Part shown: positions 1 through 64,000 of the stretch, piece by piece
Layout: the number at the start of each line of letters is the position of its first letter
How positions within the stretch are numbered: position 1 is the stretch's first letter
Assembly (NCBI RefSeq): GCF_013122565.1
Contig: NZ_CP053258.1
Direction: 5' to 3' (one strand)
From: Escherichia coli
GTDB lineage: Bacteria; Pseudomonadota; Gammaproteobacteria; Enterobacterales; Enterobacteriaceae
Length of the DNA: 64,000 nucleotides
Made by a program: the position numbers and the translations under genes
The notes under the pieces: model-generated
What the model saw: only the letters and a program-made list of their open reading frames with translations
The model's database searches: none
Told to the model about the DNA's origin: nothing

Positions 1-119
1 ACAACATAGACCTGGTTGATTCGGTCAAAATATTGCTCAAGTTTGGCAAATTTGGCTGTAACAAATTCGCGCAGTGCCTCGGTGATCTCGACGTTATTTC
101 CGGTAATGTTGAGCTGCAT
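1..119 (-). CDS. hpf: Ribosome hibernation promoting factor, N-terminal part only (gene runs off the window start)
   Basis: Reverse-complement translation from ATG at 117-119 gives MQLNITGNNVEITEALREFVTAKFAKLEQYFDRINQVYVV, the Hpf N-terminus; lies just downstream of rpoN as in E. coli. Confidence 0.85.
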   Translation of the reverse strand, partial: MQLNITGNNVEITEALREFVTAKFAKLEQYFDRINQVYV

Positions 120-141
120 AGTGTCTTCCTTATCGGTTGGG

Positions 142-1575
142 TCAAACGAGTTGTTTACGCTGGTTTGACGGCGGAATGGATAAAGACTCTCGGTACTTCG
201 CAACAGTGCGGCGTGCCACCATGATACCTTGTTCCGACAGCAAAGAGGTTAACTTGCTGTCGCTCAACGGTTTCGCTGGGTTTTCCGCCGCGATTAATTT
301 CTTCACCAGCGCACGAATCGCCGTGGAGGAAGCTTCGCCGCCGTCCTCGGTATTGACGTGACTGGAAAAGAAATACTTCAGTTCAAAAATGCCTCGTGGA
401 CTATGCAGGTATTTTTGCGTGGTCACGCGAGATATCGTCGATTCATGCATTTCGACAGCCTGGGCGATATCGGCCAGTACCATCGGTTTCATATATTCTT
501 CGCCTTGCTCAAAGAAGGCTTGCTGCTGTTCAACGATACAGCGACTCACGCGCAGTAGCGTATCGTTACGGCTTTCCAGACTCTTGATCAACCATTTGGC
601 ATCCTGCAGATTGCTGCGGATAAACTGGCTGTCACCATCATTGCGCGCGTTATTGCACATCGAGGCGTAGTGCTGGTTGATTTGCAGACGCGGAATGCTG
701 TCACTGTTGAGTTCTACCGTCCAGTGACCGTTATGCTTACGCACCAGCACATCTGGAATGACATACTCAGGTTCGCCAGTCTGGATCGACTGCCCGGGGC
801 GCGGATCGAGCGACTGGATCAGATTGACGGCTTCTTTCAGCACATCTTCTTTCAGACGCGTGACGCGCATTAAAGTGCGGAAGTCGTGATTGGCTAACAG
901 ATCGAGATGATCGCTAATGATCAGTCTGGCCTCTTCCAGCCACGGCGTGGTTTTATCGAATTGGGAGAGTTGGATCAGCAGGCAGTCACGCAGATCTTTT
1001 GCCGCCACACCGACCGGATCAAACCGTTGGATCCGCTTAAGGACGGCTTCAACTTCGTCGATGTCGATCTCTTCATCGCCCATACTTTCGAGAATATCTT
1101 CCAGCGGGACAGTCAGATAACCGGTGTCATCAACGGCATCGACGATAGAGGTAGCAATAGCGCGGTCAGTGTCGGAAAACGGTGTCAGCTCGACCTGCCA
1201 CATCAGGTAATCCTGCAAGGTCTGCGTCGTTTCGCCCTGATAGACCGGCAGCTCGTCGTCAATGTAGTCACCGCTGGTGCCGGATGGTGTACCAGCGGTG
1301 TAAATGGTGTCCCAACTGGCATCGAGCGGCAGCTCTTCCGGCATCTCTTTTTGTTCGAGCGCGTCGGCGGTGTCCAGCGTTTCACTGTCTTGCGTTTCGC
1401 GGGTGTCGATTTCTTCATGAGTGTCGATTTGCTCAAGCAGCGGATTACTCTCCAGCGCCTGCTGTAGCTCCTGCTGAAGTTCCAGCGTCGACAACTGCAA
1501 CAGACGAATTGCCTGTTGGAGCTGTGGCGTCATCGCCAGTTGTTGGCTAAGCCTGAGTTGCAAACCTTGCTTCAT
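142..1575 (-). CDS. rpoN: RNA polymerase sigma-54 factor
   Basis: 477 aa ORF; Gln-rich N-terminus, C-terminal RpoN box region; synteny with lptB. Confidence 0.97.
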
Positions 1576-1622
1576 GTTCAGAATCGTACTCTCCTGCTAA
1601 AACGTCGCAAACTTCTACCCTA

Positions 1623-2348
1623 TCAGAGTCTGAAGTCTTCCCCAAGGTATACACGCTTAACGTGTTCGTCTTGTAAGATTTCTGTAGGCGTGCCGTGGGC
1701 GATCAAATGCCCCTGACTGACGATATAAGCGCGTTCACAAACCGCCAGTGTTTCACGCACGTTGTGGTCAGTGATCAGCACGCCCAGGCCGCTGTCGCGC
1801 AGGTGCTCAATGATGCGTTTAATGTCGATAACCGAGATCGGGTCAACCCCGGCAAACGGTTCGTCGAGCAGAATAAATTTCGGATTCGCAGCCAGTGCGC
1901 GGGCAATTTCTACACGGCGACGTTCACCCCCGGAGAGTGACTGCCCCATGCTGTCACGCAGGTGCTCAATGTGAAACTCTTCCATCAGCTCGTTCGCGCG
2001 GTCTTCACGTTGTTCAGCAGACAAGTCGTCACGAATTTGCAGTACCGCCATCAGGTTATCGTAAACGCTGAGGCGACGGAAAATGGAGGCTTCCTGTGGC
2101 AGATAGCCGATACCGCGGCGCGCGCGTGCATGCAGAGGCAGCAGACTGATATCGTCATCATCAATAATGATGTTGCCCGCATCGCGCGGCACAATGCCTA
2201 CAACCATGTAGAAAGTGGTGGTCTTACCGGCACCGTTTGGCCCCAGCAGACCGACAATTTCCCCGGAGTTGACGGTCAGGCTGACGTCTTCTACCACGCG
2301 ACGGCCTTTATAGGCTTTTGCAAGGTTCTTTGCAGTTAATGTTGCCAT
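1623..2348 (-). CDS. lptB: LPS export ABC transporter ATPase
   Basis: 241 aa ORF with Walker [10 protein letters not shown] and ABC signature LSGGERRR. Confidence 0.97.
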
Positions 2349-2354
2349 AACGAA

Positions 2355-2912
2355 TTAATTACCCTTCTTCTGTGCCGGGGTCTGGCCTTTGTTGTTTTTG
2401 TCCTGCAGCTGCGACGGCACCAGAACGGTGGTTACGCGCTTACCTTTGTCGCTGAAAGCCTGCATTTTCTGCTCTTTCACCAGGTAAGTGATCTTATCGC
2501 CCTTAATGTTGCTATCGACCTGCTGCAGATAAGCATTACCCGTCAGAACGACAAAATCTTTTGCCAGTTCGTAGTGCATCTGGGAAGCGTGACCTTCAAC
2601 GGGTTTACCGTTGTCCTGCATCTGGTAGAACGTTGCCGGTTTACCGTAGCCGTCAATCACTTCTTTACCTTGTTCGCCGCCCGGACGGGTAACGACCACT
2701 TTGTCGGCATTAATTTTTATGGTGCCCTGGGTGACGATGACATTACCGGTAAAGGTAACCACGTTGCCTTGCATATCAAGAGATTGCTGGTCCGATTCAA
2801 TGTGGATCGGCTGATCAGTGTCTCCGGTTACGGCAAATGCCGGAATGCTGGCGGCCAGAAGTGAGCTGGCAAGCACAAGATTAAGGCTGAGTTTGTTTGT
2901 TTTGAATTTCAT
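2355..2912 (-). CDS. lptA: LPS transport periplasmic protein LptA
   Basis: ORF 2355..2933 trimmed to internal Met (MKFKTNKLSLNLVLASSLLAASIPAFA signal peptide); overlaps lptC 3' end. Confidence 0.9.
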   Translation of the reverse strand: MKFKTNKLSLNLVLASSLLAASIPAFAVTGDTDQPIHIESDQQSLDMQGNVVTFTGNVIVTQGTIKINADKVVVTRPGGEQGKEVIDGYGKPATFYQMQDNGKPVEGHASQMHYELAKDFVVLTGNAYLQQVDSNIKGDKITYLVKEQKMQAFSDKGKRVTTVLVPSQLQDKNNKGQTPAQKKGN

Positions 2913-3456
2913 AGGATGTTCTAACCTTTTCAATCAGCTCGGCGTTCTTGCTGCGTAAGTTGCCGCGCATTTTCAGACCGCTGGAGTTAAATGTTGTTCC
3001 GTATAACGTGACGAGGTCTTCAGAGGTAACATCCTGCGTCACCAGATTGATCTGCGCGTTATCCGTCGTGATTCTGCGAAGTTGAGAGTCCGGCACAAGT
3101 GCGTTGACTTCAACGTGTCCATATAAATAGAGCATCCGGTCATTGGTCAGCTTGGCTTTATCTGCTTTTACGGACCATGTCGGGATTTTATCCTTATCAA
3201 ACGTGGTAAGTACCGGCTGCGTAAACCACGAAACGGCCTGATCGGAATAATATTCAACGTGTTGAGCAATCAATCGATAGCTTAGTGCCCCTTCTGGGTT
3301 ATAGACGAGCGTGTCCGTATGCTCGCTTTTATAGGTGGGATCATTGTTGTTGACGACCACCTGGGCGGTATCGTCTTTTTCGGCCATATTAATGCCGATC
3401 ATCACCAGAACCGCCAGTGATAGCACAATGATAACCCAACGTCTGGCTTTACTCAT
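2881..3456 (-). CDS. lptC: LPS export system protein LptC
   Basis: 191 aa ORF with N-terminal membrane anchor; position between kdsC and lptA. Confidence 0.93.
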   Translation of the reverse strand: MSKARRWVIIVLSLAVLVMIGINMAEKDDTAQVVVNNNDPTYKSEHTDTLVYNPEGALSYRLIAQHVEYYSDQAVSWFTQPVLTTFDKDKIPTWSVKADKAKLTNDRMLYLYGHVEVNALVPDSQLRRITTDNAQINLVTQDVTSEDLVTLYGTTFNSSGLKMRGNLRSKNAELIEKVRTSYEIQNKQTQP

Positions 3457-4019
3457 ATCGATTGCCCTTTGGCTTCATCCAGTTTGCCCTGCGCCAGGAG
3501 TAATAAGTCGCAAACTTCTCGCACTGCGCCACGACCGCCAGCAATGCGCGTCACGTAATCGGCGCGCGGGAGCAACAGTGGATGCGCATCGGCCACGGCG
3601 ACGCTTAAACCCACTTTTTCCATTACCGGCCAGTCGATGAGATCATCGCCGACATAAGCCACATTTTCCGGGGCAATCGCCAGTTTTTCCAGCAGATCGC
3701 TAAAAGCGATCAGTTTGTTTGACTGCCCCTGATACAAGTGAGTGATCCCCAATGTGGCACAACGATCTTCTACCAGTTTAGCCTTTCGCCCGGTAATGAT
3801 AGCGACTTCAATATCAGAGGTGAGCGCACAACGAATGCCATAACCGTCACGAACATTGAACGCTTTCAGCTCTTCGCCATTATTGCCCATATAAATCAGG
3901 CCATCTGACAGTACGCCATCGACATCGAGGATCAGCAGACGAATGTTCTCTGCTTTTGCTATAACGTCGGCGCTGACAGGGCCGTAACAGGTCGCAAGCG
4001 ACGCACCTGCTTTGCTCAT
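3453..4019 (-). CDS. kdsC: 3-deoxy-D-manno-octulosonate 8-phosphate phosphatase
   Basis: 188 aa HAD-family ORF (DVDGVL motif); overlaps lptC start by 4 nt. Confidence 0.95.
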   Translation of the reverse strand: MSKAGASLATCYGPVSADVIAKAENIRLLILDVDGVLSDGLIYMGNNGEELKAFNVRDGYGIRCALTSDIEVAIITGRKAKLVEDRCATLGITHLYQGQSNKLIAFSDLLEKLAIAPENVAYVGDDLIDWPVMEKVGLSVAVADAHPLLLPRADYVTRIAGGRGAVREVCDLLLLAQGKLDEAKGQSI

Positions 4020-4038
4020 TGTTTTTATCCTTGAATCT

Positions 4039-5025
4039 TTACACTACGCCTGCACGCAGTAAATCATGCATATGTAACACACCGAGTAAATGGTCGCCAT
4101 CGGCAACCATCACGGAGGTGATATGGCGGGACTGCATTAAGTTCAGTGCCTCAACGGCCAGAATGCCAGGGCGCACGCGTATTCCCCCCGGCGTCATCAC
4201 ATCGGCAATACTTAACTGACGAACATCCACGCCCATATCGAAGACACGGCGTAAATCACCGTCGGTAAAGATGCCTTCAATCATCATATTGTCATCGCAA
4301 ATGACAGTCATACCAAGATTTTTGCGGGTAACTTCCAGCAATGCGTCACGCAGACTGGCCGTTTTCTTAACATGCGGGATCTCATCGCCCGTATGCATAA
4401 TATCGTTTACGCGCAGCAGAAGTTTACGACCCAGTGCGCCGCCTGGGTGTGAGAGCGCAAAATCTTCAGCAGTAAAGCCGCGTGCTTTTAACAGCGCGAC
4501 AGCGAGGGCATCGCCCATAACCAGCGTGGCGGTGGTGCTGCTGGTCGGTGCCAGCCCTAACGGACAGGCTTCTTTCGCTACTTTAACACACAGATGCACA
4601 TCTGCGGCGCGCGCCATGCTGCTCTCCGGGCGACCGGTGATGCAGATTAACGGTACGTGAAGACGCTTAAGCACTGGAATTAAGGCCGTGATTTCGCTGG
4701 ATTCACCTGAGTTAGAGATAGCAATCACCACATCCTGTGGGGTGACCATGCCTAAATCACCATGCGCGGCTTCACCAGGATGGACGAAAAATGAAGGTGT
4801 ACCGGTGCTGGCAAACGTTGCCGCCATTTTGCGCCCAATATGCCCCGATTTCCCCATCCCCATGACGACAACTTTCCCTTTACACCAGAACATCTTTTCA
4901 CAGGCAAGCGTGAAATTCTGATTGATGTATTGATCAAGCTCCGCCAGGCATTCACGTTCAATCGCCAGGACTTCTTTACCTGCTTGCTGAAAGTCAAAAC
5001 CCGGTTGTAACTCTACGTGCGACAT
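4039..5025 (-). CDS. kdsD: D-arabinose 5-phosphate isomerase (SIS + tandem CBS domains)
   Basis: ORF 4039..5046 trimmed to Met of MSHVELQPGFDF; SIS motif GMGKSGHIGRK. Confidence 0.92.
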   Translation of the reverse strand: MSHVELQPGFDFQQAGKEVLAIERECLAELDQYINQNFTLACEKMFWCKGKVVVMGMGKSGHIGRKMAATFASTGTPSFFVHPGEAAHGDLGMVTPQDVVIAISNSGESSEITALIPVLKRLHVPLICITGRPESSMARAADVHLCVKVAKEACPLGLAPTSSTTATLVMGDALAVALLKARGFTAEDFALSHPGGALGRKLLLRVNDIMHTGDEIPHVKKTASLRDALLEVTRKNLGMTVICDDNMMIEGIFTDGDLRRVFDMGVDVRQLSIADVMTPGGIRVRPGILAVEALNLMQSRHITSVMVADGDHLLGVLHMHDLLRAGVV

Positions 5026-5038
5026 AATGCGTTTCCAG

Positions 5039-6016
5039 TTATTCAACGAGTATTGGCGATAACCAGTACAACATCGCCAGCCATACGATAAATCCGCCAG
5101 TTAATAATACCCCTACACCACGGCCCGGTTGCGGGGAGCGCCGCCAGCACAGCAACGCAAAAATAATGCTCACCAGCAACATCACGCTGTAGTCACGACT
5201 GTACGCCAGTGGATCAATCTCTCCTGGCGTTATCAGCGCGGGTAAACCCAACACGATGACAATATTAAAAATGTTTGCGCCAATGATATTTCCGACAGCA
5301 ATGTCGTTTTCACCTTTGCGAACCCCCGCTATTGCGGTTGCCAGTTCCGGCAGGCTGGTTCCGATAGCAATTGCCGTCAGACCCATCGTCAACTCGCTGA
5401 TGGCAAAGTAATTCGCCAGCACCGTGGCGTTATCAACTACCATCCGCGTGGCCACTGGCATGATGATAAGCGCAATGCCGAGCCATAAAAACGCGACGGG
5501 CAATCCGCCGTCACGCGGCAGCTCTGCAAGCTGCTCTCTGGTCAGGCTGTCAGTCCCCTGACGTTCAGCCTGACGTGCAATTTTAACAATGAACAGCAGC
5601 CATAGCACAGCCAGAAAGAGGAGAAAGATACCATCGCTGCGACTAAGTTGTCCGTCATAGAGTACGGAACCGGCCACCACGCTGACCAACAACATTAAGG
5701 GTAATTCACGGCGCAGAACATCGGAATGGACGGTAAAAGGACGAACCAGCGCAGCCAGACCGAGGATCAGCAATATATTGATAATGTTTGAGCCGAGGGC
5801 TGTACCAACGGCTAAATCACGTTGTTCGTGCAGTGATGCGGCAAGCGAGACGATGATTTCTGGTAACGATGTACCAATACTGACCACCGTCATGCCGATG
5901 ATCAGCGGCGGGATGCCAAAGGTTCGGCAAAGAATAGACGCGGCAAAAACCAGGCGGTCGGCACTGTAAACGACCAAAAGTAAACCAACAATTAACAGTG
6001 CCGTAGCTAAAAGCAT
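5039..6016 (-). CDS. yrbG: Putative Na+/Ca2+ exchanger family inner membrane protein
   Basis: 325 aa polytopic ORF with two GTSLPE alpha-repeat motifs. Confidence 0.93.
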   Translation of the reverse strand: MLLATALLIVGLLLVVYSADRLVFAASILCRTFGIPPLIIGMTVVSIGTSLPEIIVSLAASLHEQRDLAVGTALGSNIINILLILGLAALVRPFTVHSDVLRRELPLMLLVSVVAGSVLYDGQLSRSDGIFLLFLAVLWLLFIVKIARQAERQGTDSLTREQLAELPRDGGLPVAFLWLGIALIIMPVATRMVVDNATVLANYFAISELTMGLTAIAIGTSLPELATAIAGVRKGENDIAVGNIIGANIFNIVIVLGLPALITPGEIDPLAYSRDYSVMLLVSIIFALLCWRRSPQPGRGVGVLLTGGFIVWLAMLYWLSPILVE

Positions 6017-6225
6017 CTAACATCCTTTCTTCAGGTATACTCGCCGGTCCGCTGAAGATTTTCAGAAAGCCGTAACGGATTCTTAATTTTGACTTTATGC
6101 GGCTAAAAAGTAAAACAAATGCCAGCTTTCGCTAACCACGGCGGGTAATATTCTGTAAATATGTTGGGTTCAAGGTTAAATTGAGCGCCATGCTTAGAAA
6201 ATCAACGCAAGACGAAGGGTGAATT

Positions 6226-7825
<1,600 letters not shown>

Positions 7826-7829
7826 GTTC

Positions 7830-8381
7830 ATGCAAACGAAAAAAAATGAAATTTGGGTGGGTATCTTTTTATTAGCAGCACTGCTGGCGGCGCTGTTTGT
7901 TTGCCTGAAGGCGGCGAACGTGACGTCAATACGTACTGAACCGACCTACACGCTTTATGCGACGTTCGATAACATTGGCGGCCTGAAAGCGCGCTCTCCG
8001 GTCAGCATTGGTGGTGTTGTTGTGGGCCGGGTGGCGGATATTACGCTGGACCCGAAAACCTATCTGCCACGCGTAACACTGGAAATTGAACAACGTTATA
8101 ACCACATTCCTGATACCAGTTCGCTGAGCATTCGTACTTCTGGCCTGCTGGGGGAACAATATCTGGCATTAAACGTTGGTTTTGAAGACCCGGAACTGGG
8201 GACTGCTATCCTGAAGGATGGCGATACAATTCAGGACACCAAGTCTGCGATGGTGCTGGAAGATCTCATTGGTCAGTTCCTTTACGGTAGTAAAGGCGAT
8301 GACAATAAGAATAGTGGCGATGCGCCAGCTGCTGCGCCAGGTAATAATGAAACCACTGAACCTGTGGGTACAACGAAATAA
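7830..8381 (+). CDS. mlaD: MCE-domain phospholipid-binding protein MlaD
   Basis: ORF 7815..8381 trimmed to Met of MQTKKNEIWVGIFLL. Confidence 0.93.
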   Translation: MQTKKNEIWVGIFLLAALLAALFVCLKAANVTSIRTEPTYTLYATFDNIGGLKARSPVSIGGVVVGRVADITLDPKTYLPRVTLEIEQRYNHIPDTSSLSIRTSGLLGEQYLALNVGFEDPELGTAILKDGDTIQDTKSAMVLEDLIGQFLYGSKGDDNKNSGDAPAAAPGNNETTEPVGTTK

Positions 8382-9034
<653 letters not shown>

Positions 9035-9035
<1 letters not shown>

Positions 9036-9328
9036 TGAGCGAGTCACTGAGCTGGATGCAGACGGGTGACACGCTGGCGTTATCCGGAGAGCTGGATCAG
9101 GACGTTCTGCTACCGCTTTGGGAAATGCGTGAGGAAGCGGTGAAGGGGGTTACCTGCATCGATCTTAGCCGTGTGTCCCGCGTGGATACGGGGGGACTGG
9201 CACTGCTGCTCCATCTTATCGATCTGGCGAAAAAGCAGGGCAACAACGTGACGCTTCAGGGGGTAAACGACAAAGTGTATACCCTGGCGAAATTGTATAA
9301 TTTGCCTGCTGATGTTCTGCCTCGTTAA
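9035..9328 (+). CDS. mlaB: STAS-domain protein MlaB
   Basis: ORF 8939..9328 trimmed to ATG at 9035 (MSESLSWMQTGDTL); ATG overlaps mlaC stop in ATAATG. Confidence 0.9.
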
Positions 9329-9487
9329 ATTTTTTCAGGCCGGATATGGCGTTAACCGCCTGTCCGGCAAACCTGCCTGCAAGTCGAGCCTTGTCTGATT
9401 TATCAGCGAGGCTTTTTGCTTATTTATGCCAGCGCAACTTTGCTCTAAGATGTTTCGCTGGTTTATTAACTGATGATTGAAGAGCCC

Positions 9488-9742
9488 ATGGAAAATAATG
9501 AAATTCAGAGCGTGTTGATGAACGCTCTCTCCCTCCAGGAAGTCCACGTTTCCGGCGATGGCAGCCACTTTCAGGTTATTGCCGTGGGTGAGTTGTTTGA
9601 CGGCATGAGTCGGGTTAAAAAACAGCAGACGGTCTATGGTCCGCTGATGGAATATATTGCGGATAACCGCATTCATGCTGTGTCGATCAAAGCGTATACC
9701 CCTGCGGAGTGGGCGCGCGATCGCAAACTGAACGGCTTTTGA
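9488..9742 (+). CDS. ibaG: BolA-family acid-stress protein IbaG
   Basis: ORF 9473..9742 trimmed to [16 protein letters not shown]. Confidence 0.9.
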
Positions 9743-9796
9743 GCTATGGGCGATTCGCCGGTAGCGGATATGAATTGTTAACTGAGAACAAACTAA

Positions 9797-11056
<1,260 letters not shown>

Positions 11057-11103
11057 TCGTCTGAGAGCTGGCAGCCCCGTTCGCGGGGCTACCGCCAGAC
11101 CAC

Positions 11104-11382
11104 TCATTTTTTCGGTTTAGTGTAGCTACGCATCAACTGCGTTCTGTCGATAAACTCATGGGTCTGCGGATCATGGTAGCGTGATGGCCAGATAACCCAG
11201 GGGTCAGTTCCCAGGGCTTTCGCAATAATCATCTCTCCTTTCGGCCATGGGCGCGATAATGCATTCGCCAGCGTTGAGGAACTCAAACCATTTCTGCGAG
11301 ACTCCGCCGCCATTGACGTTCCCTTCTTGCGCAAACCCGCAATGATGTCAGCGGGATGCCAGTCAATGAAATTACTTTCCAT
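11104..11382 (-). CDS. sfsB: Ner-like DNA-binding regulator
   Basis: 92 aa ORF MESNFIDWHPADIIAGLRKKGTSMAAESRRNGLSSSTLANAL. Confidence 0.93.
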   Translation of the reverse strand: MESNFIDWHPADIIAGLRKKGTSMAAESRRNGLSSSTLANALSRPWPKGEMIIAKALGTDPWVIWPSRYHDPQTHEFIDRTQLMRSYTKPKK

Positions 11383-11609
11383 CTTTCCTCACTCCTTAAG
11401 TTAGTCGCTTTCATTCAGAACACTTCTTCTGTCGAGCATCACTATACTCCTGATGGCCTATTGCTCTAAAAAGTTCCTGTAAAGAGTGTGAATATTCAGA
11501 ATATATAAAGATGTATAGCCCTGTTTTTCTGGTGTTATAGAGCTTAATAAGTATTTTTATGGAATTTACAGGAATCATCCCACGCACTGCGCGGGATGAG
11601 GGGAGGGGA

Positions 11610-12581
11610 TTAACGATCGCGTTGAACAGCGATGTGCGCGAGGCCGATGAGTGCCTCTCGCCAAGGGGTGTCCGGGAGCACCTGTAACGCTGCGATGGCT
11701 TTGTCTGCTTCTTCCTCAGCACGCTGACGCGTCCATTCAAGAGATCCACAAGCGTTCATTGCTTCCAGAACCGGTTCCAGAAGATGGCGACCGTTACCCT
11801 GTTCGATGGCGGTACGGATCATCTGTGCCTGTTCTGGTGTGCCATGATGCATCGCATGCAGCAGCGGCAGCGTCGGTTTACCTTCGTTCAGATCGTCGCC
11901 GACGTTTTTACCTAACTGTTCGCCATCGGCATTGTAATCGAGTAAATCGTCGATCAACTGGAAAGCAGTGCCGAGATAGCGCCCATAATCCTGCAGGCCT
12001 TTCTCCTCCTCCGGCGTACAGCCAGCCAGAATTCCGGAACACTGCGCGGCAGCCTCAAACAGACGCGCGGTTTTGCTATAGATAACGCGCATGTAGTTTT
12101 CTTCAGTGATGTCCGGATCGTTAACATTCATCAGTTGCAGAACTTCACCTTCTGCGATGACGTTTACGGCTTCTGACATGACTTCCAGCACTTTGAGTGA
12201 ACCGAGGCTGGTCATCATCTGGAACGCGCGGGTATAAATAAAATCGCCTACCAGCACACTGGCGGCATTGCCAAATGCGGCGTTGGCGGTAGCTTTACCC
12301 CTGCGCATATCTGATTCATCCACAACGTCGTCGTGCAGCAGAGTCGCCGTGTGGATAAACTCGATCAGGGCAGCAATGGTGACATGCGCATTTCCTTCAT
12401 AGCCAACAGCTCGTGCAGCCAGTACAGCAATCATCGGACGAATACGTTTACCGCCGCCGCTGACAATGTAATAGCCTAACTGATTGATCAGTTGGACGTC
12501 GGAATTAAGCTGCTCAAGGATTGCCGCATTAACACCCGCCATATCTTGCGCGGTTAACTCATTGATTTTTTCTAAATTCAT
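11610..12581 (-). CDS. ispB: Octaprenyl diphosphate synthase
   Basis: 323 aa ORF with polyprenyl synthase DDxxD motifs (LLHDDVVDESDMRRG, FQLIDDLLDY). Confidence 0.96.
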   Translation of the reverse strand: MNLEKINELTAQDMAGVNAAILEQLNSDVQLINQLGYYIVSGGGKRIRPMIAVLAARAVGYEGNAHVTIAALIEFIHTATLLHDDVVDESDMRRGKATANAAFGNAASVLVGDFIYTRAFQMMTSLGSLKVLEVMSEAVNVIAEGEVLQLMNVNDPDITEENYMRVIYSKTARLFEAAAQCSGILAGCTPEEEKGLQDYGRYLGTAFQLIDDLLDYNADGEQLGKNVGDDLNEGKPTLPLLHAMHHGTPEQAQMIRTAIEQGNGRHLLEPVLEAMNACGSLEWTRQRAEEEADKAIAALQVLPDTPWREALIGLAHIAVQRDR

Positions 12582-12803
12582 CGCAAAAGCCGGGCTTTTC
12601 GCCCCGATTACCTTACTGTGAACAAAGGCAACTTAGGGTTTATGGTTAGGAATATAGGGTGATTGTACTGAAAAAATGGCACAGATAAACGTTACCGTAC
12701 AAGTTGTGTTTTTTTTCTTCGTGTATTGACTGTAGCACTTGTCAAAGGCGTGCGTTTTGCGTAATATTCGCGCCCTATTGTGAATATTTATAGCGCACTC
12801 TGA

Positions 12804-13429
<626 letters not shown>

Positions 13430-13456
13430 GTTTTTCGCGTCCCGGTAACGGATGAA

Positions 13457-13485
13457 AGCCCCGCAACACGTTGCGGGGCTTTTTA
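13457..13485 (+). terminator. Intrinsic terminator downstream of rpmA
   Basis: GC stem AGCCCCGCAAC...GTTGCGGGGCT followed by a T-run. Confidence 0.7.
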
Positions 13486-13555
13486 CATTCGATAACCGGT
13501 AAAAATGCGCATGGTGCGACGTTAATCCGCAAATGCGCTTTGCAGGGAATACGGT

Positions 13556-14521
13556 ATGAAGCAGCAGGCAGGCATTGGCATTCTTTTGGCGCTCACCACA
13601 GCAATTTGCTGGGGGGCGTTGCCAATCGCAATGAAGCAGGTGCTGGAGGTGATGGAACCTCCGACAATCGTGTTTTACCGTTTCTTGATGGCGAGTATTG
13701 GCCTTGGTGCCATTCTTGCGGTGAAGAAGAGGTTGCCGCCATTACGCGTGTTTCGTAAGCCACGCTGGTTGATTTTGTTGGCAGTGGCGACCGCCGGGCT
13801 GTTTGGGAACTTCATCCTGTTCAGCTCATCCTTGCAATACCTGAGTCCGACCGCTTCGCAGGTGATTGGGCAACTCTCGCCAGTTGGCATGATGGTTGCC
13901 AGCGTATTTATCCTGAAAGAGAAAATGCGCAGCACTCAGGTTGTAGGGGCATTGATGCTCCTGAGCGGCCTGGTGATGTTTTTTAACACCAGTCTGGTCG
14001 AGATATTTACAAAGCTCACCGATTACACCTGGGGAGTTATCTTTGGGGTCGGTGCGGCGACGGTTTGGGTGAGTTATGGCGTGGCGCAAAAGATTTTATT
14101 GCGTCGGCTGGCCTCACCGCAGATCCTGTTTTTACTGTACACTTTATGTACAATTGCGCTCTTCCCTCTGGCAAAGCCAGGAGTGATAGCGCAGCTTAGC
14201 CACTGGCAGCTCGCATGTTTAATTTTTTGCGGACTGAATACATTGGTAGGATATGGCGCCCTGGCGGAAGCGATGGCTCGCTGGCAGGCAGCGCAGGTGA
14301 GCGCGATCATCACGCTCACCCCACTGTTTACGCTGTTTTTTTCAGATCTTTTATCACTGGCCTGGCCCGATTTCTTCGCCAGACCGATGTTAAACCTTTT
14401 AGGTTATCTCGGTGCGTTTGTCGTGGTTGCGGGCGCGATGTATTCCGCCATTGGTCATCGTATTTGGGGCGGATTACGTAAGCATACAACGGTGGTATCG
14501 CAACCCCGCGCAGGCGAATGA
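13556..14521 (+). CDS. yhbE: EamA/DMT-family inner membrane transporter
   Basis: 321 aa polytopic ORF between rpmA and obgE. Confidence 0.92.
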   Translation: MKQQAGIGILLALTTAICWGALPIAMKQVLEVMEPPTIVFYRFLMASIGLGAILAVKKRLPPLRVFRKPRWLILLAVATAGLFGNFILFSSSLQYLSPTASQVIGQLSPVGMMVASVFILKEKMRSTQVVGALMLLSGLVMFFNTSLVEIFTKLTDYTWGVIFGVGAATVWVSYGVAQKILLRRLASPQILFLLYTLCTIALFPLAKPGVIAQLSHWQLACLIFCGLNTLVGYGALAEAMARWQAAQVSAIITLTPLFTLFFSDLLSLAWPDFFARPMLNLLGYLGAFVVVAGAMYSAIGHRIWGGLRKHTTVVSQPRAGE

Positions 14522-15709
<1,188 letters not shown>

Positions 15710-15732
15710 TCACTGATGATAAACGCCAAATA

Positions 15733-15832
15733 AGCCTGATGCGCTACGCTTATCAGGCCTACAAGAGAATTGCAATATGTTGAATTTGCACGATTTTGTA
15801 GGCCGGATAAGGCGTTCACGCCGCATCCGGCA
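15733..15832. repeat. REP/BIME palindromic elements in obgE-dacB intergenic region
   Basis: GCCTGATGCGCTACGCTTATCAGGCCTAC and GTAGGCCGGATAAGGCGTTCACGCCGCATCCGGCA match the E. coli REP consensus. Confidence 0.8.
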
Positions 15833-15862
15833 TAAACAAAGCGCACTTTGTCAATAATCTGA

Positions 15863-15892
15863 AGCCCCGGCCATGTGCCGGGGTTTCTTTTT
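15863..15892 (+). terminator. Intrinsic terminator after obgE operon
   Basis: Stem CCCCGGCC...GCCGGGG followed by TTTCTTTTT. Confidence 0.65.
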
Positions 15893-15894
15893 GA

Positions 15895-17328
15895 CTAATT
15901 ATTCTGATAAATATCTTTATACAAACGGCTTTCAAAACGCACTAACGGAATACGGCGATTACGCTGATCTGCTGGTTCTACTGCATAGCCAGAAAGATAT
16001 TGTACAAATGCCATTCGTTGCCCGCTCGCCGTGGTAATGAATCCCGCCAGGTTATATACCCCCTGCAGCGAACCTGTTTTCGCTGAGACTTTACCATCCA
16101 CGCCCGCCTGATGCAGACCTGCACGGTACTGTAAAGAGCCGTCATAGCCCGCCAGCGGCAGCATGGAGATAAAGTTAAGTTCATTGTCGTGTTGGGCAAT
16201 GTATTGCAGCACCTGCATCATGGTGGCGGGGGCAATCAGGTTATGCCGCGAAAGCCCTGAACCATCGGCAATAATGGTGTTTCCAATATCGACACCGGCT
16301 TGCTGGCGCAGGATCTGACGTACGGCGTCCGACCCGGCCCGCCATGTTCCAGGCACATTGAAGCGCGCATGGCCTATCATGCGGAAAACCGTATCGGCGA
16401 TCATGTTGTCTGACTTTTTCAGCATAATCTTAAGCAGATCGTGCAGCGGGGCCGATTGTTTACTGGCAACTACCGTTCCAGGTTCATTAACCTGAGTCTG
16501 GCGCAGCAGTGTTCCGCTCCAGGTGATACCCGCCTGTTTTAACTCATCTTTCAGAATTGCCCCGGCATAGCTGGCTCCATCCTGCACGGCAAAAGCCAAC
16601 GGGAGCGGCTCAGAACGTTGTGGCAGGCATCCCGTCAGCGTAAAGCGGTTCAGGTCGCCTGGTACGACATCCAGTTCGCAGTATTGCGCTTCGGCAGAAC
16701 CACGGGGGAGGGTGCGTACCTGGCTGAACATCGTAACGGGGTAATAAGATGCCACGCGTATAAAAGCCATATCACCAGTTTTTGGGGCACTGTAGAGCGA
16801 GACGGAGAAACAGTTGCGGTCAACTATGGCAGCGGCAGGCGGAGCGCTAAAGCACTGTGTCATATCATTCCATGGCCAGCCGGGGGCTTTATCGTGGCTG
16901 GCGAAAATGGAGGTATCTATAAACACATTGCCATCGATTTCGTTGACGCCAGATTTTTTCAAAGTCGCGACCATATTGCGAATATCCTGACGTTTTAACG
17001 TCGGATCGGCGCCAAATCGTGCTACTAAGTCACCCTTAAGTACGCCGTTTTCCACATTGCCTTTGGTTTCAAGTGTCGTGGTGAAACGAAAATCGGGGCC
17101 GAGTTGAATCAACGCCGCCAGCGCAGTAATCACTTTCTGCGTACTGGCGGGCAGCGCCATCTGCTGACTGTGGTAATCAATAGCGGGGGCCGACGCGCCA
17201 ACTTTTTGCACCATCAGGGCAAGGTTGGCACCTGCGGGGAGTTGAGTAATGTACTCATCAACATTCGCGGCCTGAACACTGAACGCTATACAGCTGGTCA
17301 ATCCGATGATAAATCTGGAAAATCGCAT
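15895..17328 (-). CDS. dacB: D-alanyl-D-alanine carboxypeptidase/endopeptidase PBP4
   Basis: 477 aa ORF with signal peptide; STQK active-site motif (ASTQKVITALAAL). Confidence 0.96.
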   Translation of the reverse strand: MRFSRFIIGLTSCIAFSVQAANVDEYITQLPAGANLALMVQKVGASAPAIDYHSQQMALPASTQKVITALAALIQLGPDFRFTTTLETKGNVENGVLKGDLVARFGADPTLKRQDIRNMVATLKKSGVNEIDGNVFIDTSIFASHDKAPGWPWNDMTQCFSAPPAAAIVDRNCFSVSLYSAPKTGDMAFIRVASYYPVTMFSQVRTLPRGSAEAQYCELDVVPGDLNRFTLTGCLPQRSEPLPLAFAVQDGASYAGAILKDELKQAGITWSGTLLRQTQVNEPGTVVASKQSAPLHDLLKIMLKKSDNMIADTVFRMIGHARFNVPGTWRAGSDAVRQILRQQAGVDIGNTIIADGSGLSRHNLIAPATMMQVLQYIAQHDNELNFISMLPLAGYDGSLQYRAGLHQAGVDGKVSAKTGSLQGVYNLAGFITTASGQRMAFVQYLSGYAVEPADQRNRRIPLVRFESRLYKDIYQNN

Positions 17329-17389
17329 AATCTCGCGCTAACAACCTGGAATCGAGCCGTCATACTACGGCGCAACGCCCTATAAAGTA

Positions 17390-17481
17390 AACGATGACCC
17401 TTCGGGAACTTCAGGGTAAAATGACTATCAAAATGTGAATTGTAGCTGACCTGGGACTTGTACCCGGGTCGGTATTTTTTT
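17390..17481 (+). ncRNA. graL: greA leader / GraL-type attenuated small transcript (approximate bounds)
   Basis: Promoter-like TAAAAT upstream and a stem (GACCTGGG...CCCGGGTC) followed by T7 within the greA 5' leader; coordinates approximate. Confidence 0.4.
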
Positions 17482-17575
17482 GCTTCTGGTCCCGGTGAGG
17501 AGTTATGCCGGGCAGGCCGAACAGCCGGGGTGGGTGAAGACTTGCCCCATCAGGAATATTCAAGAGGTATAACAA

Positions 17576-18052
<477 letters not shown>

Positions 18053-18098
18053 GAATTACCCAATACTCAAGATGTTGATGTATTGTAAAGAAAGGAAA

Positions 18099-18123
18099 AA
18101 GGCCGCTATGCGGCCTTTTATCA
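18099..18123. terminator. Bidirectional terminator between convergent greA and yhbY
   Basis: Stem GGCCGCTATGCGGCC flanked by A-run upstream and T-run downstream. Confidence 0.7.
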
Positions 18124-18207
18124 ACGAACAGAGCGTGGCATTTTGCTCTCCTGCCTGCGGAAAACCCCTCGTTTTACACAGCAAATGTGTGTAACTTTAG
18201 GATAATC

Positions 18208-18501
18208 TTAGCGTGGCAGCGAGATTTTACGTTCTTTAGTTGGGCGATAAAGCACCAGCGTTTTACCGATGACCTGTACATTACAGGCGCCGGTTTCGCG
18301 CACGATAGCTTCCACGATCAAGGTTTTAGTTTCGCGATCTTCGGTGGCGATTTTCACCTTGATGAGTTCATGGTGCTCTAACGCTTGTTCAATCTCGGCC
18401 AGCACCCCTTCGGTCAAACCATTACTGCCAAGCAGAACAACTGGCTTGAGCGGATGTGCCAGACCTTTCAGGTGCTGTTTTTGTTTAGTACTCAGATTCA
18501 T
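18208..18501 (-). CDS. yhbY: CRS1/YhbY-type RNA-binding protein
   Basis: 97 aa ORF MNLSTKQKQHLKGLAHPLKPVVLLGSNGLTEGVLAEIEQALEHHELIKVK. Confidence 0.95.
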   Translation of the reverse strand: MNLSTKQKQHLKGLAHPLKPVVLLGSNGLTEGVLAEIEQALEHHELIKVKIATEDRETKTLIVEAIVRETGACNVQVIGKTLVLYRPTKERKISLPR

Positions 18502-18626
18502 CGTATTTTTTGCTTACGTTGGGATTGAAAACGGGTCATTCTACCGCCATCTCCCATATATCACCAAATAGGCGCGTAAAAATTTACGCAATTGGTTACG
18601 ATGAGTTATCCCCATGGGAAAGTTAA

Positions 18627-19256
18627 ATGACAGGTAAGAAGCGTTCTGCCAGCTCCAGCCGCTGGCTTCAGGAACACTTTAGCGATAAATATGTTCAACA
18701 GGCACAGAAAAAGGGGTTACGTTCCCGTGCCTGGTTTAAACTTGATGAAATACAGCAAAGTGACAAACTCTTTAAACCGGGAATGACGGTTGTCGACCTT
18801 GGTGCTGCTCCGGGTGGTTGGTCACAATATGTGGTTACCCAAATTGGCGGCAAAGGCCGCATCATCGCTTGCGATCTTTTACCTATGGATCCTATCGTTG
18901 GTGTGGACTTTCTTCAGGGCGATTTTCGTGATGAACTGGTGATGAAAGCACTGCTGGAGCGCGTTGGCGACAGCAAAGTCCAGGTTGTCATGTCCGATAT
19001 GGCACCAAACATGAGCGGAACACCGGCGGTGGATATCCCCCGTGCCATGTATCTGGTGGAACTGGCGCTAGAAATGTGTCGTGATGTATTAGCGCCAGGT
19101 GGCAGTTTTGTAGTGAAGGTGTTCCAGGGCGAAGGTTTCGATGAGTATCTAAGGGAAATTCGCTCCCTGTTTACGAAGGTCAAAGTTCGTAAGCCGGACT
19201 CTTCTCGTGCACGTTCGCGGGAAGTGTATATTGTAGCGACCGGGCGTAAACCCTAA
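18627..19256 (+). CDS. rlmE: 23S rRNA U2552 2'-O-methyltransferase
   Basis: 209 aa ORF with SAM motif [14 protein letters not shown]. Confidence 0.96.
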
Positions 19257-19355
19257 CCGGGAGATTTCAGACGAAAGTTTGAAAGATGCTGGATATAGAG
19301 TATCCTGACGCTGTTTTTAACACAGTTGTAATAAGAGGTTAATCCCTTGAGTGAC

Positions 19356-21290
19356 ATGGCGAAAAACCTAATACTCTGGCTGGTCATTGCCGTTGTGCTG
19401 ATGTCAGTATTCCAGAGCTTTGGGCCCAGCGAGTCTAATGGCCGTAAGGTGGATTACTCTACCTTCCTACAAGAGGTCAATAACGACCAGGTTCGTGAAG
19501 CGCGTATCAACGGACGTGAAATCAACGTTACCAAGAAAGATAGTAACCGTTATACCACTTACATTCCGGTTCAGGATCCGAAATTACTGGATAACCTGTT
19601 GACCAAGAACGTCAAGGTTGTCGGTGAACCGCCTGAAGAACCAAGCCTGCTGGCTTCTATCTTCATCTCCTGGTTCCCGATGCTGTTGCTGATTGGTGTC
19701 TGGATCTTCTTCATGCGTCAAATGCAAGGCGGCGGTGGCAAAGGTGCCATGTCGTTTGGTAAGAGCAAAGCGCGCATGCTGACGGAAGATCAGATCAAAA
19801 CGACCTTTGCTGACGTTGCGGGCTGCGACGAAGCAAAAGAAGAAGTTGCTGAACTGGTTGAGTATCTGCGCGAGCCGAGCCGCTTCCAGAAACTCGGCGG
19901 TAAGATCCCGAAAGGCGTCCTGATGGTCGGTCCTCCGGGTACCGGTAAAACGCTGCTGGCGAAAGCGATTGCAGGCGAAGCGAAAGTTCCGTTCTTTACT
20001 ATCTCCGGTTCTGACTTCGTAGAAATGTTCGTCGGTGTGGGTGCATCCCGTGTTCGTGACATGTTCGAACAGGCGAAGAAAGCGGCACCGTGCATCATCT
20101 TTATCGATGAAATCGACGCCGTAGGCCGCCAGCGTGGCGCAGGTCTGGGCGGTGGTCACGATGAACGTGAACAGACTCTGAACCAGATGCTGGTTGAGAT
20201 GGATGGCTTCGAAGGTAACGAAGGTATCATCGTTATCGCCGCGACTAACCGTCCGGACGTTCTCGACCCGGCCCTGCTGCGTCCTGGCCGTTTCGACCGT
20301 CAGGTTGTGGTCGGCTTGCCAGATGTTCGCGGTCGTGAGCAGATCCTGAAAGTTCACATGCGTCGCGTACCATTGGCACCCGATATCGACGCGGCAATCA
20401 TTGCCCGTGGTACTCCTGGTTTCTCCGGTGCTGACCTGGCGAACCTGGTGAACGAAGCGGCACTGTTCGCTGCTCGTGGCAACAAACGCGTTGTGTCGAT
20501 GGTTGAGTTCGAGAAAGCGAAAGACAAAATCATGATGGGTGCGGAACGTCGCTCCATGGTGATGACGGAAGCGCAGAAAGAATCGACGGCTTACCACGAA
20601 GCGGGTCATGCGATTATCGGTCGCCTGGTGCCGGAACACGATCCGGTGCACAAAGTGACGATTATCCCACGCGGTCGTGCGCTGGGTGTGACTTTCTTCT
20701 TGCCTGAGGGCGACGCAATCAGCGCCAGCCGTCAGAAACTGGAAAGCCAGATTTCTACGCTGTACGGTGGTCGTCTGGCAGAAGAGATCATCTACGGGCC
20801 GGAACATGTTTCTACCGGTGCGTCCAACGATATTAAAGTTGCGACCAACCTGGCACGTAACATGGTGACTCAGTGGGGCTTCTCTGAGAAATTGGGTCCA
20901 CTGCTGTACGCGGAAGAAGAAGGTGAAGTGTTCCTCGGCCGTAGCGTAGCGAAAGCGAAACATATGTCCGATGAAACTGCACGTATCATCGACCAGGAAG
21001 TGAAAGCACTGATTGAGCGTAACTATAATCGTGCGCGTCAGCTTCTGACCGACAATATGGATATTCTGCATGCGATGAAAGATGCTCTCATGAAATATGA
21101 GACTATCGACGCACCGCAGATTGATGACCTGATGGCACGTCGCGATGTACGTCCGCCAGCGGGCTGGGAAGAACCAGGCGCTTCTAACAATTCTGGCGAC
21201 AATGGTAGTCCAAAGGCTCCTCGTCCGGTTGATGAACCGCGTACGCCGAACCCGGGTAACACCATGTCAGAGCAGTTAGGCGACAAGTAA
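19356..21290 (+). CDS. ftsH: ATP-dependent zinc metalloprotease FtsH
   Basis: ORF 19347..21290 (TTG) trimmed to ATG 19356 ([10 protein letters not shown]); Walker A GPPGTGKT, zinc motif HEAGH. Confidence 0.95.
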
Positions 21291-21322
21291 GTTCCCACAT
21301 CAGATGACTGTATTTGTACCAA

Positions 21323-21353
21323 AAACCCCGGGGCGTGCTCCGGGGTTTTTTCT
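21323..21353 (+). terminator. Terminator/attenuator between ftsH and folP
   Basis: Stem CCCCGGGGCGTGCTCCGGGG followed by TTTTTT. Confidence 0.65.
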
Positions 21354-21379
21354 TATCAATTCATACCAGGGATAACATC

Positions 21380-22228
21380 ATGAAACTCTTTGCCCAGGGT
21401 ACTTCACTGGACCTTAGCCATCCTCACGTAATGGGGATCCTCAACGTCACGCCTGATTCCTTTTCGGATGGTGGCACGCATAACTCGCTGATAGATGCGG
21501 TGAAACATGCGAATCTGATGATCAACGCTGGCGCGACGATCATTGACGTTGGTGGCGAGTCCACGCGCCCAGGGGCGGCGGAAGTTAGCGTTGAAGAAGA
21601 GTTGCAACGTGTTATTCCTGTGGTTGAGGCAATTGCTCAACGCTTCGAAGTCTGGATCTCGGTAGATACATCCAAACCAGAAGTCATCCGTGAGTCAGCG
21701 AAAGTTGGCGCTCACATTATTAACGATATCCGCTCCCTTTCCGAACCTGGCGCTCTGGAGGCGGCTGCAGAAACCGGTTTACCGGTTTGTCTGATGCATA
21801 TGCAGGGAAATCCAAAAACCATGCAGGAAGCTCCGAAGTATGACGATGTCTTTGCAGAAGTGAATCGCTACTTTATTGAGCAAATAGCACGTTGCGAGCA
21901 GGCGGGTATCGCAAAAGAGAAATTGTTGCTCGACCCCGGATTCGGTTTCGGTAAAAATCTCTCCCATAACTATTCATTACTGGCGCGCCTGGCTGAATTT
22001 CACCATTTCAACCTGCCGCTGTTGGTGGGTATGTCACGAAAATCGATGATTGGGCAGCTGCTGAACGTGGGGCCGTCCGAGCGCCTGAGCGGTAGTCTGG
22101 CCTGTGCGGTCATTGCCGCAATGCAAGGCGCGCACATCATTCGTGTTCATGACGTCAAAGAAACCGTAGAAGCGATGCGGGTGGTGGAAGCCACTCTGTC
22201 TGCAAAGGAAAACAAACGCTATGAGTAA
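21380..22228 (+). CDS. folP: Dihydropteroate synthase
   Basis: ORF 21314..22228 trimmed to ATG 21380 ([32 protein letters not shown]). Confidence 0.94.
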
Positions 22229-23558
22229 TCGTAAATATTTCGGTACCGATGGGATTCGTGGTCGTGTCGGGGATGCACCGATCACACCTGATTTTGTGCT
22301 TAAGCTGGGTTGGGCCGCGGGTAAAGTGCTGGCGCGCCACGGCTCCCGTAAGATTATTATTGGTAAAGACACGCGTATTTCTGGCTATATGCTGGAGTCA
22401 GCACTGGAAGCGGGTCTGGCGGCAGCGGGCCTTTCCGCACTCTTCACTGGCCCGATGCCAACACCGGCCGTGGCTTATCTGACGCGTACCTTCCGCGCAG
22501 AGGCCGGAATTGTGATATCTGCATCGCATAACCCGTTCTACGATAATGGCATTAAATTTTTCTCTATCGACGGCACCAAACTACCGGATGCGGTAGAAGA
22601 GGCCATCGAAGCGGAAATGGAAAAAGAGATCAGCTGCGTTGATTCGGCAGAACTGGGTAAAGCCAGCCGTATCGTTGATGCTGCGGGTCGCTATATCGAG
22701 TTTTGCAAAGCCACGTTCCCGAACGAACTTAGCCTCAGCGAACTGAAGATTGTGGTGGATTGCGCAAACGGTGCGACTTATCACATCGCGCCGAACGTGC
22801 TGCGTGAACTGGGGGCGAACGTTATCGCTATCGGTTGTGAGCCGAACGGTGTAAACATCAATGCCGAAGTGGGGGCTACCGACGTTCGCGCGCTCCAGGC
22901 TCGTGTGCTGGCTGAAAAAGCGGATCTCGGCATTGCCTTCGACGGCGACGGCGATCGCGTGATTATGGTTGACCATGAAGGCAATAAAGTCGATGGCGAT
23001 CAGATCATGTATATCATCGCGCGTGAAGGTCTTCGTCAGGGCCAGCTGCGTGGTGGCGCTGTGGGTACATTGATGAGCAACATGGGGCTTGAACTGGCGC
23101 TGAAACAGTTAGGAATTCCATTTGCGCGCGCGAAAGTGGGTGACCGCTACGTACTGGAAAAAATGCAGGAGAAAGGCTGGCGTATCGGTGCAGAGAATTC
23201 CGGTCATGTGATCCTGCTGGATAAAACCACTACCGGTGACGGCATCGTTGCTGGCTTGCAGGTGCTGGCGGCGATGGCACGTAACCATATGAGCCTGCAC
23301 GACCTTTGCAGCGGCATGAAAATGTTCCCGCAGATTCTGGTTAACGTGCGTTACACCGCAGGTAGCGGCGATCCGCTTGAGCATGAGTCAGTTAAAGCCG
23401 TGACCGCAGAGGTTGAAGCTGCGCTGGGCAACCGTGGACGCGTGTTGCTGCGTAAATCCGGCACCGAACCGTTAATTCGCGTGATGGTGGAAGGCGAAGA
23501 CGAAGCGCAGGTGACTGAATTTGCACACCGCATCGCCGATGCAGTAAAAGCCGTTTAA
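22221..23558 (+). CDS. glmM: Phosphoglucosamine mutase
   Basis: 445 aa ORF with phospho-Ser loop SASHNP; start overlaps folP stop by 8 nt. Confidence 0.97.
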
Positions 23559-23579
23559 AGCGTCAGATAACTGGCTAAA

Positions 23580-23606
23580 AAGGCGGCGATTGTCGCCTTT
23601 TTTCTC
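23580..23606 (+). terminator. Hairpin plus T-run after glmM
   Basis: AGGCGGCGATTGTCGCCTTTTTTC. Confidence 0.55.
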
Positions 23607-23785
23607 GGCGAACACATCGGTTTTGCTGTTTTTTTCCGCAGTTGATACAATGCGATAAAATTGCCCTTGCGAAGGTCATTCGCTTTGGTTAGTATTCACA
23701 CCCGCTTCAGTGGGAAAGATTAAAAACTCCCGCTTTATTGGTTGAAGCATTGGTACGCGGCAACTCCGCAAGGAACAGGTTGATT

Positions 23786-24118
23786 ATGTACGAAGCTCTT
23801 TTGGTAGTTTTCCTTATTGTGGCAATTGGCCTTGTTGGTCTGATCATGCTGCAGCAAGGTAAAGGCGCTGATATGGGAGCCTCCTTCGGAGCAGGCGCTT
23901 CCGCTACGCTGTTTGGTTCAAGTGGTTCTGGTAACTTCATGACCCGCATGACGGCGTTGCTGGCAACGTTATTCTTCATCATCAGTCTGGTGCTGGGTAA
24001 CATCAATAGCAACAAAACCAATAAAGGTAGCGAATGGGAAAACCTGAGTGCGCCGGCGAAAACCGAACAAACTCAGCCAGCTGCTCCGGCTAAGCCGACC
24101 AGCGATATCCCGAACTAA
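23786..24118 (+). CDS. secG: Preprotein translocase subunit SecG
   Basis: ORF 23738..24118 trimmed to ATG 23786 (MYEALLVVFLIVAIGLVGLIMLQQGKG). Confidence 0.95.
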   Translation: MYEALLVVFLIVAIGLVGLIMLQQGKGADMGASFGAGASATLFGSSGSGNFMTRMTALLATLFFIISLVLGNINSNKTNKGSEWENLSAPAKTEQTQPAAPAKPTSDIPN

Positions 24119-24132
24119 AAAGTAGTATCCGT

Positions 24133-24219
24133 GCCGAGGTGGTGGAATTGGTAGACACGCTACCTTGAGGTGGTAGTGCCCAATAGGGCTTACGGGTTCA
24201 AGTCCCGTCCTCGGTACCA
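24133..24219 (+). tRNA. leuU: tRNA-Leu (anticodon GAG)
   Basis: 87 nt GCCGAGGTGGTGGAATTGGTAGACACGCTACCTTGAGGTGGTAG...GGTACCA; long variable arm, CCA end encoded; immediately 3' of secG. Confidence 0.95.
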
Positions 24220-24230
24220 AATTCCAGAAA

Positions 24231-24256
24231 AGAGACGCTGAAAAGCGTCTTTTTTC
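24231..24256 (+). terminator. Intrinsic terminator after secG-leuU
   Basis: AGAGACGCTGAAAAGCGTCTTTTTT. Confidence 0.8.
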
Positions 24257-24677
24257 GTTTTGGTCCTGGTCTGAGGAATGGTTGTCAGGTATCTGTATCT
24301 CGTCCAGTTGCTTTACTCGTAGCTGGTACCTTGAAACGATGGTGCCGGTACGCCTTAGTTATAAATTTTTCCCTTCTGCTGACATAATTGGCACTTTATT
24401 GTGTCAACTCCAGTTCCGGTACGAATACGGATATGTTTACTTCTCGATAAACCATCCTGCTCCTGTCAGTATAACGACTGATGGCTACGTTCTGCGTAAT
24501 GTTTAGAGACGCATTGATAATGTTATTTAATTACTGAGAACGCAATGGCCGCATCATTTAAAAAGAAAAAACTAACAGTGTTTCGTTCTGATATGGATCA
24601 GAGTTGAAAAATATGTCTGATATAAAATTGAACATTGTTGATAATTGTTTATATTGGTTGTGAACTTGGATTTCTGG

Positions 24678-26303
24678 ATGACAGTATTCAACAAATTTGC
24701 TAGAAGTTTTAAATCTCATTGGTTGTTGTATCTTTGTGTTATTGTTTTTGGTATTACGAACTTAGTCGCCTCTTCCGGAGCGCATATGGTTCAGCGCTTG
24801 CTGTTCTTCGTCCTGACCATCCTGGTTGTTAAACGTATATCATCCCTTCCGCTTCGCCTGCTTGTTGCCGCACCATTTGTGTTACTGACTGCGGCAGACA
24901 TGAGTATTAGCCTCTATTCATGGTGTACCTTTGGTACAACTTTCAATGATGGATTTGCGATTAGTGTGCTCCAGAGTGATCCGGATGAAGTTGTCAAAAT
25001 GCTGGGGATGTATATCCCTTATCTATGTGCTTTTGCTTTTTTATCCCTTCTTTTTTTGGCAGTAATAATAAAATATGATGTTTCCTTGCCGACAAAAAAA
25101 GTGACAGGAATATTATTGCTGATTGTCATTTCGGGCAGTTTATTTTCTGCTTATCAATTTGCTTATAAAGATGCAAAAAATAAAAATGCGTTCAGTCCAT
25201 ATATACTAGCGTCGCGATTTGCTACCTATACGCCGTTTTTCAATCTCAATTATTTTGCTTTAGCAGCGAAAGAGCATCAAAGATTACTCTCAATTGCAAA
25301 CACGGTGCCGTATTTTCAATTATCAGTCAGGGATACAGGTATTGATACCTACGTGTTGATTGTGGGGGAGTCTGTACGTGTCGACAATATGTCTTTGTAT
25401 GGATATACACGCTCTACGACACCGCAAGTCGAAGCACAAAGAAAACAGATCAAACTGTTTAATCAAGCAATAAGCGGCGCACCTTACACTGCGCTGTCGG
25501 TTCCCCTTTCTTTAACTGCTGATTCTGTTTTGAGTCATGACATTCATAATTACCCCGACAACATTATTAATATGGCTAATCAGGCAGGATTTCAGACTTT
25601 CTGGCTAAGTTCGCAATCCGCTTTTCGGCAGAATGGTACAGCAGTTACCAGTATCGCCATGCGCGCCATGGAAACAGTTTATGTCAGAGGATTTGATGAA
25701 TTGTTGTTGCCGCATTTATCGCAAGCATTACAGCAAAATACGCAGCAAAAGAAACTGATTGTTCTTCATTTAAATGGAAGCCATGAACCGGCTTGTAGCG
25801 CCTATCCGCAGTCCAGCGCCGTGTTTCAACCGCAGGACGATCAGGATGCCTGCTATGACAACTCCATTCATTACACAGATAGTTTGCTAGGTCAGGTTTT
25901 TGAATTATTAAAAGAGCGCCGCGCCTCGGTCATGTATTTTGCCGACCACGGCCTGGAACGTGACCCTACGAAGAAGAACGTCTATTTTCATGGAGGCAGG
26001 GAGGCTAGCCAGCAGGCATATCATGTCCCGATGTTTATCTGGTATAGCCCCGTTCTTGGGGATGGCGTGGATCGCACAACGGAAAACAACATCTTTTCGA
26101 CAGCTTACAATAATTACCTTATTAATGCGTGGATGGGGGTAACAAAGCCGGAACAGCCGCAAACGCTTGAGGAAGTGATTGCACACTATAAAGGAGACTC
26201 ACGGGTTGTGGATGCAAACCATGATGTTTTCGATTATGTGATGCTCAGAAAGGAGTTTACAGAGGATAAGCAAGGTAACCCCACCCCTGAAGGGCAGGGT
26301 TGA
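24678..26303 (+). CDS. yhbX: Putative phosphoethanolamine transferase (sulfatase-domain, EptA/OpgE-like)
   Basis: ORF 24645..26303 trimmed to MTVFNKFARSFKSHW; N-terminal TM helices plus C-terminal sulfatase domain; AT-rich codon usage. Confidence 0.88.
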   Translation: MTVFNKFARSFKSHWLLYLCVIVFGITNLVASSGAHMVQRLLFFVLTILVVKRISSLPLRLLVAAPFVLLTAADMSISLYSWCTFGTTFNDGFAISVLQSDPDEVVKMLGMYIPYLCAFAFLSLLFLAVIIKYDVSLPTKKVTGILLLIVISGSLFSAYQFAYKDAKNKNAFSPYILASRFATYTPFFNLNYFALAAKEHQRLLSIANTVPYFQLSVRDTGIDTYVLIVGESVRVDNMSLYGYTRSTTPQVEAQRKQIKLFNQAISGAPYTALSVPLSLTADSVLSHDIHNYPDNIINMANQAGFQTFWLSSQSAFRQNGTAVTSIAMRAMETVYVRGFDELLLPHLSQALQQNTQQKKLIVLHLNGSHEPACSAYPQSSAVFQPQDDQDACYDNSIHYTDSLLGQVFELLKERRASVMYFADHGLERDPTKKNVYFHGGREASQQAYHVPMFIWYSPVLGDGVDRTTENNIFSTAYNNYLINAWMGVTKPEQPQTLEEVIAHYKGDSRVVDANHDVFDYVMLRKEFTEDKQGNPTPEGQG

Positions 26304-26310
26304 TGTCGAA

Positions 26311-27669
<1,359 letters not shown>

Positions 27670-27695
27670 TTAATTAACTGATGATGAGCCTGGAT

Positions 27696-27732
27696 TTCCG
27701 CTCTCACTGAATTTTTATGCAAAATAAATGAG
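27696..27732 (-). promoter_or_regulatory. Candidate ARG boxes (ArgR operator) upstream of argG
   Basis: Two adjacent TGAAT/ATTCA-like palindromic 18-mers (TGAATTTTTATGCA, TAAATGAGTTTTCATT) 40-80 bp upstream of argG start. Confidence 0.4.
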
Positions 27733-27879
27733 TTTTCATTTAATCATCTTTTATCGGAGACAGGAAGAGTTTAGTGTGTTTTTTGTAAAATAATGCGCTT
27801 AAGGGAGAGCAGGAGAAGGCAAAAGTATTCAACAAATGAAAGTGAACTGGATATTCATTCACGTGATTAGCAATAAACG

Positions 27880-27909
27880 TTGACAAAATGTGGCATGGAT
27901 CACTATAAT
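27880..27909 (+). promoter_or_regulatory. Sigma-70 promoter upstream of metY operon
   Basis: TTGACA (27880-27885), 18-bp spacer, TATAAT (27904-27909). Confidence 0.55.
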
Positions 27910-28001
27910 GCCTGCAGATTTTACGTCCCGTCTCGGTACACCAAATCCCAGCAGTATTTGCATTTTTTACCCAAAACGAGTAGAATTTGCCACGTTTCAG
28001 G

Positions 28002-28078
<77 letters not shown>

Positions 28079-28200
28079 CTTTCCCTTAGAGTCCTTTTTC
28101 AAATATACTGTGAAGACTTCGGCCTTCGTAGTGGGATTTGAAAAAATCCTTCTGGAAAGTGCTCCAGACCGCAGTTGCGGTTATAGGGTTCAGTTATATA

Positions 28201-28226
28201 AAGCCCCGATTTATCGGGGTTTTTTG
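28201..28226 (+). terminator. First terminator/attenuator between metY and rimP
   Basis: AAGCCCCGATTTATCGGGGTTTTTTG. Confidence 0.75.
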
Positions 28227-28247
28227 TTATCTGACTACAGAATAACT

Positions 28248-28268
28248 GGGCTTTAGGCCCTTTTTTTA
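28248..28268 (+). terminator. Second terminator/attenuator between metY and rimP
   Basis: GGGCTTTAGGCCCTTTTTTT. Confidence 0.65.
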
Positions 28269-28284
28269 TGTCTTGGGGGTGGGC

Positions 28285-28737
28285 TTGTCCACATTAGAGC
28301 AAAAATTAACAGAGATGATTACTGCGCCAGTTGAGGCCCTGGGTTTTGAACTGGTTGGCATCGAATTTATTCGCGGTCGCACATCCACACTGCGCATCTA
28401 TATTGATAGTGAAGATGGCATCAATGTTGATGATTGTGCTGATGTGAGCCACCAGGTAAGTGCTGTGCTGGATGTTGAAGATCCCATCACCGTTGCTTAT
28501 AACCTGGAAGTCTCCTCACCGGGTCTCGATCGCCCACTGTTCACGGCTGAACACTACGCCCGTTTTGTCGGAGAAGAGGTGACTCTGGTTCTCCGTATGG
28601 CGGTACAAAACCGTCGTAAATGGCAGGGCGTTATCAAAGCGGTAGACGGTGAAATGATCACAGTTACCGTCGAAGGTAAAGATGAAGTGTTCGCGCTGAG
28701 TAATATCCAGAAGGCGAACCTGGTTCCCCACTTTTAA
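28285..28737 (+). CDS. rimP: Ribosome maturation factor RimP
   Basis: ORF 28273..28737; TTG at 28285 gives (M)[24 protein letters not shown]. Confidence 0.88.
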
Positions 28738-28764
28738 TAGTCTGGATGAGGTGAAAAGCCCGCG

Positions 28765-30252
<1,488 letters not shown>

Positions 30253-30276
30253 TAAACTGTAGCAGGAAGGAACAGC

Positions 30277-32949
30277 ATGACAGATGTAACGATTAAAACG
30301 CTGGCCGCAGAGCGACAGACCTCCGTGGAACGCCTGGTACAGCAATTTGCTGATGCAGGTATCCGGAAGTCTGCTGACGACTCTGTGTCTGCACAAGAGA
30401 AACAGACTTTGATTGACCACCTGAATCAGAAAAATTCAGGCCCGGACAAATTGACGCTGCAACGTAAAACACGCAGCACCCTTAACATTCCAGGTACCGG
30501 TGGAAAAAGCAAATCGGTACAAATCGAAGTCCGCAAGAAACGCACCTTTGTGAAACGCGATCCGCAAGAGGCTGAACGCCTTGCAGCGGAAGAGCAAGCG
30601 CAGCGTGAAGCGGAAGAGCAAGCCCGTCGTGAGGCAGAAGAATCGGCTAAACGCGAGGCGCAACAAAAAGCTGAACGTGAGGCCGCAGAACAAGCTAAGC
30701 GTGAAGCTGCTGAACAAGCGAAACGTGAAGCTGCGGAAAAAGACAAAGTGAGCAATCAACAAGACGATATGACTAAAAACGCCCAGGCTGAAAAAGCCCG
30801 CCGTGAGCAGGAAGCTGCAGAGCTCAAGCGTAAAGCCGAAGAAGAAGCGCGTCGTAAACTCGAAGAAGAAGCACGTCGCGTTGCTGAAGAAGCACGTCGT
30901 ATGGCGGAAGAAAACAAATGGACTGATAACGCGGAACCGACTGAAGATTCCAGCGATTATCACGTCACTACTTCTCAACATGCTCGCCAGGCAGAAGACG
31001 AAAGCGATCGTGAAGTCGAAGGCGGCCGTGGCCGTGGTCGTAACGCGAAAGCAGCGCGTCCGAAGAAAGGCAACAAACACGCTGAATCAAAAGCTGATCG
31101 TGAAGAAGCACGCGCAGCAGTACGTGGCGGTAAAGGCGGAAAACGTAAAGGTTCTTCGCTGCAGCAAGGCTTCCAGAAGCCAGCTCAGGCCGTTAACCGT
31201 GACGTTGTGATCGGCGAAACTATCACCGTTGGCGAACTGGCGAACAAGATGGCGGTTAAAGGCTCTCAGGTCATCAAAGCGATGATGAAACTGGGCGCAA
31301 TGGCAACCATCAACCAGGTTATCGATCAGGAAACCGCACAGCTGGTTGCTGAAGAGATGGGCCACAAAGTTATCCTGCGTCGTGAAAACGAGCTGGAAGA
31401 GGCGGTAATGAGCGACCGTGACACGGGTGCTGCGGCTGAACCGCGCGCGCCGGTTGTGACCATCATGGGTCACGTTGACCACGGTAAAACCTCTCTGCTG
31501 GACTACATTCGTTCAACGAAAGTGGCCTCTGGCGAAGCGGGCGGCATTACCCAGCACATTGGTGCATACCACGTTGAAACTGAAAACGGCATGATCACCT
31601 TCCTGGACACCCCGGGGCACGCCGCGTTTACTTCAATGCGTGCACGTGGTGCGCAGGCAACGGACATCGTAGTCCTGGTTGTTGCTGCCGACGACGGCGT
31701 AATGCCGCAGACCATCGAAGCAATCCAGCACGCGAAAGCGGCGCAGGTACCGGTGGTGGTTGCAGTGAACAAGATCGATAAACCAGAAGCCGATCCGGAT
31801 CGTGTTAAGAACGAACTCTCCCAGTATGGCATCCTGCCGGAAGAGTGGGGTGGTGAAAGCCAGTTCGTACACGTATCTGCGAAAGCGGGTACCGGCATCG
31901 ATGAACTGCTGGACGCTATCCTGCTGCAGGCGGAAGTTCTGGAGCTGAAAGCGGTACGTAAAGGTATGGCGAGCGGTGCGGTTATCGAATCCTTCCTCGA
32001 TAAAGGTCGTGGTCCGGTTGCTACCGTTCTGGTACGTGAAGGTACTCTGCACAAGGGCGATATCGTTCTGTGTGGCTTCGAATACGGTCGTGTTCGTGCG
32101 ATGCGTAACGAACTGGGTCAGGAAGTGCTGGAAGCGGGTCCGTCCATTCCGGTGGAAATCCTCGGCCTGTCCGGCGTTCCGGCTGCGGGTGATGAAGTTA
32201 CCGTTGTACGTGACGAGAAGAAAGCGCGTGAAGTTGCACTCTATCGTCAGGGTAAATTCCGCGAAGTTAAACTGGCGCGTCAGCAGAAATCTAAACTCGA
32301 GAACATGTTTGCCAACATGACCGAAGGCGAAGTTCACGAAGTGAATATCGTCCTGAAGGCAGACGTACAGGGTTCTGTGGAAGCGATCTCCGACTCCTTG
32401 CTGAAACTGTCTACTGACGAAGTTAAAGTGAAGATCATCGGTTCTGGCGTAGGTGGTATCACCGAAACCGACGCCACCCTGGCTGCGGCGTCCAACGCCA
32501 TCCTGGTTGGCTTCAACGTACGTGCTGATGCCTCTGCACGTAAAGTGATTGAAGCGGAAAGCCTGGATCTGCGTTACTACTCCGTCATCTATAACCTGAT
32601 CGACGAAGTGAAAGCGGCGATGAGCGGTATGCTGTCTCCGGAACTGAAACAGCAGATTATCGGTCTGGCGGAAGTTCGTGACGTGTTCAAATCGCCGAAA
32701 TTTGGTGCCATCGCAGGCTGTATGGTTACCGAAGGTGTGGTTAAACGTCACAACCCGATCCGCGTTCTGCGTGACAACGTGGTTATCTATGAAGGCGAGC
32801 TGGAGTCCCTGCGCCGCTTCAAAGATGACGTTAACGAAGTCCGTAACGGTATGGAATGTGGTATCGGCGTTAAGAACTACAACGACGTCCGCACTGGCGA
32901 TGTGATCGAAGTATTCGAAATCATCGAGATCCAACGTACCATCGCTTAA
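30277..32949 (+). CDS. infB: Translation initiation factor IF-2
   Basis: 890 aa ORF; charged repeat N-terminal region, G-domain [12 protein letters not shown] / DTPGH / NKID. Confidence 0.97.
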
Positions 32950-32966
32950 GGTTTTTAGGGTTCCAT

Positions 32967-33036
32967 GCGGGATAAGGCGTTTACGCCGCATCCGGCATGG
33001 ATTGCATGATGCGACGCTGGCGCGTCTTATCAGGCC
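32967..33036. repeat. REP palindromes in infB-rbfA intergenic region
   Basis: GCGGGATAAGGCGTTTACGCCGCATCCGGCA and GATGCGACGCTGGCGCGTCTTATCAGGCC. Confidence 0.75.
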
Positions 33037-33074
33037 AACGTGAACAGCCCTTCCACCTGAAATTAATTTTTAAA

Positions 33075-33097
33075 AAGGGGCTAACAGCCCCTTTTTT
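33075..33097 (+). terminator. Hairpin plus T-run upstream of rbfA (attenuator)
   Basis: AAGGGGCTAACAGCCCCTTTTTT. Confidence 0.65.
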
Positions 33098-33113
33098 GTC
33101 AGGAGAATTTATT

Positions 33114-33515
33114 ATGGCGAAAGAATTTGGTCGCCCGCAGCGCGTAGCGCAGGAAATGCAAAAAGAGATCGCTCTCATCCTGCAGCGTGAAATTAAAGAT
33201 CCTCGCCTGGGCATGATGACCACCGTTTCCGGTGTCGAAATGTCTCGCGACCTGGCGTATGCCAAAGTATATGTGACGTTCCTCAACGACAAAGATGAAG
33301 ACGCGGTTAAAGCGGGCATCAAAGCGTTGCAGGAAGCTTCTGGTTTCATCCGCAGCCTGCTGGGTAAAGCGATGCGCCTGCGTATCGTGCCGGAACTGAC
33401 CTTCTTCTACGACAACTCTCTGGTTGAAGGGATGCGTATGTCAAACCTGGTGACCAGCGTGGTCAAACATGACGAAGAACGTCGTGTTAACCCGGACGAC
33501 AGCAAGGAGGACTAA
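33114..33515 (+). CDS. rbfA: Ribosome-binding factor A
   Basis: ORF 32997..33515 trimmed to ATG 33114 ([26 protein letters not shown]). Confidence 0.94.
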
Positions 33516-34459
33516 TGAGTCGTCCTCGTCGTCGCGGTCGCGACATTAACGGCGTTTTGTTGCTGGATAAACCGCAGGGTATGTCCAGCAACGATGCGCT
33601 GCAAAAAGTGAAACGGATTTATAACGCCAACCGTGCCGGGCATACCGGTGCGCTGGACCCGCTGGCGACCGGCATGTTGCCGATTTGCCTCGGGGAAGCG
33701 ACGAAGTTTTCCCAGTATCTGCTGGACTCCGACAAACGCTATCGGGTCATTGCGCGTCTTGGACAGCGTACCGATACTTCTGACGCCGACGGACAAATCG
33801 TTGAAGAGCGTCCGGTAACCTTTAGTGCAGAACAACTGGCGGCGGCACTGGATACTTTCCGTGGCGATATCGAACAGATCCCATCGATGTATTCAGCACT
33901 GAAATACCAGGGCAAAAAACTGTACGAATATGCGCGTCAGGGCATTGAAGTTCCGCGTGAAGCGCGTCCGATTACCGTTTATGAATTGCTGTTTATTCGC
34001 CATGAAGGCAATGAGCTGGAGCTGGAAATTCACTGCTCAAAAGGCACTTATATCCGCACTATCATTGACGACCTGGGTGAGAAACTCGGCTGTGGCGCGC
34101 ATGTTATTTACCTGCGCCGTCTGGCGGTAAGTAAATATCCGGTTGAACGGATGGTGACCCTGGAACATCTGCGTGAACTGGTCGAACAAGCCGAACAGCA
34201 GGATATTCCAGCTGCGGAGTTACTTGATCCATTACTGATGCCAATGGACAGTCCAGCTTCGGACTATCCGGTGGTGAATCTTCCGTTAACGTCTTCTGTT
34301 TACTTCAAAAATGGTAACCCGGTTCGTACATCTGGCGCGCCGCTGGAAGGACTGGTTCGCGTCACGGAAGGTGAGTACGGCAAATTTATCGGTATGGGCG
34401 AAATTGACGATGAAGGCCGCGTTGCGCCTCGTCGTCTGGTGGTTGAATACCCGGCGTAA
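33515..34459 (+). CDS. truB: tRNA pseudouridine-55 synthase
   Basis: 314 aa ORF; catalytic Asp motif [15 protein letters not shown] overlaps rbfA stop. Confidence 0.97.
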
Positions 34460-34511
34460 TGTTAACCGTCTTGCGATAACAGGTCGCTACGAGTAGAATA
34501 CTGCCGCTTAA

Positions 34512-34877
<366 letters not shown>

Positions 34878-34894
34878 TTCTTGCGAGTTTCAGA

Positions 34895-34921
34895 AAAGGG
34901 GGCCTGAGTGGCCCCTTTTTT
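34895..34921. terminator. rpsO terminator, palindromic with U-runs on both strands
   Basis: AAAAGGGGGCCTGAGTGGCCCCTTTTTT. Confidence 0.8.
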
Positions 34922-35068
34922 CAAGCTGACGGCAGCAATTAACTGGAAACTAATGTATTGTTGCTATGAATGATCTTCCGTTGCAGAGGTTCGCGCGGCT
35001 AATGAGAGGCTTTACCCACATAGAGCTGGGTTAGGGTTGTCATTAGTCGCGAGGATGCGCAGAAGATC
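34895..35068 (-). ncRNA. sraG: SraG-type small RNA antisense to the pnp leader (bounds approximate, by position)
   Basis: Known position of SraG in the rpsO-pnp intergenic region on the opposite strand; the palindromic rpsO terminator supplies a minus-strand 3' end; no independent sequence proof of 5' end. Confidence 0.3.
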
Positions 35069-35123
35069 GGGTATTAACACCAGTGCCGTAAGGTACTGTC
35101 TAAGAAAGAGAAAGGATATTACA

Positions 35124-37259
35124 TTGCTTAATCCGATCGTTCGTAAATTCCAGTACGGCCAACACACCGTGACTCTGGAAACCGGCATGATGGCTCGTCA
35201 GGCTACTGCCGCTGTTATGGTTAGCATGGATGACACCGCGGTATTTGTTACCGTTGTTGGCCAGAAAAAAGCCAAACCAGGTCAGGACTTCTTCCCACTG
35301 ACCGTTAACTATCAGGAGCGTACCTACGCTGCTGGTCGTATCCCGGGTAGCTTCTTCCGTCGTGAAGGCCGCCCAAGCGAAGGCGAAACCCTGATCGCGC
35401 GTCTGATTGACCGCCCGATTCGCCCGCTGTTCCCGGAAGGCTTCGTCAACGAAGTTCAGGTTATCGCCACCGTGGTTTCTGTTAACCCGCAAGTTAACCC
35501 GGATATCGTCGCGATGATTGGTGCTTCCGCAGCACTGTCTCTGTCTGGTATTCCGTTCAATGGTCCGATTGGTGCTGCCCGCGTAGGTTACATCAATGAC
35601 CAGTACGTACTGAACCCGACTCAGGACGAGCTGAAAGAGAGCAAACTGGATCTGGTTGTTGCCGGTACTGAAGCCGCTGTACTGATGGTTGAATCTGAAG
35701 CTGAACTGCTGAGCGAAGACCAGATGCTGGGCGCAGTAGTGTTCGGTCATGAACAACAGCAGGTTGTTATTCAGAACATCAATGAACTGGTGAAAGAAGC
35801 CGGTAAACCGCGTTGGGACTGGCAGCCGGAGCCGGTAAACGAAGCGCTGAACGCGCGCGTTGCTGCACTGGCTGAAGCTCGTCTGAGCGATGCTTACCGC
35901 ATCACCGACAAACAAGAGCGTTATGCGCAGGTTGATGTCATCAAATCTGAAACCATCGCGACGCTGCTTGCTGAAGACGAAACCCTGGACGAAAACGAAC
36001 TGGGTGAAATTCTGCACGCTATCGAGAAAAACGTTGTTCGTAGCCGCGTACTGGCAGGCGAACCGCGTATCGACGGTCGTGAAAAAGATATGATCCGTGG
36101 TCTGGATGTGCGTACTGGTGTGCTGCCGCGTACTCACGGTTCTGCGCTGTTCACCCGTGGTGAAACGCAGGCGCTGGTTACCGCAACGCTGGGTACTGCT
36201 CGTGACGCGCAGGTTCTTGATGAACTGATGGGCGAACGTACCGATACCTTCCTGTTCCACTACAACTTCCCTCCGTACTCCGTAGGCGAAACCGGCATGG
36301 TCGGTTCTCCGAAGCGTCGTGAAATTGGTCACGGTCGTCTGGCGAAGCGCGGCGTGCTGGCAGTCATGCCGGATATGGACAAATTCCCGTACACCGTACG
36401 TGTTGTGTCTGAAATCACTGAATCCAACGGTTCCTCTTCTATGGCTTCCGTGTGCGGTGCGTCTCTGGCGCTGATGGACGCAGGTGTGCCAATCAAAGCT
36501 GCCGTTGCGGGTATCGCAATGGGTCTGGTGAAAGAAGGCGACAACTACGTTGTACTGTCTGACATTTTGGGCGACGAAGATCACCTGGGCGATATGGACT
36601 TCAAAGTTGCAGGTTCCCGCGACGGTATCTCTGCACTGCAGATGGATATCAAAATTGAAGGTATCACCAAAGAGATCATGCAGGTTGCACTGAACCAGGC
36701 TAAAGGTGCGCGTCTGCACATCCTGGGTGTAATGGAACAGGCGATCAACGCGCCGCGTGGCGATATCTCTGAGTTCGCACCGCGTATCCATACCATCAAG
36801 ATCAACCCGGACAAGATCAAAGATGTTATCGGTAAAGGCGGCTCTGTTATCCGTGCCCTGACCGAAGAAACCGGCACCACCATCGAAATCGAAGATGACG
36901 GTACTGTGAAGATCGCAGCGACCGACGGCGAGAAGGCGAAAAACGCTATTCGTCGTATCGAAGAGATCACTGCAGAAATTGAAGTGGGCCGCGTCTACAC
37001 TGGTAAAGTGACCCGTATCGTTGACTTTGGCGCATTTGTTGCCATCGGCGGCGGTAAAGAAGGTCTGGTACACATCTCTCAAATCGCTGACAAACGCGTT
37101 GAGAAAGTGACCGATTACCTGCAGATGGGTCAGGAAGTACCGGTGAAAGTTCTGGAAGTTGATCGCCAGGGCCGTATCCGTCTGAGCATTAAAGAAGCGA
37201 CTGAGCAGTCTCAACCTGCTGCAGCACCGGAAGCTCCGGCTGCTGAACAGGGCGAGTAA
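35124..37259 (+). CDS. pnp: Polynucleotide phosphorylase
   Basis: ORF 35037..37259 trimmed to TTG 35124 ((M)[20 protein letters not shown]), 711 aa; two RNase PH domains, KH and S1. Confidence 0.95.
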
Positions 37260-37367
37260 GGTTGCCATTTGCCCTCCGCTACGGCGGGGGGCTTTTAACC
37301 GGGCAGGACGCCTTGTTAGCAACCGGGAACAGGACGTTCATTCAACCGTGGTCTTCGGGAGTGGGAA

Positions 37368-38252
37368 ATGAAGCCTTTTTTGCGCTGGTGTTTCGTTGCG
37401 ACAGCACTTACGCTTGCAGGATGCAGTAATACTTCCTGGCGTAAAAGTGAAGTCCTCGCGGTACCATTGCAACCGACTTTACAGCAGGAAGTGATTCTGG
37501 CACGTATGGAACAAATCCTTGCCAGTCGGGCTTTAACCGATGACGAACGCGCACAGCTTTTATATGAGCGCGGAGTGTTGTATGATAGTCTCGGTCTGAG
37601 GGCATTAGCGCGTAACGATTTTTCGCAAGCGCTGGCAATCCGACCGGATATGCCTGAAGTATTCAATTACTTAGGCATATATTTAACGCAGGCAGGCAAT
37701 TTTGATGCTGCCTATGAAGCGTTTGATTCTGTACTTGAGCTTGATCCAACTTACAACTACGCGCACTTGAATCGCGGGATCGCATTATATTACGGCGGTC
37801 GTGACAAGTTAGCGCAAGATGATCTGCTGGCGTTTTATCAAGACGATCCCAATGATCCTTTCCGTAGTCTGTGGCTTTATCTCGCCGAGCAGAAGCTCGA
37901 TGAGAAGCAGGCTAAAGAAGTGTTGAAACAGCATTTCGAAAAATCGGATAAGGAACAGTGGGGATGGAACATTGTCGAGTTCTACCTGGGCAACATTAGC
38001 GAACAAACGTTAATGGAAAGGCTCAAGGCGGACGCAACGGATAACACCTCGCTCGCTGAGCATCTCAGTGAAACCAACTTCTATTTAGGTAAGTACTACC
38101 TAAGTCTGGGGGATTTGGACAGCGCCACGGCACTGTTCAAACTGGCGGTTGCCAACAACGTTCATAACTTTGTTGAGCACCGATACGCATTGTTGGAATT
38201 ATCGCTCCTGGGCCAGGACCAAGATGACCTGGCAGAATCGGACCAGCAATAG
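37368..38252 (+). CDS. nlpI: TPR-repeat lipoprotein NlpI
   Basis: 294 aa ORF with lipobox LAGC and TPR repeats. Confidence 0.96.
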
Positions 38253-38431
38253 CTGACGTACACATCAGCCCGTAATCTTTTTTGATTGCCATCACCTTAA
38301 CGGGTGAGGGCGTTGTTGTTCGTTAATACACCTACTTTGAGCCGGTTCACACTTTTCAATGAAAATTGCTGATCAATTTCATGATGAGTTATGTAGACTG
38401 GCCGCCATTAATTTTGAGGCACACGTACTAC

Positions 38432-40321
38432 ATGGCTGAATTCGAAACCACTTTTGCAGATCTGGGCCTGAAGGCTCCTATCCTTGAAGCCCTTAACGAT
38501 CTGGGTTACGAAAAACCATCTCCAATTCAGGCAGAGTGTATTCCACATCTGCTGAATGGCCGCGACGTTCTGGGTATGGCCCAGACGGGGAGCGGAAAAA
38601 CTGCAGCATTCTCTTTACCTCTGCTGCAGAATCTTGATCCTGAGCTGAAAGCACCACAGATTCTGGTGCTGGCACCGACCCGCGAACTGGCGGTACAGGT
38701 TGCTGAAGCAATGACGGATTTCTCTAAACACATGCGCGGCGTAAACGTGGTTGCCCTGTACGGCGGCCAGCGTTATGACGTGCAATTACGCGCCCTGCGT
38801 CAGGGGCCGCAGATCGTTGTCGGTACTCCGGGCCGTCTGCTGGACCACCTGAAACGTGGCACTCTGGACCTCTCTAAACTGAGCGGCCTGGTTCTGGATG
38901 AAGCTGACGAAATGCTGCGCATGGGCTTCATCGAAGACGTTGAAACCATTATGGCGCAGATACCGGAAGGTCATCAGACCGCTCTGTTCTCTGCAACCAT
39001 GCCGGAAGCGATTCGTCGCATTACCCGCCGCTTTATGAAAGAGCCGCAGGAAGTGCGCATTCAGTCCAGCGTGACTACCCGTCCTGACATCAGCCAGAGC
39101 TACTGGACTGTCTGGGGTATGCGTAAAAACGAAGCACTGGTACGTTTCCTGGAAGCGGAAGATTTTGATGCGGCGATTATCTTCGTTCGTACCAAAAATG
39201 CGACTCTGGAAGTGGCTGAAGCTCTTGAGCGTAACGGCTACAACAGCGCCGCGCTGAACGGTGACATGAACCAGGCGCTGCGTGAGCAGACACTGGAACG
39301 CCTGAAAGATGGTCGTCTGGACATCCTGATTGCGACCGACGTTGCAGCCCGTGGCCTGGACGTTGAGCGTATCAGCCTTGTAGTTAACTACGATATCCCG
39401 ATGGATTCTGAGTCTTACGTTCACCGTATCGGTCGTACCGGTCGTGCGGGTCGTGCTGGCCGCGCGCTGCTGTTCGTTGAGAACCGCGAGCGTCGTCTGC
39501 TGCGCAACATTGAACGTACTATGAAGCTGACTATTCCGGAAGTAGAACTGCCGAACGCAGAACTGCTGGGCAAACGCCGTCTGGAAAAATTCGCCGCTAA
39601 AGTACAGCAGCAGCTGGAAAGCAGCGATCTGGATCAATACCGCGCACTGCTGAGCAAAATTCAGCCGACTGCAGAAGGTGAAGAGCTGGATCTCGAAACT
39701 CTGGCTGCGGCACTGCTGAAAATGGCACAGGGTGAACGTACTCTGATTGTTCCGCCTGATGCGCCGATGCGTCCGAAACGTGAATTCCGTGACCGTGATG
39801 ACCGTGGTCCGCGCGATCGTAACGACCGTGGCCCGCGTGGCGACCGTGAAGATCGTCCGCGTCGTGAACGTCGTGATGTTGGTGACATGCAGCTGTACCG
39901 CATTGAAGTGGGCCGCGATGATGGTGTTGAAGTTCGTCATATCGTTGGCGCGATTGCTAACGAAGGCGACATCAGCAGCCGTTACATCGGTAACATCAAG
40001 CTGTTTGCTTCTCACTCCACCATCGAACTGCCGAAAGGTATGCCGGGTGAAGTGCTGCAACACTTTACGCGTACTCGCATTCTCAACAAGCCGATGAATA
40101 TGCAGTTACTGGGCGATGCACAGCCGCATACTGGCGGAGAGCGTCGTGGCGGTGGTCGTGGTTTCGGTGGCGAGCGTCGTGAAGGTGGTCGTAACTTCAG
40201 CGGTGAACGCCGTGAAGGTGGTCGTGGTGATGGTCGCCGTTTTAGCGGTGAACGTCGTGAAGGCCGCGCTCCGCGTCGTGATGACTCTACCGGTCGTCGT
40301 CGTTTTGGTGGTGATGCGTAA
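38432..40321 (+). CDS. deaD: DEAD-box ATP-dependent RNA helicase DeaD/CsdA
   Basis: ORF 38366..40321 trimmed to ATG 38432 ([13 protein letters not shown]); motifs [17 protein letters not shown]-rich C-terminal tail. Confidence 0.95.
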
Positions 40322-40346
40322 TCATCGCTGAACAGCGAAAACAATC

Positions 40347-40364
40347 TGTAAAATAATATATACA
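40347..40364 (+). promoter_or_regulatory. Candidate TyrR box upstream of mtr
   Basis: TGTAAA-N6-TATACA (consensus TGTAAA-N6-TTTACA). Confidence 0.5.
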
Positions 40365-40394
40365 GCCCCGATTTTAACAATCGGGGCTTTTTTT
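40365..40394 (+). terminator. Intrinsic terminator after deaD
   Basis: GCCCCGATTTTAACAATCGGGGCTTTTTTT. Confidence 0.8.
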
Positions 40395-40403
40395 CTGTCT
40401 TTT

Positions 40404-40421
40404 GTACTCGTGTACTGGTAC
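40404..40421 (+). promoter_or_regulatory. Candidate TrpR operator upstream of mtr
   Basis: GTACTCGTGTACTGGTAC resembles trp operator half-sites (GTACT...AGTAC). Confidence 0.5.
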
Positions 40422-40474
40422 AGTGCAATGCATAACAACGCAGTCGCACTATTTTTCACTGGAGAGAAGCCCTC

Positions 40475-41719
40475 ATGGCAACACTAACCACCACCCAAAC
40501 GTCACCGTCGCTGCTTGGCGGCGTGGTGATTATCGGCGGCACCATTATTGGCGCAGGGATGTTTTCTCTGCCAGTGGTCATGTCCGGTGCGTGGTTCTTC
40601 TGGTCAATGGCGGCGCTGATCTTCACCTGGTTCTGTATGCTGCATTCCGGCTTGATGATTCTGGAAGCTAACCTGAATTACCGAATCGGTTCGAGTTTTG
40701 ACACCATCACCAAAGATTTGCTGGGCAAAGGCTGGAACGTGGTCAACGGTATTTCCATTGCCTTTGTGCTCTATATCCTGACCTATGCCTATATTTCTGC
40801 CAGCGGTTCGATTCTGCATCATACCTTCGCAGAGATGTCATTGAACGTCCCGGCACGGGCAGCGGGTTTTGGTTTTGCACTGTTGGTGGCGTTTGTGGTG
40901 TGGTTGAGCACTAAAGCCGTCAGCCGCATGACGGCGATTGTGCTGGGGGCGAAAGTCATTACCTTCTTCCTCACCTTCGGTAGCCTGCTGGGGCATGTGC
41001 AGCCAGCGACATTGTTCAACGTCGCCGAAAGCAATGCATCTTATGCGCCGTATTTGCTGATGACGCTGCCGTTCTGCCTGGCGTCGTTTGGTTATCACGG
41101 TAACGTGCCGAGCCTGATGAAGTATTACGGCAAAGATCCGAAAACCATCGTGAAATGCCTGGTGTACGGTACGCTGATGGCACTGGCGCTGTATACCATC
41201 TGGTTGCTGGCGACGATGGGCAACATCCCTCGTCCGGAGTTTATCGGCATCGCCGAGAAGGGCGGTAACATTGATGTGCTGGTACAGGCGTTAAGCGGCG
41301 TGCTGAACAGCCGTAGTCTGGACCTTCTGCTGGTCGTGTTCTCAAATTTTGCGGTAGCGAGTTCGTTCCTCGGCGTAACGCTGGGCCTGTTTGACTATCT
41401 GGCAGACCTGTTTGGTTTTGACGACTCAGCCCTGGGCCGCTTTAAAACGGCATTGCTGACCTTTGCCCCGCCTGTCGTGGGTGGCCTGCTGTTCCCGAAT
41501 GGATTCCTGTACGCCATTGGTTATGCTGGCTTAGCGGCTACCATCTGGGCGGCAATCGTTCCGGCACTGCTGGCCCGCGCATCGCGTAAACGCTTTGGCA
41601 GCCCGAAATTCCGCGTCTGGGGCGGCAAGCCGATGATCGCGCTGATTCTGGTCTTCGGTGTTGGCAACGCACTGGTGCATATCTTATCGAGCTTTAATTT
41701 GCTGCCGGTGTATCAGTAA
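40475..41719 (+). CDS. mtr: Tryptophan-specific permease
   Basis: 414 aa polytopic [36 protein letters not shown]. Confidence 0.96.
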
Positions 41720-41724
41720 TCAGC

Positions 41725-41827
41725 GGTGCCTTATCCGACATTTCTGCTGCCTACACAATGCCTGATGCGCTTCGCTTATCAGGTCTACGTAGGACAGCGT
41801 TGCCAGCTCGGATAAGGCTTCCCGCGT
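41725..41827. repeat. REP/BIME cluster between mtr and yhbW
   Basis: GCCTGATGCGCTTCGCTTATCAGGTCTAC flanked by CCTTATCCGACA / CGGATAAGGC palindromic units. Confidence 0.7.
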
Positions 41828-41836
41828 TAAGACACA

Positions 41837-42844
41837 CTATCCCAACAACTCTTCCTTAACATCCATCGCCAGCTCAAACGAATGCAGGCGCGCCTGGTGG
41901 TCGAAAATCTGCCCGTTAACCATAATTTCATCGGCGTCGGTTTCGCGCAGGATCGACTGCAAACCATGACGCACTTTCGCTTTATCGCCCACCAGCGACA
42001 TGCTCAGCGCCTGCTGCACGCCATACTGCTCAGACGGTGACCAGAACTGATCCATATTTTGAATCGGCGGCGGCAGTTGCCCGGTTTCGCCACGGCGTAA
42101 CTTCACAAAGGCTTGCTGCATTGAGGTAAACAGAAATTCAGCGTCGCGGTTGCTGTCGGCGGCGATAATATTGATGCACACCATCGCGTATGGTTTCTCC
42201 AGCCGAGCCGACGGTTTGAAGTTGCTGCGATAAAGATGCAGCGCCTGGAACAACATATCCGGCGCGAAGTGTGAGGCAAACGCAAACGGCAGACCAAGCT
42301 GCCCCGCCAGTTGCGCGCTGTAAAGGCTGGAGCCTAACAACCACACGGGGATTTTCTCGCCATAGCCCGGCACTGGGCGCACATGCGGATTGGGATCGCG
42401 GGCGTCAAACCAGTCCACCAGCTCCGCGACATCGCGGGGGAAATTATCAATATCGCCGCTCATATGACGACGCAGCGCCATCATGGTTCGCTGATCGCTA
42501 CCCGGTGCACGACCCAGCCCCAAATCGATTCGCCCCGGATAGAGCGTATTGAGTGTGCCGAACTGTTCGGCAATCACCAACGGTGAGTGGTTAGGCAACA
42601 TCACGCCGCCGGACCCAAGATGCAGCGTGGTGGTATTCGCCGCCAGATAGCCAATTAACACAGACGTTGCAGCACTGGCAATGCCGGTCATATTGTGGTG
42701 TTCCGCCAGCCAGTAGCGATGATAGCCGCGCTTTTCAGCCAGACGGGCGAGATCGAGAGAGTGGGAGAATGCTTCTCGTGCTGAAGAACCTTCGGGGATG
42801 GGGGCCAGATCGAGTAGCGAAAACGCAATGGTTTTATCAGTCAT
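41837..42844 (-). CDS. yhbW: Luciferase-like (LLM-class) flavin-dependent monooxygenase
   Basis: 335 aa [29 protein letters not shown]. Confidence 0.93.
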
Positions 42845-42924
42845 AACAGCTCACTTTGTTACCGATTAATCTTTAATACTGCATTAAAGAGTAGTTAACG
42901 TTGTTAACAAAGTGAGCTATATAT

Positions 42925-43803
42925 TTACGCTTGCAGCTCCAGCCCCGCCAGCCGCCGCCAGTAGCCGTTACAGTCGCTGTTCGCCGTCAACGGTAGTGGC
43001 GCAGCGCCATTTTCATTAGCGCGGAAGGCGTCGAGCATCGCGAAAGTGTCACTGCCCTGCGGTGACAGGCGGACCACATCAACCAGCCCTTGCATGGATG
43101 CCAGCTCGTTACCGAGGTTGTACACGTAGCCGCTCATGGTCTGAATGCCATTGAGTACAAACACTTGTTGGTTCTCCTGCGACAGCACGTTGCGCCCGTT
43201 CGGATACTTAATGCAGCAGGTTTCGCACTCATCTTTCGGGCGGTCTTCCGAACGCGCGGTAAAGCAGCGGGCGGAGTAGGCCAGCGGCAGGTGACCGTAA
43301 CTCAGGACTTCCACTTCAAACTGGTTGCGAATGCCCAGTTCATCGCACTGGGTAAGCAGATTCACCAGCCAGTCGCGGGAAAGCTCCACCGGCATACACC
43401 AGCGCATCATGCCCTGTTTGAGCAATATTTTCAGCGTCACCGCGTTGTAGCAGTTCAGCGCGTGCCCGGCGACAAACGGCAGTTTACGTTCAGCGCACAT
43501 ATTCACCACGCCGAGATCGCTGGCTTCAATCAGAAACTCACCGTTCTCAACATAGCGTTTCAGTTCGCCCAGTTCAGATGATGCCTGCACCAGCGCCAGC
43601 GTGGAGAGCACTATCTGCTTACCACTTCCGGCGAGCGATTTTGCCATCTCCAGCCAGTCGCCAACTTTGGTTGCCCGGCGCTTGCTGCAAACCGCTTCAC
43701 CGAGATAAATCACGTCGGCGCTGCTGGTGGCGGCCTGCTGATAAAATTCTTCCAGCGTCTCTTTTGGCCAGTACCACAGCACTGGCCCTAAGGAATATTT
43801 CAT
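42925..43803 (-). CDS. ubiV: U32-family protein UbiV (O2-independent ubiquinone biosynthesis)
   Basis: ORF 42925..43821 trimmed to MKYSLGPVLWYWPKE; Cys cluster compatible with Fe-S binding. Confidence 0.88.
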   Translation of the reverse strand: MKYSLGPVLWYWPKETLEEFYQQAATSSADVIYLGEAVCSKRRATKVGDWLEMAKSLAGSGKQIVLSTLALVQASSELGELKRYVENGEFLIEASDLGVVNMCAERKLPFVAGHALNCYNAVTLKILLKQGMMRWCMPVELSRDWLVNLLTQCDELGIRNQFEVEVLSYGHLPLAYSARCFTARSEDRPKDECETCCIKYPNGRNVLSQENQQVFVLNGIQTMSGYVYNLGNELASMQGLVDVVRLSPQGSDTFAMLDAFRANENGAAPLPLTANSDCNGYWRRLAGLELQA

Positions 43804-43811
43804 TGCTTTTC

Positions 43812-44807
43812 TCACTGCCATTTACGGTGATACGCGCCAAGGGTGGTCTGCGTGCCTTCGGACATCGACCCGAGCGTCTCCATCCACGCGCTTTGCGGTA
43901 TGAAGTTTTGCGGATCGGCCTTACAACGGTCGATAGCCTGACGCCAGACTTTCGCCACCTGGCTGACATACGCCGGGCTACGCTGGCGGCCTTCAATTTT
44001 CACCGAAGCAATATTCGCTGCCATTAACTCCGGCAGCAGTTCCAGGGTATTGAGACTGGTTGGTTCTTCCAGCGCGTGATAGCGCTCGCCGTCCACCAGA
44101 TAACGCCCTTTACACAACGTCGGATAACCTGCGTTTTCGCCGTCCTGATAACGGTCGATCAGCACTTCGTTCAGGCGGGATTCCAGCCCCTGCGGCGTTT
44201 GTTGCCAGCGCACGAAACGGGCCGGAGAACACGCGCCTACGGTGTTGGGCGACTCACCCGTCAGATACGACGACAGATAGCAACGACCTTCCGACATAAT
44301 GCACAGGCTGCCGAAAGCAAAGACTTCCAGTGGTACAGGTGTGACCCGTGCCAGTTGTTTCACCTGATGAATCGACAACACGCGCGGCAGCACCACGCGG
44401 GCAACGTCAAAATGGCGATGATAAAAGTTAATCGCCTCTTCATTGGTCGCCGAAGCCTGCACTGACACATGACGCTCAATATGCGGGTAATGCTCGGCGG
44501 CGTACTCCAGCATGGCGAGGTCGGCGAGGATCAGCGCGTCGGCACCCAGCTGCGCCGCCATATCCACGGCGCGCTGCCAGCGGGCGTAACCGTCCGGATG
44601 CGCAAAAGTGTTAATCGCGATGTGAAGTTTGCGGCGATGTTGATGGACAAAACTCACCGCTTCCTGCAATTTTTTCTCGGTAAAGTTAAGGCCGGCGAAG
44701 TGACGGGCATTGGTATCATCTTTTAGCCCGATATAAACAGCATCTGCGCCGTTTTCGATGGCCGCCTTAAGCGCCGGGAGATTTCCGGCAGGGCAGAGCA
44801 GCTCCAT
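43812..44807 (-). CDS. ubiU: U32-family protein UbiU (O2-independent ubiquinone biosynthesis)
   Basis: ORF 43812..44834 trimmed to MELLCPAGNLPALKAAIENGADAVYIG. Confidence 0.88.
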   Translation of the reverse strand: MELLCPAGNLPALKAAIENGADAVYIGLKDDTNARHFAGLNFTEKKLQEAVSFVHQHRRKLHIAINTFAHPDGYARWQRAVDMAAQLGADALILADLAMLEYAAEHYPHIERHVSVQASATNEEAINFYHRHFDVARVVLPRVLSIHQVKQLARVTPVPLEVFAFGSLCIMSEGRCYLSSYLTGESPNTVGACSPARFVRWQQTPQGLESRLNEVLIDRYQDGENAGYPTLCKGRYLVDGERYHALEEPTSLNTLELLPELMAANIASVKIEGRQRSPAYVSQVAKVWRQAIDRCKADPQNFIPQSAWMETLGSMSEGTQTTLGAYHRKWQ

Positions 44808-45015
44808 AATTTTTCCTGAAGGTTGCGCTATCAAAACGCAAAAATGTTAACGAACTGGGATTTTAGTTAACCTTGCTGCGACAATTTTTGATTTAAGGCA
44901 GTTAAAGTTGTATTGGTGGTAGCAGCAATTTCATATGGAATTGTTGATTTATACCGCTATGTTATTTTTCTGATATGGCAAAATAGGATGATTGTTGAAA
45001 CAGGGAGTAAAACTC

Positions 45016-45540
45016 GTGTTGGATAAACTGCGTTCCCGTATTGTGCATTTGGGGCCATCTCTGTTGAGTGTACCGGTAAAACTGACGCCATTTGCGCTAA
45101 AACGCCAGGTTCTTGAGCAGGTCTTAAGCTGGCAATTCCGCCAGGCGCTGGATGATGGCGAGCTGGAGTTTCTTGAAGGCCGCTGGTTAAGTATTCATGT
45201 GCGTGATATTGACCTGCAATGGTTTACCTCGGTGGTGAATGGCAAACTGGTGGTCAGCCAGAACGCGCAAGCTGATGTGAGTTTTAGTGCCGACGCCAGC
45301 GATCTGCTGATGATTGCGGCGCGTAAACAAGATCCGGATACGCTCTTCTTCCAGCGTCGGCTGGTGATTGAAGGCGATACGGAGCTGGGGCTGTATGTGA
45401 AAAACCTGATGGACGCCATTGAACTGGAGCAAATGCCGAAAGCCTTACGCATGATGCTGCTGCAACTGGCGGATTTTGTTGAGGCGGGAATGAAAACCGC
45501 GCCTGAAACCAAACAGACATCGGTAGGTGAACCATGCTAA
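45016..45540 (+). CDS. ubiT: SCP2-domain protein UbiT
   Basis: ORF 44992..45540; GTG at 45016 gives (M)LDKLRSRIVHLGPSLLSVPVKL; divergent from ubiUV. Confidence 0.85.
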   Translation: MLDKLRSRIVHLGPSLLSVPVKLTPFALKRQVLEQVLSWQFRQALDDGELEFLEGRWLSIHVRDIDLQWFTSVVNGKLVVSQNAQADVSFSADASDLLMIAARKQDPDTLFFQRRLVIEGDTELGLYVKNLMDAIELEQMPKALRMMLLQLADFVEAGMKTAPETKQTSVGEPC

Positions 45541-46037
45541 TTCGAGTAGAAATTCCCATTGATGCGCCGGGTATTGATGCCCTGCTGCGTCGCTCATTCG
45601 AAAGTGATGCGGAAGCGAAGCTGGTTCACGATCTGCGTGAAGATGGCTTTCTGACGCTGGGGCTGGTGGCGACAGATGACGAAGGTCAGGTCATTGGCTA
45701 TGTGGCATTTAGTCCGGTTGATGTGCAGGGCGAAGACCTGCAATGGGTCGGCATGGCACCGTTGGCGGTTGATGAAAAATACCGTGGACAGGGGCTGGCA
45801 CGCCAACTGGTCTATGAAGGACTCGATTCGCTTAATGAGTTCGGCTATGCCGCAGTGGTGACGCTGGGCGATCCGGCGCTGTACAGCCGTTTTGGCTTTG
45901 AACTGGCGGCACATCACGACCTGCGTTGCCGCTGGCCAGGCACTGAAAGCGCCTTCCAGGTACATCGTTTAGCGGATGACGCGTTGAATGGCGTAACTGG
46001 TCTGGTTGAGTATCACGAGCATTTCAATCGCTTTTAA
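45534..46037 (+). CDS. yhbS: GNAT-family N-acetyltransferase
   Basis: 167 aa [25 protein letters not shown]; overlaps ubiT stop. Confidence 0.92.
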
Positions 46038-46326
46038 TCTCCGGGGTTTGCAGACTGCTTAACAGCTCTGCAAACCCTGCGCCTTCCGCTACCAGACGCT
46101 CTTTTTGCCGTTTGGTCAGTTGCTTAACGCGATATTCCGCCCGTAACGCCAGCGAACGATCGCCCACTGGTGCAGAAAACGCCAGCGTCAGTTCTCCTTT
46201 CCCGCGCAGTGCTTTCGCCCCTTTGCCGCTTTGGTGCTGCTGATAGCGGCGTTCGACATCCGTGGTGATCCCGGTATAAAGCTTATTGTCGGCGGTACGG
46301 ATCAAGTAAAGAAACCAGGGTGTCAT
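46024..46326 (-). CDS. yhbQ: GIY-YIG domain protein
   Basis: 100 aa [37 protein letters not shown]. Confidence 0.92.
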
Positions 46327-46376
46327 CGTCTGCGTCGCATGTTAAGGTCAGGCCCACAGTATAAAAGAGAACAGCA

Positions 46377-46799
46377 ATGGAAACACTCATCACCATCAGC
46401 CGTTGGTTGGCAAAACAACATGTTGTCACCTGGTGTGTGCAGCAGGAAGGGGAACTCTGGTGCGCTAATGCTTTTTATCTTTTTGATGCGCAGAAAGTCG
46501 CCTTCTACATTTTGACGGAAGAAAAAACGCGCCACGCGCAGATGAGTGGGCCGCAGGCTGCGGTTGCCGGAACGGTAAACGGTCAGCCGAAAACGGTAGC
46601 GTTAATTCGCGGCGTGCAGTTTAAAGGTGAGATCCGCAGGCTGGAAGGTGAGGAAAGCGACCTCGCGCGCCAGGCGTACAATCGTCGCTTTCCGGTTGCC
46701 AGAATGCTGTCGGCCCCGGTGTGGGAAATCCGGCTCGATGAAATCAAATTCACCGACAACACGCTGGGCTTTGGTAAAAAAATGATTTGGCTACGCGAC

Positions 46800-46820
<21 letters not shown>
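46377..46820 (+). CDS. yhbP: Pyridoxamine 5'-phosphate oxidase-like FMN-binding protein
   Basis: 147 aa ORF at the expected position. Confidence 0.9.
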
Positions 46821-47354
<534 letters not shown>

Positions 47355-47355
47355 A

Positions 47356-48081
<726 letters not shown>

Positions 48082-48153
48082 TTATTCCCAAGAATTGATA
48101 GTGAGCGTAATATTCACGCGCTCAATTATCATAACTTATTCCTGGGGAATGCT

Positions 48154-49194
48154 ATGACTGGTCAGTCTTCATCTCAGGCGGCAACGCCCATTCAGTGGTG
48201 GAAACCCGCGCTTTTCTTTCTCGTTGTCATTGCCGGTCTCTGGTATGTGAAATGGCAACCTTACTACGGCAAAGCGTTTACTGCTGCCGAAACCCACAGT
48301 ATCGGTAAATCTATCCTTGCGCAGGCGGATGCTAATCCATGGCAGGCGGCGTTGGATTACGCGATGATCTATTTCCTCGCGGTATGGAAAGCGGCGGTGC
48401 TGGGGGTGATCCTCGGTTCGTTGATTCAGGTGCTGATCCCGCGTGACTGGTTGTTGCGTACGCTTGGGCAATCGCGCTTTCGCGGCACGCTGCTGGGAAC
48501 GCTGTTTTCGCTGCCGGGCATGATGTGTACCTGCTGTGCGGCTCCGGTTGCGGCGGGAATGCGTCGCCAACAGGTGTCGATGGGCGGTGCGCTGGCATTC
48601 TGGATGGGCAATCCGTTGTTAAACCCGGCAACGCTGGTATTTATGGGCTTTGTCCTCGGCTGGGGTTTTGCCGCAATTCGTCTGGTGGCGGGGCTGGTGA
48701 TGGTGTTGCTGATTGCGACCCTGGTGCAAAAATGGGTGCGTGAAACAGCGCAAACGCAGGCACCGGTCGAAATTGACATACCGGAAGCACAGGGCGGGTT
48801 TTTTAGCCGCTGGGGCAGGGCGTTATGGACGCTTTTCTGGAGTACGATCCCGGTTTACATCCTTGCAGTACTGGTGTTGGGTGCCGCTCGCGTCTGGTTA
48901 TTCCCCCATGCCGATGGTGCTGTCGATAACAGCCTGATGTGGGTGGTGGCGATGGCGGTGGCAGGATGCTTGTTTGTCATTCCCACGGCAGCAGAAATTC
49001 CGATTGTACAAACGATGATGCTGGCAGGTATGGGAACTGCTCCGGCGCTGGCATTGTTGATGACGCTCCCGGCGGTGAGTTTGCCGTCACTGATTATGCT
49101 GCGCAAAGCGTTCCCGGCGAAAGCCTTATGGCTGACGGGGGCGATGGTGGCAGTGTCTGGTGTGATTGTCGGCGGGCTGGCGCTGTTGGCCTAA
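48154..49194 (+). CDS. yraQ: Inner membrane permease
   Basis: 346 aa polytopic ORF. Confidence 0.92.
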   Translation: MTGQSSSQAATPIQWWKPALFFLVVIAGLWYVKWQPYYGKAFTAAETHSIGKSILAQADANPWQAALDYAMIYFLAVWKAAVLGVILGSLIQVLIPRDWLLRTLGQSRFRGTLLGTLFSLPGMMCTCCAAPVAAGMRRQQVSMGGALAFWMGNPLLNPATLVFMGFVLGWGFAAIRLVAGLVMVLLIATLVQKWVRETAQTQAPVEIDIPEAQGGFFSRWGRALWTLFWSTIPVYILAVLVLGAARVWLFPHADGAVDNSLMWVVAMAVAGCLFVIPTAAEIPIVQTMMLAGMGTAPALALLMTLPAVSLPSLIMLRKAFPAKALWLTGAMVAVSGVIVGGLALLA

Positions 49195-49228
49195 CATGTT
49201 GGATGCTCTTGAATACAGCACTGGACGG

Positions 49229-49260
49229 TCCCCTCTCCCCTTTGGGGAGAGGGTGAGGGG
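49229..49260. terminator. Strong palindromic hairpin between convergent yraQ and dolP
   Basis: TCCCCTCTCCCCTTTGGGGAGAGGGTGAGGGG. Confidence 0.45.
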
Positions 49261-49309
49261 AACAGGTCGGCTAAGATGTGAATATTTACTTCAACGACCG
49301 ATCAATGGC

Positions 49310-49885
49310 TTATTTAATAAACGTAAACGCCGTAGTTACCCGCTTCACGCCGCTCACCCGGCTGGCAATATCTGCCGCCGCTTTCGCTTCACGTTCAGTC
49401 ACCAGCCCCATCAGGAACACTTCACCGTTTTCGGTGGTCACTTTCACGTTGGACGATTTCACCAGGTCGCTGGTTAAGAGCTGCGAACGCACTTTGGTGG
49501 TGATCCACGTATCGTTAGACGCTTCGCCCAGACCAATCGGCTGGCCCTGACGAATCTCGTTATACACTTCGTTGGCACCGTCTACGCCCATAGCAATCTG
49601 TTTGGCGCGAGCCGAAAGTTCAGCGTTTGGTGACTGCCCAACCAGCAGCACTTTGCCCTGATAGGCTGTTACATTAATGCGCGCTTCTTTCTTAATTTGT
49701 TCGTCTTTCGACAATGCGCTGTTCACGCGCACTTCCAGGGTACCATCGTCCACCTGGGTGCCGACACTGCGTGGGTCAGTTGCGGCTTTGGTACCCACAG
49801 CAGCGGTACCCACTACGGCAGCGGCAACACAACCTTGCAACAGCAGCGCGGAAATAAGGACTGCGATTGGCGATAATGCCTTCAT
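49310..49885 (-). CDS. dolP: Dual-BON-domain outer membrane lipoprotein DolP
   Basis: 191 aa ORF MKALSPIAVLISALLLQGC (lipobox). Confidence 0.95.
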   Translation of the reverse strand: MKALSPIAVLISALLLQGCVAAAVVGTAAVGTKAATDPRSVGTQVDDGTLEVRVNSALSKDEQIKKEARINVTAYQGKVLLVGQSPNAELSARAKQIAMGVDGANEVYNEIRQGQPIGLGEASNDTWITTKVRSQLLTSDLVKSSNVKVTTENGEVFLMGLVTEREAKAAADIASRVSGVKRVTTAFTFIK

Positions 49886-49894
49886 GTATTCTCC

Positions 49895-50485
49895 TTAATC
49901 ATCCTGGTGAGGGAAAAGCGTGTTATCGATCAGATCGCACAGGCAATTTACCGTCAGCATATGCATTTCCTGAATGCGAGCACTGCGATGCGAAGGGATG
50001 CGGATCTCCACATCCTGTGGCCCTAACAAACCTGCAAGTTCACCGCCGTCATAGCCGGTCAATGCCACAATGGTCATATCACGCGTAACGGCAGCTTCTA
50101 CCGCTTTTACAATATCGCGGCTGTTGCCACGGGTGGAAATGGCTAACAATACATCTCCCGCATGACCCAGCGCCCGCACCTGTTTTGCATACACTTCATC
50201 ATGTAAGCGATCGTTGGCAATCGCCGTTAAGACAACATTATCAGTATTTAGTGCAATGGCAGGTAAGCTGGGCCGCTCCGTTTCGAAACGGTTGATCATG
50301 CTGGCAGCAAAATGCTGTGCATTGGCAGCGGAAGTTCCATTACCACAACAGAGGATTTTGTTGCCATTGAGCAGAGACTGAACCAGCGTTATGGCCGCAC
50401 GGGAGATGGCATCCGGAAGCGCCTCTGCCGCCGCAATTTGAGTTTGAATGCTTTCAGTGAAGCAAGCTTTAATTCTTTCTTGCAC
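49895..50485 (-). CDS. diaA: DnaA initiator-associating SIS-domain protein
   Basis: 196 aa [34 protein letters not shown]. Confidence 0.95.
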
Positions 50486-50504
50486 GCTAATCCTTAAACC
50501 TTAA

Positions 50505-50900
50505 TTATGAGTGGTCATTAAAGGCATCCTTAATCCACTCAACCTCATTCCCGGTGAAGGCTACCACATCGAACCGGCAATCCACAGTATCAAAACTCCC
50601 ATTATGACGCGCGAGCCACAAGCGGGCAGTCTGTAATAATTTGTGTTGTTTGCTGCGGGTCACACTGGCTGCCGCGCCGCCATAAAGCGCAGAGCGGCGA
50701 TAACGTACCTCGACAAAAACGGTGATCCGGCCTTCACGCATTATCAGATCGATCTCACCGCCACGCTCATTCACGTTAGCGGCGATAAACCGCAGTCCTT
50801 TGCCTTCCAGCCAGCGACGCGCTTGTACTTCCCACGCATCGCCGGTCTGTTTGGTGGTTAACTGGCGGGGACTACCTGACCTTGTTGGTACTGTAGCCAT
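50505..50900 (-). CDS. yraN: UPF0102 (YraN-family) protein
   Basis: 131 aa ORF; overlaps lpoA 3' end. Confidence 0.9.
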
Positions 50901-52885
50901 GATAACTTCCTGTTAATCACGCAATCCGGGTTAGCCGTCAGGCTTCCGGTATTGCCGTTGATTTCAAAACCCTGAACCTGGCGCATTTGTGAGAAATGAT
51001 TTGCCAGCGACCAGGCATCGACGCCCATCGCATACATGCGAGCCAGTGAATAATCGTTATTCACCGCGCTGAGTGCCTGCTGCATTAACGGTAGATTACC
51101 GCCTGCCAGCATCGGGATTTCGCTGTACTGCAAGCCTTCCATCTCCAGACGGAAATCCGGGCCAGCGGTCCCTTGCGCACTGCGGGAGCTGGCGTACAGC
51201 GTTGCACCGCTCTGGCTACCGTTACGCATGGCGATCATCGGTTTGATAAAAGCGATTTCACCCGGCGTTGCCACAATGTACACCGCATCGACACGACCGC
51301 CATTATTGGTGAACTGGTCATCGGTTGGCGTGGTTTGCAGCGTTGGATTGTTGGTCGTCATGCCGGAGTCGGTTGTCGCTCTGGGAGTAATCGGGCTACC
51401 CGTTAAAGCGATACCAGAACCGCCGTTAACACCCGCGCGTAATTCGCTGGTGGAACCAAATTTTTGTTGCAGAACGGTGCCGCCGCCCAGTTTCTGCCAC
51501 TCTTGCGCAAACGCATTGGCTACGCGATCGCCCAATGAACTGCGTGGGATCAGCACCAGCGGCGCTTGTTTACCCTGGTCACGAATATGACGCGCTGCAT
51601 CGCGCGCTTCGTCTTCCGGCGAAAGCGCGAAGTAACAAATATTGACGCGGTTTTCGATATTCTCCGGCTGGTTCAGTGCCAGCACGTTCAGCGGGGTGTT
51701 GCTCTTAAGCAACTCTTCAACGTTATTTTTCAGCAACGGACCGACCATAATACTTGCACCATCCTGCTGAACCTGGCTTAAGATCTGGCTAAGTGGTTGT
51801 GATGAGGTATCGTAGATTTTTAGCTCTGCGGATGGATTTGCGGGTGCGCTTACCGCTGCGGTGCTTGTCGCCGGGGCGCTTACAGGCACCGGCTGGGCCG
51901 CAGGCTGTTCACCGGTCAGATCGCTAACCGAGGCTTGTGCCGGGCTGGCAACGCCATCCACGGTTTGCGGTTGAGGTTGTTCTGCTACGTCTGCGGCAGC
52001 TACCTGAGCCGCCACTGGCTGAGTGCCGATATTTTTCGCCGCTTCAAAGCCTTGCTGAATAGTGCGACCAAATACCGCTGCCTGGCCATTCAGTGGCAAC
52101 AGCAGGGCGATTTTGTTGGTTGATGCTGGTTTAAACGCTTTTACGTTAACCAACTGCGTGGGCAGCATTTTCGCGCCCGGGTTGTTCGGATAACGTTTCT
52201 GCCAGTCGGCGATCCCGGCTTTCATCATGTCGGGATCGTTACGGTTATCAAACCAGACGCGCTGCAGATCCAGCCAGCCTTGCAGAATATTTTCGTCGGC
52301 GTTGATCACCAGCGTATTCGCCTGTTCCTGAGTCATGGAGGAGAGCGCCTGCCAGGTGGCGTCAATATTCTGCTGCTTTTCTTTCGCGCCGAGCAGCGGT
52401 TCCTGAGCAATTAACGCACGCAGTAAATCAATGGAAGGACGCCCCTGGCTGGCATCGATTTTTGCCTGCCAGTAACGCGCTTGCTGGTTTTGTTCTAAAT
52501 CGGCAGGTGTGATTTTCGCCAGCAAGTTTTGCGCGCCAGCAAAATCTTTCTGTACCAGTTTAATCTCTACCGCCAGCAGTGTTTTCTCGCGGCGCTGAGC
52601 ATCGTTCAGTTCTTGCGGTAGTTGGTTAAACAACTCCACCGCCTGCCCGGTTTTACCTTCTTTCACCAGTGCACGAATGGCGAGTAATTGCCAGTTGATC
52701 CTGGTATCATCAGAGCTTTGCTGCATCTGCTGAAGATAAAAGGCAGAATCAGCCTGCGCCGTGCCCTGCATATAAGCAGTGGACTGATCGGGAGTATGGG
52801 TGCCACAACCGGCGAAAATCAGGGCTGCCAGAACAACAGGCAGACAACGCGCGGCTTTCAAACGAGAAAATGTTGAGGGTACCAT
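50858..52885 (-). CDS. lpoA: Outer membrane lipoprotein activator of PBP1A
   Basis: 675 aa ORF with lipobox (LIFAGC), N-terminal TPR-like and C-terminal periplasmic-binding-like domain. Confidence 0.95.
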
Positions 52886-52948
52886 AATGTATCCAGTGAT
52901 ATTTTTTTACGCAATGCTCAATATTAAATCGGCAATACGGACGACACA

Positions 52949-53812
52949 ATGAAACAACACCAATCGGCGGATAATTCTCAGGGCCAGCTTTACATCGTAC
53001 CAACACCAATCGGCAATCTGGCGGATATCACCCAGCGTGCGTTAGAGGTATTACAGGCCGTTGATCTGATTGCCGCCGAGGATACTCGTCACACCGGTTT
53101 ATTGCTGCAACATTTTGGGATTAATGCCCGGTTGTTTGCACTGCACGACCATAACGAACAACAAAAAGCCGAAACGCTGCTGGCGAAGCTGCAAGAGGGG
53201 CAAAACATTGCGCTGGTTTCCGATGCCGGAACGCCGCTAATTAACGATCCTGGCTACCATCTGGTGCGTACCTGCCGTGAAGCGGGGATTCGCGTGGTGC
53301 CGCTACCCGGGCCGTGTGCTGCTATCACTGCGTTAAGCGCCGCAGGTTTACCCTCTGACCGTTTCTGTTACGAAGGCTTTTTACCTGCCAAATCAAAAGG
53401 CCGCCGTGATGCGCTAAAAGCCATTGAAGCGGAGCCGCGCACGCTGATTTTTTATGAATCTACCCACCGTCTGTTAGATAGCCTGGAAGATATCGTTGCG
53501 GTATTAGGCGAATCCCGCTACGTAGTTCTGGCGCGTGAGCTCACCAAAACCTGGGAAACCATTCACGGCGCGCCTGTTGGCGAGCTGCTGGCGTGGGTCA
53601 AAGAAGATGAAAACCGTCGCAAAGGCGAAATGGTGCTGATTGTCGAAGGCCATAAAGCGCAGGAAGATGACCTGCCTGCTGATGCCCTGCGCACGCTGGC
53701 GCTGCTACAGGCAGAACTGCCGCTGAAAAAAGCGGCGGCGCTAGCCGCAGAAATTCACGGCGTGAAGAAAAATGCGCTGTATAAGTATGCGTTGGAGCTG
53801 CAGGGAGAGTGA
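52949..53812 (+). CDS. rsmI: 16S rRNA C1402 2'-O-methyltransferase
   Basis: 287 aa [38 protein letters not shown]. Confidence 0.96.
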
Positions 53813-53923
53813 TATCTCTCCGTGGCCCCGTTTGAAGAACCCAGGGGCCGCCTGCTAAACAATTAGTCTTTTTAGTGCATACCGCGCCGTAAATCCTCGC
53901 TCCGTGCGGACTGACCTCTTAAA

Positions 53924-54880
53924 TCAGGGGGCTAGTTGCGTGGTATAGTTGGCAGCGACCCAACGATAACCCTTGCTGTCGCTTTTAACATGCCCCAGGC
54001 CTGGGAATGAGATATGGGCTGCTGCCACCCAGTAACCACCCTGAGCCGCATGTTTTAATACTCGCTCACGGGTTTTTACCGCTTGCTGTTGATCCACATC
54101 GAAATGTATCGCCACGTGAGGATCCGGCATCTGCACTGCTTTGGCATGAATAATATCGCCCCACAACACTAGCGTCTGGCCTTCACTCTCCACTGTGTAC
54201 ATCACGCTACCAGGAGTATGGCCGGCCGTTGAGGTGGCTGCAATGCCTGCAATTACCGTTGCCGGTGCGATAAAGGTCTTCAGCTGACCTGCGTTGATCA
54301 CTGGGCGGATGGTCTGCTCCGATTCGACAAAGGTGTGCTTCTGACTATCTTCTACTTGCGAGGCATTCGCCGGATTAAGCCAGAAATCCGCATCTTTCTG
54401 CTCAACGAATACCTGGGCGTTAGGGAAAGCTGGTTTGCCCTGACGGGAGATGCCACCAGAGTGGTCGGCATGAATATGCGTCAGCAGCACGGCATCAATG
54501 GTTTCAGCCGGATAGCCAGCAGCTGCCAGGTTTTCAAGCAATTGGCCTCCATTGTTGCCAAACAGATCGCCCGCACCGGCATCAACCAACACGCGCTGCT
54601 GGCCATTATCAATAACAAATGCATTGATTGAAGTCTCCGTATGGGGTGTCAGTGAATCCTTTGCCAGTTGTTGGCGCAGTTTATCGGCAGGAATGTGGGT
54701 GAGTAATTTATCTAGCGGAATTGTCACCGTGCCGTCGGAGACAGCGGTAATACGTAGTTTGCCCAATATCATGCGGTAATAGCCCGGTGCTTGTGTATCA
54801 GGAGGGGGCACAGGTATAGGCGTTGCTAACGCATTTACGGAGAGTACCAGTGAGGTTACCAGAGTCAGCAAAAGTTTCAT
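53924..54880 (-). CDS. Secreted metallo-beta-lactamase-fold hydrolase, MPH-like (putative lactonase / phosphotriesterase-type enzyme)
   Basis: 318 aa ORF; N-terminal signal peptide MKLLLTLVTSLVLSVNALA; MBL motif THIHADHSGG (HxHxDH) plus downstream His/Asp ligand motifs AGHTPGS, WGDIIH, AAHISFPG; N-terminal APGYYRM...ITAVSDGTV region recalled as characteristic of methyl parathion hydrolase family; not present at this locus in K-12. Confidence 0.75.
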   Translation of the reverse strand: MKLLLTLVTSLVLSVNALATPIPVPPPDTQAPGYYRMILGKLRITAVSDGTVTIPLDKLLTHIPADKLRQQLAKDSLTPHTETSINAFVIDNGQQRVLVDAGAGDLFGNNGGQLLENLAAAGYPAETIDAVLLTHIHADHSGGISRQGKPAFPNAQVFVEQKDADFWLNPANASQVEDSQKHTFVESEQTIRPVINAGQLKTFIAPATVIAGIAATSTAGHTPGSVMYTVESEGQTLVLWGDIIHAKAVQMPDPHVAIHFDVDQQQAVKTRERVLKHAAQGGYWVAAAHISFPGLGHVKSDSKGYRWVAANYTTQLAP

Positions 54881-54890
54881 TCTATCCTCG

Positions 54891-54904
54891 ATAAGTTCTG
54901 TTAT
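54891..54904. promoter_or_regulatory. Candidate LysR-type regulator binding dyad in divergent promoter region
   Basis: ATAAGTTCTGTTAT (ATAA-N6-TTAT inverted repeat, T-N11-A-like) midway between the two divergent start codons. Confidence 0.3.
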
Positions 54905-54961
54905 TACAGTACGGGCACCAGTATCCTTTTGCGAATAACATCATTCAAATTGATTAATATA

Positions 54962-55906
54962 ATGAACTCTATCAGAGAAAATGATTTAAACCGGGTCGAC
55001 CTCAACCTGCTAATCGTGCTCCTGGTGCTACATCGAGAGGGGAGCGTTTCACGTGCAGCCAGCAAGTTACACTTGGGGCAGCCAGCAGTTAGTGGCGCGC
55101 TGGCACGGCTGAGAGAAATGTTTAACGACCCGTTATTTGTGCGCACGGCAAAGGGGATGGCACCGACACCACGTGCACAAGCTCTGGTTACGGCACTACT
55201 GCCGGTGATGGATCAAATGCAGCAGGTGATTTTTCAAAGGCCGGTTTTTACCCCAGAACAGGATCAGCATACGTTTCGCCTGGGGATGAGTGACTGGGTC
55301 GAACGCTGGCTGATGCCTGGAATGATGGCAGATATAGCCCAAATGGCACCCGGGATTCGCTTACAAGTCACGGCATCCGATCCTTTCCAGGATGGCGAAA
55401 AAGTGCAACAGGATAAGGTGGACGTAGCAATCTCCGTCGTGGAGCAGGTGCCCACCGGAGTGGAACGAGAAGTGATCACTCAAATGGGGTTTTGCACGAT
55501 GTGGCATCCGCTCCAGTTATCCCTCACTTCACCGTTAAGCCTTGATGTATATACTGAAACCGATCATCTTTTGGTCTCTTATCGCGGTGCCAGCAGTAGC
55601 TCTATCGATCTGATTTTGGCTGACTGCGGGCGTAAAAGGGAAGTGCGTTACGTCACGCCAAATTTCTCATCGTTACCGTTGATGTTGAGACAGATACCGG
55701 CTTTAGCGACCGTACCGCAGGGGCTGGCAGTAGGCTGGGTAGCCGATTATGGGTTGCAATTTGCCGATGTCCCACTCGAGGTTCCTGCTTTTACGCTCTC
55801 TCTACTCTGGAATAAGCGGCGTAATAATGATGAGGCGCTGCGCTGGTTACTGGAGAAATTACGCACACGAATGCAGGGCTGGGAGATGTTTTCAGAATGC
55901 GTTTGA
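54962..55906 (+). CDS. LysR-family transcriptional regulator
   Basis: ORF 54929..55906 (TTG) trimmed to ATG 54962; N-terminal HTH (VDLNLLIVLLVLHREGSVSRAASKLHLGQPAVSGALARLRE) and LysR substrate-binding domain; divergent from the MBL-fold gene. Confidence 0.8.
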   Translation: MNSIRENDLNRVDLNLLIVLLVLHREGSVSRAASKLHLGQPAVSGALARLREMFNDPLFVRTAKGMAPTPRAQALVTALLPVMDQMQQVIFQRPVFTPEQDQHTFRLGMSDWVERWLMPGMMADIAQMAPGIRLQVTASDPFQDGEKVQQDKVDVAISVVEQVPTGVEREVITQMGFCTMWHPLQLSLTSPLSLDVYTETDHLLVSYRGASSSSIDLILADCGRKREVRYVTPNFSSLPLMLRQIPALATVPQGLAVGWVADYGLQFADVPLEVPAFTLSLLWNKRRNNDEALRWLLEKLRTRMQGWEMFSECV

Positions 55907-56183
55907 AAACGTAAAAATGTGAACAGGAAATAAGGGCTTGCTAAATTAAATAACTCCTGTCAGATAATTTAGCGTATAGGTGCAATCGTGCCCTAATGGC
56001 CGTTAAACATGTCTTGCAGCTAATTGGGTTAATAAGTATTTGAATCGCTTTTCAGGATTAGTGAGTCGTATGAGGGAGCTGTGCTCTGTCACCATGTACC
56101 TGATATTATGTATTTTTTGTCAACCTTTAGGTTTACATTGTGATGGAATAATAGCGGGGGACGATCAAACTGAACCGTAATGA

Positions 56184-56218
56184 AGTGCTCAAAAGACATG
56201 AGCACTTTTCTTATTTTT
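56184..56218 (+). terminator. Orphan plus-strand intrinsic terminator in LysR-agaI spacer
   Basis: AGTGCTCAAAAGACATGAGCACT followed by TTTCTTATTTTT. Confidence 0.6.
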
Positions 56219-56235
56219 CCGGGCTAAGAGGGATG

Positions 56236-57003
56236 TTAATGACGACAAATCTCATCAATCATGCATGTGAAATGGTTATGCAGCCATAAAAATGAAGCCG
56301 GGATAGCGGTAGAGACTTTAGCCGTGAGAAAACGTTCTGTCGCATCCTGCTTTCCTTCGCCAGTCACCAGTAACAAAACTTCGCGGGCATTGAGAATATC
56401 TTTCAGGCCTAAGGTGATCCCACGTGTCACGGGGCGACCCGCGGTTTTTAACATCTCATGTTGCTGTGTTCTGGCATCAAGATGACTGATATGGCAGGCC
56501 GGTTGCAGGCTTTCTCCCGGTTCGTTCAGCCCAAGGTGACCGTTTTTCCCCAATCCGAGAACGCATAAATCCAGACCGCCTTTGCGCGCAATCAGGTTCG
56601 TTACCCGTTCGCACTCTGTCTCATTTATCTCTTCGGAGCGAAAGCTGATGAGCTGGTCTTCACGTAGCCCCAGCGGCTGCACGATATGCTGTTGCAGGAA
56701 AGTTTCGCAGGTGCCAGGCATCGTTAATGGCAGATCCACCCATTCGTCGAGCTTCACGAAGGTGAGCTGGCTGACATCAACCTGCTGCTGGTGGATTTTT
56801 TCTACCAGATAATGATACGTCAGTAATGGCGTCGCTCCGGTCGCCAGGCAAATCACGGCATCCGATTTACTACGGATCACGGCCAATAAATATTCGCTGG
56901 CACGTTCACTTAACGCCGTATAGTTTTCAACTTGCTGAAGGGTTTGCACAGGATGAAATTCCTTAAGTAAAGAGGCACCGCCAGAAGCAGTGCCTCGTTC
57001 CAT
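56236..57003 (-). CDS. agaI: Galactosamine-6-phosphate deaminase/isomerase (NagB-like)
   Basis: 255 aa ORF; NagB-family; last gene of aga operon, stop adjacent to agaD. Confidence 0.9.
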   Translation of the reverse strand: MERGTASGGASLLKEFHPVQTLQQVENYTALSERASEYLLAVIRSKSDAVICLATGATPLLTYHYLVEKIHQQQVDVSQLTFVKLDEWVDLPLTMPGTCETFLQQHIVQPLGLREDQLISFRSEEINETECERVTNLIARKGGLDLCVLGLGKNGHLGLNEPGESLQPACHISHLDARTQQHEMLKTAGRPVTRGITLGLKDILNAREVLLLVTGEGKQDATERFLTAKVSTAIPASFLWLHNHFTCMIDEICRH

Positions 57004-57795
57004 TTACAAAATGCCGAATGCGGAACAAACAATAGAGAGCACAAAAGTTACGCCGATTAACAGCACCGGATGCGCTTTTTTCACCCGCAGGAAGTAATAC
57101 ATCAGCAGGGTGTAGGCCATCGGTAAAATGTTCGGGAAGACTTTATCGAAGAAATCCTGCTGCAGCGCGACGCTGTGGGTACTGTCGATGGCAAACGACG
57201 TCACCACGTTAATATGCACATACGAAGCGATCAGACCGCCGATTACCGTGATCCCGAGGATGGTTGCCGAACGGGCAATCATCTGCGAGTTCTCTCGTAC
57301 TTTATCGATCGCCTTCACGCCGACTGAATAACCGACGTGGGTCCAGCCGACGCGCAGGAAAAAGATAAGCAGGTAAACGGCGAAAAATAGAATCGGCCCC
57401 AGCAGGTTTCCCTGACTGGCAAACGATGAGCAAATCCCCGCCATAATTGGCAATAAGGTAAACCAGAAAATCGCATCTCCAATCCCGGCGATTGGGCCAA
57501 ACAGTGCCACTTTGAGGCCTTTAATGGTGTCGCGGTTTTCTCCTTTTTCTTCCATCGAAATTAATAACCCCATCAGGAATCCGACCAGATTCGGGTGGGT
57601 ATTAATAAATTCGAGGTTATCTTTCATCGCTGCGCTTAGGCCCGGTTTGTCGTCCTTATAAATCTTTTTCAGGATCGGCAACATCGCCCAGGTAAAACCG
57701 CCCGCCTGCATCCTTTCGTAGTTAAAGCTCGCTTGCAGCAGCGACGAACGAAAGCCCAGACGGGTGATATCTTTTTTACTGATTTCAGATCCCAT
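57004..57795 (-). CDS. agaD: PTS mannose-family IID component (GalNAc/galactosamine)
   Basis: ORF 57004..57942 trimmed to MGSEISKKDITRLGFRSSLLQASFNYERMQ. Confidence 0.9.
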   Translation of the reverse strand: MGSEISKKDITRLGFRSSLLQASFNYERMQAGGFTWAMLPILKKIYKDDKPGLSAAMKDNLEFINTHPNLVGFLMGLLISMEEKGENRDTIKGLKVALFGPIAGIGDAIFWFTLLPIMAGICSSFASQGNLLGPILFFAVYLLIFFLRVGWTHVGYSVGVKAIDKVRENSQMIARSATILGITVIGGLIASYVHINVVTSFAIDSTHSVALQQDFFDKVFPNILPMAYTLLMYYFLRVKKAHPVLLIGVTFVLSIVCSAFGIL

Positions 57796-58588
57796 TGCTG
57801 TAGTCCTCTTCTTCATTTTTACTGGCAACGGGCTGCGGTTGCGCTTGCTGCCGGGATTTCGCATTGAAAAACTCATACACCGCAAAGCCTGCACCCAGTA
57901 CGGCAACCGGCAACAGGTTGCTGACCTGGATGTAGCAAACAAACAGGAAGCCGGCGATCAGATAAGGGATATATTGTGCTTTGAACATCACGCGCAGCAG
58001 CAAGCCAAAACCAACGGCAGGCAGAATACCGCCAGCCACTTCAAAGCCGTGGGTCAGCCAGGCGGGCATCGCTTTCACCAGCGCCTGCATCGCCCCTTGT
58101 GCCAGGTAAGTACAGAGGAAAGCAATCACCGCATACGCTGAAGCGACGATGAGCATCGTTGTCCAGTTAAGTCGGGAAAACGCTGCCGTATCCGCTTCTT
58201 TCGCGCATTTATCGGCTTTGGTCATAAACAATGAGAAAGCAGAATAGAAGAACAGAATGACGTACTGCATTAACAAACTAAACGGTAGGCCAAGACCAAT
58301 TGCCGTTTTGGCATCAACGCCCGTAGACCATGCAATGACGGTGGTCATCAGACCCGCCATAATAGGGTTGGGCGGCTGAACACCACCTGCAGGGGTTAAT
58401 CCGGCGAAAGCCAACTCTGTCAGACCACCGGTAATTAAGCCAGTCTGAATATCACCGAGAATAGCGCCAGTTAGGGTACAAACGATTATCGGGCGGAATA
58501 AAAATAAGGCTTCCAGCCAAAAATCAATCCCCAGAACGAAAACTAACGCCGCCAGGGATAATCCCTGAAGTAGGGTTATTTCATGCAT
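57785..58588 (-). CDS. agaC: PTS mannose-family IIC component
   Basis: 267 aa polytopic ORF; overlaps agaD start. Confidence 0.92.
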   Translation of the reverse strand: MHEITLLQGLSLAALVFVLGIDFWLEALFLFRPIIVCTLTGAILGDIQTGLITGGLTELAFAGLTPAGGVQPPNPIMAGLMTTVIAWSTGVDAKTAIGLGLPFSLLMQYVILFFYSAFSLFMTKADKCAKEADTAAFSRLNWTTMLIVASAYAVIAFLCTYLAQGAMQALVKAMPAWLTHGFEVAGGILPAVGFGLLLRVMFKAQYIPYLIAGFLFVCYIQVSNLLPVAVLGAGFAVYEFFNAKSRQQAQPQPVASKNEEEDYSNGI

Positions 58589-58626
58589 TTTTATTACCTC
58601 AAACCAATATTAAGGCGATTTTAGAT

Positions 58627-59103
58627 TTAGTCAGGGATTTGTTCTTTTTGATCGCCAGGGACGTCCTGAATGAAAACATTCACGCCACGTTGTTTAATAA
58701 AACGTAAGTCCGCGAGATCCTGGTCATCGACATAAACTTTACTGCTGATTTGCTTTTTCCCTTCCGAGAAATGCATATTGCCGACGTTGACATCGTTCAG
58801 GTCAATACCACCTTCTACCAATTTACGTACCGTTTGTGGCGTACGGCAAATCAGGAAGATCTTCTGATGTGGTGCAGCTTTGCCGATGACGTTAATGGTT
58901 TTTTCGATAGTAAAGAAACGAATGCCAAAGCCGTAGGTTTCCGCGGTAATACCCATTAATTTCTGTTGAATATCATCGTTAGCGACAACATCATCCACGA
59001 CTACCAGCAGATTTGCACCGATGGTGGATGTCCAGGTCACGCCAACCTGGCCATGAACCAGACGGTTATCAATACGGGTTAAGAGAATATTTGGACTGCT
59101 CAT
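58627..59103 (-). CDS. agaB: PTS mannose-family IIB component
   Basis: 158 aa ORF with phosphorylation-site region NILLTRIDNRLVHGQV. Confidence 0.92.
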   Translation of the reverse strand: MSSPNILLTRIDNRLVHGQVGVTWTSTIGANLLVVVDDVVANDDIQQKLMGITAETYGFGIRFFTIEKTINVIGKAAPHQKIFLICRTPQTVRKLVEGGIDLNDVNVGNMHFSEGKKQISSKVYVDDQDLADLRFIKQRGVNVFIQDVPGDQKEQIPD

Positions 59104-59269
59104 TGTGTAATCCTCACCATAAAGTTGAATAATATAATCTTTTTAAATATATTATTGTTGCGATATTGTACTGATGTATTTATTAAGGTTTAGTTATCTC
59201 CTTTACCATTAAAGTACTCCCCGATATTAATCGGGAAGTACTTTGGGATAAATCATAAAAAACTAATGA

Positions 59270-60142
<873 letters not shown>

Positions 60143-61297
60143 TTATGCCTGCCACGGATGAATGATTACGCCTTGCACCACGCGGTTAACGGTGCCACTG
60201 GCTGATGGGGTATCCGGCGTATTGCCCATGTGCAGCGATTGCATCAGTGCAAACGTCTGGGCGTACATCAGAAAGCAAAATGCCTGTTCAACGTCGATAA
60301 AGTGACGGGATGGCGGCAGGATGATATGTGGACCGGCAGCGACGATGTCGGTGCTTTCCGCGGCGATGGCGATTACGCGCATTGCCTGGTTGTCACGGCG
60401 GAGTTCTGCCAGCAGATCAAGATCATACTGACGGGTGTAAAGGTGGCTGGAGACAAATACCACCACCAGCGTTTCGTTATCGACCAGCGATTTTGGGCCA
60501 TGACGGAATCCGGTTGGGGAATCATAAAAGGCCGCCAGTTTACCCGCCGTCAGTTCCAGCACTTTCAACGCCGACTCGCGTGCTGCGCCCTGTAAGCCAC
60601 CGCTGCCGAGATAAACGATCCTTTTCCACGGTGCGTAACCAAACACACCTTCGCTGAAATCGCCCAGTGAGGTCAGGATCGCCTGGCAACGATCCGCCAC
60701 GTCGCGGAAGGTTTGGCTGTTGACCGCCTCAGGTGCGAAAACCGCGAGGCAGCTGGCCATCATGGTGGTAATGCTGCTGGTCATCGCAAAGCCGCGATCG
60801 TGCGTTTCTGCGGGCATCAGCAGGGCAAACGCGTTGTCGCTGTTGATCGCGTTTTGGTAAAGAGCGCCCGCTTCGTTGCAAGTGATCGGCAGGTGATAGC
60901 ATTCTGGTACAAATTGATTTGCCAGTTCCACGGCAGCGACGCTTTCCGGGCTGTTGCCGGATCGACCGAAGGAGATCAACAACAGCGGATGAGCTGGATT
61001 CAGGTAGTCCATCGGATTAGTGACCAGATCGGTGGTCGGTACGGCGCTGAAGTTTTTACCGGTATGGCTGGCGAGCCACGGCGCGATGATGTCACCGATA
61101 AATGCCGAGGTTCCGGCTCCGGTCAGGATAATCCGCAGATTCTCTTTGCGCAGTAATGGTTCAAGGAAGTTATTGAGCGCGGAACGTAGCGCGTCGATGT
61201 TGGTGAGTGAACGGATCCATGCGCGAGGCTGATGGCGGATCTCTTCTTCAGTCCATGTACCGGTTGCGGCAGCAGCAGGGGTGTAATTTTCTGGCAT
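60143..61297 (-). CDS. agaS: SIS-domain sugar isomerase/deaminase AgaS
   Basis: 384 aa ORF with tandem SIS domains. Confidence 0.93.
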   Translation of the reverse strand: MPENYTPAAAATGTWTEEEIRHQPRAWIRSLTNIDALRSALNNFLEPLLRKENLRIILTGAGTSAFIGDIIAPWLASHTGKNFSAVPTTDLVTNPMDYLNPAHPLLLISFGRSGNSPESVAAVELANQFVPECYHLPITCNEAGALYQNAINSDNAFALLMPAETHDRGFAMTSSITTMMASCLAVFAPEAVNSQTFRDVADRCQAILTSLGDFSEGVFGYAPWKRIVYLGSGGLQGAARESALKVLELTAGKLAAFYDSPTGFRHGPKSLVDNETLVVVFVSSHLYTRQYDLDLLAELRRDNQAMRVIAIAAESTDIVAAGPHIILPPSRHFIDVEQAFCFLMYAQTFALMQSLHMGNTPDTPSASGTVNRVVQGVIIHPWQA

Positions 61298-61517
61298 AAC
61301 TCAATCCTTAGTCTGATGAACTTGACGTCGGGCGTTGTCGCTTTCACTTGCCTTTCGTTTCATTTCACTTGGTGATGTCTTTCGTTGATTAAAATCTATA
61401 GAAAAGAAACTGAAAGTTCAATGGAGAAAAAGGAAATAAAACGAAATCTGTGATCATTGAAAGAAAAGACAAGGGAAGATTAAAGAATTGCGTAATGACG
61501 TCGCTATGTTCACCGAT

Positions 61518-61574
61518 TGCCGGATGCGGCGTACCGTAGGTCAGATAAGACGCGTCAGCGTCGCATCCGACACC
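61518..61574. repeat. REP-like palindrome in agaS-agaA intergenic region
   Basis: TGCCGGATGCGGCGTACCGTAGGTCAGATAAGACGCGTCAGCGTCGCATCCGACACC. Confidence 0.55.
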
Positions 61575-61647
61575 GCTGCACAGATCAAAAAGAAAGAAAA
61601 AGAAAGGCCTTACGGGGGAAGTGAAGGCCCAATAATGGAGCAAACCA

Positions 61648-62781
61648 TCAAAACGAAGCTAATTGACCCTGAATCCAGATTTGTTGCACATGCAGCCCGC
61701 TATCCAGCGCAACGACGCTGGCGCGTTTGCCCGGTTTAAGCGATCCCAGAACACCATCAACACCCAGCATTCGCGCCGGATGCAGCGATGCCATATGAAT
61801 GGCTTCCGCAGGCGTTACGCCCGTCAACTCGACCATATTGCGCACTGCCGCATCAACAGACAGCGTACTGCCCGCCAGCCCACCGGACGCGGTACGGACA
61901 ACGCCACCGTGCATCTGCACTTCTTCGCCACATAACGTATAGCGACCATCCGGCATCCCGGCTGCCTGCATCGCGTCGGTGATCAGCACGATTCTCTCTT
62001 TCGCACAGCAACAACACAGCGACATCGCCGCCGGATGCACATGATGACCATCGGCTATCAGTTCCAGCCAGGCGCGCTTGTCCGTTAATCCCGCGCCAAC
62101 CATTCCCGGTTCGCGGTGATGTAAACCTGTCATCCCGTTATAGCAATGCACCAGGCCGTCGGCACCAGCATCAAACGCGGCGCGGGTTTGTTGCCAGGTC
62201 GCCGCGCTATGCCCCAGCATCACTCGTACATTTTGCTGTTTAAGATGGCGGATGGCCTGCAATGCCCCTTCTTTTTCCGGTGCCAGCGCTACCACGCGTA
62301 AGGTGTGCTGAGAAACGGCAATCAACTGATCCAGCTCGGCAATTTCAAGCTCGCGAAACAGCTCCGGCGGATGCGCGCCTTTATTCTGCGGCGTGAAGTA
62401 CGGTCCTTCGAGATAACTCCCCAGCACTTGCGCACCAGGCCCGCCGCGTTGGCAACGTTGAGCAATACGTTTCAGCACCGCATGAATGGTACTAAGCGGC
62501 GCGGTTACGGTGGTCGGTAACCAACTGCCGACACCTTCGCGTGCCTTGTGCATTGCCAGCTTGTCGAGTACATCCGGCGCGTCATCCATTACATCAACGC
62601 CCGCACCACCGTGTACATGGGTGTCGATGTAAGCGGGGCAGAGCAGTTCCGCATCGCGTTCAGTCACGCCCACTGGAATCGGTTCGATTGCTGCGATGAC
62701 ACCGTCAGCAATACGCAACTGATGGTCATCGAGCCATCCCTCTTCAGTCAGCAGCCTTCTGGCGCGCAGAACGTGTGTCAT
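61648..62781 (-). CDS. agaA: N-acetylgalactosamine-6-phosphate deacetylase, full length
   Basis: 377 aa ORF; amidohydrolase metal ligands (HVHGG region); full-length unlike the truncated K-12 allele. Confidence 0.9.
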   Translation of the reverse strand: MTHVLRARRLLTEEGWLDDHQLRIADGVIAAIEPIPVGVTERDAELLCPAYIDTHVHGGAGVDVMDDAPDVLDKLAMHKAREGVGSWLPTTVTAPLSTIHAVLKRIAQRCQRGGPGAQVLGSYLEGPYFTPQNKGAHPPELFRELEIAELDQLIAVSQHTLRVVALAPEKEGALQAIRHLKQQNVRVMLGHSAATWQQTRAAFDAGADGLVHCYNGMTGLHHREPGMVGAGLTDKRAWLELIADGHHVHPAAMSLCCCCAKERIVLITDAMQAAGMPDGRYTLCGEEVQMHGGVVRTASGGLAGSTLSVDAAVRNMVELTGVTPAEAIHMASLHPARMLGVDGVLGSLKPGKRASVVALDSGLHVQQIWIQGQLASF

Positions 62782-63212
62782 ATTCCTTCCTCAACCGGAC
62801 ATTCCTCATGGCAGCGGCCTAACTCGTCCACCAGACTGGTCAGCCCTCGGTGTCCACACTCCAGCGCCTGCACTCGGAACTCTTCACCGCTTAACCCTTC
62901 GCGCTCCAGCACCATCTCCAGTAGCAGTTGTAAATTGGTTCCGGTAATCACTTCACAGCCCGGTTTTTGCATCGCCAGCGTTGACGCTACGCGAAACGGC
63001 GTGCCGCCCAGCAAATCCGTCAGAAAAACAATGCCGTCTTCACAATCCAGTTGGGCGATGGCCTCTTCAAGCTGCGATGTAAGTAGCGCGGTGCTTGAGG
63101 TTTCGGGAAAATCGATGGCGATAAACTGCGATTGCTCACCGAGAATTTGCTTCATTGCTTTTTCCATGCCGCTGGCAAACCCGCCGTGCCCTGTCAAAAT
63201 AATACTTAACAT
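62778..63212 (-). CDS. agaF: PTS mannose-family IIA component
   Basis: 144 aa ORF MLSIILTGHGGFASGMEKAMKQILGE; overlaps agaA start. Confidence 0.9.
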   Translation of the reverse strand: MLSIILTGHGGFASGMEKAMKQILGEQSQFIAIDFPETSSTALLTSQLEEAIAQLDCEDGIVFLTDLLGGTPFRVASTLAMQKPGCEVITGTNLQLLLEMVLEREGLSGEEFRVQALECGHRGLTSLVDELGRCHEECPVEEGI

Positions 63213-63229
63213 CTAATACCTCATTGTAT

Positions 63230-64000
63230 TTAAAGGAAATGGCAGAATTTACCGACGATGCCGAGAACCACGGTAACTGCAATCAGGCGCAGCGGACTCC
63301 AGCCGCGGCGTACCAGCCAGAACATGGTCAGGGTGTAGACCAGCGGTAAGAAGGCAGGCATCAGTTTGTCGATAACATCAGCCTGTAACTTAACCACTGC
63401 GTCGCCCGCTGTGATTTCCAGCGTGGTGCTTAAACGTACATAGGTTGCCACCAGCGCGCCGATTACCGTCATCCCAACGATAGACGCAGCATGACCGACT
63501 TTTTTGGTATTCGCTTTAATGAGTGGAATCGCCGCCACGCCCATGCGGTAAGCATAATGCGCCAGACCAAAACGCAGCCCCAGGTGTACCACGTTGAACA
63601 GCACAATAAAGACGACTGCGCCAAGAATAGAGCCTTGCAATGCCAGACTGGCTCCAATCCCGCCACAAATCGGCAGTAGCGTTAGCCAGAACATTGCATC
63701 GCCAATCCCGCCAAGTGGCGCACCGACGGCAATTTTGGTGCTCTGAATACTGTTAACGTCCTGCTTAGAACGCTCCATCGCGAGGATAATGCCGATAACA
63801 AACGTCACCAGAAACGGATGGGTATTGAAGAAACCCATATGCCCCTTCATGGCGCGCGCCAGGTCGCGTTTATTAGTGTGGATCTTTTTCAGAGCAGGCA
63901 GCAGACCGTACAACCAGCCGGAAGCCTGCATACGTTCGTAGTTAAAAGACGCTTGTAACAGCATGGAACGCCAGGCGACGCGGTTGATATCTTTTTTCGT
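63230..64000 (-). CDS. agaE: PTS mannose-family IID component, partial (start beyond window end)
   Basis: Reading frame continues to window edge (…TKKDINRVAWRSMLLQASFNYERMQASGW), paralogous to agaD. Confidence 0.85.
   Translation of the reverse strand, partial: TKKDINRVAWRSMLLQASFNYERMQASGWLYGLLPALKKIHTNKRDLARAMKGHMGFFNTHPFLVTFVIGIILAMERSKQDVNSIQSTKIAVGAPLGGIGDAMFWLTLLPICGGIGASLALQGSILGAVVFIVLFNVVHLGLRFGLAHYAYRMGVAAIPLIKANTKKVGHAASIVGMTVIGALVATYVRLSTTLEITAGDAVVKLQADVIDKLMPAFLPLVYTLTMFWLVRRGWSPLRLIAVTVVLGIVGKFCHFL

Follow-up and report, generated by a model that had tools for sequence, protein, structure and literature searches.

REP/BIME-type palindromes and a BoxC-type repeat in the 3′-proximal spacers of a 64-kb Escherichia coli chromosome segment

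Short palindromes lie between obgE and dacB in an Escherichia coli chromosome (contig NZ_CP053258.1), and similar ones recur between other genes of the surrounding 64,000 nucleotides, the whole stretch of DNA analysed here (the window). Their presence raises the questions of what kind of element they are, how each is built and what they might do where they lie. REP/BIME and BoxC repeats have been in catalogues of the E. coli genome since the 1980s–1990s. The original prediction, made from the letters of the window, read the palindromes at obgE/dacB, infB/rbfA, mtr/yhbW and agaS/agaA as REPs and noted a further hairpin at yraQ/dolP. We find that all five sites are real, with boundaries correct to within a few bases, and that the kind of element was rightly named; it is already known and ordinary. 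The window is the reverse complement of K-12 MG1655 3,346,291–3,281,067, with 98.8% identity to K-12 over window positions 1–49188 by alignment, and every gene pair named in the prediction agrees with the K-12 annotation and with the list of open reading frames. The flagged palindromes are very probably ordinary members of the REP/BIME family, together with one BoxC, in 3′-proximal spacers of a normal segment of the E. coli chromosome. The basis for this reading is the identity of the units to the y, z1 and z2 classes, a hairpin geometry with an AA/GC internal mismatch, BIME-1 and BIME-2-like pairings, repetition across the genome and orthology to K-12.

Three sequence classes (y, z1 and z2), a GTAG motif and an imperfect palindrome are the defining features of REPs; BIME-1 joins z1 and y through a long, IHF-binding linker, and BIME-2 joins z2 and y through a short one (PMC3333891). 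We searched the window by blastn-short, using as queries the three E. coli REP sequences given by Durrant et al. 2024 (PMC11208160) and the K-12 BoxC type A of Holder et al. 2015 (PMC4666352, Table 1), and scanned it a second time by ungapped consensus scoring against dinucleotide-shuffled windows. The published consensus sequences and the Rfam naRNA4 and ES036 models served as independent models, and K-12 was compared by pairwise alignment. Scanned formally in this way, the palindromes match REP models by blastn-short, by the ungapped scan and by Rfam naRNA4. The blastn-short E-values across the five sites run from 1e-13 to 3e-4. Six units are strong (E <= 4e-7: 15734–15762, 15798–15832, 32970–32997, 33007–33036, 41760–41789 and 61535–61567), and beyond them there is one half unit (61518–61533, E 3e-4) and one weak unit (9337–9353, E 0.02). 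The ungapped scan recovered the same units, seven distinct ones (10 overlapping hits) against 0.07 per dinucleotide shuffle. All units are intergenic, the coding sequences of the window giving no significant REP match by blastn-short. Given 584 REPs in the K-12 genome (PMC3333891), about eight would be expected in 64 kb, and the count here, roughly six full units with a half unit and a weak one besides, agrees with the original view that E. coli should have such repeats. At obgE/dacB, infB/rbfA and mtr/yhbW, alignment shows the same copy number and orientation as in K-12.

The units also carry the finer marks of the family. GTAG, or CTAC on the opposite strand, is present in four of the six strong units (15759–15762 and 41785–41788 as CTAC, 15798–15801 and 61536–61539) and absent from both infB/rbfA units (CCAT and CAAC) and from the weak unit (TCAG at 9335–9338). 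Every unit folds with an internal stem mismatch (in y a two-nucleotide AA/GC loop, in z2 its counterpart, in z1 one unpaired position), and at the three main sites the folds stand at z = -6.0, -4.3 and -6.0 relative to shuffles. An 801-bp obgE/dacB query finds a median of at least 39 places per genome, and the infB/rbfA query a median of nine. The features and their positions are collected in Table 1.

Table 1. Repeats, hairpins and flanking genes in the 64-kb window (window coordinates)
Feature	Coordinates	Strand	Details
Degenerate y-like REP hairpin, mlaB/ibaG (co-directional)	9335–9372	+	without GTAG
obgE	14537–15709	+	
z1 REP of BIME-1	15733–15762	- (GTAG-first)	+ strand reads as iREP, ...GCCTGATGCGCTACGCTTATCAGGCCTAC, CTAC 15759–15762
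BIME-1 long linker (L motif)	15763–15797	.	35 nt, IHF-like site inside
y REP of BIME-1	15798–15832	+	GTAG then GCCGGATAAGGCG-TTCA-CGCCGCATCCGGC, AA/GC internal mismatch
Intrinsic terminator of obgE, not REP	15861–15893	+	11-bp GC-rich stem (15861–15887), then TTTTT
dacB	15895–17328	-	
infB	30277–32949	+	
y REP between infB and rbfA	32963–32997	+	CCAT in place of GTAG
z2 REP between infB and rbfA	33003–33039	- (iREP on + strand)	5-nt linker to y unit; CAAC in place of CTAC
Small terminator/attenuator-like hairpin, not REP	33077–33097	+	GGGGC-TAACA-GCCCC, then T6; A5 upstream
rbfA	33114–33515	+	
mtr	40475–41719	+	
Composite nested palindrome filling mtr/yhbW spacer	41723–41826	.	~104 nt
z1 REP at palindrome centre	41759–41788	- (iREP on +)	CTAC 41785–41788
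yhbW	41837–42844	-	
yraQ	48154–49194	+	
BoxC/TM_ECO-type repeat	49230–49260	+	CCCCTCTCCCC-TTT-GGGGAGAGGG-TGAGGGG
dolP	49310–49885	-	
agaS	60143–61297	-	
Left half of y iREP (TGCCGGATGCGGCGTA) adjoining z2	61518–61533	+	16/16, E 3e-4
z2 REP in agaA-agaS spacer	61536–61572	+	GTAG 61536–61539
Intrinsic terminator of agaA	61587–61630	-	hairpin 61630–61605, then U-rich run
agaA	61648–62781	-	

On its sequence, the element between obgE and dacB (15733–15832) is a canonical BIME-1, with a z1 iREP, a 35-nt L linker and an inversely oriented y REP, present in single copy. The z1 unit matches the published z1 at 29 of 29 positions (15734–15762, E 4.5e-12; 29/30 in the ungapped scan), forms a hairpin of -13.4 kcal/mol and is identical in K-12. 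The y unit matches the published y at 34 of 35 positions (E 3.6e-13) and our own consensus at all 35, and folds at -20.9 kcal/mol; the first hairpin of naRNA4 gives a sub-threshold 38.3 bits at 15801–15837. The linker contains a predicted IHF-like site (ATTCAACATATTG, 15773–15785 on the minus strand) with one mismatch to the consensus WATCAANNNNTTR. Its Rfam match is to ES036, the consensus of which consists of the L linker plus GTAGGCCU; the match (15755–15797, minus strand) scores 31.5 bits, below the gathering score of 37.6, and a 43-nt linker query finds a median of three and a maximum of eight places per E. coli genome. The element thus resembles known BIME-1s in its z1 iREP, conserved linker with an IHF-like site, inverse y REP, single copy and position at a gene 3′ end; the differences are nothing of note, being the one IHF-consensus mismatch and the ES036 score below gathering. 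BIME-1 elements are also known as RIB/RIP or IHF-binding BIMEs. A separate intrinsic terminator, found by our terminator scan, follows (-21.7 kcal/mol, z -5.4), its upper end separated by 7 nt from the stop codon of dacB. The BIME-1 begins 24 nt past the obgE stop codon, upstream of this terminator, and therefore lies within the obgE 3′ UTR. K-12 shares this layout, with one single-nucleotide polymorphism (SNP) in the BIME-1, in the y loop, and one just upstream.

The infB/rbfA spacer carries a y REP and a z2 iREP, with core matches of 28/28 (32970–32997, E 2e-11) and 30/30 (33007–33036, E 1.5e-12; 35/37 in the ungapped scan), respectively. Class composition and the short linker are those of BIME-2. 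Tandem BIME-2 copies are absent here, a single y+z2 pair being found in the window and in K-12, so the element is best named a single BIME-2-like pair. K-12 has the same organization with five SNPs. The Rfam naRNA4 model (RF02564) matches at 32966–33036 with 70.5 bits, exceeding the gathering score (59.5); as this model is itself a y+z2 REP unit, the match supports REP membership and not small-RNA function. The pair shares with the naRNA4/REP325 unit its y REP, 5-nt linker and z2 iREP (32963–33039) as well as the above-gathering match; it differs in being single, in carrying CCAT and CAAC, in a y stem lengthened by 7 bp (UCCAUGC/GCAUGGA; fold -25.9 kcal/mol) and in its position inside an operon. 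CCAT and CAAC occur in the window and in K-12, and strain MINF_7C retains GTAG and CTAC. Because TnpA-REP needs GTAG for binding and cleavage, and the stem mismatch also for binding (PMC3333891), the common allele, lacking GTAG and CTAC, is probably immobile. Just ahead of the rbfA start codon (33114), direct reading and folding showed a small A5-hairpin-T6 element. Our simple terminator scan had missed both this hairpin and that of agaA, so we read both from the sequence and folded them; here the miss is probably explained by pairs between the A-run and T-run lengthening the stem.

In the agaA/agaS spacer the z2 unit (61535–61567, 30/33, E 4e-7; 32/37 in the ungapped scan) is fused to half a y unit that ends 2 nt from its GTAG and can pair with its right arm to give one long chimeric hairpin of -26.8 kcal/mol; naRNA4 reaches a sub-threshold 28 bits at 61539–61609. 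Where the window has the half unit, K-12 and strain Ecol_743 have a complete y iREP and an 11-nt linker. The site is like other atypical or partial BIMEs in having a z2 unit and half a y unit, and differs in the fused half-y chimeric hairpin, which the K-12 allele lacks. The agaA terminator, probably missed by the simple scan owing to its internal stem mismatch, lies upstream of the REP as agaA is transcribed. The REP thus does not mark the primary 3′ end and is transcribed only by read-through.

At mtr/yhbW, a lone z1 unit (41760–41789, 28/30, E 7e-8) sits at the centre of a palindrome that starts 3 nt past the mtr stop codon and stops 10 nt short of that of yhbW. The outer arms are GCCTTATCCGA (41728–41738) and TCGGATAAGGC (41808–41818), CCTAC and GTAGG are found within the middle arms, and the whole folds at -50.6 kcal/mol (z -6.0), as good a fold appearing in none of 200 shuffles. 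The outer arms look like half-arms of a y REP, yet the structure is single-copy (median one place per genome). Among atypical or partial BIMEs and solitary REPs the site is familiar in its lone z1 unit, and it differs in that this unit is nested in a locus-specific palindrome of about 104 nt with arms that are merely y-half-like. The only difference from K-12 is one SNP, CTAC to CTAT. In E. coli strain A2, IS621 is inserted at ...CAGGTCT^AC of this z1 unit, and each junction has CT. REPs are the reported targets of IS621 (PMC11208160), and an insertion here is what one would expect if the unit is a genuine REP.

The original prediction listed the yraQ/dolP site as a distinct poly-C/G hairpin. 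The hairpin is real, and it is not anonymous: it is a BoxC (TM_ECO) repeat with a 6-nt deletion. It matches K-12 type A at 27 of 29 positions (49231–49259, E 3.5e-7), and its hairpin part (CCCCTCTCCCC-TTT-GGGGAGAGGG, 49230–49253) folds at about -22 kcal/mol on both strands. Six nucleotides are absent (AGGGTT as aligned, equivalently TTAGGG against K-12 type A); with them go the second loop and some of the third-strand segment, so that T and GAGGGG are left. The second loop (TTA/CCG) and the roughly 10-nt G-rich third strand (GGGTGAGGGG) with which a BoxC could form its intrastrand triplex are accordingly incomplete in the window copy, relative to strain KE55 and to K-12 type A. Given this loss, the hairpin is plausible and the triplex is not, judging from the sequence. 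Strain KE55 has a full 37-nt BoxC at the same locus, and strain ETEC1738 the same deletion as the window. As in the BoxC/TM_ECO repeats described by Holder et al. 2015 (PMC4666352), there is a pyrimidine arm CCCTCTCCCC, a TTT loop, the purine arm, a terminal GAGGGG and a location in an intergenic spacer rearranged between strains; in contrast to them, 6 nt are absent, and the 23 K-12 copies (PMC4666352) do not include this locus. K-12 has no BoxC at yraQ/dolP, and has a BIME of a y iREP and a z2 REP instead. The two spacers are not alignable, with breakpoints at the last two yraQ codons and just before the dolP stop codon. TM_ECO loci have been linked to local rearrangement (PMC4666352), and the exchange of BoxC and BIME at yraQ/dolP fits this association.

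The sites had been described as concentrated at convergent gene ends, a description that the gene map does not bear out. Of the gene junctions in the window, about 10 are convergent, 10 divergent and 47 co-directional. Among the four REP sites, obgE/dacB and mtr/yhbW are convergent, as is yraQ/dolP with its BoxC; the other two are co-directional (infB to rbfA, both on the plus strand; agaA to agaS, both on the minus strand). REPs occur at 2 of 10 convergent junctions and 2 of 57 others, an enrichment that is not significant (Fisher p=0.10) and reaches p=0.02 only when the BoxC, at one convergent junction, is counted. None of the 10 divergent spacers in the window holds a REP or BoxC. A defensible wording is that the repeats lie downstream of genes and never in divergent promoter spacers, which is their known distribution.

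The literature suggests how such elements could arise and act. They may have originated as non-autonomous palindromes recognized by TnpA-REP/RAYT through GTAG and the stem mismatch, and may have been kept where promoters are undisturbed, that is, downstream of genes. In RNA, the co-transcribed hairpins (-13 to -51 kcal/mol) would impede 3′-to-5′ exonucleases, with the BIME-1 placed in the obgE 3′ UTR, the y+z2 pair in the RNA between the infB and rbfA cistrons, and the composite palindrome at the 3′ ends of both mtr and yhbW; a role as mRNA stabilizers, as originally suggested, would follow from published work of this kind. In DNA, the putative site in the BIME-1 linker could bind IHF, as BIME-1 linkers do (PMC3333891), and y+z2 pairs are the class reported to bind gyrase. 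The repeats could also act as hotspots at which DNA rearranges and REP-targeting IS elements insert, the latter directly illustrated by strain A2, and such hotspots may be the cause of the allelic variation at agaA/agaS, mtr/yhbW and yraQ/dolP. Several observations stand against this explanation: obgE and agaA have intrinsic terminators of their own, and the agaA/agaS REP lies past its terminator; the infB/rbfA pair lacks GTAG and CTAC; the outer arms at mtr/yhbW are single-copy; the BoxC lacks its triplex segment; and the REP enrichment at convergent junctions does not by itself reach significance.

Proximity to stop codons suggests a different emphasis for some sites. A hairpin no more than 15 nt from a stop codon may stall the terminating ribosome and so, by way of mRNA cleavage and trans-translation, reduce how much of the upstream protein is made, and at infB and mtr (as well as yhbW and mlaB) the effect could be mainly translational. 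The stems begin 12 nt (infB), 3 nt (mtr), 10 nt (yhbW, on the minus strand) and 10 nt (mlaB) from the stop codons, within the 15-nt rule as quoted in PMC12306157, and the infB/rbfA stem is longer in the allele of the window and K-12 than in the canonical allele of MINF_7C. However, the rule does not extend to the obgE BIME-1 (24 nt), the BoxC (35 nt) or the agaA/agaS REP (75 nt), and constitutive down-regulation of infB, the product of which is essential and abundant, seems improbable. We consider a mainly translational role at these genes an outside but serious candidate, with perhaps one chance in several.

If the palindromes were instead transcription terminators of the flanking genes, above all at mtr/yhbW and yraQ/dolP, one hairpin acting in both directions would end the two converging transcripts. 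Our terminator scan found no other terminator-like site at 41500–42000 or at 49000–49500, the mtr/yhbW hairpin is very stable and occupies the whole spacer, and the BoxC hairpin is equally stable on the two strands. Yet neither hairpin has a U-run after it, whichever strand is read; at obgE, agaA and infB/rbfA the canonical terminator is an element separate from the REP; and the interchange of BIME and BoxC at yraQ/dolP across strains argues against a specific terminator sequence. Termination as the identity of these palindromes is therefore unlikely.

Still less probable, and in our view very doubtful, is that the elements are genes for free RNAs and not cis elements, with infB/rbfA encoding a small RNA of the naRNA4 (nucleoid-associated RNA) family and the BIME-1 linker an ES036-type small RNA. 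The Rfam scores at 32966–33036 and 15755–15797 could be read this way, and according to PMC4550694 transcription reaches about 80% of the REPs annotated in E. coli. We rejected the naRNA4 match as evidence for a small-RNA gene: the model represents one y+z2 unit of REP325, and any BIME-2-like pair matches it. The ES036 score, in turn, is below gathering, a scan showed no promoter-like site in the obgE/dacB or infB/rbfA spacer, and the infB/rbfA element lies within a co-transcribed operon. It is hardly credible that these are GC-rich inverted repeats arisen by chance, or plain terminators wrongly labelled as REPs: the folds at agaA/agaS (z -1.8) and of the BoxC (z -1.3 to -1.6) are not exceptional relative to shuffles, but the blastn-short matches to published consensus sequences and the shuffle control refute the chance reading, and the elements have tens of copies per genome.

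With the palindromes read as REP/BIME elements and a BoxC, their value as strain-variable markers, also part of the original prediction, divides by site. Among 5426 complete E. coli genomes, the full-length obgE/dacB locus is present in 5406 and the infB/rbfA locus in 5421; being nearly fixed, these two are poor presence/absence markers. The claim stands for the other three, which have clear alternative alleles and could serve in typing. At yraQ/dolP the BoxC allele is found in 428 and the BIME allele in 4650 of the 5426 genomes. The agaA/agaS locus has two alleles in a bimodal distribution, 2698 genomes being 95–99% identical to the allele of the window and 2440 being 80–90% identical. The mtr/yhbW locus is full-length in 4836 of 5426 genomes and interrupted by IS621 in one strain. 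Beyond correct annotation the elements have little importance, the copies being orthologous to those of K-12; the practical value lies in the corrected anatomy, namely the unit class at each site, the truly convergent spacers and the real positions of the terminators.

A more speculative reading, to which we give a low probability, is that 3′-end spacers hold interchangeable 'repeat cassettes', in which the host would select for any stable hairpin (domestication) and not for a particular repeat family. It draws on three features: the mutual replacement at yraQ/dolP of the unrelated BIME (86% of genomes) and BoxC (8%); the natural 6-nt deletion in the BoxC of the window, which should remove the proposed triplex and leave the hairpin; and the common infB/rbfA allele, which has lost GTAG and CTAC and gained a 7-bp stem extension 12 nt from the stop codon. 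If true, it would provide natural pairs of alleles for studying BoxC-triplex instability and REP translational control.

A sixth, weaker site, missing from the original list, lies between mlaB and ibaG. It is a degenerate y-like unit of the kind seen among atypical or partial BIMEs and solitary REPs, matching at 26 of 35 positions in the ungapped scan and 16 of 17 by blastn-short (E 0.02). The hairpin folds at -21.3 kcal/mol (z -4.4), begins 10 nt past the mlaB stop codon and is identical in K-12.

The yraQ/dolP spacer is swapped in its entirety between strains, window 49189-49310 corresponding to K-12 3296984-3297104, and two alleles were counted among 5426 complete E. coli genomes: the BoxC cassette found in the window (428 genomes) and the y+z2 BIME found in K-12 (4650). 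The swap also alters the last two codons of yraQ, which ends ...L-L-A-stop in the window and ...L-F-stop in K-12.

The infB/rbfA REP pair (window 32963-33039) differs from K-12 at 5 of about 70 positions, against a window-wide divergence of roughly 1.2%. The common allele of this pair has lost both GTAG and CTAC, and a minority allele, belonging to a class of about 90% identity (exemplified by locus L008 of strain MINF_7C), keeps both. A y-like REP hairpin in the mlaB/ibaG spacer, a site that the original prediction did not list, lacks GTAG; its stem begins 10 nt downstream of the stop codon of mlaB, its fold has an energy of -21.3 kcal/mol (z -4.4) and the K-12 copy is identical.

At mtr/yhbW, E. 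coli strain A2 (NZ_CP028772.1) carries IS621, a member of the IS110 family, within the CTAC of the z1 REP. The junctions lie at positions 527-528 and ~185 of two A2 locus sequences (L006 and L009, respectively), corresponding to window 41786/41787, and both contain a CT core. This insertion is a natural example of a bridge-RNA insertion sequence targeting a REP.

Two larger segments distinguish the window from K-12. Window 53805-56279 is missing in K-12, which has the yraHIJK fimbrial operon at that place, and its arrangement occurs in only 63 of the 5426 genomes; for its two divergent open reading frames (ORFs), the annotations in other genomes are LysR-family regulator and MBL-fold metallo-hydrolase. 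The K-12 alignment ends at window 62206, and the K-12 aga region has a deletion, with agaW and agaA annotated as pseudogenes. In the window, agaA is full length (377 aa) and is followed by two ORFs absent from K-12, the three together spanning 61648-63964; the aga cluster is therefore intact, without the K-12 deletion.

None of the 5426 genomes is a near-identical match to the window. The highest identities were 98.1% (15400-16200), 99.4% (18000-26000), 97.3% (49140-49360) and 99.6% (53700-56400), each from a different strain. The source lineage looks mosaic and sparsely represented among these genomes.

The Rfam features, counted when above the gathering score, are all of the expected kind.

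Coordinates of features in the window
Feature	Position	Strand	Evidence or sequence
y-like REP hairpin, mlaB/ibaG	9335-9372		TCAGGCCGGATATGGCGTTAACCGCCTGTCCGGCAAAC
greA leader	17359-17480		Rfam > gathering score
tRNA-Leu (leuU)	24133-24216		Rfam > gathering score
tRNA-fMet (metY)	28002-28075		Rfam > gathering score
rimP leader	28167-28267		Rfam > gathering score
S15 leader	34550-34664		Rfam > gathering score
SraG sRNA	34894-35065	-	Rfam > gathering score
Divergent ORF, K-12-absent segment	53924-54880	-	
Divergent ORF, K-12-absent segment	54929-55906	+	
ORF after agaA, none in K-12	62778-63212		
ORF after agaA, none in K-12	63230-63964

Follow-up and report, generated by a model that had tools for sequence, protein, structure and literature searches.

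Gene order, strain identity and promoters

The window—the whole 64-kb stretch of DNA that was analysed—carries the genes obgE (+), dacB (−), greA (+), yhbY (−), rlmE and ftsH in this order, with the trio dacB–greA–yhbY arranged as in the strain K-12, just in the reverse orientation (K-12 annotation b3181 for greA and b3182 for dacB). The open reading frame of dacB covers positions 15895–17328 of the minus strand, having its ATG at 17328, and is divergent from that of greA, which begins with the ATG at 17576 and encodes a protein of 158 amino acid residues (17576–18052, plus strand). The interval of interest, 17329–17575 (247 nt), corresponds to the entire intergenic region between the two genes. 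On the other side of greA, between the convergent greA and yhbY, there is a perfect palindrome AAAAGGCCGC-TAT-GCGGCCTTTT at 18097–18119; it is symmetric, was scored as a minus-strand terminator and resembles the Rfam families STnc420 and STnc540 below their thresholds. It is probably a bidirectional terminator.

The 247-nt region is present in 5425 of the 5426 complete E. coli genomes, exhibiting at least 99% identity in 5398 of them. In a single genome of the 5426, the greA leader has no match, and among the matches there is one located on a plasmid. Compared with K-12 MG1655, the sequence is identical from the −35 element of the promoter P1 through the termination zone AU7GCU2, and the GreA protein of the window is identical to K-12 GreA b3181. 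The intergenic region differs from that of MG1655 at two positions only, 17497 (G for A) and 17548 (C for T), both of them lying downstream of the terminator, in the poorly conserved part of the leader. In K-12 coordinates, the P1 start (+1) is 3328864 and the U7 tract covers 3328816–3328810. The locus is almost certainly the E. coli greA promoter-leader region with GraL, i.e. two overlapping promoters P1 and P2, an intrinsic terminator and partial read-through into greA; the element has been known since 2010 and is not new. Since the promoters, GraL and GreA are all identical to their K-12 counterparts, there is strong reason to expect that the window strain would act like K-12.

The first promoter, P1 (sigma-70; 17394–17422, plus strand), is formed by the −35 element ATGACC (17394–17399), a 17-bp spacer and the −10 element TAAAAT (17417–17422); its hexamers gave nine of 12 matches in the promoter scan, and they are situated as expected from the P1 start determined by Potrykus et al. 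(2010, NAR 38:1636, PMC2836576). The second one, P2 (sigma-E; 17405–17432, plus strand), consists of the −35 element GGAACTT (17405–17411), 16 nucleotides of any kind and the −10 element TCAAA (17428–17432), i.e. an exact match to GGAACTT-N16-TCNAA, the consensus as quoted in PMC2836576, and the sole such match in the window, where 0.03 would be expected. The original prediction, made without any database search, had noted promoter-like elements upstream of a hairpin, and these two motifs are indeed present there. In K-12, P1 is dependent on sigma-70 and P2 on sigma-E, both promoters being strong and overlapping, with their starts 11 bp apart (PMC2836576).

The P1 transcription start (+1, an A) is positioned at 17427 of the plus strand, where the greA AUG (ATG at 17576) takes the published number +150 (Dylewski et al. 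2019, IJMS 20:5224, PMC6829880), and the P2 start (also an A) at 17438, 11 bp downstream of it (PMC2836576). The bases 17427–17428 (AT) and 17438–17439 (AA) are consistent with the published priming by ApU and ApA, respectively. At the level of the sequence, the two promoters overlap, and their predicted starts would precede the terminator stem, which begins at +19 (17445) by the P1 numbering, by 18 and 7 nt. When the window is compared with the published GraL coordinates, a check suggested together with the original prediction, all the landmarks match base for base: the 11-bp stem, the AU7GCU2 zone, the 11-bp spacing of the starts, the AUG at +150 and the 18 nt ahead of the stem.

The terminator hairpin and the short RNAs

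The GraL terminator hairpin (17445–17473, plus strand) reads GCTGACCTGGG-ACTTGTA-CCCGGGTCGGT and has an 11-bp stem with a 7-nt loop ACUUGUA; according to the sequence and the terminator scan, seven of its 11 pairs are G-C and three are G-U. The stem is followed by A17474, seven T residues (17475–17481) and GCTT (17482–17485). This termination zone (17474–17485, plus strand), ATTTTTTTGCTT, equals the AU7GCU2 that follows the ‘11 bp stem’ in the published description (PMC2836576). It is a GC-rich stem-loop with a U7 tract just one base after the stem, as is characteristic of an intrinsic (Rho-independent) terminator. A hairpin with seven T residues had originally been proposed at approximately 17447–17481, roughly 100 nt upstream of the greA start; the positions were correct within 2 nt, and the distance from the last T to the greA ATG (17576) is 95 nt.

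In the scan of the 2-kb neighbourhood, the hairpin was the strongest terminator site. Its fold has an energy of −21.4 kcal/mol (z = −4.2), and none of the 200 shuffled sequences was equally stable. When the 59-nt GraL RNA was folded, the minimum free energy structure, which contains the terminator hairpin, made up 51% of the ensemble, without a competing helix, the 5′ segment from +1 to +18 (17427–17444, plus strand; AUCAAAAUGUGAAUUGUA) being mostly unpaired.

The published GraL lengths are 49–59 nt for the RNAs from P1 and 37–47 nt for those from P2 (PMC6829880). Counted from 17427, the former place the 3′ ends at 17475–17485, i.e. at U7GCU2. The longest P1 form, 59 nt, mapped in this way onto the window would extend over 17427–17485 of the plus strand, the shorter forms having either an earlier 3′ end or a start at 17438. 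The short transcript of about 90 nt anticipated originally is too long by 30–50 nt; by the published starts and lengths, the short RNAs are of 37–59 nt because the starts at 17427 and 17438 lie just 18 and 7 nt, respectively, before the stem. It should be mentioned that the lengths of the P2-derived RNAs were given as 40–50 nt in 2010 (PMC2836576) and 37–47 nt in 2019 (PMC6829880), and that the 11-nt offset from the P1 forms predicts 38–48 nt; accordingly, either 17438 or 17439 may be the start of P2.

With regard to the behaviour in K-12, approximately two-thirds of the transcripts from P1 and P2 terminate at GraL and about one-third reach greA (PMC2836576, PMC6829880), the evidence for the termination comprising Northern blots, transcription in vitro, assays of transcript release and lacZ fusions (PMC2836576, PMC6829880). 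Both the K-12 identity and these two studies support the original view of a GraL-type terminator that gives rise to a short leader RNA as well as to the full-length greA mRNA. A literature search for genome-wide 3′-end mapping that names GraL in E. coli (including PMC4161252) returned citations of it only and no independent coordinates.

The 3′ ends of GraL are scattered over approximately 10 positions, as mapped to ±2 nt (PMC2836576). Such an unusual heterogeneity, together with the bands P3 and P4 obtained by primer extension in the greA leader, which are probably processing sites (PMC2836576), might suggest that the short RNAs are products of processing or degradation, or that they belong to paused complexes, instead of being terminated. 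[quoted passage not shown]

The rest of the greA 5′ untranslated region in the read-through mRNA spans 17486–17575 (plus strand) and contains the Shine-Dalgarno sequence AGAGG at 17563–17567. The fold of the whole leader was not significantly more stable than those of its shuffled versions (z = −1.75), and since this part is also poorly conserved in sequence, no structural claim is made for 17486–17575.

Conservation of GraL and of the block upstream of it

In order to collect related loci, one genome per species was scanned with a 15-base pattern located upstream of the transcript; the choice of loci was thereby kept independent of the terminator. The pattern yielded 120 hits, about two-thirds of which were chance matches in unrelated phyla; retained were only the 44 non-K-12 loci that have a GreA N-terminus downstream, within 149–249 nt of the pattern. 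They include Citrobacter, Enterobacter, Klebsiella, Kosakonia, Pantoea, Erwinia, Serratia, Yersinia, Pectobacterium, Dickeya, Brenneria and others. The alignment consisted of 39 sequences from Enterobacterales, beginning with the P1 start and ending past the T-tract.

Without any guidance, RNAalifold recovered from the 39 sequences the same 11 pairs, eight of them with compensatory double changes. The stem cells of the alignment are paired in 92.5% of cases versus 21–59% if the partners are slid by 1–3 columns, the number of the cells with a double change is 46 versus 15 in shuffles, and none of the 500 shuffles attained any of the five measures of covariation used. A comparison of four species has previously revealed 17 of 18 stem mutations to be structure-preserving (PMC2836576). 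The identity to E. coli amounts to 0.68–1.0 over 17359–17488, falls to 0.22–0.55 over 17489–17548 and is 0.63–0.81 over 17549–17578, around the ribosome-binding site; because of the sharp drop just past the terminator, the constrained unit is the promoters with GraL and not the remaining leader. The first six columns of GraL (ATCAAA) are nearly invariant in the alignment.

The U-tract varies among the lineages: Escherichia and Citrobacter have AU7, Yersinia and Acerihabitans a U8 without interruption, and the majority of the remaining genera U4CU4 or a similar tract; these differences could bear on whether the imprecise termination is lineage-specific. In more distant Enterobacterales, the upstream promoter block is kept but the element downstream of it diverges. 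This holds for Plesiomonas, where another hairpin is followed by the U-tract U6GU5, for the four loci of Photorhabdus, in which a hairpin is followed by an interrupted U-rich run, and for Morganella, where no terminator was found within 92 nt and greA is 235 nt away.

The region matches the complete model (positions 1–124 of 124) of the Rfam family RF01769, ‘Enterobacteria greA leader’, scoring 127.5 bits (E = 1.9e-24; gathering score 60), and, as expected for this family, it immediately precedes greA in the same orientation and is divergent from dacB. As regards the terminator, the model and the consensus obtained independently with RNAalifold are in agreement. The possibility that the hairpin and the T-run arose by chance and have no function may be dismissed: terminator-like patterns do arise by chance in this region, with six observed against 2.7 expected, but the stability of the hairpin expressed by the above z-score, the score to a curated family and a cross-genus covariation not equalled by shuffling are all at odds with it.

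The match to RF01769 extends over 17359–17480 (plus strand), of which only 17427–17480 is inside the mapped transcript. The model positions from 1 to approximately 68 (17359–17426) thus precede the mapped starts, and the third hairpin of the model (through 17429) straddles the P1 start. The family presumably derives from the study by Naville and Gautheret; if so, its beginning 68 nt upstream of the P1 start would follow from defining the candidates from the end of the upstream gene. It is in Naville and Gautheret 2010 (PMC2965389) that the enterobacterial greA-leader motif is reported. As another possible source of RF01769, the paper by Weinberg et al. 2010 (PMC2864571) was considered, and it was rejected as it contains no mention of greA.

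On computational grounds, Naville and Gautheret proposed the leader to be a classical regulated attenuator or riboswitch with an upstream antiterminator, reporting ‘a clear antiterminator structure’ for the greA and rnk leaders (PMC2965389), and the Rfam model indeed has three more hairpins upstream of the terminator. Their candidates were delimited, however, by the end of the upstream gene and by the terminator, without information on the start sites (PMC2965389), and these hairpins (17359–17429) are upstream of the start site or across it and overlap the hexamers of P1 and P2 as well as, on the other strand, a possible dacB promoter. Moreover, no compensatory change was found in them among the 39 sequences, every variant breaking a pair: such variants are present in 13 of the 39 sequences at 17360–17397, in 16 at 17400–17405 and in 14 at 17416–17428, with the reservation that the 3′ arm of the first hairpin is fixed by the search pattern (17384–17399) and only pair-breaking changes are visible there. 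The transcript itself leaves only 18 nt between the P1 start and the stem, without complementarity to either arm of the stem, and the terminator dominates the ensemble, no antiterminator helix being found in the fold of the 59-nt GraL RNA. The search for a leader peptide reading frame or an aptamer in the leader was negative as well, Rfam finding no riboswitch family here. Two candidate leader peptides were rejected: the AUG-UGA at 17433–17438, located 7 nt from the P1 5′ end of GraL and the sole start codon within +1 to +18, lacks a Shine-Dalgarno sequence as well as conservation in other genera, and the 50-residue reading frame beginning with TTG (17458–17610) runs into greA in another frame and falls within the stretch of lowest conservation. 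Finally, GreA increases the termination and does not relieve it (PMC6829880). A regulated attenuator is, on the whole, very improbable. The term attenuation used in the original prediction holds only loosely, since the terminator has neither an antiterminator nor a leader peptide and is largely constitutive, with its efficiency raised by GreA (PMC6829880).

As for the block 17359–17426, the more plausible reading is conserved promoter DNA, and not an RNA structure. A candidate divergent promoter of dacB, TTTACT-18 bp-TAGTAT, was observed on the minus strand from 17391 down to 17362; with eight of 12 matches it is below the threshold of the scan, and it underlies the most conserved block of all, 17359–17368 (identity 0.94), whereby 17384–17399 was invariable owing to the search pattern. 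Judged from its motifs, this promoter would start the dacB mRNA about 25 nt before the ATG at 17328, near 17352–17356 if TAGTAT (17367 down to 17362) serves as the −10 element. One may speculate, albeit with rather low confidence, that 17359–17426 is a shared DNA control region comprising the greA promoters P1 and P2 and the divergent dacB promoter, perhaps with a site for the factor involved in autoregulation or with a coupling of dacB and greA under envelope stress. If true, the ATCAAA segment together with the change from U7 to U4CU4 might explain the lineage differences in the precision of termination.

Function of GraL in cis and its reported action in trans

The full region gives an approximately 4-fold lower reporter activity than P1P2 alone, and the terminator alone accounts for the drop (PMC2836576). 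In vivo, GreA represses its own gene about 3-fold (PMC6829880), and this autoregulation needs a catalytically active GreA and both parts of the GraL sequence, the hairpin and the segment from +1 to +18, the native promoter not being required (PMC6829880); the segment from +1 to +18 was recognised, by scrambling it, as required for the full effect (PMC6829880). More GreA results in vivo in more GraL and less read-through (PMC6829880). Because the effect of GreA is absent in vitro, an accessory factor has been invoked (PMC6829880), from the candidates for which Hfq, the Nus factors and sigma-E have apparently been excluded (PMC6829880).

GraL has also been reported to act in trans, with the nudE mRNA as a likely target (PMC6829880); its overexpression alters more than 100 transcripts and its presence improves fitness (PMC2836576). 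It could thus be argued that the element mainly makes the trans-acting RNA and that the effect on greA is a by-product of its position. This seems unlikely, however, in light of the approximately 4-fold rise of the reporter upon removal of the terminator and of the requirement for GraL in cis in the GreA autoregulation, and the authors of the 2019 study argue that the cis role came first (PMC6829880). It should be pointed out that the roles in cis and in trans are compatible with each other, so that the difference is one of emphasis and not a true alternative.

The mechanism with the terminator acting in cis on greA is almost certainly as follows. P1 (sigma-70, 17427) and P2 (sigma-E, 17438) would fire 11 bp apart, and the RNA polymerase would transcribe the 11-bp GC-rich hairpin after 18 nt (from P1) or 7 nt (from P2), and then AU7GCU2. 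About two-thirds of the transcripts would be released over approximately 10 adjacent positions as the GraL RNAs of 37–59 nt, and about one-third would pass through the remaining 90 nt of the leader into greA. With two-thirds of the transcripts released, the terminator would therefore keep the output of greA far lower than its promoters' strength would allow. The terminator would also be the point of the GreA feedback, as more active GreA would lead in vivo to more GraL and less read-through via the accessory factor, and the released GraL may additionally act in trans, the nudE mRNA being the likely target. Of these elements, the anatomy of the locus, its K-12 identity, the Rfam membership and the covariation of the stem come from the present analysis; the starts and lengths, the termination of two-thirds of the transcripts, the release, the GreA dependence and the activity in trans are taken from the literature.

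Among the small RNAs derived from 5′ untranslated regions, the Listeria SreA riboswitch, as cited in PMC6829880, resembles GraL in that a promoter-proximal intrinsic terminator frees a short RNA reported to act in trans and limits the downstream gene. In contrast to the SreA type, GraL possesses neither a ligand-binding aptamer nor an alternative structure, GreA with the accessory factor raising the termination without any switching. The rnk leaders of Enterobacteria and Pseudomonas share with the greA leader a premature terminator upstream of a gene for a GreA-family paralogue (PMC2965389), and that study found the greA and rnk leaders to have no common feature of sequence or structure (PMC2965389).

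For a genome scan, the locus has the value of a positive control, i.e. a validated element recognised from the sequence alone. GreA acts globally as a transcription fidelity and anti-arrest factor, and its level is set largely by the GraL terminator. GraL itself is unusual, being an intrinsic terminator with its 3′ ends spread over approximately 10 positions and, at the same time, a small RNA with reported activity in cis as well as in trans.

Follow-up and report, generated by a model that had tools for sequence, protein, structure and literature searches.

In the 64-kb stretch of Escherichia coli DNA analysed here (hereafter, the window), the gene yhbX lies between a tRNA gene and the 3' end of argG. 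On its left, secG (23786-24118) and leuU (24133-24219, plus strand), identified as the gene for tRNA-Leu(GAG) by ARAGORN, by an Rfam tRNA match of 52.8 bits and by the annotation of E. coli records, belong to a unit that ends with leuU, the left neighbour of the insert described below. This unit has an intrinsic terminator (24227-24256, plus strand) that was recognized by the terminator scan, by folding and by alignment; it consists of a 13-bp stem followed by a T-run, with a folding energy of -19.5 kcal/mol (z = -4.5), is also present in the aligned Salmonella and Citrobacter sequences, and lies outside the variable segment. Then follow the yhbX upstream region (24257-24677, plus strand; 38% GC), presumably comprising the promoter and the 5' UTR, and the yhbX coding sequence (24678-26303, plus strand), which encodes 541 amino acids from the annotated ATG, the longest open reading frame beginning at a TTG at 24645. 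On the right, argG, the gene for argininosuccinate synthase (26311-27654, minus strand), converges upon yhbX. The yhbX TGA occupies 26301-26303 and the complement of the argG TAA occupies 26311-26313, leaving a gap of 7 bp (26304-26310); reading the sequence confirms the 7-bp distance between the convergent stops (26301-26313) that the sequence-only reading had given, and this gap is unchanged in 9/9 E. coli sequences. Between 24262 and 26309, yhbX is the sole long open reading frame and the sole annotated gene.

When GC content and codon adaptation were computed, as that reading had proposed, yhbX proved distinguishable from its flanks, and its description as an AT-rich gene is upheld and extends to atypical codon usage. 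The 39 neighbouring genes average 0.525 GC (sd 0.024), whereas yhbX has 0.431 (z = -3.9); its GC3 is 0.424 (z = -2.2) and its GC1 is 0.496. Compared with the neighbouring genes, yhbX has both the lowest locally referenced codon adaptation index (0.352) and the highest share of rare codons (12.2%), and the yhbX area contains the lowest-GC 1.6-kb stretch of the entire window (0.403, where the window averages 0.518 with an sd of 0.028). The low GC3 could in part be caused by low expression rather than by foreign origin.

The comparison of genomes shows that this slot is variable. The segment that varies, which we call the yhbX cassette, spans 24262-26318, as delimited by BLAST breakpoints, alignment and haplotype counts; the breakpoints fall at 24261/24262 and 26309/26310, and the alignment moves the right edge to 26318/26319. 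Hence, the left junction is found 42 bp beyond leuU, past the leuU terminator, and the right junction, according to the alignment, within the final two codons of argG. This segment is present in 5,165 of the 5,426 complete E. coli genomes, and in 237 of the 5,426 its place is taken by another cassette (1.17 kb, 35-40% GC), which codes for an HTH protein of 317 aa. The slot was compared within E. coli and, beyond Escherichia, in other genera. In Salmonella diarizonae and two Citrobacter species the site is empty, that is, leuU is followed by some 180-210 bp and then by argG, with no yhbX; this empty site is documented by four Salmonella and Citrobacter genomes only. The Salmonella/Citrobacter spacer carries a GGCCGCGCAAGCGGCC-T(5-6) terminator 3' of argG, and both this terminator and a REP element are intact in the empty sites, with no deletion scars. 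Further afield, the leuU-metY distance in Edwardsiella and Tenebrionibacter is 56-58 bp, and in these two genera as well as in Hafnia rimP-nusA lies directly downstream of leuU, with neither argG nor yhbX in between, while in Intestinirhabdus unrelated cargo is found 3' of leuU. Insertions have repeatedly made use of the space between leuU and metY.

The protein encoded in this segment is predicted to have some five hydrophobic helices at its N-terminus, after which comes a domain with the sulfatase fold. Specifically, a Kyte-Doolittle profile shows approximately five hydrophobic segments within residues 13-163, and PF00884 of Pfam matches residues 224-467 (E = 5.5e-56). Among the PDB structures, YhbX matches E. 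coli EptC (5zzu; 9.6e-24) and Neisseria EptA (5fgn; 2.5e-23), and its catalytic residues E231, T271, H369, D423-H424 and H449 align with the 5fgn motifs GET..., STAHS, GSHGP, SDHGE and THIPM, respectively, and also match the catalytic residues of EptC in 5zzu. The roles of these residues, the threonine as nucleophile and the glutamate, the Asp-His pair and the histidine in metal binding, we take to be those seen in the EptA and MCR-1 structures. The earlier assignment to a family of envelope-modifying enzymes thus stands, with the sulfatase fold and the catalytic Glu, Thr, His and Asp-His aligned to EptA, and, judging from the sequence, YhbX belongs to the phosphoethanolamine-transferase family and is a putative enzyme of the inner membrane, with the sulfatase-fold domain presumably in the periplasm. 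It shares the PF00884 catalytic domain with EptA/PmrC, EptB, EptC/CptA, OpgE/YbiP and MCR-1 to MCR-13, and its five or so hydrophobic segments would correspond to the N-terminal membrane helices of that family; full-length homology to the EptA and CptA models starts at residues 18-43 of YhbX and spans residues 18-485. Unlike these transferases, however, YhbX shows no detectable Pfam EptA_B_N domain, forms a small clade of its own, and falls far short of the curated cut-offs in all named NCBIfam transferase models (EptA, EptB, CptA/EptC and MCR-1 to MCR-13). The best scores were 157.9, 140.9, 120.4 and 103.9 bits, against cut-offs of 500, 404, 561 and 493 bits, respectively, and the MCR models, whose cut-offs are 1,075-1,250, gave 32-71 bits. 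A PADLOC search yielded no match of YhbX to a defence system. The function of YhbX had not been established as of 2014 (PMC4013655), and none is reported in the later literature that we found.

With a threshold of E <= 1e-30, the clade of YhbX comprises no more than 123 representative clusters, with no representative between 50% and 99% identity. The closest relatives, 41-48% identical, come from the scattered taxa Buttiauxella, Pectobacterium, Mixta and Microvirgula and reside in unrelated neighbourhoods; no donor lineage could be identified among these nearest representatives. Within E. coli, yhbX is intact in 9/9 sampled strains; its dN/dS is 0.096, as compared to 0.012 for argG and 0.024 for secG, and its dS (0.069) falls between those of secG (0.043) and argG (0.098). 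These values show yhbX to be under purifying selection, which makes the transfer of phosphoethanolamine from phosphatidylethanolamine to an envelope glycan or lipid the most likely activity of the putative enzyme.

The spacer between leuU and yhbX, 458 bp to the annotated ATG and 425 bp to the TTG, is the longest among the 26 intergenic regions that were measured, and the leuU intrinsic terminator takes up its first 37 bp. The upstream region had been described as about 420 bp long and visibly AT-richer than the flanking genes; the length is borne out by the 425 bp to the TTG, and the region is AT-rich, with a GC content of 0.384 that is, however, usual for local intergenic DNA, which spans 0.30-0.70 (0.372 for argG-metY). 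Sequence divergence of this region within E. coli is 1.4%, and the possibility that it is under constraint, as the contrast with the dS of 6.9% might imply, was rejected because neighbouring intergenic regions diverge by 0.7-2.3%, a range that includes 1.4%. The best match in a consensus scan, a candidate sigma-70-like promoter (24628-24655, plus strand; TTGAAC, a 16-nt spacer and TATATT), is located directly upstream of yhbX; the number of promoter-like matches in that scan was not in excess of that in shuffled sequence (7 seen, 5.7 expected). An RpoH genomic-SELEX peak maps to the leuU-yhbX spacer (PMC5493296). An Rfam scan of 23500-28500 (E <= 1) recovered only two tRNAs and the rimP leader and left the upstream region blank. 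A 74-aa open reading frame (24282-24506) was rejected as a gene: with 5 third-position and 6 first-position sites among the 11 variable sites counted by hand in the alignment, there is no third-position excess. As regards silencing by H-NS, which the sequence-only reading considered probable, the yhbX locus resembles H-NS-silenced xenogeneic genes in its AT content (57-68% over 24300-25400) and in its lineage-specific origin. It differs from them in that the high-affinity motif is hardly more common than elsewhere (4 matches, or 1.95/kb, against 1.33/kb in the window, an uninformative excess of about 1.5-fold), in that promoter-like sites are not enriched, and in that yhbX knockouts give phenotypes in screens; the latter argue against a complete silence of yhbX.

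The 3' end of argG differs between the haplotypes. In the yhbX haplotype ArgG ends in ...NKGQ and in the HTH haplotype in ...NKVK, while the C-terminus is ...NNAK in Salmonella and ...NKAK or ...SKAK in the two Citrobacter genomes. The HTH haplotype has kept both the canonical argG terminator and this ancestral-like ...VK end, whereas the yhbX haplotype has neither the canonical terminator nor the ancestral final two codons of argG, a loss that accounts for the spacing of only 7 bp between the stops. The terminator scan found no canonical terminator between or near the yhbX and argG stops, the only terminator-like site being that of leuU, which was called on both strands. This agrees with the previous statement that the stops are not separated by a terminator, which, however, needs to be qualified, since a stable hairpin on the argG strand, revealed by folding and passed over by the terminator scan (26277-26301, minus strand), starts 10 nt past the argG stop, with 9 nt intervening, inside the final 8 codons of yhbX. 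This hairpin, which may serve argG as a 3'-end structure or as a weak terminator, has an 11-bp stem and a 3-nt loop, is invariant in 9/9 E. coli sequences and lacks a U-tract; its tail reads UACCUUGCUUAUCC, with no U-tract directly following, so it does not qualify as an intrinsic terminator for argG. The argG-strand RNA past the stop is C-rich and G-poor (C/G about 1.6 over 200 nt), which makes a Rho-dependent end of argG plausible from the sequence; a literature search returned no data on the argG 3' end or on Rho at this site.

That transcripts of each gene must read into the other, as had been claimed, follows from the tail-to-tail geometry, which forces the overlap, and is in line with an RNA-seq catalogue of 165 convergent excludons in MG1655, which includes argG-yhbX, with overlap in at least 50% of the 58 transcriptomes (PMC12288877). 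One could imagine that this arrangement is a selected, functional excludon, in which transcription of argG, derepressed under arginine limitation, silences yhbX and vice versa, via antisense RNA or collision of polymerases. Such a device would be compatible with the frequency of the overlap in the transcriptomes, with the invariance of both the geometry and the hairpin in nine strains, and with the absence of the ancestral terminator specifically from the yhbX haplotype. Nevertheless, we consider it improbable: at such divergence, some 30 nt would be expected to stay invariant by chance, insulated synthetic operons have been placed into the argG-yhbX gap with no harm reported (PMC12421378), and the overlap is explained most simply as a side effect of the junction. 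Like other convergent excludons, argG-yhbX is a listed pair with closely spaced stops, but, unlike them, its overlap can be traced to an insertion junction at which an ancestral terminator was lost. A still bolder proposal, in which the slot holds a stable dimorphism of E. coli, yhbX versus the HTH regulator, and the acquisition of a foreign envelope enzyme, which deleted the argG terminator and altered the ArgG C-terminus in the majority haplotype, created an arginine-responsive and possibly selected antisense link by which argG read-through controls yhbX, appears slightly less probable again.

Two further views concern the origin of yhbX itself. Its position directly 3' of leuU had suggested that the tRNA gene served as an integration anchor, and yhbX could be envisaged as the remnant of a classical island, brought in by an integrase acting at leuU, with the integrase and the attachment repeats since eroded. 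The adjacency to leuU, the atypical composition, the variable presence in E. coli and the unrelated cargo behind leuU in Intestinirhabdus all fit, and the locus resembles the tRNA islands of E. coli at selC, pheV, pheU and leuX in being tRNA-adjacent, AT-rich and strain-variable, with alternative cargo. Unlike those islands, it consists of a single gene, with no integrase or integrase fragment and no attachment-site repeats or duplication of the tRNA 3' end: the sequences 24125-24320 and 26230-26345 share no k-mer of at least 8 nt, and the two 7-mers shared by the ends of the segment, one direct and one inverted, are at the level expected by chance (about 1.5 per orientation). Since integrase and flanking repeats are both absent, tRNA-targeted integration is unsupported, and the location of the junctions speaks against it as well: the left one lies beyond the tRNA and its terminator, and the right one lies inside argG and looks like the product of an illegitimate or homologous replacement, not of site-specific integration. 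Of all the views weighed here, the eroded island seems to us the least credible. It is also rather unlikely, if not to quite the same extent, that yhbX was present in the enterobacterial ancestor, was lost by Salmonella and Citrobacter and owes its low GC to low expression, relaxed selection or the composition typical of membrane proteins. Poor codon adaptation is indeed typical of low-expression genes, the dN/dS of yhbX does exceed those of argG and secG, and distant homologues exist in other Enterobacterales. However, the GC3 of other membrane proteins in the window (mtr, mlaE, yhbE and yrbG) is 0.55-0.68, the homologues are non-syntenic and less than 50% identical, the empty sites retain REP element and terminator with no scars of deletion, the deeper outgroups do not have even argG at this slot, and a second AT-rich cassette alternates with yhbX.

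Taken together, the absence of yhbX from the Salmonella/Citrobacter spacer, the distant, non-syntenic homologues and a dS similar to that of the flanking genes fit the ancient acquisition that had been proposed, and the following scenario can be envisaged. yhbX and its upstream region would constitute an AT-rich, single-gene islet of about 2.05 kb that entered the leuU-argG spacer of the E. coli lineage once this had separated from Salmonella and Citrobacter but before present-day E. coli diversified, with no recognisable involvement of a tRNA-targeted integrase. The placement of the islet, or a later deletion, would have cost the locus its ancestral REP element and its canonical argG terminator and rewritten the final two codons and the stop of argG, bringing the stops to within 7 bp of each other. 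With this spacing, argG transcripts would enter the 3' end of yhbX in the antisense orientation, passing the U-less hairpin, and would probably stop via inefficient hairpin-dependent or Rho-dependent termination, whereas yhbX transcripts would run on into argG. As a whole, this explanation, namely an acquired islet with an envelope enzyme, placed with no tRNA-targeted integrase and causing read-through by loss of the argG terminator, appears to us quite likely to be correct.

Both the yhbX gene and the overlap of its transcripts with those of argG have already been catalogued, and the locus is largely ordinary, so that the significance of the above is small beyond the natural history of the E. 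coli genome. Still, yhbX is an annotated orphan in the phosphoethanolamine-transferase family, which includes the MCR enzymes of colistin resistance, and for those who seek its function it is useful that the gene appears, from its sequence, to be lineage-specific and maintained by selection, with its catalytic residues intact. On the practical side, the argG-yhbX gap, which serves as a neutral site for insertions, is the very place where the 3' end of argG would form. The junction provides a small, clean case of how the acquisition of a gene can strip a core neighbour of its terminator and lead to convergent transcript overlap.

Convergent with argG, yhbX lies between two conserved gene strings, the order in the window being ftsH-folP-glmM-secG-leuU, yhbX, argG and metY-rimP-nusA-infB. 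The tRNA gene leuU occupies 24133-24219 and its intrinsic terminator 24227-24256; yhbX, counted from the annotated ATG, spans 24678-26303 on the plus strand and argG 26311-27654 on the minus strand. At the DNA level, identity to the best complete genome is 99.3%, and the encoded YhbX is identical to one deposited E. coli protein. When 40 annotated genes were mapped onto the window from a near-identical genome, yhbX ranked lowest in GC content (0.431; z = -3.9 against a mean of 0.525, sd 0.024, for the remaining 39), in GC3 (0.424) and in locally referenced CAI (0.352), and highest in its share of rare codons. Its composition can thus be told apart from that of the flanks, and the impression of the sequence-only reading that the gene is AT-richer than its flanks holds. 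Nowhere in the 64 kb is GC lower over 1.6 kb than in the stretch beginning at 24151 (GC 0.403). The 458-bp leuU-yhbX spacer is exceeded in length by no measured intergenic region, and its GC content (0.384) is ordinary for intergenic DNA in the window. The second lowest-GC patch of the window is 57004-60130, where 300-bp windows fall to 0.33 near 59050-59400. It takes in agaB, agaC and agaD of the galactosamine PTS as well as kbaY, for tagatose-bisphosphate aldolase; NCBIfam equivalog models confirm all four. Between metY and rimP, the rimP leader (Rfam RF01770) gives a full-length match of 102 bits at 28167-28267. Opposite ftsH and nusA, mechanical ORF calling yields antisense frames of 495 and 489 aa (19584-21071 and 28951-30420, both on the minus strand) that the reference records leave without annotation; probably they only shadow the sense frames and do not code.

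What did the slot look like before yhbX? Scanning the exact leuU sequence against reference genomes returned 16 loci. In Edwardsiella, Tenebrionibacter, Hafnia and one Enterobacteriaceae MAG (loci L004 4191-4410, L014 1543-1764, L012, L008 and L017), rimP-nusA follows leuU directly and argG is missing from between them, with only 56-58 bp separating leuU from metY in Edwardsiella and Tenebrionibacter; yhbX, too, is missing there in Edwardsiella, Tenebrionibacter and Hafnia. Hence, argG as well was inserted between the secG-leuU and metY-rimP-nusA-infB units in a lineage-specific way, in Salmonella, Citrobacter and Escherichia. It is present in Salmonella enterica subsp. diarizonae, Citrobacter amalonaticus and Citrobacter sp. 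MGH106, where only ~180-210 bp separate it from leuU. Within that spacer lie the leuU terminator, which is conserved, a REP-like element and, ~20 nt past the argG stop, a canonical terminator for argG (GGCCGCGCAAGCGGCC plus a T-run). The REP-like palindrome, of the GCCGGATGGCGGCG...CGCCTTATCCGGCCTAC type, lies between the two terminators in S. diarizonae (L016 ~3860-3990) and C. amalonaticus (L013 ~760-900) and is missing from both E. coli haplotypes.

Short partial sequences aside, no YhbX relatives at 50%-99% identity emerged from an exhaustive profile search covering 1.84 billion representative proteins. The closest, at 41-48%, come from Buttiauxella, a Pectobacterium, Mixta gaviniae and the betaproteobacterium Microvirgula, and in the two genomes examined they are solitary genes in unrelated neighbourhoods. 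In a published listing, too, YhbX is given for E. coli and not for Salmonella LT2 or C. rodentium (PMC4013655). Taken together, the empty slots, the distant relatives, their unrelated contexts and this distribution support acquisition of yhbX within the Escherichia lineage. The earlier suggestion of an acquired gene is accordingly well supported, and its junctions are now defined.

Within E. coli, the slot is dimorphic. The leuU-yhbX-argG segment is found in 5,165 of 5,426 complete genomes; in 237, yhbX is replaced by another cassette of 1.17 kb and 35-40% GC (L020 1760-2975 in strain 1943). In a red-fox isolate, this DNA, enlarged by an IS1 that splits its gene (L002 6163-8106), stands exactly in place of window 24262-26309. 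On the argG strand, the cassette codes for WP_001012978, a protein of 317 aa whose N-terminal part shows a weak XRE-type helix-turn-helix (HTH) domain. The rest of it is uncharacterised, and PHROG and PADLOC offered no convincing assignment for the protein. When argG 3' ends of the two haplotypes, Citrobacter and Salmonella were aligned, the haplotypes proved identical through ...GAAAACAAAG and divergent beyond. The HTH haplotype continues with TTAAGTAA, giving an ArgG that ends ...NKVK, and has a canonical terminator, GGCCGCAAATGCGGCC-T7; Citrobacter resembles it (...NKAK or ...SKAK, plus terminator), and Salmonella ArgG ends ...NNAK, also followed by a terminator. The yhbX haplotype continues with GCCAGTAA (ArgG ...NKGQ) and then runs directly into the end of yhbX. 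The event behind the yhbX haplotype therefore stripped argG of its ancestral last two codons, stop and terminator, a loss that explains the close spacing of the two stop codons.

This spacing, the 7 bp noted from the window, recurs in 9/9 E. coli sequences compared. As anticipated, no terminator separates the genes: the gap is too short for one, and a terminator scan called none near the stops. On the argG strand, a hairpin with an 11-bp stem (26277-26301) begins 10 nt past the argG stop and sits within the last eight yhbX codons, its tail lacking a U-run. The next 200 nt of this RNA are C-rich and G-poor (C/G ~1.6), which would be compatible with Rho loading on the untranslated antisense transcript.

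As to the mode of insertion, no integrase, repeat of the tRNA 3' end or flanking repeat was found at the yhbX islet, and its left junction lies beyond the leuU terminator. Therefore, the proposed role of the tRNA as an integration anchor is unsupported, and leuU, which is no demonstrated target of recombination, serves as a landmark for an insertion point that has been used repeatedly. In Intestinirhabdus alba (L018 1396-10804), at least 9.4 kb after leuU is taken up by accessory genes. They code for a DUF4822 protein, a protein resembling DcrB, an ABC exporter that carries a C39 peptidase domain and, in one operon, chaperone-usher fimbriae (an usher, a PapD-like chaperone and FimA-like subunits); argG, rimP and nusA are not within reach of leuU. 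A glmM-secG gap of ~3.9 kb in Citrobacter sp. MGH106 (L019 4737-8615) and Shimwellia pseudoproteus (L006 807-4710), as compared to 227 bp in E. coli, looks like another insertion into the same conserved gene string.

Once in place, yhbX has been maintained. It is intact in all eight diverse E. coli sequences analysed (the window and seven strains), and its dS (0.069) falls between those of secG (0.043) and argG (0.098), so that it diverged along with its flanks. The gene is under purifying selection, less strict than that on argG (dN/dS 0.096 versus 0.012). A sulfatase domain is the sole Pfam match in YhbX, preceded by about five hydrophobic segments within residues 13-163, as judged from hydropathy; the best relatives of solved structure are E. 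coli EptC and Neisseria EptA. In the alignment to the latter (5fgn), E231, T271, H369, D423-H424 and H449 match EptA motifs; in the published EptA and MCR-1 structures, these residues bind the metal and supply the nucleophilic Thr. The NCBIfam CptA, EptA, EptB and MCR models cover most of the protein with scores far below their cut-offs. Thus, judging from sequence, YhbX is a catalytically competent-looking member of the phosphoethanolamine-transferase family that falls outside every characterised subfamily.

Sequence proxies for H-NS were uninformative, and silencing by this protein is a reasonable but unsupported guess. Phenotypes reported for yhbX knockouts in screens, along with an RpoH SELEX peak in the spacer upstream of the gene (PMC5493296), suggest that yhbX is not fully silent. 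The predicted overlap of transcripts is already on record: argG-yhbX is one of 165 convergent excludons, i.e. convergent gene pairs with overlapping transcripts, detected by ExcludonFinder in 50% or more of 58 MG1655 transcriptomes (PMC12288877). The argG-yhbX gap also serves as a neutral insertion site, with bidirectional terminators added (PMC12421378). Since both the gene and the transcript overlap are already known, they are in themselves of little interest. What is modestly new is that the leuU-argG slot is dimorphic for yhbX and the HTH cassette, and that argG lost its ancestral terminator and C-terminal codons at the junction.

Follow-up and report, generated by a model that had tools for sequence, protein, structure and literature searches.

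Organization of the locus

The window, that is the whole stretch of 64,000 nucleotides of the Escherichia coli contig NZ_CP053258.1 (assembly GCF_013122565.1) that was analysed, encodes on its plus strand the initiator tRNA-Met(CAU), tRNA-fMet, gene metY (28002..28078), recognized by ARAGORN, by the Rfam tRNA model (61 bits) and by RefSeq as tRNA-Met, which is followed by rimP (28285..28737; TTG start, 150 aa), nusA (28765..30252) and infB (30277..32949), the latter two annotated with ATG starts. On the other side of this leader region argG is located on the minus strand (26311-27654). The sequence leading up to rimP is, with high probability, the metY-rimP-nusA-infB operon leader of E. coli. 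Several E. coli O145 chromosomes share positions 27700-28800 with 100% identity, and of 5426 complete E. coli genomes 5425 match this region at 95% identity or more. The metY gene of the window strain carries G46 (tRNA-fMet1-type) and metY of K-12 is the A46 allele; apart from this allele, the leader is the same in both strains, with the same Rfam score.

A perfect sigma-70 consensus, TTGACA-18-TATAAT (27880..27909, plus strand; 12/12 match), is found 5' of metY and is probably the published distal promoter P-1, and a promoter-like TTTGCA-18-TAGAAT just 5' of the tRNA (27957..27986, plus strand; 9/12 match) is probably P0, both assignments following the published layout of the metY operon, which according to PMC6511841 comprises P-1 and P0 upstream of metY, P2 downstream of it and two RNase III sites. 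Downstream of the tRNA gene, a long imperfect hairpin (28095..28146, plus strand; predicted stem -16.5 kcal/mol) harbours an RNase III site, as the published site at K-12 position 3318176 translates, with the K-12 positions of rimP and metY as reference, to window position 28115. TATACT in the 5' arm of this hairpin (28104-28109, plus strand) would be the -10 element of the internal promoter P2, with a transcript start near 28117. The rimP 5' UTR fusion of Adams 2021 has its primer, and thereby its 5' UTR, begin at 28117, which agrees with the report that RNase III cleavage gives a transcript resembling the P2 one. Since P-1, P0 and P2 as well as the 5' end produced by processing are situated upstream of the two terminators t1 and t2, every transcript must cross both of them.

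Terminators t1 and t2

Two structures consisting of a hairpin and a U-run lie between metY and rimP, as had been proposed in the first-pass annotation with boundaries (28201-28226 and 28248-28268) that are right within 1-3 nt. Terminator t1 (28200..28225, plus strand) is a 10-bp hairpin with a GCCCCGA/UCGGGG core, AAAGCCCCGA-UUUA-UCGGGGUUUU at 28200-28223, with a U6 run at 28220-28225; five of its ten pairs are G-C, and its energy of -15 kcal/mol (z -4.9) was equalled by 0/200 shuffled sequences. Terminator t2 (28248..28267, plus strand), the general 'rimP-leader' motif, consists of the GGGC/GCCC hairpin GGGCU-UUA-GGCCC at 28248-28260, with 5 bp of which 4 are G-C, and of U7 at 28261-28267. 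By itself t2 is weak (-7.4 kcal/mol, z -1.4), with 16/200 shuffles as good; its status comes from conservation, not from stability. Both structures fit the anatomy of intrinsic terminators, a G+C-rich stem-loop directly before a U-run, and a terminator scan of 27600-28800 returned 4 sites, including t1 and t2, versus 1.0 +/- 1.1 in shuffles.

Family membership was assessed by an Rfam scan of 27000-37000, in which RF01770, the 'Gammaproteobacteria rimP leader', matched 28167-28267 over model positions 1-102 of 102 with 102.0 bits (gathering threshold 47 bits) and an E value of 4.2e-17; both hairpins align to the consensus structure of the family, and rimP, nusA and infB are encoded directly downstream. 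The GGGc..gCCC terminator before rimP has been called 'the most ubiquitous transcription attenuator' by Naville and Gautheret 2010 (PMC2965389), who noted the conservation of rimP-leader terminators at the sequence level, observed in several Gammaproteobacteria that a further terminator, bearing the inverse motif CCCg..cGGG, stands in tandem upstream, and proposed NusA as the factor that recognizes the rimP-leader terminator. In the operon literature, as summarized by Brandi et al. 2019 (PMC6511841), t1 and t2 are the names of these same two terminators 'upstream of rimP'. The claim of tandem attenuator terminators before rimP is thus supported by the RF01770 match and by the published t1/t2 (PMC6511841, PMC2965389). 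Terminators t1/t2, the RF01770 family and the TTG start in RefSeq are all already recorded; the finding is correct but ordinary.

Conservation of the leader

The rimP loci of 80 Enterobacteriaceae species, of 8 further Enterobacterales genera (Yersinia, Serratia, Xenorhabdus, Photorhabdus, Edwardsiella, Dickeya, Sodalis and Tatumella) and of 4 distant Gammaproteobacteria (52-58% RimP identity) were compared, with 67 distinct Enterobacteriaceae leaders entering the leader alignment. Across these 67 leaders t1 is 99.4% paired, with pair-preserving changes that are one-sided only, and the GGGC/GCCC core of t2 (four G-C pairs) is invariant together with the U-run in 67/67, the fifth pair of t2 (U-G) being restricted to E. 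coli and close relatives. The 67-leader alignment contains no covariation for t1 or t2; since the stems are invariant, conservation of structure and sequence-specific recognition are not separable from this alignment. The t2 motif is present in 12/12 of the more distant loci, that is in the 8 Enterobacterales genera and the 4 distant Gammaproteobacteria. RF01770 scores amount to 84-103 bits in K-12 and the 8 other Enterobacterales genera and to 35-41 bits, below threshold, in 2 of the 4 distant loci; by eye, 4/4 of these distant loci show two hairpins in tandem, each with a U-run, first one of the CCCC/GGGG type and then one of the GGGC/GCCC type, the latter 20-29 nt before the start.

In these genomes, the part of the leader 5' of about position 28185 has diverged strongly. 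A small hairpin located there, ACCGC-AGUU-GCGGU (28168..28181, plus strand), shows compensatory changes, with 4 of 5 pairs changing on both sides and 98.8% of the cells of the 67-leader alignment paired; it is part of the RF01770 match, yet unpaired in the Rfam consensus structure. Directly 5' of t1, invariant alignment columns define a nearly invariant AGGGUUCAGUUAU block (28185..28197, plus strand), retained as AGGGUCCAGU in the 8 other Enterobacterales genera.

Alternative folds and other candidate elements

A 12-bp helix of 28186-28197 with 28242-28253 would mask the 5' arm of t2 and is part of the E. coli minimum-energy fold, the fold with this anti-t2 helix having -38.4 kcal/mol versus -28.9 kcal/mol for t1 plus t2. 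The helix is 96.6% paired in Enterobacteriaceae, with one compensatory event only, and its outer part is lost in Yersinia and Mixta; in the RNAalifold consensus of 16 Enterobacterales, t1 plus t2 is preferred to the anti-t2 helix. Further downstream, pairing of the 3' arm and U-run of t2 with GGGGGUGGGC would sequester the Shine-Dalgarno sequence of rimP; this helix occurs in one minimum-energy fold, has a pair probability of 0.14 once downstream sequence is added and offers no variation to assess. Preferred there is a small GUGG/CCAC hairpin that shows the UUG in its loop, likewise with no variation to assess.

Other types of elements were sought and rejected. The boxA-like sequence TGCTCTTTAACAA has no match with up to 3 mismatches in 27900-28300, and 17 matches versus 17.5 expected over the whole window, which argues against a boxA/nut-type antitermination site in the leader. 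A candidate leader peptide from ATG 28268 to TAG 28297 (MSWGWACPH) is out of frame with rimP, is without a Shine-Dalgarno sequence and has its ATG changed to ACG or ATT in 5/67 leaders. The Rfam matches to the antisense sRNA STnc430 on the minus strand (26.6 bits versus a threshold of 47, E 0.83) and to a fragment of RsmY (19 bits) are at chance level.

The start codon of rimP

The TTG at 28285-28287, 17 nt past the second U-run, is the RefSeq start of rimP in the identical O145 genome (WP_001300397.1) and in K-12 (NP_417639.6), agrees with the open reading frame check and yields the same 150 residues as E. coli RimP in PDB (7AFI, chain X, and others). Four nt before the TTG, the Shine-Dalgarno sequence GGGGGU (28275..28280, plus strand; GGAGGU in two species, loci L045 and L054) is predicted to pair with the 16S 3' tail at -9.7 kcal/mol. 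TTG is kept in 80/80 Enterobacteriaceae and 8/8 other Enterobacterales loci (88/88). Two of the 4 distant loci are called at TTG, one at GTG and one at an ATG 12 nt upstream, the last of which still has a TTG at the aligned position, with GGAG 6 nt ahead of this codon. Synonymous variation begins directly after the TTG, with synonymous changes observed from the third codon onward, and PDB homologues align from residue 6-9. A literature search for the N-terminal RimP peptide (STLEQKL) returned no entry, with no N-terminal or ribosome-profiling evidence for the TTG found, and a search for rimP together with UUG/TTG gave nothing relevant.

Three alternative starts, GTG 28279 (152 aa), TTG 28273 (154 aa) and ATG 28315 (140 aa), are in frame without an intervening stop; homologue lengths vary with the gene caller from 142 to 219 aa, including a 152-aa GTG call in Yersinia and Serratia records, and GTG 28279 is conserved in all loci. 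Their pairing with the 16S tail, however, amounts to -2.1 to -4.3 kcal/mol. GTG 28279 overlaps the Shine-Dalgarno sequence, and the codon between it and TTG 28285 varies among Gly, Ala and Asp, a pattern that suits a spacer or non-coding sequence; TTG 28273 is located 5' of the Shine-Dalgarno sequence and is CTG in 5 species; and ATG 28315 has no Shine-Dalgarno sequence (-2.1 kcal/mol) and would drop residues that align with solved homologues. With TTG 28285 used alike by RefSeq, K-12 and PDB, a start at one of these other codons is very unlikely. The start that we infer, TTG 28285, is very well supported, and the non-AUG start proposed earlier on for rimP agrees with RefSeq, with the geometry of the Shine-Dalgarno sequence and with conservation.

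Non-AUG starts had also been said to recur in the window. Indeed, pnp (35124..37259, plus strand; 711 aa) starts with TTG and ubiT (45016..45540, plus strand; 174 aa) with GTG, both with the length of the annotated RefSeq protein; the UUG initiation codon of pnp has been shown by toeprinting (PMC5029454), and ubiT has the Shine-Dalgarno sequence GGGAG (-7.7 kcal/mol) 7 nt upstream. Among the 19 annotated coding sequences from argG to yhbP, however, the start codon is ATG in 16, TTG in 2 and GTG in 1, and these 3/19 non-AUG starts (16%) match the E. coli background of 83% AUG, 14% GUG and 3% UUG, so that enrichment is ruled out. While the two additional starts match the annotation, their recurrence carries no signal.

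The region surrounding the rimP start is itself conspicuous. The approximately 43 nt of 28257-28299, GCCC-U7-AUGUCUUGGGGGUGGGC-UUG-UCCACAUUAGA, which extend from the 3' arm of t2 through the U-run, the Shine-Dalgarno sequence and the UUG into codon 5, are almost invariant in the 80 Enterobacteriaceae species (67 aligned leaders) and identical in the 8 other Enterobacterales genera, and this invariance includes the four-fold-degenerate codon position 28290. A non-AUG start (UUG; GUG in one locus) persists in Gammaproteobacteria with RimP 52-58% identical.

Read coverage across the leader in vivo

In the DirectRNA-seq data of Adams 2021 (supplementary file 2), K-12 position 3318065 on the minus strand corresponds to window position 28226, the base after the U-run of t1. 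Among the positions up to 800 nt away in either direction, it is the one at which bicyclomycin has its most significant effect (Rho score 2.97, p 1.3e-38). Upstream and downstream 800-nt flanks collected 4269 and 196 reads, respectively, in untreated cells and 3527 and 481 reads with bicyclomycin; the downstream/upstream read ratio at 28226 thus rises from 4.6% to 13.6% with bicyclomycin, where the drop in coverage overstates termination, since the upstream 800 nt take in the abundant tRNA. DirectRNA-seq nonetheless puts the break in coverage at t1, and the response to bicyclomycin may point to a further layer that is Rho-linked or indirect. The published data searched contained no 3'-end data for t2. 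In the same study, expression of the fusion comprising the rimP 5' UTR and open reading frame was lower, not higher, in the rhoR66S mutant.

Control of read-through into the operon

The arrangement of the leader suggests the following course of events. Transcription would begin upstream of the tRNA gene, at P-1 or P0, or within the RNase III hairpin, at P2, and RNase III cleavage near 28115 frees the tRNA and destabilizes the downstream mRNA. Before rimP, RNA polymerase would encounter two intrinsic terminators in series, t1 with its strong hairpin and U6 and subsequently the very short t2 with U7, at which most polymerases would stop, so that the transcription unit of the tRNA would end there as well. 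The levels of RimP, NusA and IF2 would be set by the fraction of polymerases that continue, with the read-through mRNA presumably translated from UUG 28285 via the GGGGGU Shine-Dalgarno sequence. NusA most likely promotes termination at t1/t2, above all at the weak t2, which would establish a negative feedback loop. By analogy with the leader of Bacillus subtilis, NusA may act directly at E. coli t1 or t2; the literature searched, with the primary papers of 1984-1989 and 2000 outside it, contained no report of such direct action. Termination would be divided between t1 and t2, and the weak 4-bp stem of t2 is consistent with a factor-assisted terminator. According to PMC6511841, transcripts of the operon are increased in mutants with reduced NusA-dependent termination. 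The same paper disputes a Csp-mediated antitermination at the leader that has been claimed in the literature. The layered control of read-through that the first-pass annotation had read from the arrangement is borne out by the literature, the layers being repression by NusA, RNase III cleavage, the contested Csp antitermination and a bicyclomycin-sensitive component.

Alternatively, the hairpins might mainly end the metY tRNA unit, with 3'-end formation and protection of the tRNA precursor or leader RNA as their function and read-through as a fixed leak without conditional control. The hairpins follow directly on a tRNA gene with very strong promoter matches, read coverage is down approximately 20-fold across t1, Northern patterns before and after cold shock display no new read-through species (PMC6511841), and no conserved antiterminator is demonstrable. 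On the other hand, P2 and the 5' end made by RNase III are located after the tRNA and before t1/t2, so that mRNA-only transcripts also meet the terminators, and in Trabulsiella guamensis (locus L014) the tRNA is largely deleted with the leader intact. Moreover, the t2 motif precedes rimP in bacteria without a tRNA at this place, such as Firmicutes (PMC2965389), and expression of the operon changes with the level of NusA; we consider a function confined to the tRNA unit unlikely. Less probable still is that Rho causes or assists a substantial share of the stop in the leader, instead of termination being purely intrinsic. The top Rho score within +/-800 nt, 2.97, does fall on the end of the t1 U-run, with the read ratio going up upon addition of bicyclomycin (Adams 2021), but both t1 and t2 are canonical hairpin-plus-U-run structures, the rimP 5' UTR and open reading frame fusion goes down, not up, in rhoR66S, and effects of bicyclomycin are widely indirect, for example through the availability of NusA and NusG. 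That the hairpins are functionless chance inverted repeats has a practically negligible probability. Taken alone, t2 is no better than shuffled sequence, but the Rfam E value of 4e-17, structures that are invariant across the order and present in distant Gammaproteobacteria, the published functional naming and the in vivo read coverage at t1 all speak for function, and conservation already refutes a chance origin. Attenuation at t1 and t2 that governs read-through into rimP-nusA-infB is the reading we retain.

This leader would set the supply of three core factors, RimP for ribosome assembly, NusA for transcription and IF2 for initiation, and represents a classic case of a termination factor that probably controls its own synthesis via terminators. 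The invariance of 28257-28299 might in addition indicate an extra, undescribed layer of control in the rimP initiation region, either an operator bound by a protein or the ribosome or a start codon kept deliberately weak, a proposal drawn from the alignments that we regard as improbable. The invariance could simply reflect stacked constraints from the terminator, the Shine-Dalgarno sequence and the N-terminal codons. If such a layer did exist, the weak codon could adjust the amount of RimP against that of NusA and IF2, and translation of rimP could be sensitive to the supply of initiation factor or initiator tRNA, in an operon that encodes initiator tRNA and IF2.

Comparison with known systems

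Compared to RF01770, the window presents the same locus and the same two hairpins with U-runs, bearing the CCCg..cGGG and then the GGGc..gCCC signature, with no substantial difference. Likewise, t1/t2 of the E. coli metY-nusA-infB operon and the pair in the window are identical elements with the same placement after P-1, P0, P2 and the RNase III sites (PMC6511841). The leader of the neighbouring rpsO-pnp operon, situated in the same window, is alike in that a leader hairpin is cleaved by RNase III, termination is partial and the start codon is UUG; it is unlike in that autoregulation is exerted by PNPase after RNase III cleavage and not by a termination factor, and in that one terminator follows rpsO, with no tandem. 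As summarized in PMC12288461, the B. subtilis nusA (ylxS/rimP) leader resembles the window in having a weak GGGC/GCCC-type terminator before rimP-nusA and feedback by a product of the operon, and differs in that it has a single terminator, without an upstream tRNA gene or RNase III hairpin. Stimulation of termination by NusA in the B. subtilis nusA leader was shown by Mondal et al. 2016, as recounted in PMC12288461; such direct dependence on NusA is thus established for the B. subtilis leader, but putative for t1/t2 of E. coli.

Results and discussion

The stretch from which rimP translation starts (28257-28299), comprising the 3' arm of the second terminator t2 (28248-28267), U7, AUGUCUU, the GGGGGUGGGC Shine-Dalgarno sequence and the UUG start codon at 28285 up to codon 5, is nearly invariant across 80 Enterobacteriaceae species and has the same sequence in all eight other Enterobacterales genera compared. 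This conservation extends to the third base of codon 2 (28290), a four-fold-degenerate site that is fixed, while the leader 5' of approximately 28185 has, unlike this stretch, strongly diverged in the same genomes. A nine-codon mini-ORF overlaps the rimP start in another frame (28268-28297); it is probably not functional, since its ATG is replaced by ACG or ATT in 5 of 67 distinct aligned Enterobacteriaceae leaders.

In the homologue match list, the called lengths of near-identical RimP orthologues range from 142 to 219 aa, and many of the gene calls run upstream across the terminators, which points to a widespread misannotation of the rimP start site, to be attributed to the non-AUG start codon.

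Further upstream, a small hairpin, ACCGC-AGUU-GCGGU (28168-28181), shows compensatory changes in four of its five pairs among the 67 leaders and lies within the match to RF01770, the Rfam 'Gammaproteobacteria rimP leader' (28167-28267), yet the consensus structure of that family leaves it unpaired. A predicted long-range helix of 12 bp, GGGUUCAGUUAU (28186-28197) with AUAACUGGGCUU (28242-28253), would surround the first terminator t1 (28200-28225) and mask the t2 5' arm. The minimum-energy fold of the E. coli leader includes this helix, which is 96.6% paired in Enterobacteriaceae; the Enterobacteriaceae leaders show no covariation in it, and the order-wide RNAalifold consensus does not contain it.

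At the end of the t1 U-run (window 28226, K-12 3318065), published DirectRNA-seq gives a Rho score of 2.97, that is, a tripling of read-through under bicyclomycin, while a rimP fusion decreased in a rho mutant despite this rise (Adams et al., 2021). The Rho-linked effect falls on a terminator which looks intrinsic.

Other RNAs of the window exceed their own Rfam gathering thresholds in all three cases: the S15 leader (34550-34664, plus strand, 118 bits), the sRNA SraG (34894-35065, minus strand, 160 bits), which lies antisense in the rpsO-pnp interval, and naRNA4 (32966-33036, plus strand, 70.5 bits, threshold 59.5) directly past infB.

Trabulsiella guamensis (L014, 870-1000) has lost most of the metY tRNA gene, with only the 3' end ...GGCCCCCGCAACCA left; downstream of this remnant the leader is intact, with its RNase III stem, both terminators (t1 and t2) and the TTG start codon. 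Enterobacterales outside Enterobacteriaceae (L084-L091 and L094, bases 1-400) show the order secG, tRNA-Leu(GAG), metY, whereas in E. coli the divergent argG is located directly upstream of metY. The metY of the window (28002-28078) reads ...CCCGAAGGTCGTCGG..., with G46 (position 28047) as in tRNA-fMet1, whereas K-12 metY carries A46 (tRNA-fMet2) according to the probe sequence in PMC6511841; judged by this base, the strain is of a non-K-12 type at metY.

Follow-up and report, generated by a model that had tools for sequence, protein, structure and literature searches.

The infB gene lies in a window of 64,000 nucleotides from Escherichia coli (the whole stretch of DNA that we analysed; contig NZ_CP053258.1), and it raises the question of how many proteins are made from its one reading frame. 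A GTG and an ATG stand in frame within its 5′ third, at the end of a stretch that encodes charged repeats. We find that this is an E. coli-type infB, in which one mRNA and one reading frame almost certainly give rise to three IF2 proteins by independent initiation. The gene and its primary ribosome-binding region are as follows.

30277–32949, plus strand: full-length infB coding sequence including the stop codon (IF2-alpha or IF2-1, 890 amino acids), assigned from the list of open reading frames, identity with K-12, TIGR00487 and Pfam.

30264–30272, plus strand: Shine–Dalgarno (SD) region of the primary start (AGGAAGGAA), assigned from the sequence and from a predicted duplex of −6.5 kcal/mol with the 3′ end of 16S rRNA.

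When the encoded protein was compared with IF2 of E. coli K-12 the two were found to be 100% identical over 890 amino acids, and all 19 differences between the infB genes at the DNA level are third-codon and synonymous. The product matches the NCBIfam IF-2 equivalog TIGR00487 with 988 bits over residues 306–889 (cutoff 424 bits), and Pfam finds IF2_N twice (best-scoring copy at residues 314–364), IF2_assoc (residues 56–94), the GTPase domain GTP_EFTU, IF-2 and C-terminal domains. Residues 95–305, which hold the internal starts and the repeats, had no Pfam family match in this search of the infB product. We conclude that infB of the window is an orthologue with the bacterial IF2 core. The order of genes around it is argG (minus strand), metY, rimP, nusA, infB, rbfA, truB, rpsO and pnp, as in K-12; a tRNA scan places metY (tRNA-fMet) at 28002–28078. 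Rfam matches in the operon are the rimP leader, the S15 leader and SraG, and no RNA family was found by Rfam inside infB itself. The gene is covered over at least 80% of its length in 5423 of 5425 complete E. coli genomes, in every case at 95% identity or above, and the best match of the window to the complete E. coli genomes of our collection is 98.7% identical over 24 kb.

The two internal starts define two further coding sequences that share the stop codon of infB.

30748–32949, plus strand: nested coding sequence of IF2-beta (IF2-2, 733 amino acids), starting with GTG at codon 158; assigned from the sequence, a K-12 RefSeq coding sequence of 2202 nt, mutation g474c, an fMet peptide and conservation.

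30769–32949, plus strand: nested coding sequence of IF2-beta′/gamma (IF2-3, 726 amino acids), starting with ATG at codon 165; assigned from the sequence, a K-12 RefSeq coding sequence of 2181 nt, mutation t494c and a peptide.

The initial annotation had placed these starts at codons 158 and 165, and counting from the ATG at 30277 this is exact: GTG occupies 30748–30750, ATG occupies 30769–30771, and both are in frame. It had also identified them with the known start sites of the shorter IF2 isoforms, and here the K-12 coding sequences, the published mutations and the published N-terminal peptides all agree with it. The RefSeq record of K-12 MG1655 (NC_000913.3) carries three infB coding sequences of 2673, 2202 and 2181 nt with one shared stop, and their starts are codons 1, 158 and 165. 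The accompanying remark that a single-ORF annotation hides the nested proteins therefore holds for genomes annotated with PGAP, which show one infB coding sequence, but not for the K-12 reference, which shows three.

Experimental evidence for both starts has been published. In E. coli the mutations g474c and t494c abolish IF2-2 and IF2-3 (Madison et al., 2012; PMC3334882), and it can be seen that the mutated nucleotides g474 and t494 correspond to positions 30750 and 30770 of the window. The same work reported that the short forms are still expressed when the deleted sequence stops 32 nt before the start of IF2-2 (PMC3334882). Published profiling of initiation sites points to the same place, as infB was one of three genes with specific Ribo-RET initiation peaks at known internal sites (10.1101/520783), and the TRAINSPOTTER study of 2026 names ‘GUG158 and AUG165’ as the infB internal starts (PMC13245402). 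A supplementary table of that study lists Met-initiated N-terminal peptides covering residues 158–175 and 165–175 (PMC13245402); both match the sequence encoded in the window, so that the comparison with published isoform N-termini, which the initial annotation had proposed, gave no codon mismatch. Methionine at position 158, where the DNA encodes valine, is the signature of GUG being decoded by initiator tRNA. A homologous infB proteoform pair has been detected in Salmonella (PMC11005335), and IF2 isoforms have been reported for Enterobacteriaceae (PMC1780047). Within E. coli, initiation at the internal infB codons has been shown in K-12, BW25113 and BL21 (PMC3334882, 10.1101/520783, PMC13245402). 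Since the 71-nt internal site of the window is identical to that of BW25113, the published internal initiation should carry over, and we expect by this analogy that ribosomes also initiate at 30748 and 30769 in the source strain.

The presence of an in-frame NTG codon is uninformative on its own, as there are nine of them in the first 300 codons of infB. What sets codons 158 and 165 above chance is their conservation and predicted accessibility together with the published experiments. For the conservation we scanned one-genome-per-species contigs with a 10-residue IF2 peptide, which gave at least 120 loci, of which 97 had alignable N-terminal regions; the species sampled are an arbitrary subset of the matches and are related to one another, so the counts that follow are not counts of independent events. 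Among the 77 Enterobacterales in the listed matches the column of codon 158 holds GTG in 71, TTG in five and AAA in one, and none of them has GTA, GTC or GTT at this column, although GTG makes up only 30% of the valine codons in the same infB genes. All five leucine replacements are TTG, the sole leucine codon among the standard bacterial starts ATG, GTG and TTG; their carriers among the listed matches are Sodalis/Acerihabitans, one Enterobacter and one Pantoea. The single AAA belongs to an Arsenophonus endosymbiont with a shortened N-terminus. In 20 Alteromonadales-type relatives among the listed matches, column 158 holds assorted non-start codons. Judged from these alignments, codon 158 appears to be restricted to codons that can serve as starts, more tightly than the amino acid would require, and this codon-level conservation excludes a chance origin of GTG158.

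The conservation extends to the codons around the start, which delimit one further feature.

30733–30759, plus strand: conserved footprint of the internal initiation region (codons 153–161), with a weak SD-like GGA at 30735–30737; assigned from synonymous conservation.

Codon choice is invariant at 153 (GCG), 154 (GAA), 157 (AAA), 158 (GTG) and 159 (AGC) in 76 Enterobacterales among the listed matches, and the synonymous sites from −15 to +12 of GTG158 are nearly frozen across the Enterobacterales in that set. Within the first 400 codons this footprint belongs to the three windows of lowest synonymous entropy, together with codons 5–7, beside the primary start, and codons 22–24. A single codon is used throughout in only seven of the 154 columns that could be compared; 153 GCG and 158 GTG, which flank the site, are among the seven. 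The footprint also falls within the 32 nt that sufficed in the deletion of Madison et al. Of 5425 complete E. coli genomes, 5297 carry the 71 nt that surround the internal starts at 100% identity. ATG165, the second start, is kept less well: it is present in 49 of the 77 listed Enterobacterales species and absent from 28, among them all five Photorhabdus, Hafnia, Morganella, Moellerella, Trabulsiella and several Pantoea. Its replacements are AAA, GCA, GCG, ACA and similar codons, or GTG or GTA, and the spacing between the two starts is eight codons in most of the listed species and seven in E. coli. The third isoform is therefore not universal in the order.

Local unpaired probabilities were computed over the nusA–infB transcript, taking a 30-nt window around each ATG, GTG or TTG in any frame. 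By this thermodynamic prediction, which ignores translating ribosomes, ATG165 ranks first, GTG158 second and the primary ATG fourth among the 120 NTG codons of infB. Predicted pairing with the anti-SD sequence is weaker at the internal starts, at −3.5 and −2.3 kcal/mol compared with −6.5 at the primary start. In 71 of 76 Enterobacterales, compared with 2 of 20 Alteromonadales-type relatives without the GTG (among the listed matches), the site falls within the most accessible 5% of windows, and on these predictions the internal initiation region would be unstructured and accessible. A conserved RNA structure at the internal site was considered and rejected, as the only helices that RNAalifold proposed for 23 species were weak and lay upstream, with a covariation term of −0.35 kcal/mol and one compensatory pair; over the GAAAAAG tract and the 80 nt that follow it, no consensus pairs were predicted in those species. 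The relevant RNA property of the site is thus its predicted lack of structure. The other in-frame NTG codons (17, 37, 45, 59, 92 and 209) were rejected as starts on poor accessibility and SD scores, including ATG209, which lies within the interval 30580–30910 that had originally been singled out.

These observations also bear on whether the short isoforms come from a separate, shorter transcript, made from a promoter or a processing site inside infB, instead of from internal initiation on the full-length mRNA. The operon does have several promoters and processing sites, and P4 yields a monocistronic infB mRNA according to the available text of PMC6511841; the available record of a 1995 paper, whose subject is better expression of IF2 in cells deficient in RNase E, hints at cleavage of the infB mRNA (pmid 7575538). 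However, in the available text the P4 mRNA encodes IF2 and not a 5′-truncated form (PMC6511841), we found no sigma-70-like promoter in 30100–31100 (0.3 expected by chance), and a footprint from −15 to +12 combined with high accessibility is what an internal ribosome-binding site would predict. A processed transcript, even if it contributed, would use the same start codons. We consider a separate transcript very improbable as the source of the short forms, and independent initiation on the full-length mRNA is almost certainly their origin; none of our data speak against it. In the same interval there were three terminator-like hits, all on the minus strand and within the chance expectation of 1.8 ± 1.5. 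Two minus-strand open reading frames, 30426–30755 and 30436–31080, were rejected as antisense genes, as they have no Pfam match and are composition artefacts that arise from the reverse complement of coding sequence rich in GAA, GCN, CGT and AAA.

The internal starts stand at the end of a tandem array, which is followed by a second block of repeats.

30586–30729, plus strand: repeat block 1, six in-register 24-nt units (codons 104–151) of the form A[EAQ][EQ]xA[KRQE]RE; assigned from TRF, a register table and autocorrelation.

30730–30753, plus strand: a seventh, degenerate unit (codons 152–159, AAEKDKVS), which holds the internal ribosome-binding region and the GTG; assigned from its register with the array.

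30829–30912, plus strand: repeat block 2 (codons 185–212; RKAEEEAR, RKLEEEAR, RVAEEAR, RMAEE) with periods of 24 and 21 nt; assigned from TRF and the register table.

TRF reports arrays of 24-nt period at 30585–30641 and 30628–30742, and further arrays of 24 nt at 30829–30878 and of 21 nt at 30865–30912. The seventh unit, GCTGCGGAAAAAGACAAAGTGAGC (AAEKDKVS), is in register against GCTGCTGAACAAGCGAAACGTGAA; AAEQAKRE is one of the six units of block 1. For residues 100–157 the identity between residues eight positions apart is 0.66 compared with 0.20 in composition-preserving shuffles (z = 8.6; none of 2000 shuffles reached 0.66), and DNA identity at a lag of 24 nt in the block 1 region is 0.71 compared with 0.38 in codon shuffles. 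The charged, imperfect tandem repeats described in the initial annotation are therefore real by both TRF and autocorrelation, but the unit given for them, EAE(E/R)xA(K/R)REA, is too strict as written: used as a regular expression it fits only two units, at residues 111 and 119, and it takes a looser 8-residue consensus, [EA]A[EAQ][EQK]xA[KRQE]RE, to bring six units into register, at 103, 111, 119, 127, 135 and 143.

The individual arrays match their TRF consensus at only 65–88%, from which it follows that the duplications are old. This speaks against the idea that the repeat block is a slippage-prone, hypervariable locus of the contingency type that alters the length of IF2 between strains. 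That idea can draw on the variation between genera, where among the listed matches the length of the block (helix 1 in the model below) changes mostly by whole 8-residue units: helix 1 is 62 amino acids long in 39 species and 70 in eight, and in the Arsenophonus endosymbiont the repeat block has 36. Between strains of E. coli, however, the near-complete coverage of infB at 95% identity or above has already been described, the 71-nt query that was identical in 5297 genomes (30727–30797) takes in the last unit and the sequence just 3′ of it, and the IF2 protein equals that of K-12 in spite of the 19 synonymous changes. Slippage is to our mind even less probable than a separate transcript, and we conclude that the repeats are an old array maintained at the level of the protein and not a slippage tract.

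The region was also modelled, with AlphaFold2 run on IF2 residues 1–300 from a 40-sequence alignment (mean pLDDT 74.8); the dedicated solved structure in this region covers residues 2–50 only (1ND9). The model gives the helices of the IF2N subdomain (6–13, 17–26 and 39–52), a beta-hairpin at 58–92, a continuous helix at 96–157 with a pLDDT of 78–90 across the block, and a second long helix at 165–216; between the two long helices, residues 158–164 form a low-confidence, non-helical break. From these limits, repeat block 1 would form helix 1 and block 2 would form part of helix 2. In the model helix 1 ends just before the N-terminus of IF2-beta, and helix 2 begins with the N-terminal residue of IF2-beta′. 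The composition of residues 100–215 is 31 Glu, 28 Ala, 17 Arg, 12 Lys and 11 Gln out of 116, so that Glu, Ala, Arg and Lys together account for 88 of the 116. Like charged single alpha-helices of the ER/K type, this segment is predicted to form long helices that are rich in E, R and K and have no hydrophobic core, and on the model it would count as a long, continuous charged helix of that type, although it contains more alanine than classic ER/K motifs do and PMC11838494 describes the region as intrinsically disordered with some helical content.

Such a break would be a plausible protease-accessible site, yet that the short forms arise by proteolytic clipping in it, with the GTG and ATG merely incidental, is the least credible reading of all and is excluded for K-12, since the peptide beginning at 158 starts with methionine where the genome encodes valine and requires initiator-tRNA decoding of GUG (PMC13245402), point mutations in both codons eliminate the short forms (PMC3334882), the short forms persist in a deletion that lacks the alpha start (PMC3334882), Ribo-RET finds initiating ribosomes at the internal site (10.1101/520783), and the choice of GTG or TTG at 158 is conserved far past any need of the amino acid.

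Under independent initiation, ribosomes that start at AUG1 would make IF2-alpha (890 amino acids), and those that start independently at GUG158 or AUG165 would make IF2-beta (733 amino acids) or IF2-beta′/gamma (726 amino acids). The internal site would act as a weak-SD, structure-free, A-rich landing pad, GCGGAAAAAGACAAA-GUG-AGCAAUCAACAAGACGAU-AUG, and this pad appears to be the degenerate last unit of the 24-nt repeat array. The array itself probably encodes the long charged helix, made of Glu, Ala, Arg and Lys, of the alpha-only Domain I. As both starts lie in the break between the two predicted helices, the short isoforms should drop Domain I cleanly, with the IF2N/N1 subdomain, the beta-hairpin region and helix 1, and all three isoforms would retain the complete universal IF2 core (residues 306–889). 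Domain I (157 amino acids) occurs in the alpha form alone and binds NusA (PMC12297416), published work has linked the region to NusA binding as well as to phenotypes under DNA damage and in the cold, and loss of residues 1–157 lowers phase separation (PMC11838494).

Recruitment of the 30S subunit would then depend on accessibility together with the weak GGA. We infer that this GGA, at −13 to −11 and made by the invariant third-position G of codon 153, is a weak but well-spaced SD. The invariant GCGG can be read in two ways, either as the weak SD (through GGA) or as one arm of a small upstream hairpin with CYGC, in which 30707–30710 are predicted to pair with 30733–30736; no compensatory changes were seen for that hairpin by RNAalifold in the 23 species. 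A broader reading, which we put forward tentatively and rate at somewhat under an even chance, is that the whole footprint (the invariant GCGGAAA at −15 to −9, the frozen AAA-GUG-AGC and the conserved non-structure) may mark a tunable site of specific recognition that sets the alpha to beta ratio, consisting of a weak SD and an S1 or standby pad, possibly with the hairpin, and evolved from a decayed repeat unit. On the same reading the ancestral and order-wide feature would be the beta start, as GUG or, in at least three lineages, as TTG; AUG165 would be a dispensable add-on which about a third of genera, for example Photorhabdus, Hafnia, Morganella and several Pantoea, have lost or never acquired.

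The internal starts of infB and its three isoforms are already fully known. They are a textbook case, displayed as nested coding sequences in the K-12 annotation, and the finding opens no new question. It is of use only as a plausibility check and as a reminder for annotation, in that the single infB coding sequence shown by pipelines such as PGAP stands for three IF2 proteins in the cell. In published work the isoforms have distinct roles, with the alpha-only Domain I binding NusA and affecting DNA-damage tolerance, growth in the cold and phase separation. Our comparative results add modest detail to this picture, in that the sampled Enterobacterales carry a start-competent codon at 158, keep the second start less strictly and show frozen synonymous sites.

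The closest known system is infB of K-12 itself (b3168; IF2-alpha, -beta and -beta′, also called IF2-1, -2 and -3 or alpha, beta and gamma), which encodes the same protein from the same operon with starts at codons 1, 158 and 165; the 71 nt of the internal initiation region are the same in the window and in K-12 derivatives, BW25113 included. The window differs from K-12 infB by the 19 synonymous substitutions, and the surrounding 24 kb is at most 98.7% identical to the complete E. coli genomes in the collection. The infB genes of other Enterobacterales (among them Salmonella, Citrobacter, Klebsiella, Enterobacter, Serratia, Pantoea and Photorhabdus) have a homologous GTG, the invariant upstream GCGGAAA and an accessible region, and likewise carry 8-residue charged repeats upstream of the GTG. 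They differ, among the listed matches, in a spacing of mostly eight codons, in the loss of ATG165 from 28 of 77, in the use of TTG in five and in a variable number of repeats. Among unrelated proteins, clpB, mrcB, cheA and clpA likewise yield a full-length and an N-terminally truncated product from one open reading frame by independent in-frame initiation, and their internal starts were found by the same Ribo-RET and N-terminomics methods. Unlike these four, infB has two internal starts close together, and they lie at the end of a coding repeat array.

It can be seen that the ribosome-binding region of IF2-beta, together with its GTG start (codon 158 of infB), is itself a seventh, degenerate copy of the 24-nt coding repeat (window 30730-30753), which keeps register with the rest of the array. 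From the sequence it looks as if the internal IF2-beta start originated in a decayed repeat copy. Immediately 5' of the unstructured initiation region, RNAalifold predicted a small hairpin (window 30707-30736), in which an invariant GCGG (30733-30736) pairs with CYGC (30707-30710); within the RNAalifold alignment there were no compensatory pairs in this hairpin, and substitutions were one-sided only.

Of 154 columns, 7 used a single codon in all 76 Enterobacterales among the matches listed. These were codons 153 and 158, along with the following five, each with the same codon in 76/76 of these Enterobacterales:

infB codon 4, within window 30286-30294, GTA
infB codon 6, within window 30286-30294, GTA
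infB codon 25, window 30349-30351, GCT
infB codon 74, window 30496-30498, ACC
infB codon 112, window 30610-30612, GCG

Codons 4 and 6, both GTA, adjoin the primary infB start, and synonymous variability was low at codons 22-24, again in the Enterobacterales among the matches listed.

We found that the internal starts varied across species. The spacing from GTG to the IF2-beta' ATG (codon 165) is 7 codons, NQQ-DDM, in E. coli (window 30751-30768) and a few relatives, and 8 codons, NQQTDDM, in most Enterobacterales among the matches listed (infB loci L003-L122); this one-codon difference falls inside the inter-helix linker. In five species among the matches listed, TTG (Leu) replaces GTG at the IF2-beta start column (L010, L013, L077, L081 and L096, from Acerihabitans, Enterobacter sp. 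BIGb0383, Pantoea sp. RIT-PI-b and two Sodalis). This change alters the amino acid while retaining a start-competent codon, and it arose in at least three lineages. At locus L048, from the Arsenophonus endosymbiont of Aleurodicus floccissimus, IF2 has lost approximately 26 residues of the first repeat block, and the locus carries AAA at the GTG158 column and a gap at the ATG165 column; judged on these features, the endosymbiont probably makes a single IF2 isoform.

The repeat units also contain out-of-frame GTGs (cGTGa). Among all internal NTG triplets, the GTG at 30677 shows the strongest SD-like pairing (-5.6 kcal/mol). Its accessibility is moderate (rank 5/120), and it begins a candidate 24-codon +1-frame ORF (window 30677-30751) whose terminal TGA overlaps GTG158. 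Long stop-free ORFs also lie opposite infB and nusA:

30426-30755, (-) strand, antisense ORF
30436-31080, (-) strand, antisense ORF
28951-30420, (-) strand, antisense ORF

The first two, opposite the repeat region, had no Pfam match, and we rejected them as genes, as they are consistent with an artefact of base composition, the sense strand being rich in GAA/GCN/CGT.

In the spacer between infB and rbfA (window 32966-33036, + strand), an Rfam match to naRNA4/CssrE, a nucleoid-associated RNA derived from REP elements, reached 70.5 bits, where the gathering score is 59.5. RNA elements expected of E. coli were also present:

17359-17480, greA leader
24133-24219, tRNA-Leu(GAG)
28167-28267, rimP leader
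34550-34664, S15 leader
34894-35065, (-) strand, SraG sRNA

Against 5,426 complete E. coli genomes, the best identity was 98.7% for the 24 kb at window 20000-44000 and 99.6% for infB DNA. The DNA probably comes from a lineage of Escherichia or Shigella outside this set of genomes. Despite the DNA divergence of the surrounding 24 kb, the IF2 protein is exactly that of K-12.

Follow-up and report, generated by a model that had tools for sequence, protein, structure and literature searches.

Does the short stretch between rpsO and pnp in this Escherichia coli sequence carry the control elements described for K-12, and on which of the two opposing transcripts that cover it has the RNA structure been selected? 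The window, i.e. the whole stretch of 64,000 nucleotides from E. coli (NZ_CP053258.1) that was analysed, shows between 34400 and 35400 the end of truB followed by rpsO and the start of pnp. Based on the ORF list and the RefSeq annotation of near-identical E. coli records, rpsO (plus strand, 34608..34877) encodes ribosomal protein S15 of 89 aa and ends with a TAA stop at 34875-34877, while pnp, encoding PNPase of 711 aa, occupies 35124..37259 on the same strand and starts with TTG at 35124-35126. The spacer from stop to start comprises 34878-35123, which are the 246 bp given in an earlier note on this DNA and borne out here by the stop and start positions, the ORF list and the concurring RefSeq gene starts.

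This kilobase is present in 5425 of 5426 complete E. coli genomes, with at least 99% identity in 5395 of them. Compared to K-12 MG1655, 245 of the 246 spacer bases are identical and A34941 (C in MG1655) is the sole difference; the alignment of 34860-35140 likewise shows this single mismatch, and 35110-35138 is identical. The MG1655 annotation puts pnp, sraG and rpsO exactly where they were mapped in the window, and all elements named in the earlier note are present, at most one base from where it had placed them. We consider it nearly certain that 34878-35123 is the E. coli rpsO-pnp intergenic control region and works as described for K-12, and none of our results contradicts this identification. 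The location of the spacer elements, their identity to K-12, their folds, their conservation and their covariation are established here. Cleavage, autoregulation and the transcription and effect of SraG rest on the literature, which is based on K-12; since the window equals K-12 but for one base in the interval, these findings transfer directly. The K-12 region with T1, P2 and the RNase III hairpin was reportedly worked out by Portier, Regnier, Hajnsdorf and co-workers. The window shares with it the locus, the gene order and every mapped element in place, and differs in A34941 for C and in the PNPase residues Q194E and H607N.

The single substituted base, which is nucleotide 169 of SraG, falls in the part of the spacer that separates the terminator from the P2 -10 region and that differs freely from genus to genus; the distance to the inferred P2 start downstream is about 28 nt. 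The exact 61-nt stretch 34911-34971 was found in none of the 5425 complete E. coli genomes, all of which match it at 98.4% with one mismatch. A34941 thus appears to be private to this sequence and is probably neutral. The two PNPase substitutions relative to K-12 are accompanied by 23 nucleotide differences in the pnp gene. Upstream of and overlapping the rpsO start, the S15 leader (Rfam RF00114) matches 34550-34664 on the plus strand with 117.6 bits, and it was matched in 20/20 related loci scanned; we take it to be the known element of S15 translational autoregulation. On the minus strand, an open frame of 740 aa (35100-37322) lies antisense to all of pnp and is codon-aligned with it. As the 711 pnp codons include no TTA, CTA or TCA, which are the complements of stop codons, this frame is explained by pnp codon usage and was rejected as a gene in favour of a shadow ORF.

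Close behind rpsO lies the intrinsic terminator T1 (34894..34921), which is assigned to rpsO on the plus strand and to SraG on the minus strand based on its sequence, folds, conservation, the end of K-12 sraG and the literature. It is laid out as AAAA (34894-97), G34898, GGGGCC (34899-904), a TGAGT loop, GGCCCC (34910-15) and TTTTTT (34916-21). The GC-rich stem-loop with its GGGGCC/GGCCCC core can form in both transcripts with a z-score of about -3 on each strand: the plus-strand fold reaches -19.9 kcal/mol (z -3.2; 1/200 shuffles as good) and the minus-strand fold -15.7 kcal/mol (z -3.1; 0/200 shuffles as good). Because both folds beat the shuffles, T1 can act in both directions, as had been claimed. 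This is in line with Fontaine et al. 2016 (PMC5029454), who name the rpsO terminator T1 and the sraG terminator one bidirectional terminator and report that T1 ends the monocistronic rpsO mRNA.

The two sides of T1 are unequal. A U-run follows the stem directly on both strands, as UUUUUU on the plus and CUUUUCU on the minus strand, where the tail CUUUUCUG holds a shorter and interrupted run (CTTTTCT, 4 U). In the rpsO RNA, the A-tract pairs with the U-tract via one G·U, formed by G34898 opposite T34916, which gives a 12-pair stem; in SraG the same position is a C·A mismatch that stops the A/U stem extension and thereby accounts for the weaker minus-strand fold. The description of T1 as a perfectly palindromic terminator with U-runs on both strands therefore holds for the U-runs, of unequal length (6 versus 4), and fails for the symmetry, which is broken by G34898/T34916 and by the loop TGAGT, which is not self-complementary. 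Perfect symmetry is not required of bidirectional intrinsic terminators. Like those found between convergent units, T1 serves two units, here rpsO and sraG, with a palindromic, GC-rich stem between an A-tract and a T-tract; it differs from them in its asymmetry, the SraG side having a 6-pair core plus the mismatch. A scan for terminator-like structures returned five sites versus 1.4 expected and lists T1 only in its minus-strand version, the plus-strand version probably being unlisted because the stem extension uses up the T-run.

The conservation of the spacer was followed across 80 Enterobacterales loci, which were fetched through S15. The GGGGCC..GGCCCC core is kept in 79/80 of them, and the outer stem shows compensatory changes (AGAAAG..CTTTCT, TAAAG..CTTTA, GAAAG..CTTTC). 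Within the 9 nt past the core, every locus has 6-7 T on the plus strand and 3-6 (mean 4.5) on the minus strand, and the A-tract upstream of the core is partly conserved across the order. Several side observations concern the surroundings of the terminator. A GTTTCAG motif just upstream of T1 (34884-34893) is common to many of these loci, as judged without a formal count, and coincides with the place upstream of T1 where RNase E is reported to cut rpsO mRNA (PMC5029454). In Erwinia, Pantoea and Tatumella loci (L024, L030, L043, L047, L054, L062-L064, L068-L071, L074, L078, L079 and L082), the terminator lies 80-87 nt past the rpsO stop versus about 20 nt, and thus an extra segment of about 60 nt precedes it. 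On one scaffold of Affinibrenneria salicis (NZ_VYKJ01000001.1), two rpsO-pnp copies (L021 and L022, at 394 kb and 678 kb) have spacers of equal length and identical sequence where compared; either a large stretch was duplicated there or the assembly is at fault.

Downstream of T1, the pnp promoter P2 was placed at 34950..34969 (plus strand), with a -10 box TATTGT at 34956-34961 and a start near A34969; both positions are approximate and derive from a published RNA length and a conserved block. The pnp RNA used in vitro is 234 nt long, its first base being the P2 start and its last one ORF nucleotide 79 (PMC5029454), which puts the start near 34969. If a 2-nt stagger is allowed for, the RNase III sites reported at 39 and 77 nt from the P2 start (PMC5029454) would instead put it at about 34965-34966. 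As the two published numberings differ by 3-4 nt, the P2 start and the RNase III cuts are approximate. The block AAACTnATGTATTGTTGC, just upstream of the P2 start, is conserved in Enterobacteriaceae and Erwiniaceae. A sigma-70 promoter scan flagged the rpsO promoter only and neither P2 nor the sraG promoter; both of these are weak matches to the consensus. A further block, GGCAGCAAT (34931-34939), lies between the terminator and the P2 -10 box and is likewise conserved in Enterobacteriaceae and Erwiniaceae. It bears no likeness to a sigma-70 -35 box; a role as promoter element, as RNase E site or as part of SraG is conceivable.

Based on the literature and on MG1655 coordinate mapping, the pnp 5' leader from P2 comprises about 155 nt (34969..35123, plus strand), and it is also carried by read-through transcripts from the rpsO promoter (PMC5029454). 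Near its end, the leader carries the Shine-Dalgarno sequence AAGGA (35112..35116, plus strand), which precedes the start codon by 7 nt. In 80/80 Enterobacterales loci, the codon that aligns with the first residue of PNPase is TTG, with AAGGA-like motifs (AAGGA/AGGA) 7-8 nt upstream. Together with the RefSeq starts and a published 30S toe-print 15 nt from the UUG (PMC5029454), these data corroborate the UUG start that had been proposed for pnp. Two GGA motifs occur in the leader, one within the Shine-Dalgarno sequence and one at 35053-35055. The introduction of PMC5029454, citing Park 2015, mentions CsrA binding to two sites in the 5'UTR, one of them overlapping the Shine-Dalgarno sequence, and GGA 35053-35055 may represent the second.

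The most prominent element of the leader is a long imperfect hairpin of 97 nt (34972..35068, plus strand), whose 3' end lies 55 nt before the pnp TTG and which is assigned as the RNase III processing site based on its fold, a covariance model, covariation and the literature. The enclosing 121 nt (34955-35075) fold with -48.4 kcal/mol (z -4.65; 0/200 shuffles as good). Four close relatives served to build a covariance model of the hairpin (R1), which scores 107.8 bits at this site and has one match per strand in the whole 64-kb window. It matches 73/76 related loci on the sense strand in a search at E <= 1e-6 in which the sense matches were kept; a looser search mixed in mirror matches from the minus strand. 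Among 72 distinct sequences, 96.6% of cells are paired in an alignment fitted to the R1 model, which favours the structure. Compensatory double changes occur at 20/37 hairpin pairs (199 cells), none of 500 shuffles reaches any of five covariation measures, and sliding the partner by 1-3 columns lowers the pairing to 39-47%. Plain MAFFT alignments were discarded for this purpose in favour of the covariance-model alignment, since they misaligned the lower 3' arm and the loop and RNAalifold recovered only 17 pairs from them.

The covariation is not spread evenly over the hairpin: the lower and apical stems covary freely, and the central helices (34990-35005 / 35040-35055) are nearly invariant across the order. 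This near-invariance points to sequence-specific constraints beyond pairing, which may comprise recognition by RNase III, the action of PNPase on the duplex after cleavage, and GGA 35053-35055 as a CsrA site. The claim that the pnp leader is the autoregulatory target of RNase III is supported by the fold and its covariation, by the stem-loop being described as the RNase III entry point for PNPase autoregulation (PMC5029454), and by an RNA-seq study that places an RNase III site at MG1655 3311286, corresponding to 35006 in the window, inside the upper stem. As in the rnc leader and other 5' UTRs cleaved by RNase III, a cut in a long hairpin destabilises the downstream message (PMC5371410). In contrast to rnc, the feedback on pnp is closed by PNPase rather than RNase III, and PNPase must degrade the small duplex strand left by cleavage (PMC5029454). 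Some relatives carry longer spacers, of 301-366 bp in five loci (L009, L013, L053, L055 and L032), and in several species insertions of 50-120 nt lie in or beside the hairpin while the invariant core is retained. An insertion element has been reported in the rpsO-pnp spacer of Yersinia pestis (PMC5029454).

On the strand opposite rpsO and pnp, the antisense sRNA gene sraG (34894..35109, minus strand, 216 nt) lies wholly inside the spacer and antisense to the pnp leader. Rfam model RF00082 matches from 35065 to 34894 over its full length (model 1-177 of 177) with 159.6 bits against a gathering score of 50. The annotated MG1655 gene (b4449, 3311183..3311398) maps to 35109 to 34894 with 215/216 identical bases, so that the comparison with the K-12 coordinates, suggested earlier as a check, bears the locus out. 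The earlier note had placed SraG on the opposite strand at a single position in the spacer; the strand and the locus stand, and the extent has to be revised, as sraG spans 216 of the 246 spacer bp, with its 5' end 2 nt short of the Shine-Dalgarno AAGGA. With SraG/PsrO (RF00082; b4449) the window shares the full-length model match, the 215 bases, the antisense position and the terminator. The model covers just the older 174-177-nt form, and the first 42 nt of SraG (35109-35068), which are needed for pnp repression, lie outside it (PMC5029454).

SraG has 216 nt rather than the older 174 nt, its mapped start preceding the old 5' end by 42 nt; Northern blots and cRT-PCR showed the transcript in the K-12 strains N3433 and MG1655 (PMC5029454). 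Its likely -10 box, TAATAT (35116..35121, minus strand), was placed by position, ending 6 nt before the annotated 5' end at 35109, and sits between the pnp Shine-Dalgarno sequence and the TTG. A -10 mutation near, and not overlapping, the Shine-Dalgarno sequence abolishes the 216-nt SraG, and both the lowering of pnp mRNA and the block of the 30S toe-print in vitro were seen with the full-length form only (PMC5029454). In vivo, the sraG promoter mutation raises pnp mRNA and PNPase 1.3-fold (PMC5029454). SraG binds Hfq with a sub-nanomolar Kd; trans targets were not found in E. coli, and one was reported in Yersinia (PMC5029454). SraG is also listed among the ProQ-associated antisense RNAs.

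The spacer could be read differently at two places. T1 might work one way, for rpsO only, with the SraG ends at 34894 arising by 3' exonuclease trimming back to a stable GC hairpin. The minus-strand tail with just 4 U in a row, the C·A mismatch and the difference between -15.7 and -19.9 kcal/mol speak for this, as do those SraG clones whose 3' ends lie beyond the terminator and the non-templated A tails found in 24/76 clones (PMC5029454). However, the terminator is where most of the cRT-PCR clones end, and it is called bidirectional by the authors themselves (PMC5029454), a stem of 6 bp, all of them GC, with 4-5 U among the next 8 nt fits the usual intrinsic-terminator pattern, the scan flags precisely the minus-strand version, and the upstream A-tract is partly conserved, so that we regard trimming as improbable and retain a terminator that acts in both directions. 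PNPase, in turn, might start at the in-frame TTG at 35037, which would make it 740 aa long and the leader partly coding; a mechanical ORF list does extend the pnp frame to this codon, as no stop intervenes. RefSeq and K-12, on the other hand, begin pnp at 35124, and it is this codon that is preceded by AAGGA at 7 nt and lies 15 nt from the 30S toe-print (PMC5029454). The TTG and the codons following it are conserved in 80/80 loci, while the stretch upstream varies in length and sequence and lies inside the covarying RNA hairpin. A start at 35037 is therefore not plausible, its chance being practically nil, and it was rejected in favour of UUG 35124.

The remaining alternative concerns SraG itself: the minus-strand RNA may be real and its structure an unselected by-product, with a regulatory role that is marginal or confined to some lineages. 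As each G·U pair on one strand turns into C·A on the other, wobble pairs reveal on which transcript the fold is under selection. In 77/77 distinct sequences, the sense hairpin exceeds its mirror in stability, with means of -48.3 versus -31.6 kcal/mol, and in the window the SraG mirror hairpin is about 13 kcal/mol weaker. The z-scores are -6.0 for the sense and -3.8 for the mirror hairpin, the sense being better in 70/77. On average, a hairpin holds 5.7 G·U pairs in the sense and 0.7 in the mirror orientation, and the sense folds contain 437 G·U pairs versus 19 places where a single A·C or C·A mismatch would read as G·U in SraG; as related sequences are not independent, these wobble figures are counts rather than probabilities. 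The wobble points the same way throughout, and at several positions G·U alternates with A-U or G-C. Given these sense-favouring pairs, it seems that selection has acted on the pnp leader and that the fold of SraG itself came about as a by-product. The same alternative draws on the T content of the 9 nt past the terminator core, 6-7 on the plus strand in every locus versus 3-6 on the minus strand, on the TAATAT -10 box, kept in only about 26/80 loci, and on the 1.3-fold effect and the lack of E. coli trans targets in the published work (PMC5029454). Against it stand the promoter mutation that removes SraG and raises PNPase, the block of the pnp toe-print by the full-length form, the sub-nanomolar affinity for Hfq and the Yersinia trans target (all PMC5029454), as well as the ProQ association. 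Moreover, the wobble bias identifies the selected fold and does not make the antisense RNA useless; as antisense pairing with the leader needs no fold of its own, the by-product fold is no argument against SraG acting in E. coli. We consider this alternative as a whole, with its marginal or lineage-confined role, rather unlikely and keep SraG as an antisense RNA acting on pnp in E. coli.

A related question is what the family model itself detects. RF00082 matches 19/20 diverse loci at 77-177 bits because the model mirrors conserved sense elements; taken together with the -10 box in only about 26/80 loci, a high SraG score is no evidence of an antisense RNA at a given locus. It is conceivable, at somewhat less than even odds in our judgement, that the structure of the SraG family as a whole mirrors the pnp hairpin and the rpsO terminator and that antisense control of pnp is lineage-restricted rather than the work of a conserved sRNA.

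For E. coli, these elements can be combined into a working scheme along the lines described for K-12. Transcripts from the rpsO promoter would either stop at T1 (34894-34921) or read through into pnp, which would also be fed by the second promoter, P2, with its start near 34969. Both kinds of pnp transcript would carry the 97-nt hairpin (34972-35068), in which RNase III would cut both arms, and PNPase would then remove the small 5' fragment still paired to the message. This removal would leave the mRNA open to decay by RNase E and, at the ribosome binding site, to repression by CsrA, by which PNPase would limit its own synthesis; translation of pnp would begin at UUG 35124. SraG would be made from the opposite strand, by a promoter that overlaps the region where pnp translation starts, and would run from 35109 to 34894 and end at T1 read backwards. 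Its pairing with the pnp leader would be perfect and would stop 2 nt before the Shine-Dalgarno sequence; SraG is expected to block 30S binding and create extra RNase III sites, as in vitro, and to lower PNPase modestly in vivo. The points that weigh against this picture are the small SraG effect (1.3-fold, PMC5029454), the weaker mirror hairpin and the short minus-strand U-run.

The region is already known in detail and represents textbook biology rather than a discovery, and the sense-strand wobble bias is the sole small addition made here. In general, the locus is a classic model of an RNA-degrading enzyme controlling its own level, with RNase III, PNPase, RNase E, CsrA, S1 and an antisense RNA as the players in rpsO-pnp control. 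For RNA-family databases, matches of this kind do not show that an antisense RNA is made or used, since an antisense-RNA model can score highly across a whole order by mirroring conserved structures of the sense strand.

Follow-up and report, generated by a model that had tools for sequence, protein, structure and literature searches.

The deaD locus and its C-terminal tail

The window analyzed here is a stretch of 64,000 nucleotides from Escherichia coli (contig NZ_CP053258.1). It contains the gene order nlpI-deaD-mtr, which is identical to that annotated in E. coli genomes, and deaD is also the annotation of this gene in the matching E. coli genomes. Its truB-nlpI flank shares 99.5% of its DNA with E. 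coli; an origin from E. albertii, the top protein match, was rejected on a DNA identity of only 93% to that strain. The open reading frame 38432-40321 scored 1397.5 bits against the NCBIfam DeaD equivalog NF008642 (PRK11634; cut-off 989). Residues 1-629 aligned with profile positions 1-628, so the gene encodes a full-length orthologue of DeaD/CsdA. The E. coli protein is UniProt P0A9P6. The Pfam domains of the window's protein are arranged in the order DEAD (aa 30-196), Helicase_C (232-340), DeaD_dimer (374-443), DbpA (489-558) and DeaD_C (568-629). The region 40130-40321 is the 3′ end of this cold-shock helicase gene, deaD/csdA, and comprises its last 63 codons and the stop. The main features of the locus are as follows.

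38432-40321, plus strand: deaD (csdA) coding sequence, stop included, for a DEAD-box RNA helicase of 629 aa (open reading frame list, Pfam, NCBIfam)
39896-40105, plus strand: DbpA-type RNA-binding domain, aa 489-558, directly before the tail (Pfam PF03880, E = 1.3e-20)
40133-40318, plus strand: disordered Arg/Gly/Glu-rich C-terminal tail, aa 568-629 (Pfam PF12343, AlphaFold2, PDB search)
40364-40395, plus strand: intrinsic terminator of deaD (10-bp stem with six G-C pairs, 5-nt loop, T run)

An Rfam scan of positions 37000-42000 with a permissive threshold returned 0 families at threshold; the best E value was 0.09, and every match scored far below the gathering score. Three sub-threshold matches fell on the terminator and the intergenic region.

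The tail matched the family PF12343 DeaD_C ("DeaD helicase C-terminal disordered region") with 45.6 bits (cut-off 23.3, E = 9e-12), and the match covered the whole profile (positions 1-62 of 62, aa 568-629). Arginine and glycine account for 29% and 30% of its residues and acidic residues for about 17%, which gives a net charge of +8. In an AlphaFold2 model built with 51 orthologues, the pLDDT of the tail was 42-49 per 10-residue block. DSSP assigned zero elements after residue 87 of the modeled fragment, so the tail was without secondary structure. Comparatively, the RNA-binding domain in the same model had a pLDDT of 62-78 and a beta-alpha fold. The sole PDB match to this part of DeaD was 5B88, which spans aa 481-564 and leaves the tail outside; the tail residues were present in none of the PDB chains. 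The tail is thus predicted to be an intrinsically disordered region. The family match, the composition and the pLDDT values below 50 agree with the original prediction of an Arg/Gly-rich, low-complexity DeaD tail made of tandem units. It is established that DeaD, its basic disordered C-terminal extension and the Pfam family of that extension were all known already. The feature is an ordinary one of DeaD, and its overall import for discovery is little.

The tail had also been called RGG-type, which proved to be a loose description. The classes of RGG/RG motifs (tri-RGG, di-RGG, tri-RG and di-RG, all with a spacing of 0-4 residues) are reportedly those of Thandapani et al. 2013. Regular expressions for tri-RGG, di-RGG and tri-RG found no match in the tail of the window, which has only one RGG tripeptide. 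The di-RG pattern, the weakest of the classes, was present as RGGGRG. Among 79 related tails, di-RGG was found in 18 and tri-RGG in one. E. coli is not known to have PRMT-type arginine methyltransferases, the modifiers of eukaryotic RGG boxes.

Anatomy of the repeat

Four degenerate copies of the unit [G/S]GERR[G/E]GGRxF, 11 residues long, make up the tail. Insertions have lengthened the last two, and the tail closes with the conserved RRRFGGDA.

40133-40165, plus strand: repeat unit 1, 11 aa (sequence reading, Tandem Repeats Finder period of 33, repeat search)
40166-40198, plus strand: repeat unit 2, 11 aa, holding at 40166-40192 the 27-mer quoted in the original prediction
40199-40243, plus strand: repeat unit 3, 15 aa (sequence reading, repeat search)
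40244-40306, plus strand: degenerate repeat unit 4 (21 aa), with the conserved end GGDA after it at 40307-40318

Units 1 and 2 are identical at 26 of 33 nucleotides and 9 of 11 amino acids. Tandem Repeats Finder, the check that had been suggested, detected the periodicity at the DNA level. It reported 40134-40228 with a period of 33, 2.9 copies, 75% matches, 0 indels and a score of 113. A repeat search found four in-register copies with spacings of 33, 33 and 12 and an identity of 60-79% to the reference copy. The tail had been described as near-repeats of the 27-mer. Degenerate copies do exist, but the 27-mer itself occurs exactly once and no other copy lies within three mismatches, so these "near-repeats" are quite degenerate. 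The period is in fact 33 nt (11 aa) and not 27. The longest exact DNA repeat in the tail is 15 bp.

We compared the codons used for the same residue in different units. The same codon was used in 27 of 43 comparisons, where the codon usage of the gene body predicts 22.8 ± 3.8 (P = 0.16) and that of the tail itself predicts 27.8 (P = 0.62). Recent duplication or gene conversion between units was rejected, as the synonymous-codon agreement did not exceed the expectation from codon usage. The periodicity at the DNA level results from the peptide repeat together with the codon bias (CGT/GGT/GAA).

Length variation within E. coli

We surveyed 5,425-5,426 complete E. coli genomes by BLAST and counted those alleles whose junction or own sequence served as query. 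The tail had the same length as in the window in about 97% of them; the allele counts cover all but the genomes, about 25 at most, that matched a 121-bp query only in part. The following short sequences are involved in the length variants.

40181-40192, plus strand: 12-bp segment GAAGGTGGTCGT (EGGR), present as a tandem duplicate in about 3% of E. coli genomes (alignment)
40151-40162, plus strand: 12-bp direct repeat GGTGGTCGTGGT, left copy, 66 bp from its partner (exact-repeat search)
40217-40228, plus strand: the same 12-bp direct repeat, right copy (exact-repeat search, deletion alignment)
40141-40148, plus strand: 8-bp direct repeat GCGTCGTG, left copy, 132 bp from its partner (alignment with FXCREC035)
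40273-40280, plus strand: the same 8-bp direct repeat, right copy (alignment with FXCREC035)

The tandem duplication of 12 bp adds EGGR and gives an allele of 633 aa. It was present in about 161 genomes: the query with the duplicated allele matched 161 genomes at 99% or more, and the query with the K-12 allele placed 162 genomes in the 90-95% band. The carriers include strain 042, ST69/ST70 isolates and PCN033, which suggests a lineage marker more than a recurring event. The copies of GGTGGTCGTGGT are the endpoints of a natural deletion of 66 bp, exactly two units (-22 aa), in three genomes, namely E. coli O145:H28 RM13516 and RM12761 and 14EC047. This deletion was found on two different flanking haplotypes. 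The copies of GCGTCGTG are the endpoints of a natural 132-bp deletion (-44 aa) which removes the repeat array in two genomes, FXCREC004 and FXCREC035, clinical urinary isolates from Shanghai. As these two isolates lack nearly the whole array, the array is dispensable for viability. No unit-sized insertion was found in about 155 sampled BLAST rows, where such insertions could be masked as split matches.

All the observed indels were multiples of three and kept the C-terminal RRRFGGDA. The original prediction that the tail can expand and contract is thus supported by natural in-frame alleles of +12, -66 and -132 bp with endpoints in repeats, though the turnover is slow. The proposed comparison of lengths among strains did reveal variation, which is rare. 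The turnover of the tail is slow and evolutionary and does not amount to hypermutability, given that a single length prevails in about 97% of the E. coli genomes. At the strain level, E. coli has a stable tail length apart from a few defined in-frame alleles, the endpoints of which lie in short direct repeats.

The tail across Enterobacterales

Among 79 Enterobacterales genomes, the tail ranged from 53 to 97 aa, and its net charge was +8 or +9 in 77 of them. Units of the 11-residue type recurred in all 79, with numbers that differ among genera, and the ending RRRFGGDA was common to 29 tails. Several natural changes were seen: in Serratia oryzae, 42 bp are duplicated perfectly in tandem, S. enterica arizonae has 18 bp more (FSGERR), and the type strain of E. 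albertii has 6 bp less. These observations showed that the tail is conserved across Enterobacterales as a type, though not in its exact sequence.

The 77 distinct tails had 16-28 basic and 8-19 acidic residues, and 75 of them had a net charge of +8 or +9. The standard deviation of the net charge was 0.58, compared with 3.09 expected under independent basic and acidic counts, and none of 10,000 permutations reached 0.58; the permutation statistic ignores the phylogenetic non-independence of the 79 genomes and its scope is Enterobacterales. It appears that selection holds the net charge near +8/+9 rather than the length or the sequence. In E. coli, the +12 bp allele is charge-neutral, the -66 bp allele has a net charge of +6 and the -132 bp allele has +1.

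Alternative explanations

It might be argued that there is no true repeat, just a chance periodicity of a low-complexity composition. The tail peptide has 20 matches at lag 11, a modest excess over shuffles of its own composition (P = 0.021), and so modest a result would suit this explanation. However, the score of 113 at period 33 without indels, the four in-register copies and the natural deletions that take out exactly two units all speak against it. Like units, varying in number, were found in 79 of 79 related tails. This conservation across species ruled out chance periodicity, to which we assign hardly any probability. Another explanation takes the repeat as real and views it as a hypermutable contingency repeat, in which frequent slippage adaptively tunes or switches DeaD through the length of the tail. 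Length variants with endpoints in repeats do exist in E. coli, and the occurrence of the 66-bp deletion on two haplotypes is compatible with recurrence. Contingency loci are long perfect tracts, whereas here identity between units is only 60-79% and exact repeats do not exceed 15 bp. Moreover, one length prevails in the census, the +12 allele behaves like a lineage marker and synonymous sites show no homogenization between units. As every variant is in frame, on/off switching is excluded. With its imperfect units and rare in-frame changes, a hypermutable contingency repeat is largely refuted and we regard it as very unlikely.

Two further explanations were considered. In one, the repeat works at the level of nucleic acid, as a structured or G-rich element at the 3′ end of the deaD mRNA, for example in autoregulation by bound DeaD, and the peptide repeat is secondary. 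The segment is G-rich, and the RNA-binding domain of CsdA reportedly prefers G-rich single-stranded RNA (PMC11850223). There is also a weak site of a hairpin followed by T at 40278-40300, but it has only three G-C pairs, and no Rfam family reached the threshold in 37000-42000. The tail peptide is identical to its K-12 counterpart. The DNA differs at eight sites in the last 213 bp, all of them synonymous and at third codon positions, so it is the peptide that is conserved and not the nucleotide sequence. Codon choice is also no more alike between units than codon usage predicts. An RNA element of this kind is very unlikely. In the other explanation, an antisense frame is a real overlapping gene:

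40012-40449, minus strand: Pro/Arg/Ser-rich antisense open reading frame of 145 aa with a GTG start, judged not to be a gene (open reading frame list)

The original prediction considered this frame spurious. It could be defended as an overlapping gene by its 145 codons with a GTG start and by the tail differences from K-12, of which 8/8 are synonymous in the antisense frame too. However, its wobble positions coincide with those of deaD, which makes the silent pattern automatic and of no use for discriminating between deaD and the antisense frame. Neither its start nor its length is conserved. It starts 128 nt past the deaD stop in the window and 23 nt past it in K-12, and in other genera it starts at a dozen other positions with a length of 58-193 aa, or is absent. 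It would also cross the deaD terminator in antisense, and a search against NCBIfam gave zero family matches. Tails of this type generally leave antisense frames open: two of the three frames have no stop across the tail, one in 64 and the other in 70 of the 82 loci, since a stop on the opposite strand cannot arise from Gly, Arg or Glu codons. These data support the view that the frame is a by-product of composition rather than a gene, and annotators should ignore this artefact. That a gene exists here is extremely unlikely in our view.

Possible function and evolution of the tail

Taken as a whole, we consider it probable that the region encodes a disordered, four-unit DeaD tail which serves as an RNA tether and multivalent module, turns over through short repeats and is held by its charge. 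By analogy with other helicases, its most likely role would be that of a non-specific electrostatic RNA tether combined with a multivalent interaction module. Following the RRM-like RNA-binding domain, the tail might act as a flexible, non-specific electrostatic tether. Such a tether would raise the affinity for RNA and could support ATP-independent strand annealing, and multivalent contacts of the tail may contribute to DeaD condensates, the roles in tethering, annealing and condensates being extensions of what is reported for the whole CTD and for other helicases. The ATP-independent annealing by CsdA was ascribed to its basic extension (PMC3590231). Purified DeaD undergoes salt-dependent phase separation and forms condensates in cells (PMC12758526). 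For RhlB, Mss116p and CYT-19, non-specific RNA binding by the basic C-terminal extension is documented (PMC3814787). According to the summary of Xu et al. 2017 in PMC11850223, constructs with and without the C-terminal tail were compared and RNA is anchored mainly by the RNA-binding domain. PMC11850223 also reports that the ATPase and unwinding activities of a CsdA construct without the tail were still above those of the dimeric core, which indicates that core activity does not depend on the tail.

In terms of DNA, the repeated codons create direct repeats of 8-15 bp, between which occasional in-frame duplications and deletions occur, probably through replication slippage or microhomology-mediated recombination. 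The periodicity of the DNA and the antisense open reading frame are both passive outcomes of the peptide repeat and the CGT/GGT/GAA codon bias. We suggest tentatively, with somewhat more doubt than belief, that the tail is under selection for a fixed net charge and that gains and losses of units are tolerated only with a joint change of basic and acidic residues. If this constraint is true, the -22 aa (+6) and -44 aa (+1) alleles would be natural hypomorphs for growth at low temperature, for the annealing of RNA or for the formation of condensates by DeaD. The constancy of +8/+9 over 53-97 residues is a simple, testable design rule for the disordered region of this bacterial helicase, and the natural deletion alleles are ready-made material for testing it.

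Comparison with known systems

Compared with PF12343 and E. coli DeaD, the tail differs in nothing material beyond the eight synonymous sites against K-12. The C-terminal extensions of Mss116p, CYT-19 and RhlB are likewise unstructured and positively charged and follow the helicase core, which makes them a working model for the DeaD tail. Non-specific RNA binding is described for such basic tails, as is tethering of the core to large substrates (PMC3814787; Mallam et al. 2011, via PMC3590231). The DeaD tail has no sequence homology to them, its GERREGGR units are of mixed charge rather than purely basic, and, unlike them, it follows a dimerization domain and an RRM-like RNA-binding domain. RhlE1 and RhlE2 of Pseudomonas aeruginosa are also bacterial DEAD-box helicases with C-terminal disordered regions, and these divergent regions influence how the enzymes bind RNA, unwind it and phase-separate (PMC11260450). 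They differ from DeaD in belonging to another helicase subfamily, in having disordered regions of unrelated sequence and in lacking a preceding DbpA-type domain.

Simple-sequence contingency loci share with the deaD tail the presence of tandem repeats in a coding region and changes of length by repeat misalignment. In contrast, the repeats of deaD are imperfect (75% matches), and its rare changes preserve the reading frame and cause no on/off switching. The eukaryotic RGG/RG boxes, such as those in the tails of FUS, LAF-1/DDX3 and Ded1, resemble the DeaD tail in being Arg/Gly-rich and disordered with interspersed Phe, and they too sit on RNA-binding proteins or DEAD-box helicases that phase-separate. 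Compared with these classical boxes, the DeaD tail carries two Glu per unit, is about 17% acidic and has a single RGG.

The tail as a named region of DeaD

The Arg/Gly-rich C-terminal tail of DeaD (CsdA) and the features around it are as follows.

38432-40321, + strand: deaD ORF, 629 codons, with NCBIfam and Pfam matches
40130-40321, + strand: tail, the last 63 codons and the stop of this ORF
37368-38252: nlpI, on one flank of the deaD ORF
40475-41719: mtr, on the other flank
40364-40395: intrinsic terminator downstream of deaD
40012-40449, - strand: antisense ORF, 145 aa
DeaD aa 489-558: DbpA-type RNA-binding domain (Pfam)
DeaD aa 568-629: PF12343, "DeaD helicase C-terminal disordered region" (Pfam), whole profile, 45.6 bits against a cut-off of 23.3

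The ORF protein matched the DeaD equivalog NF008642 of NCBIfam (1397.5 bits, cut-off 989), and its Pfam domains were DEAD, Helicase_C, the DeaD dimerisation domain, the DbpA-type RNA-binding domain and PF12343. The ORF is a member of DeaD and the tail a member of Pfam DeaD_C. As PF12343 covers aa 568-629, the feature of the original prediction already has a name and a curated family, within a protein that is well studied. The observation was confirmed and its interpretation is supported with qualifications, but the feature was already known and is of little interest; only two points are mildly new: E. coli has defined in-frame alleles of natural origin, and the net charge of the tail is nearly constant although its length varies. 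No Rfam family matched the tail region.

Several smaller features were seen in and beside the gene. A second mixed-charge low-complexity stretch, a linker at 39752-39900 (DeaD aa 441-490; 17 basic and 13 acidic residues), joins the dimerisation domain to the RNA-binding domain and holds weak period-9 TRF rows at 39753-39776 and 39823-39848. At 38359-38439 lies a small intact ORF of 26 codons, yrbN in E. coli genome annotations; its 8-nt overlap with deaD takes in the start codon and is in a different frame. The start annotated for deaD is not the one in the ORF listing, where the gene runs back to a TTG at 38366 and encodes 651 aa. Within the coding sequence, at 40278-40300, a hairpin of 9 pairs, of which only 3 are G-C, is followed by T-rich sequence and resembles a terminator, probably by chance.

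Degenerate repeats with a period of 33 nt

The tail comprises four units, each with [G/S]GERR at the start and Phe at the end, and insertions lengthen the last two. Tandem repeats finder reported 40134-40228 with a period of 33, 2.9 copies, 75% matches and a score of 113, and a repeat search gave four in-register copies that were 60-79% identical to the reference copy. The 11-residue periodicity was modest against shuffles of the tail's own composition (P = 0.021). The units were present again in every related genome examined. The predicted tandem repeats are real but degenerate. The 27-mer given in the original prediction occurs once, at 40166-40192, no further copy was found within three mismatches, and the repeats have a period of 33 nt rather than 27.

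The codon-agreement test between units found no DNA periodicity beyond the peptide repeat. Identical codons were used in 27 of the 43 same-residue comparisons, where 22.8 ± 3.8 were expected from gene-body usage (P = 0.16) and 27.8 from the tail's own usage (P = 0.62). With codon agreement at chance and the longest exact repeat in the tail DNA at 15 bp, this genome shows no trace of a recent duplication or of homogenisation between units. The DNA periodicity is that of an old peptide repeat written in preferred CGT, GGT and GAA codons.

Length variation

The comparison of tail lengths among strains that the original prediction proposed was made across 5,426 complete E. coli genomes; the query was the 210-bp K-12 allele. 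At least 95% identity was found in 5,263 genomes, and all 57 sampled matches of this class spanned exactly the query length. A single allele accounts for another 162 genomes, in the 90-95% band: it has GAAGG(T/C)GGTCGT duplicated in tandem, a gain of 12 bp, which adds EGGR and gives a 633-aa protein; it was matched at 99% or more by 161 genomes, including strain 042, ST69/ST70 isolates and PCN033. A 132-bp deletion between two GCGTCGTG repeats (40141 and 40273) was found in FXCREC004 and FXCREC035, two genomes of one Shanghai collection; it takes out the repeat array, and 18 residues are quoted as what remains. A 66-bp deletion of exactly two units, with 12-bp repeats GGTGGYCGTGGT (40151 and 40217) at its endpoints, was found in three genomes, O145:H28 RM13516 and RM12761, and 14EC047. 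The loci of 14EC047 and RM13516 (L087 and L088, positions 1-3081) match throughout the tail; 13 differences separate them over 1.5 kb of upstream sequence, and mtr holds many. Since the flanking haplotypes differ, the sequences suggest that this deletion arose twice or was moved by recombination. Every E. coli length variant found was in frame. The census is incomplete: it covers the alleles described here, about 25 genomes with partial coverage of a 121-bp query fall outside it, and unit-sized insertions may hide as split matches, although none appeared among about 155 sampled matches.

In a scan at one genome per species, the best 80 loci were from Enterobacterales. Tails measured from the conserved LLGDA ranged from 53 to 97 residues, varying in how often the 10-letter repeat unit and another unit, APRRDD, occur. 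Close relatives differ by small events: -6 bp in the type strain of E. albertii and +18 bp (FSGERR) in S. enterica arizonae. The tail of Serratia oryzae (locus L071) carries a perfect 42-bp tandem duplication, ERREGAGAPRRSFG twice, the only long exact DNA repeat among 79 tails; it is evidence of a recent expansion and would mean that duplication still happens. Considering the E. coli alleles and the differences among species, the prediction that the tail can expand or contract was correct. Its tempo is evolutionary, unlike that of a contingency locus, a model that we rejected since all three of its defining features failed.

The best 80 loci included none from E. coli, Shigella, E. fergusonii or S. 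enterica subsp. enterica, even though E. coli genomes match the upstream truB-nlpI flank (34000-38400) at 99.5% identity; ranked first was the E. albertii type strain (protein 99%, DNA only 93% identity). Compared with the closest E. coli genome, JX21CE8, a divergent mosaic block spans 39500-44500 and takes in the deaD 3′ end, mtr, yhbW and ubiV. There were 11-30 mismatches per 500 bp over 40000-43500, and 0-8 over 28000-39999 and 44500-46400. Such a block accounts for the identity of at most 97.7% between the tail region and any of the 5,426 E. coli genomes, against 99.5% for truB-nlpI. It was probably imported by recombination, the donor being a divergent lineage of Escherichia.

Antisense ORFs

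The Pro/Arg-rich antisense ORF exists and, as predicted, is spurious. We rejected it as a gene: it had no NCBIfam match, it crosses the deaD terminator in antisense, and its start is not fixed: beyond the deaD stop it lies at a distance of 128 nt here and of 23 nt in K-12, and other genera have it at many further positions or lack it. In two of the three antisense frames, no stop interrupts the tail in 64 and 70 of 82 loci, because Gly, Arg and Glu codons give no antisense stops in those frames. A synonymous/non-synonymous test is non-discriminating, as the wobble positions of this frame are also those of deaD. Most of the deaD body also lies opposite a larger shadow ORF of this type (38786-40063, - strand, 425 aa).

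Charge, disorder and possible function

Among 77 distinct tails, 16-28 basic and 8-19 acidic residues were counted; the counts co-varied (r = 0.97), and the net charge was +8 or +9 in 75. Its standard deviation was 0.58, against 3.09 expected for independent counts (0 of 10,000 permutations, shared ancestry ignored). The common E. coli allele with the 12-bp duplication is charge-neutral, and the rare deletions lower the net charge to +6 and +1. A constraint on net charge is suggestive rather than proven, because the test ignores shared ancestry.

The only PDB match to the C-terminal part of DeaD, chain 5B88, ends at aa 564. AlphaFold2 (51 orthologues) gave the RNA-binding domain a beta-alpha fold (pLDDT 62-78) and the tail a pLDDT below 50 without secondary structure. 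ATP-independent annealing has been ascribed to the basic extension of CsdA (PMC3590231), and non-specific RNA binding is a property of the basic extensions in RhlB, Mss116p and CYT-19 (PMC3814787). According to a 2025 paper on the related helicase Hera, which recounts Xu et al. 2017, the RNA-binding domain of CsdA is the main RNA anchor, full-length CsdA binds most tightly, and a construct without the C-terminal tail keeps ATPase and unwinding enhanced relative to the core (PMC11850223). Phase separation of purified DeaD depends on salt and concentration, and DeaD condensates form in cells (PMC12758526). Judging from these papers and the charge constancy, the tail would most likely act as a flexible electrostatic RNA tether and a multivalent interaction module.

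The predicted RGG-type character holds only loosely: the RGG tripeptide occurs once, and the weakest motif class (di-RG) is the only one present. The units differ from RGG/RG boxes in that each contains two Glu.
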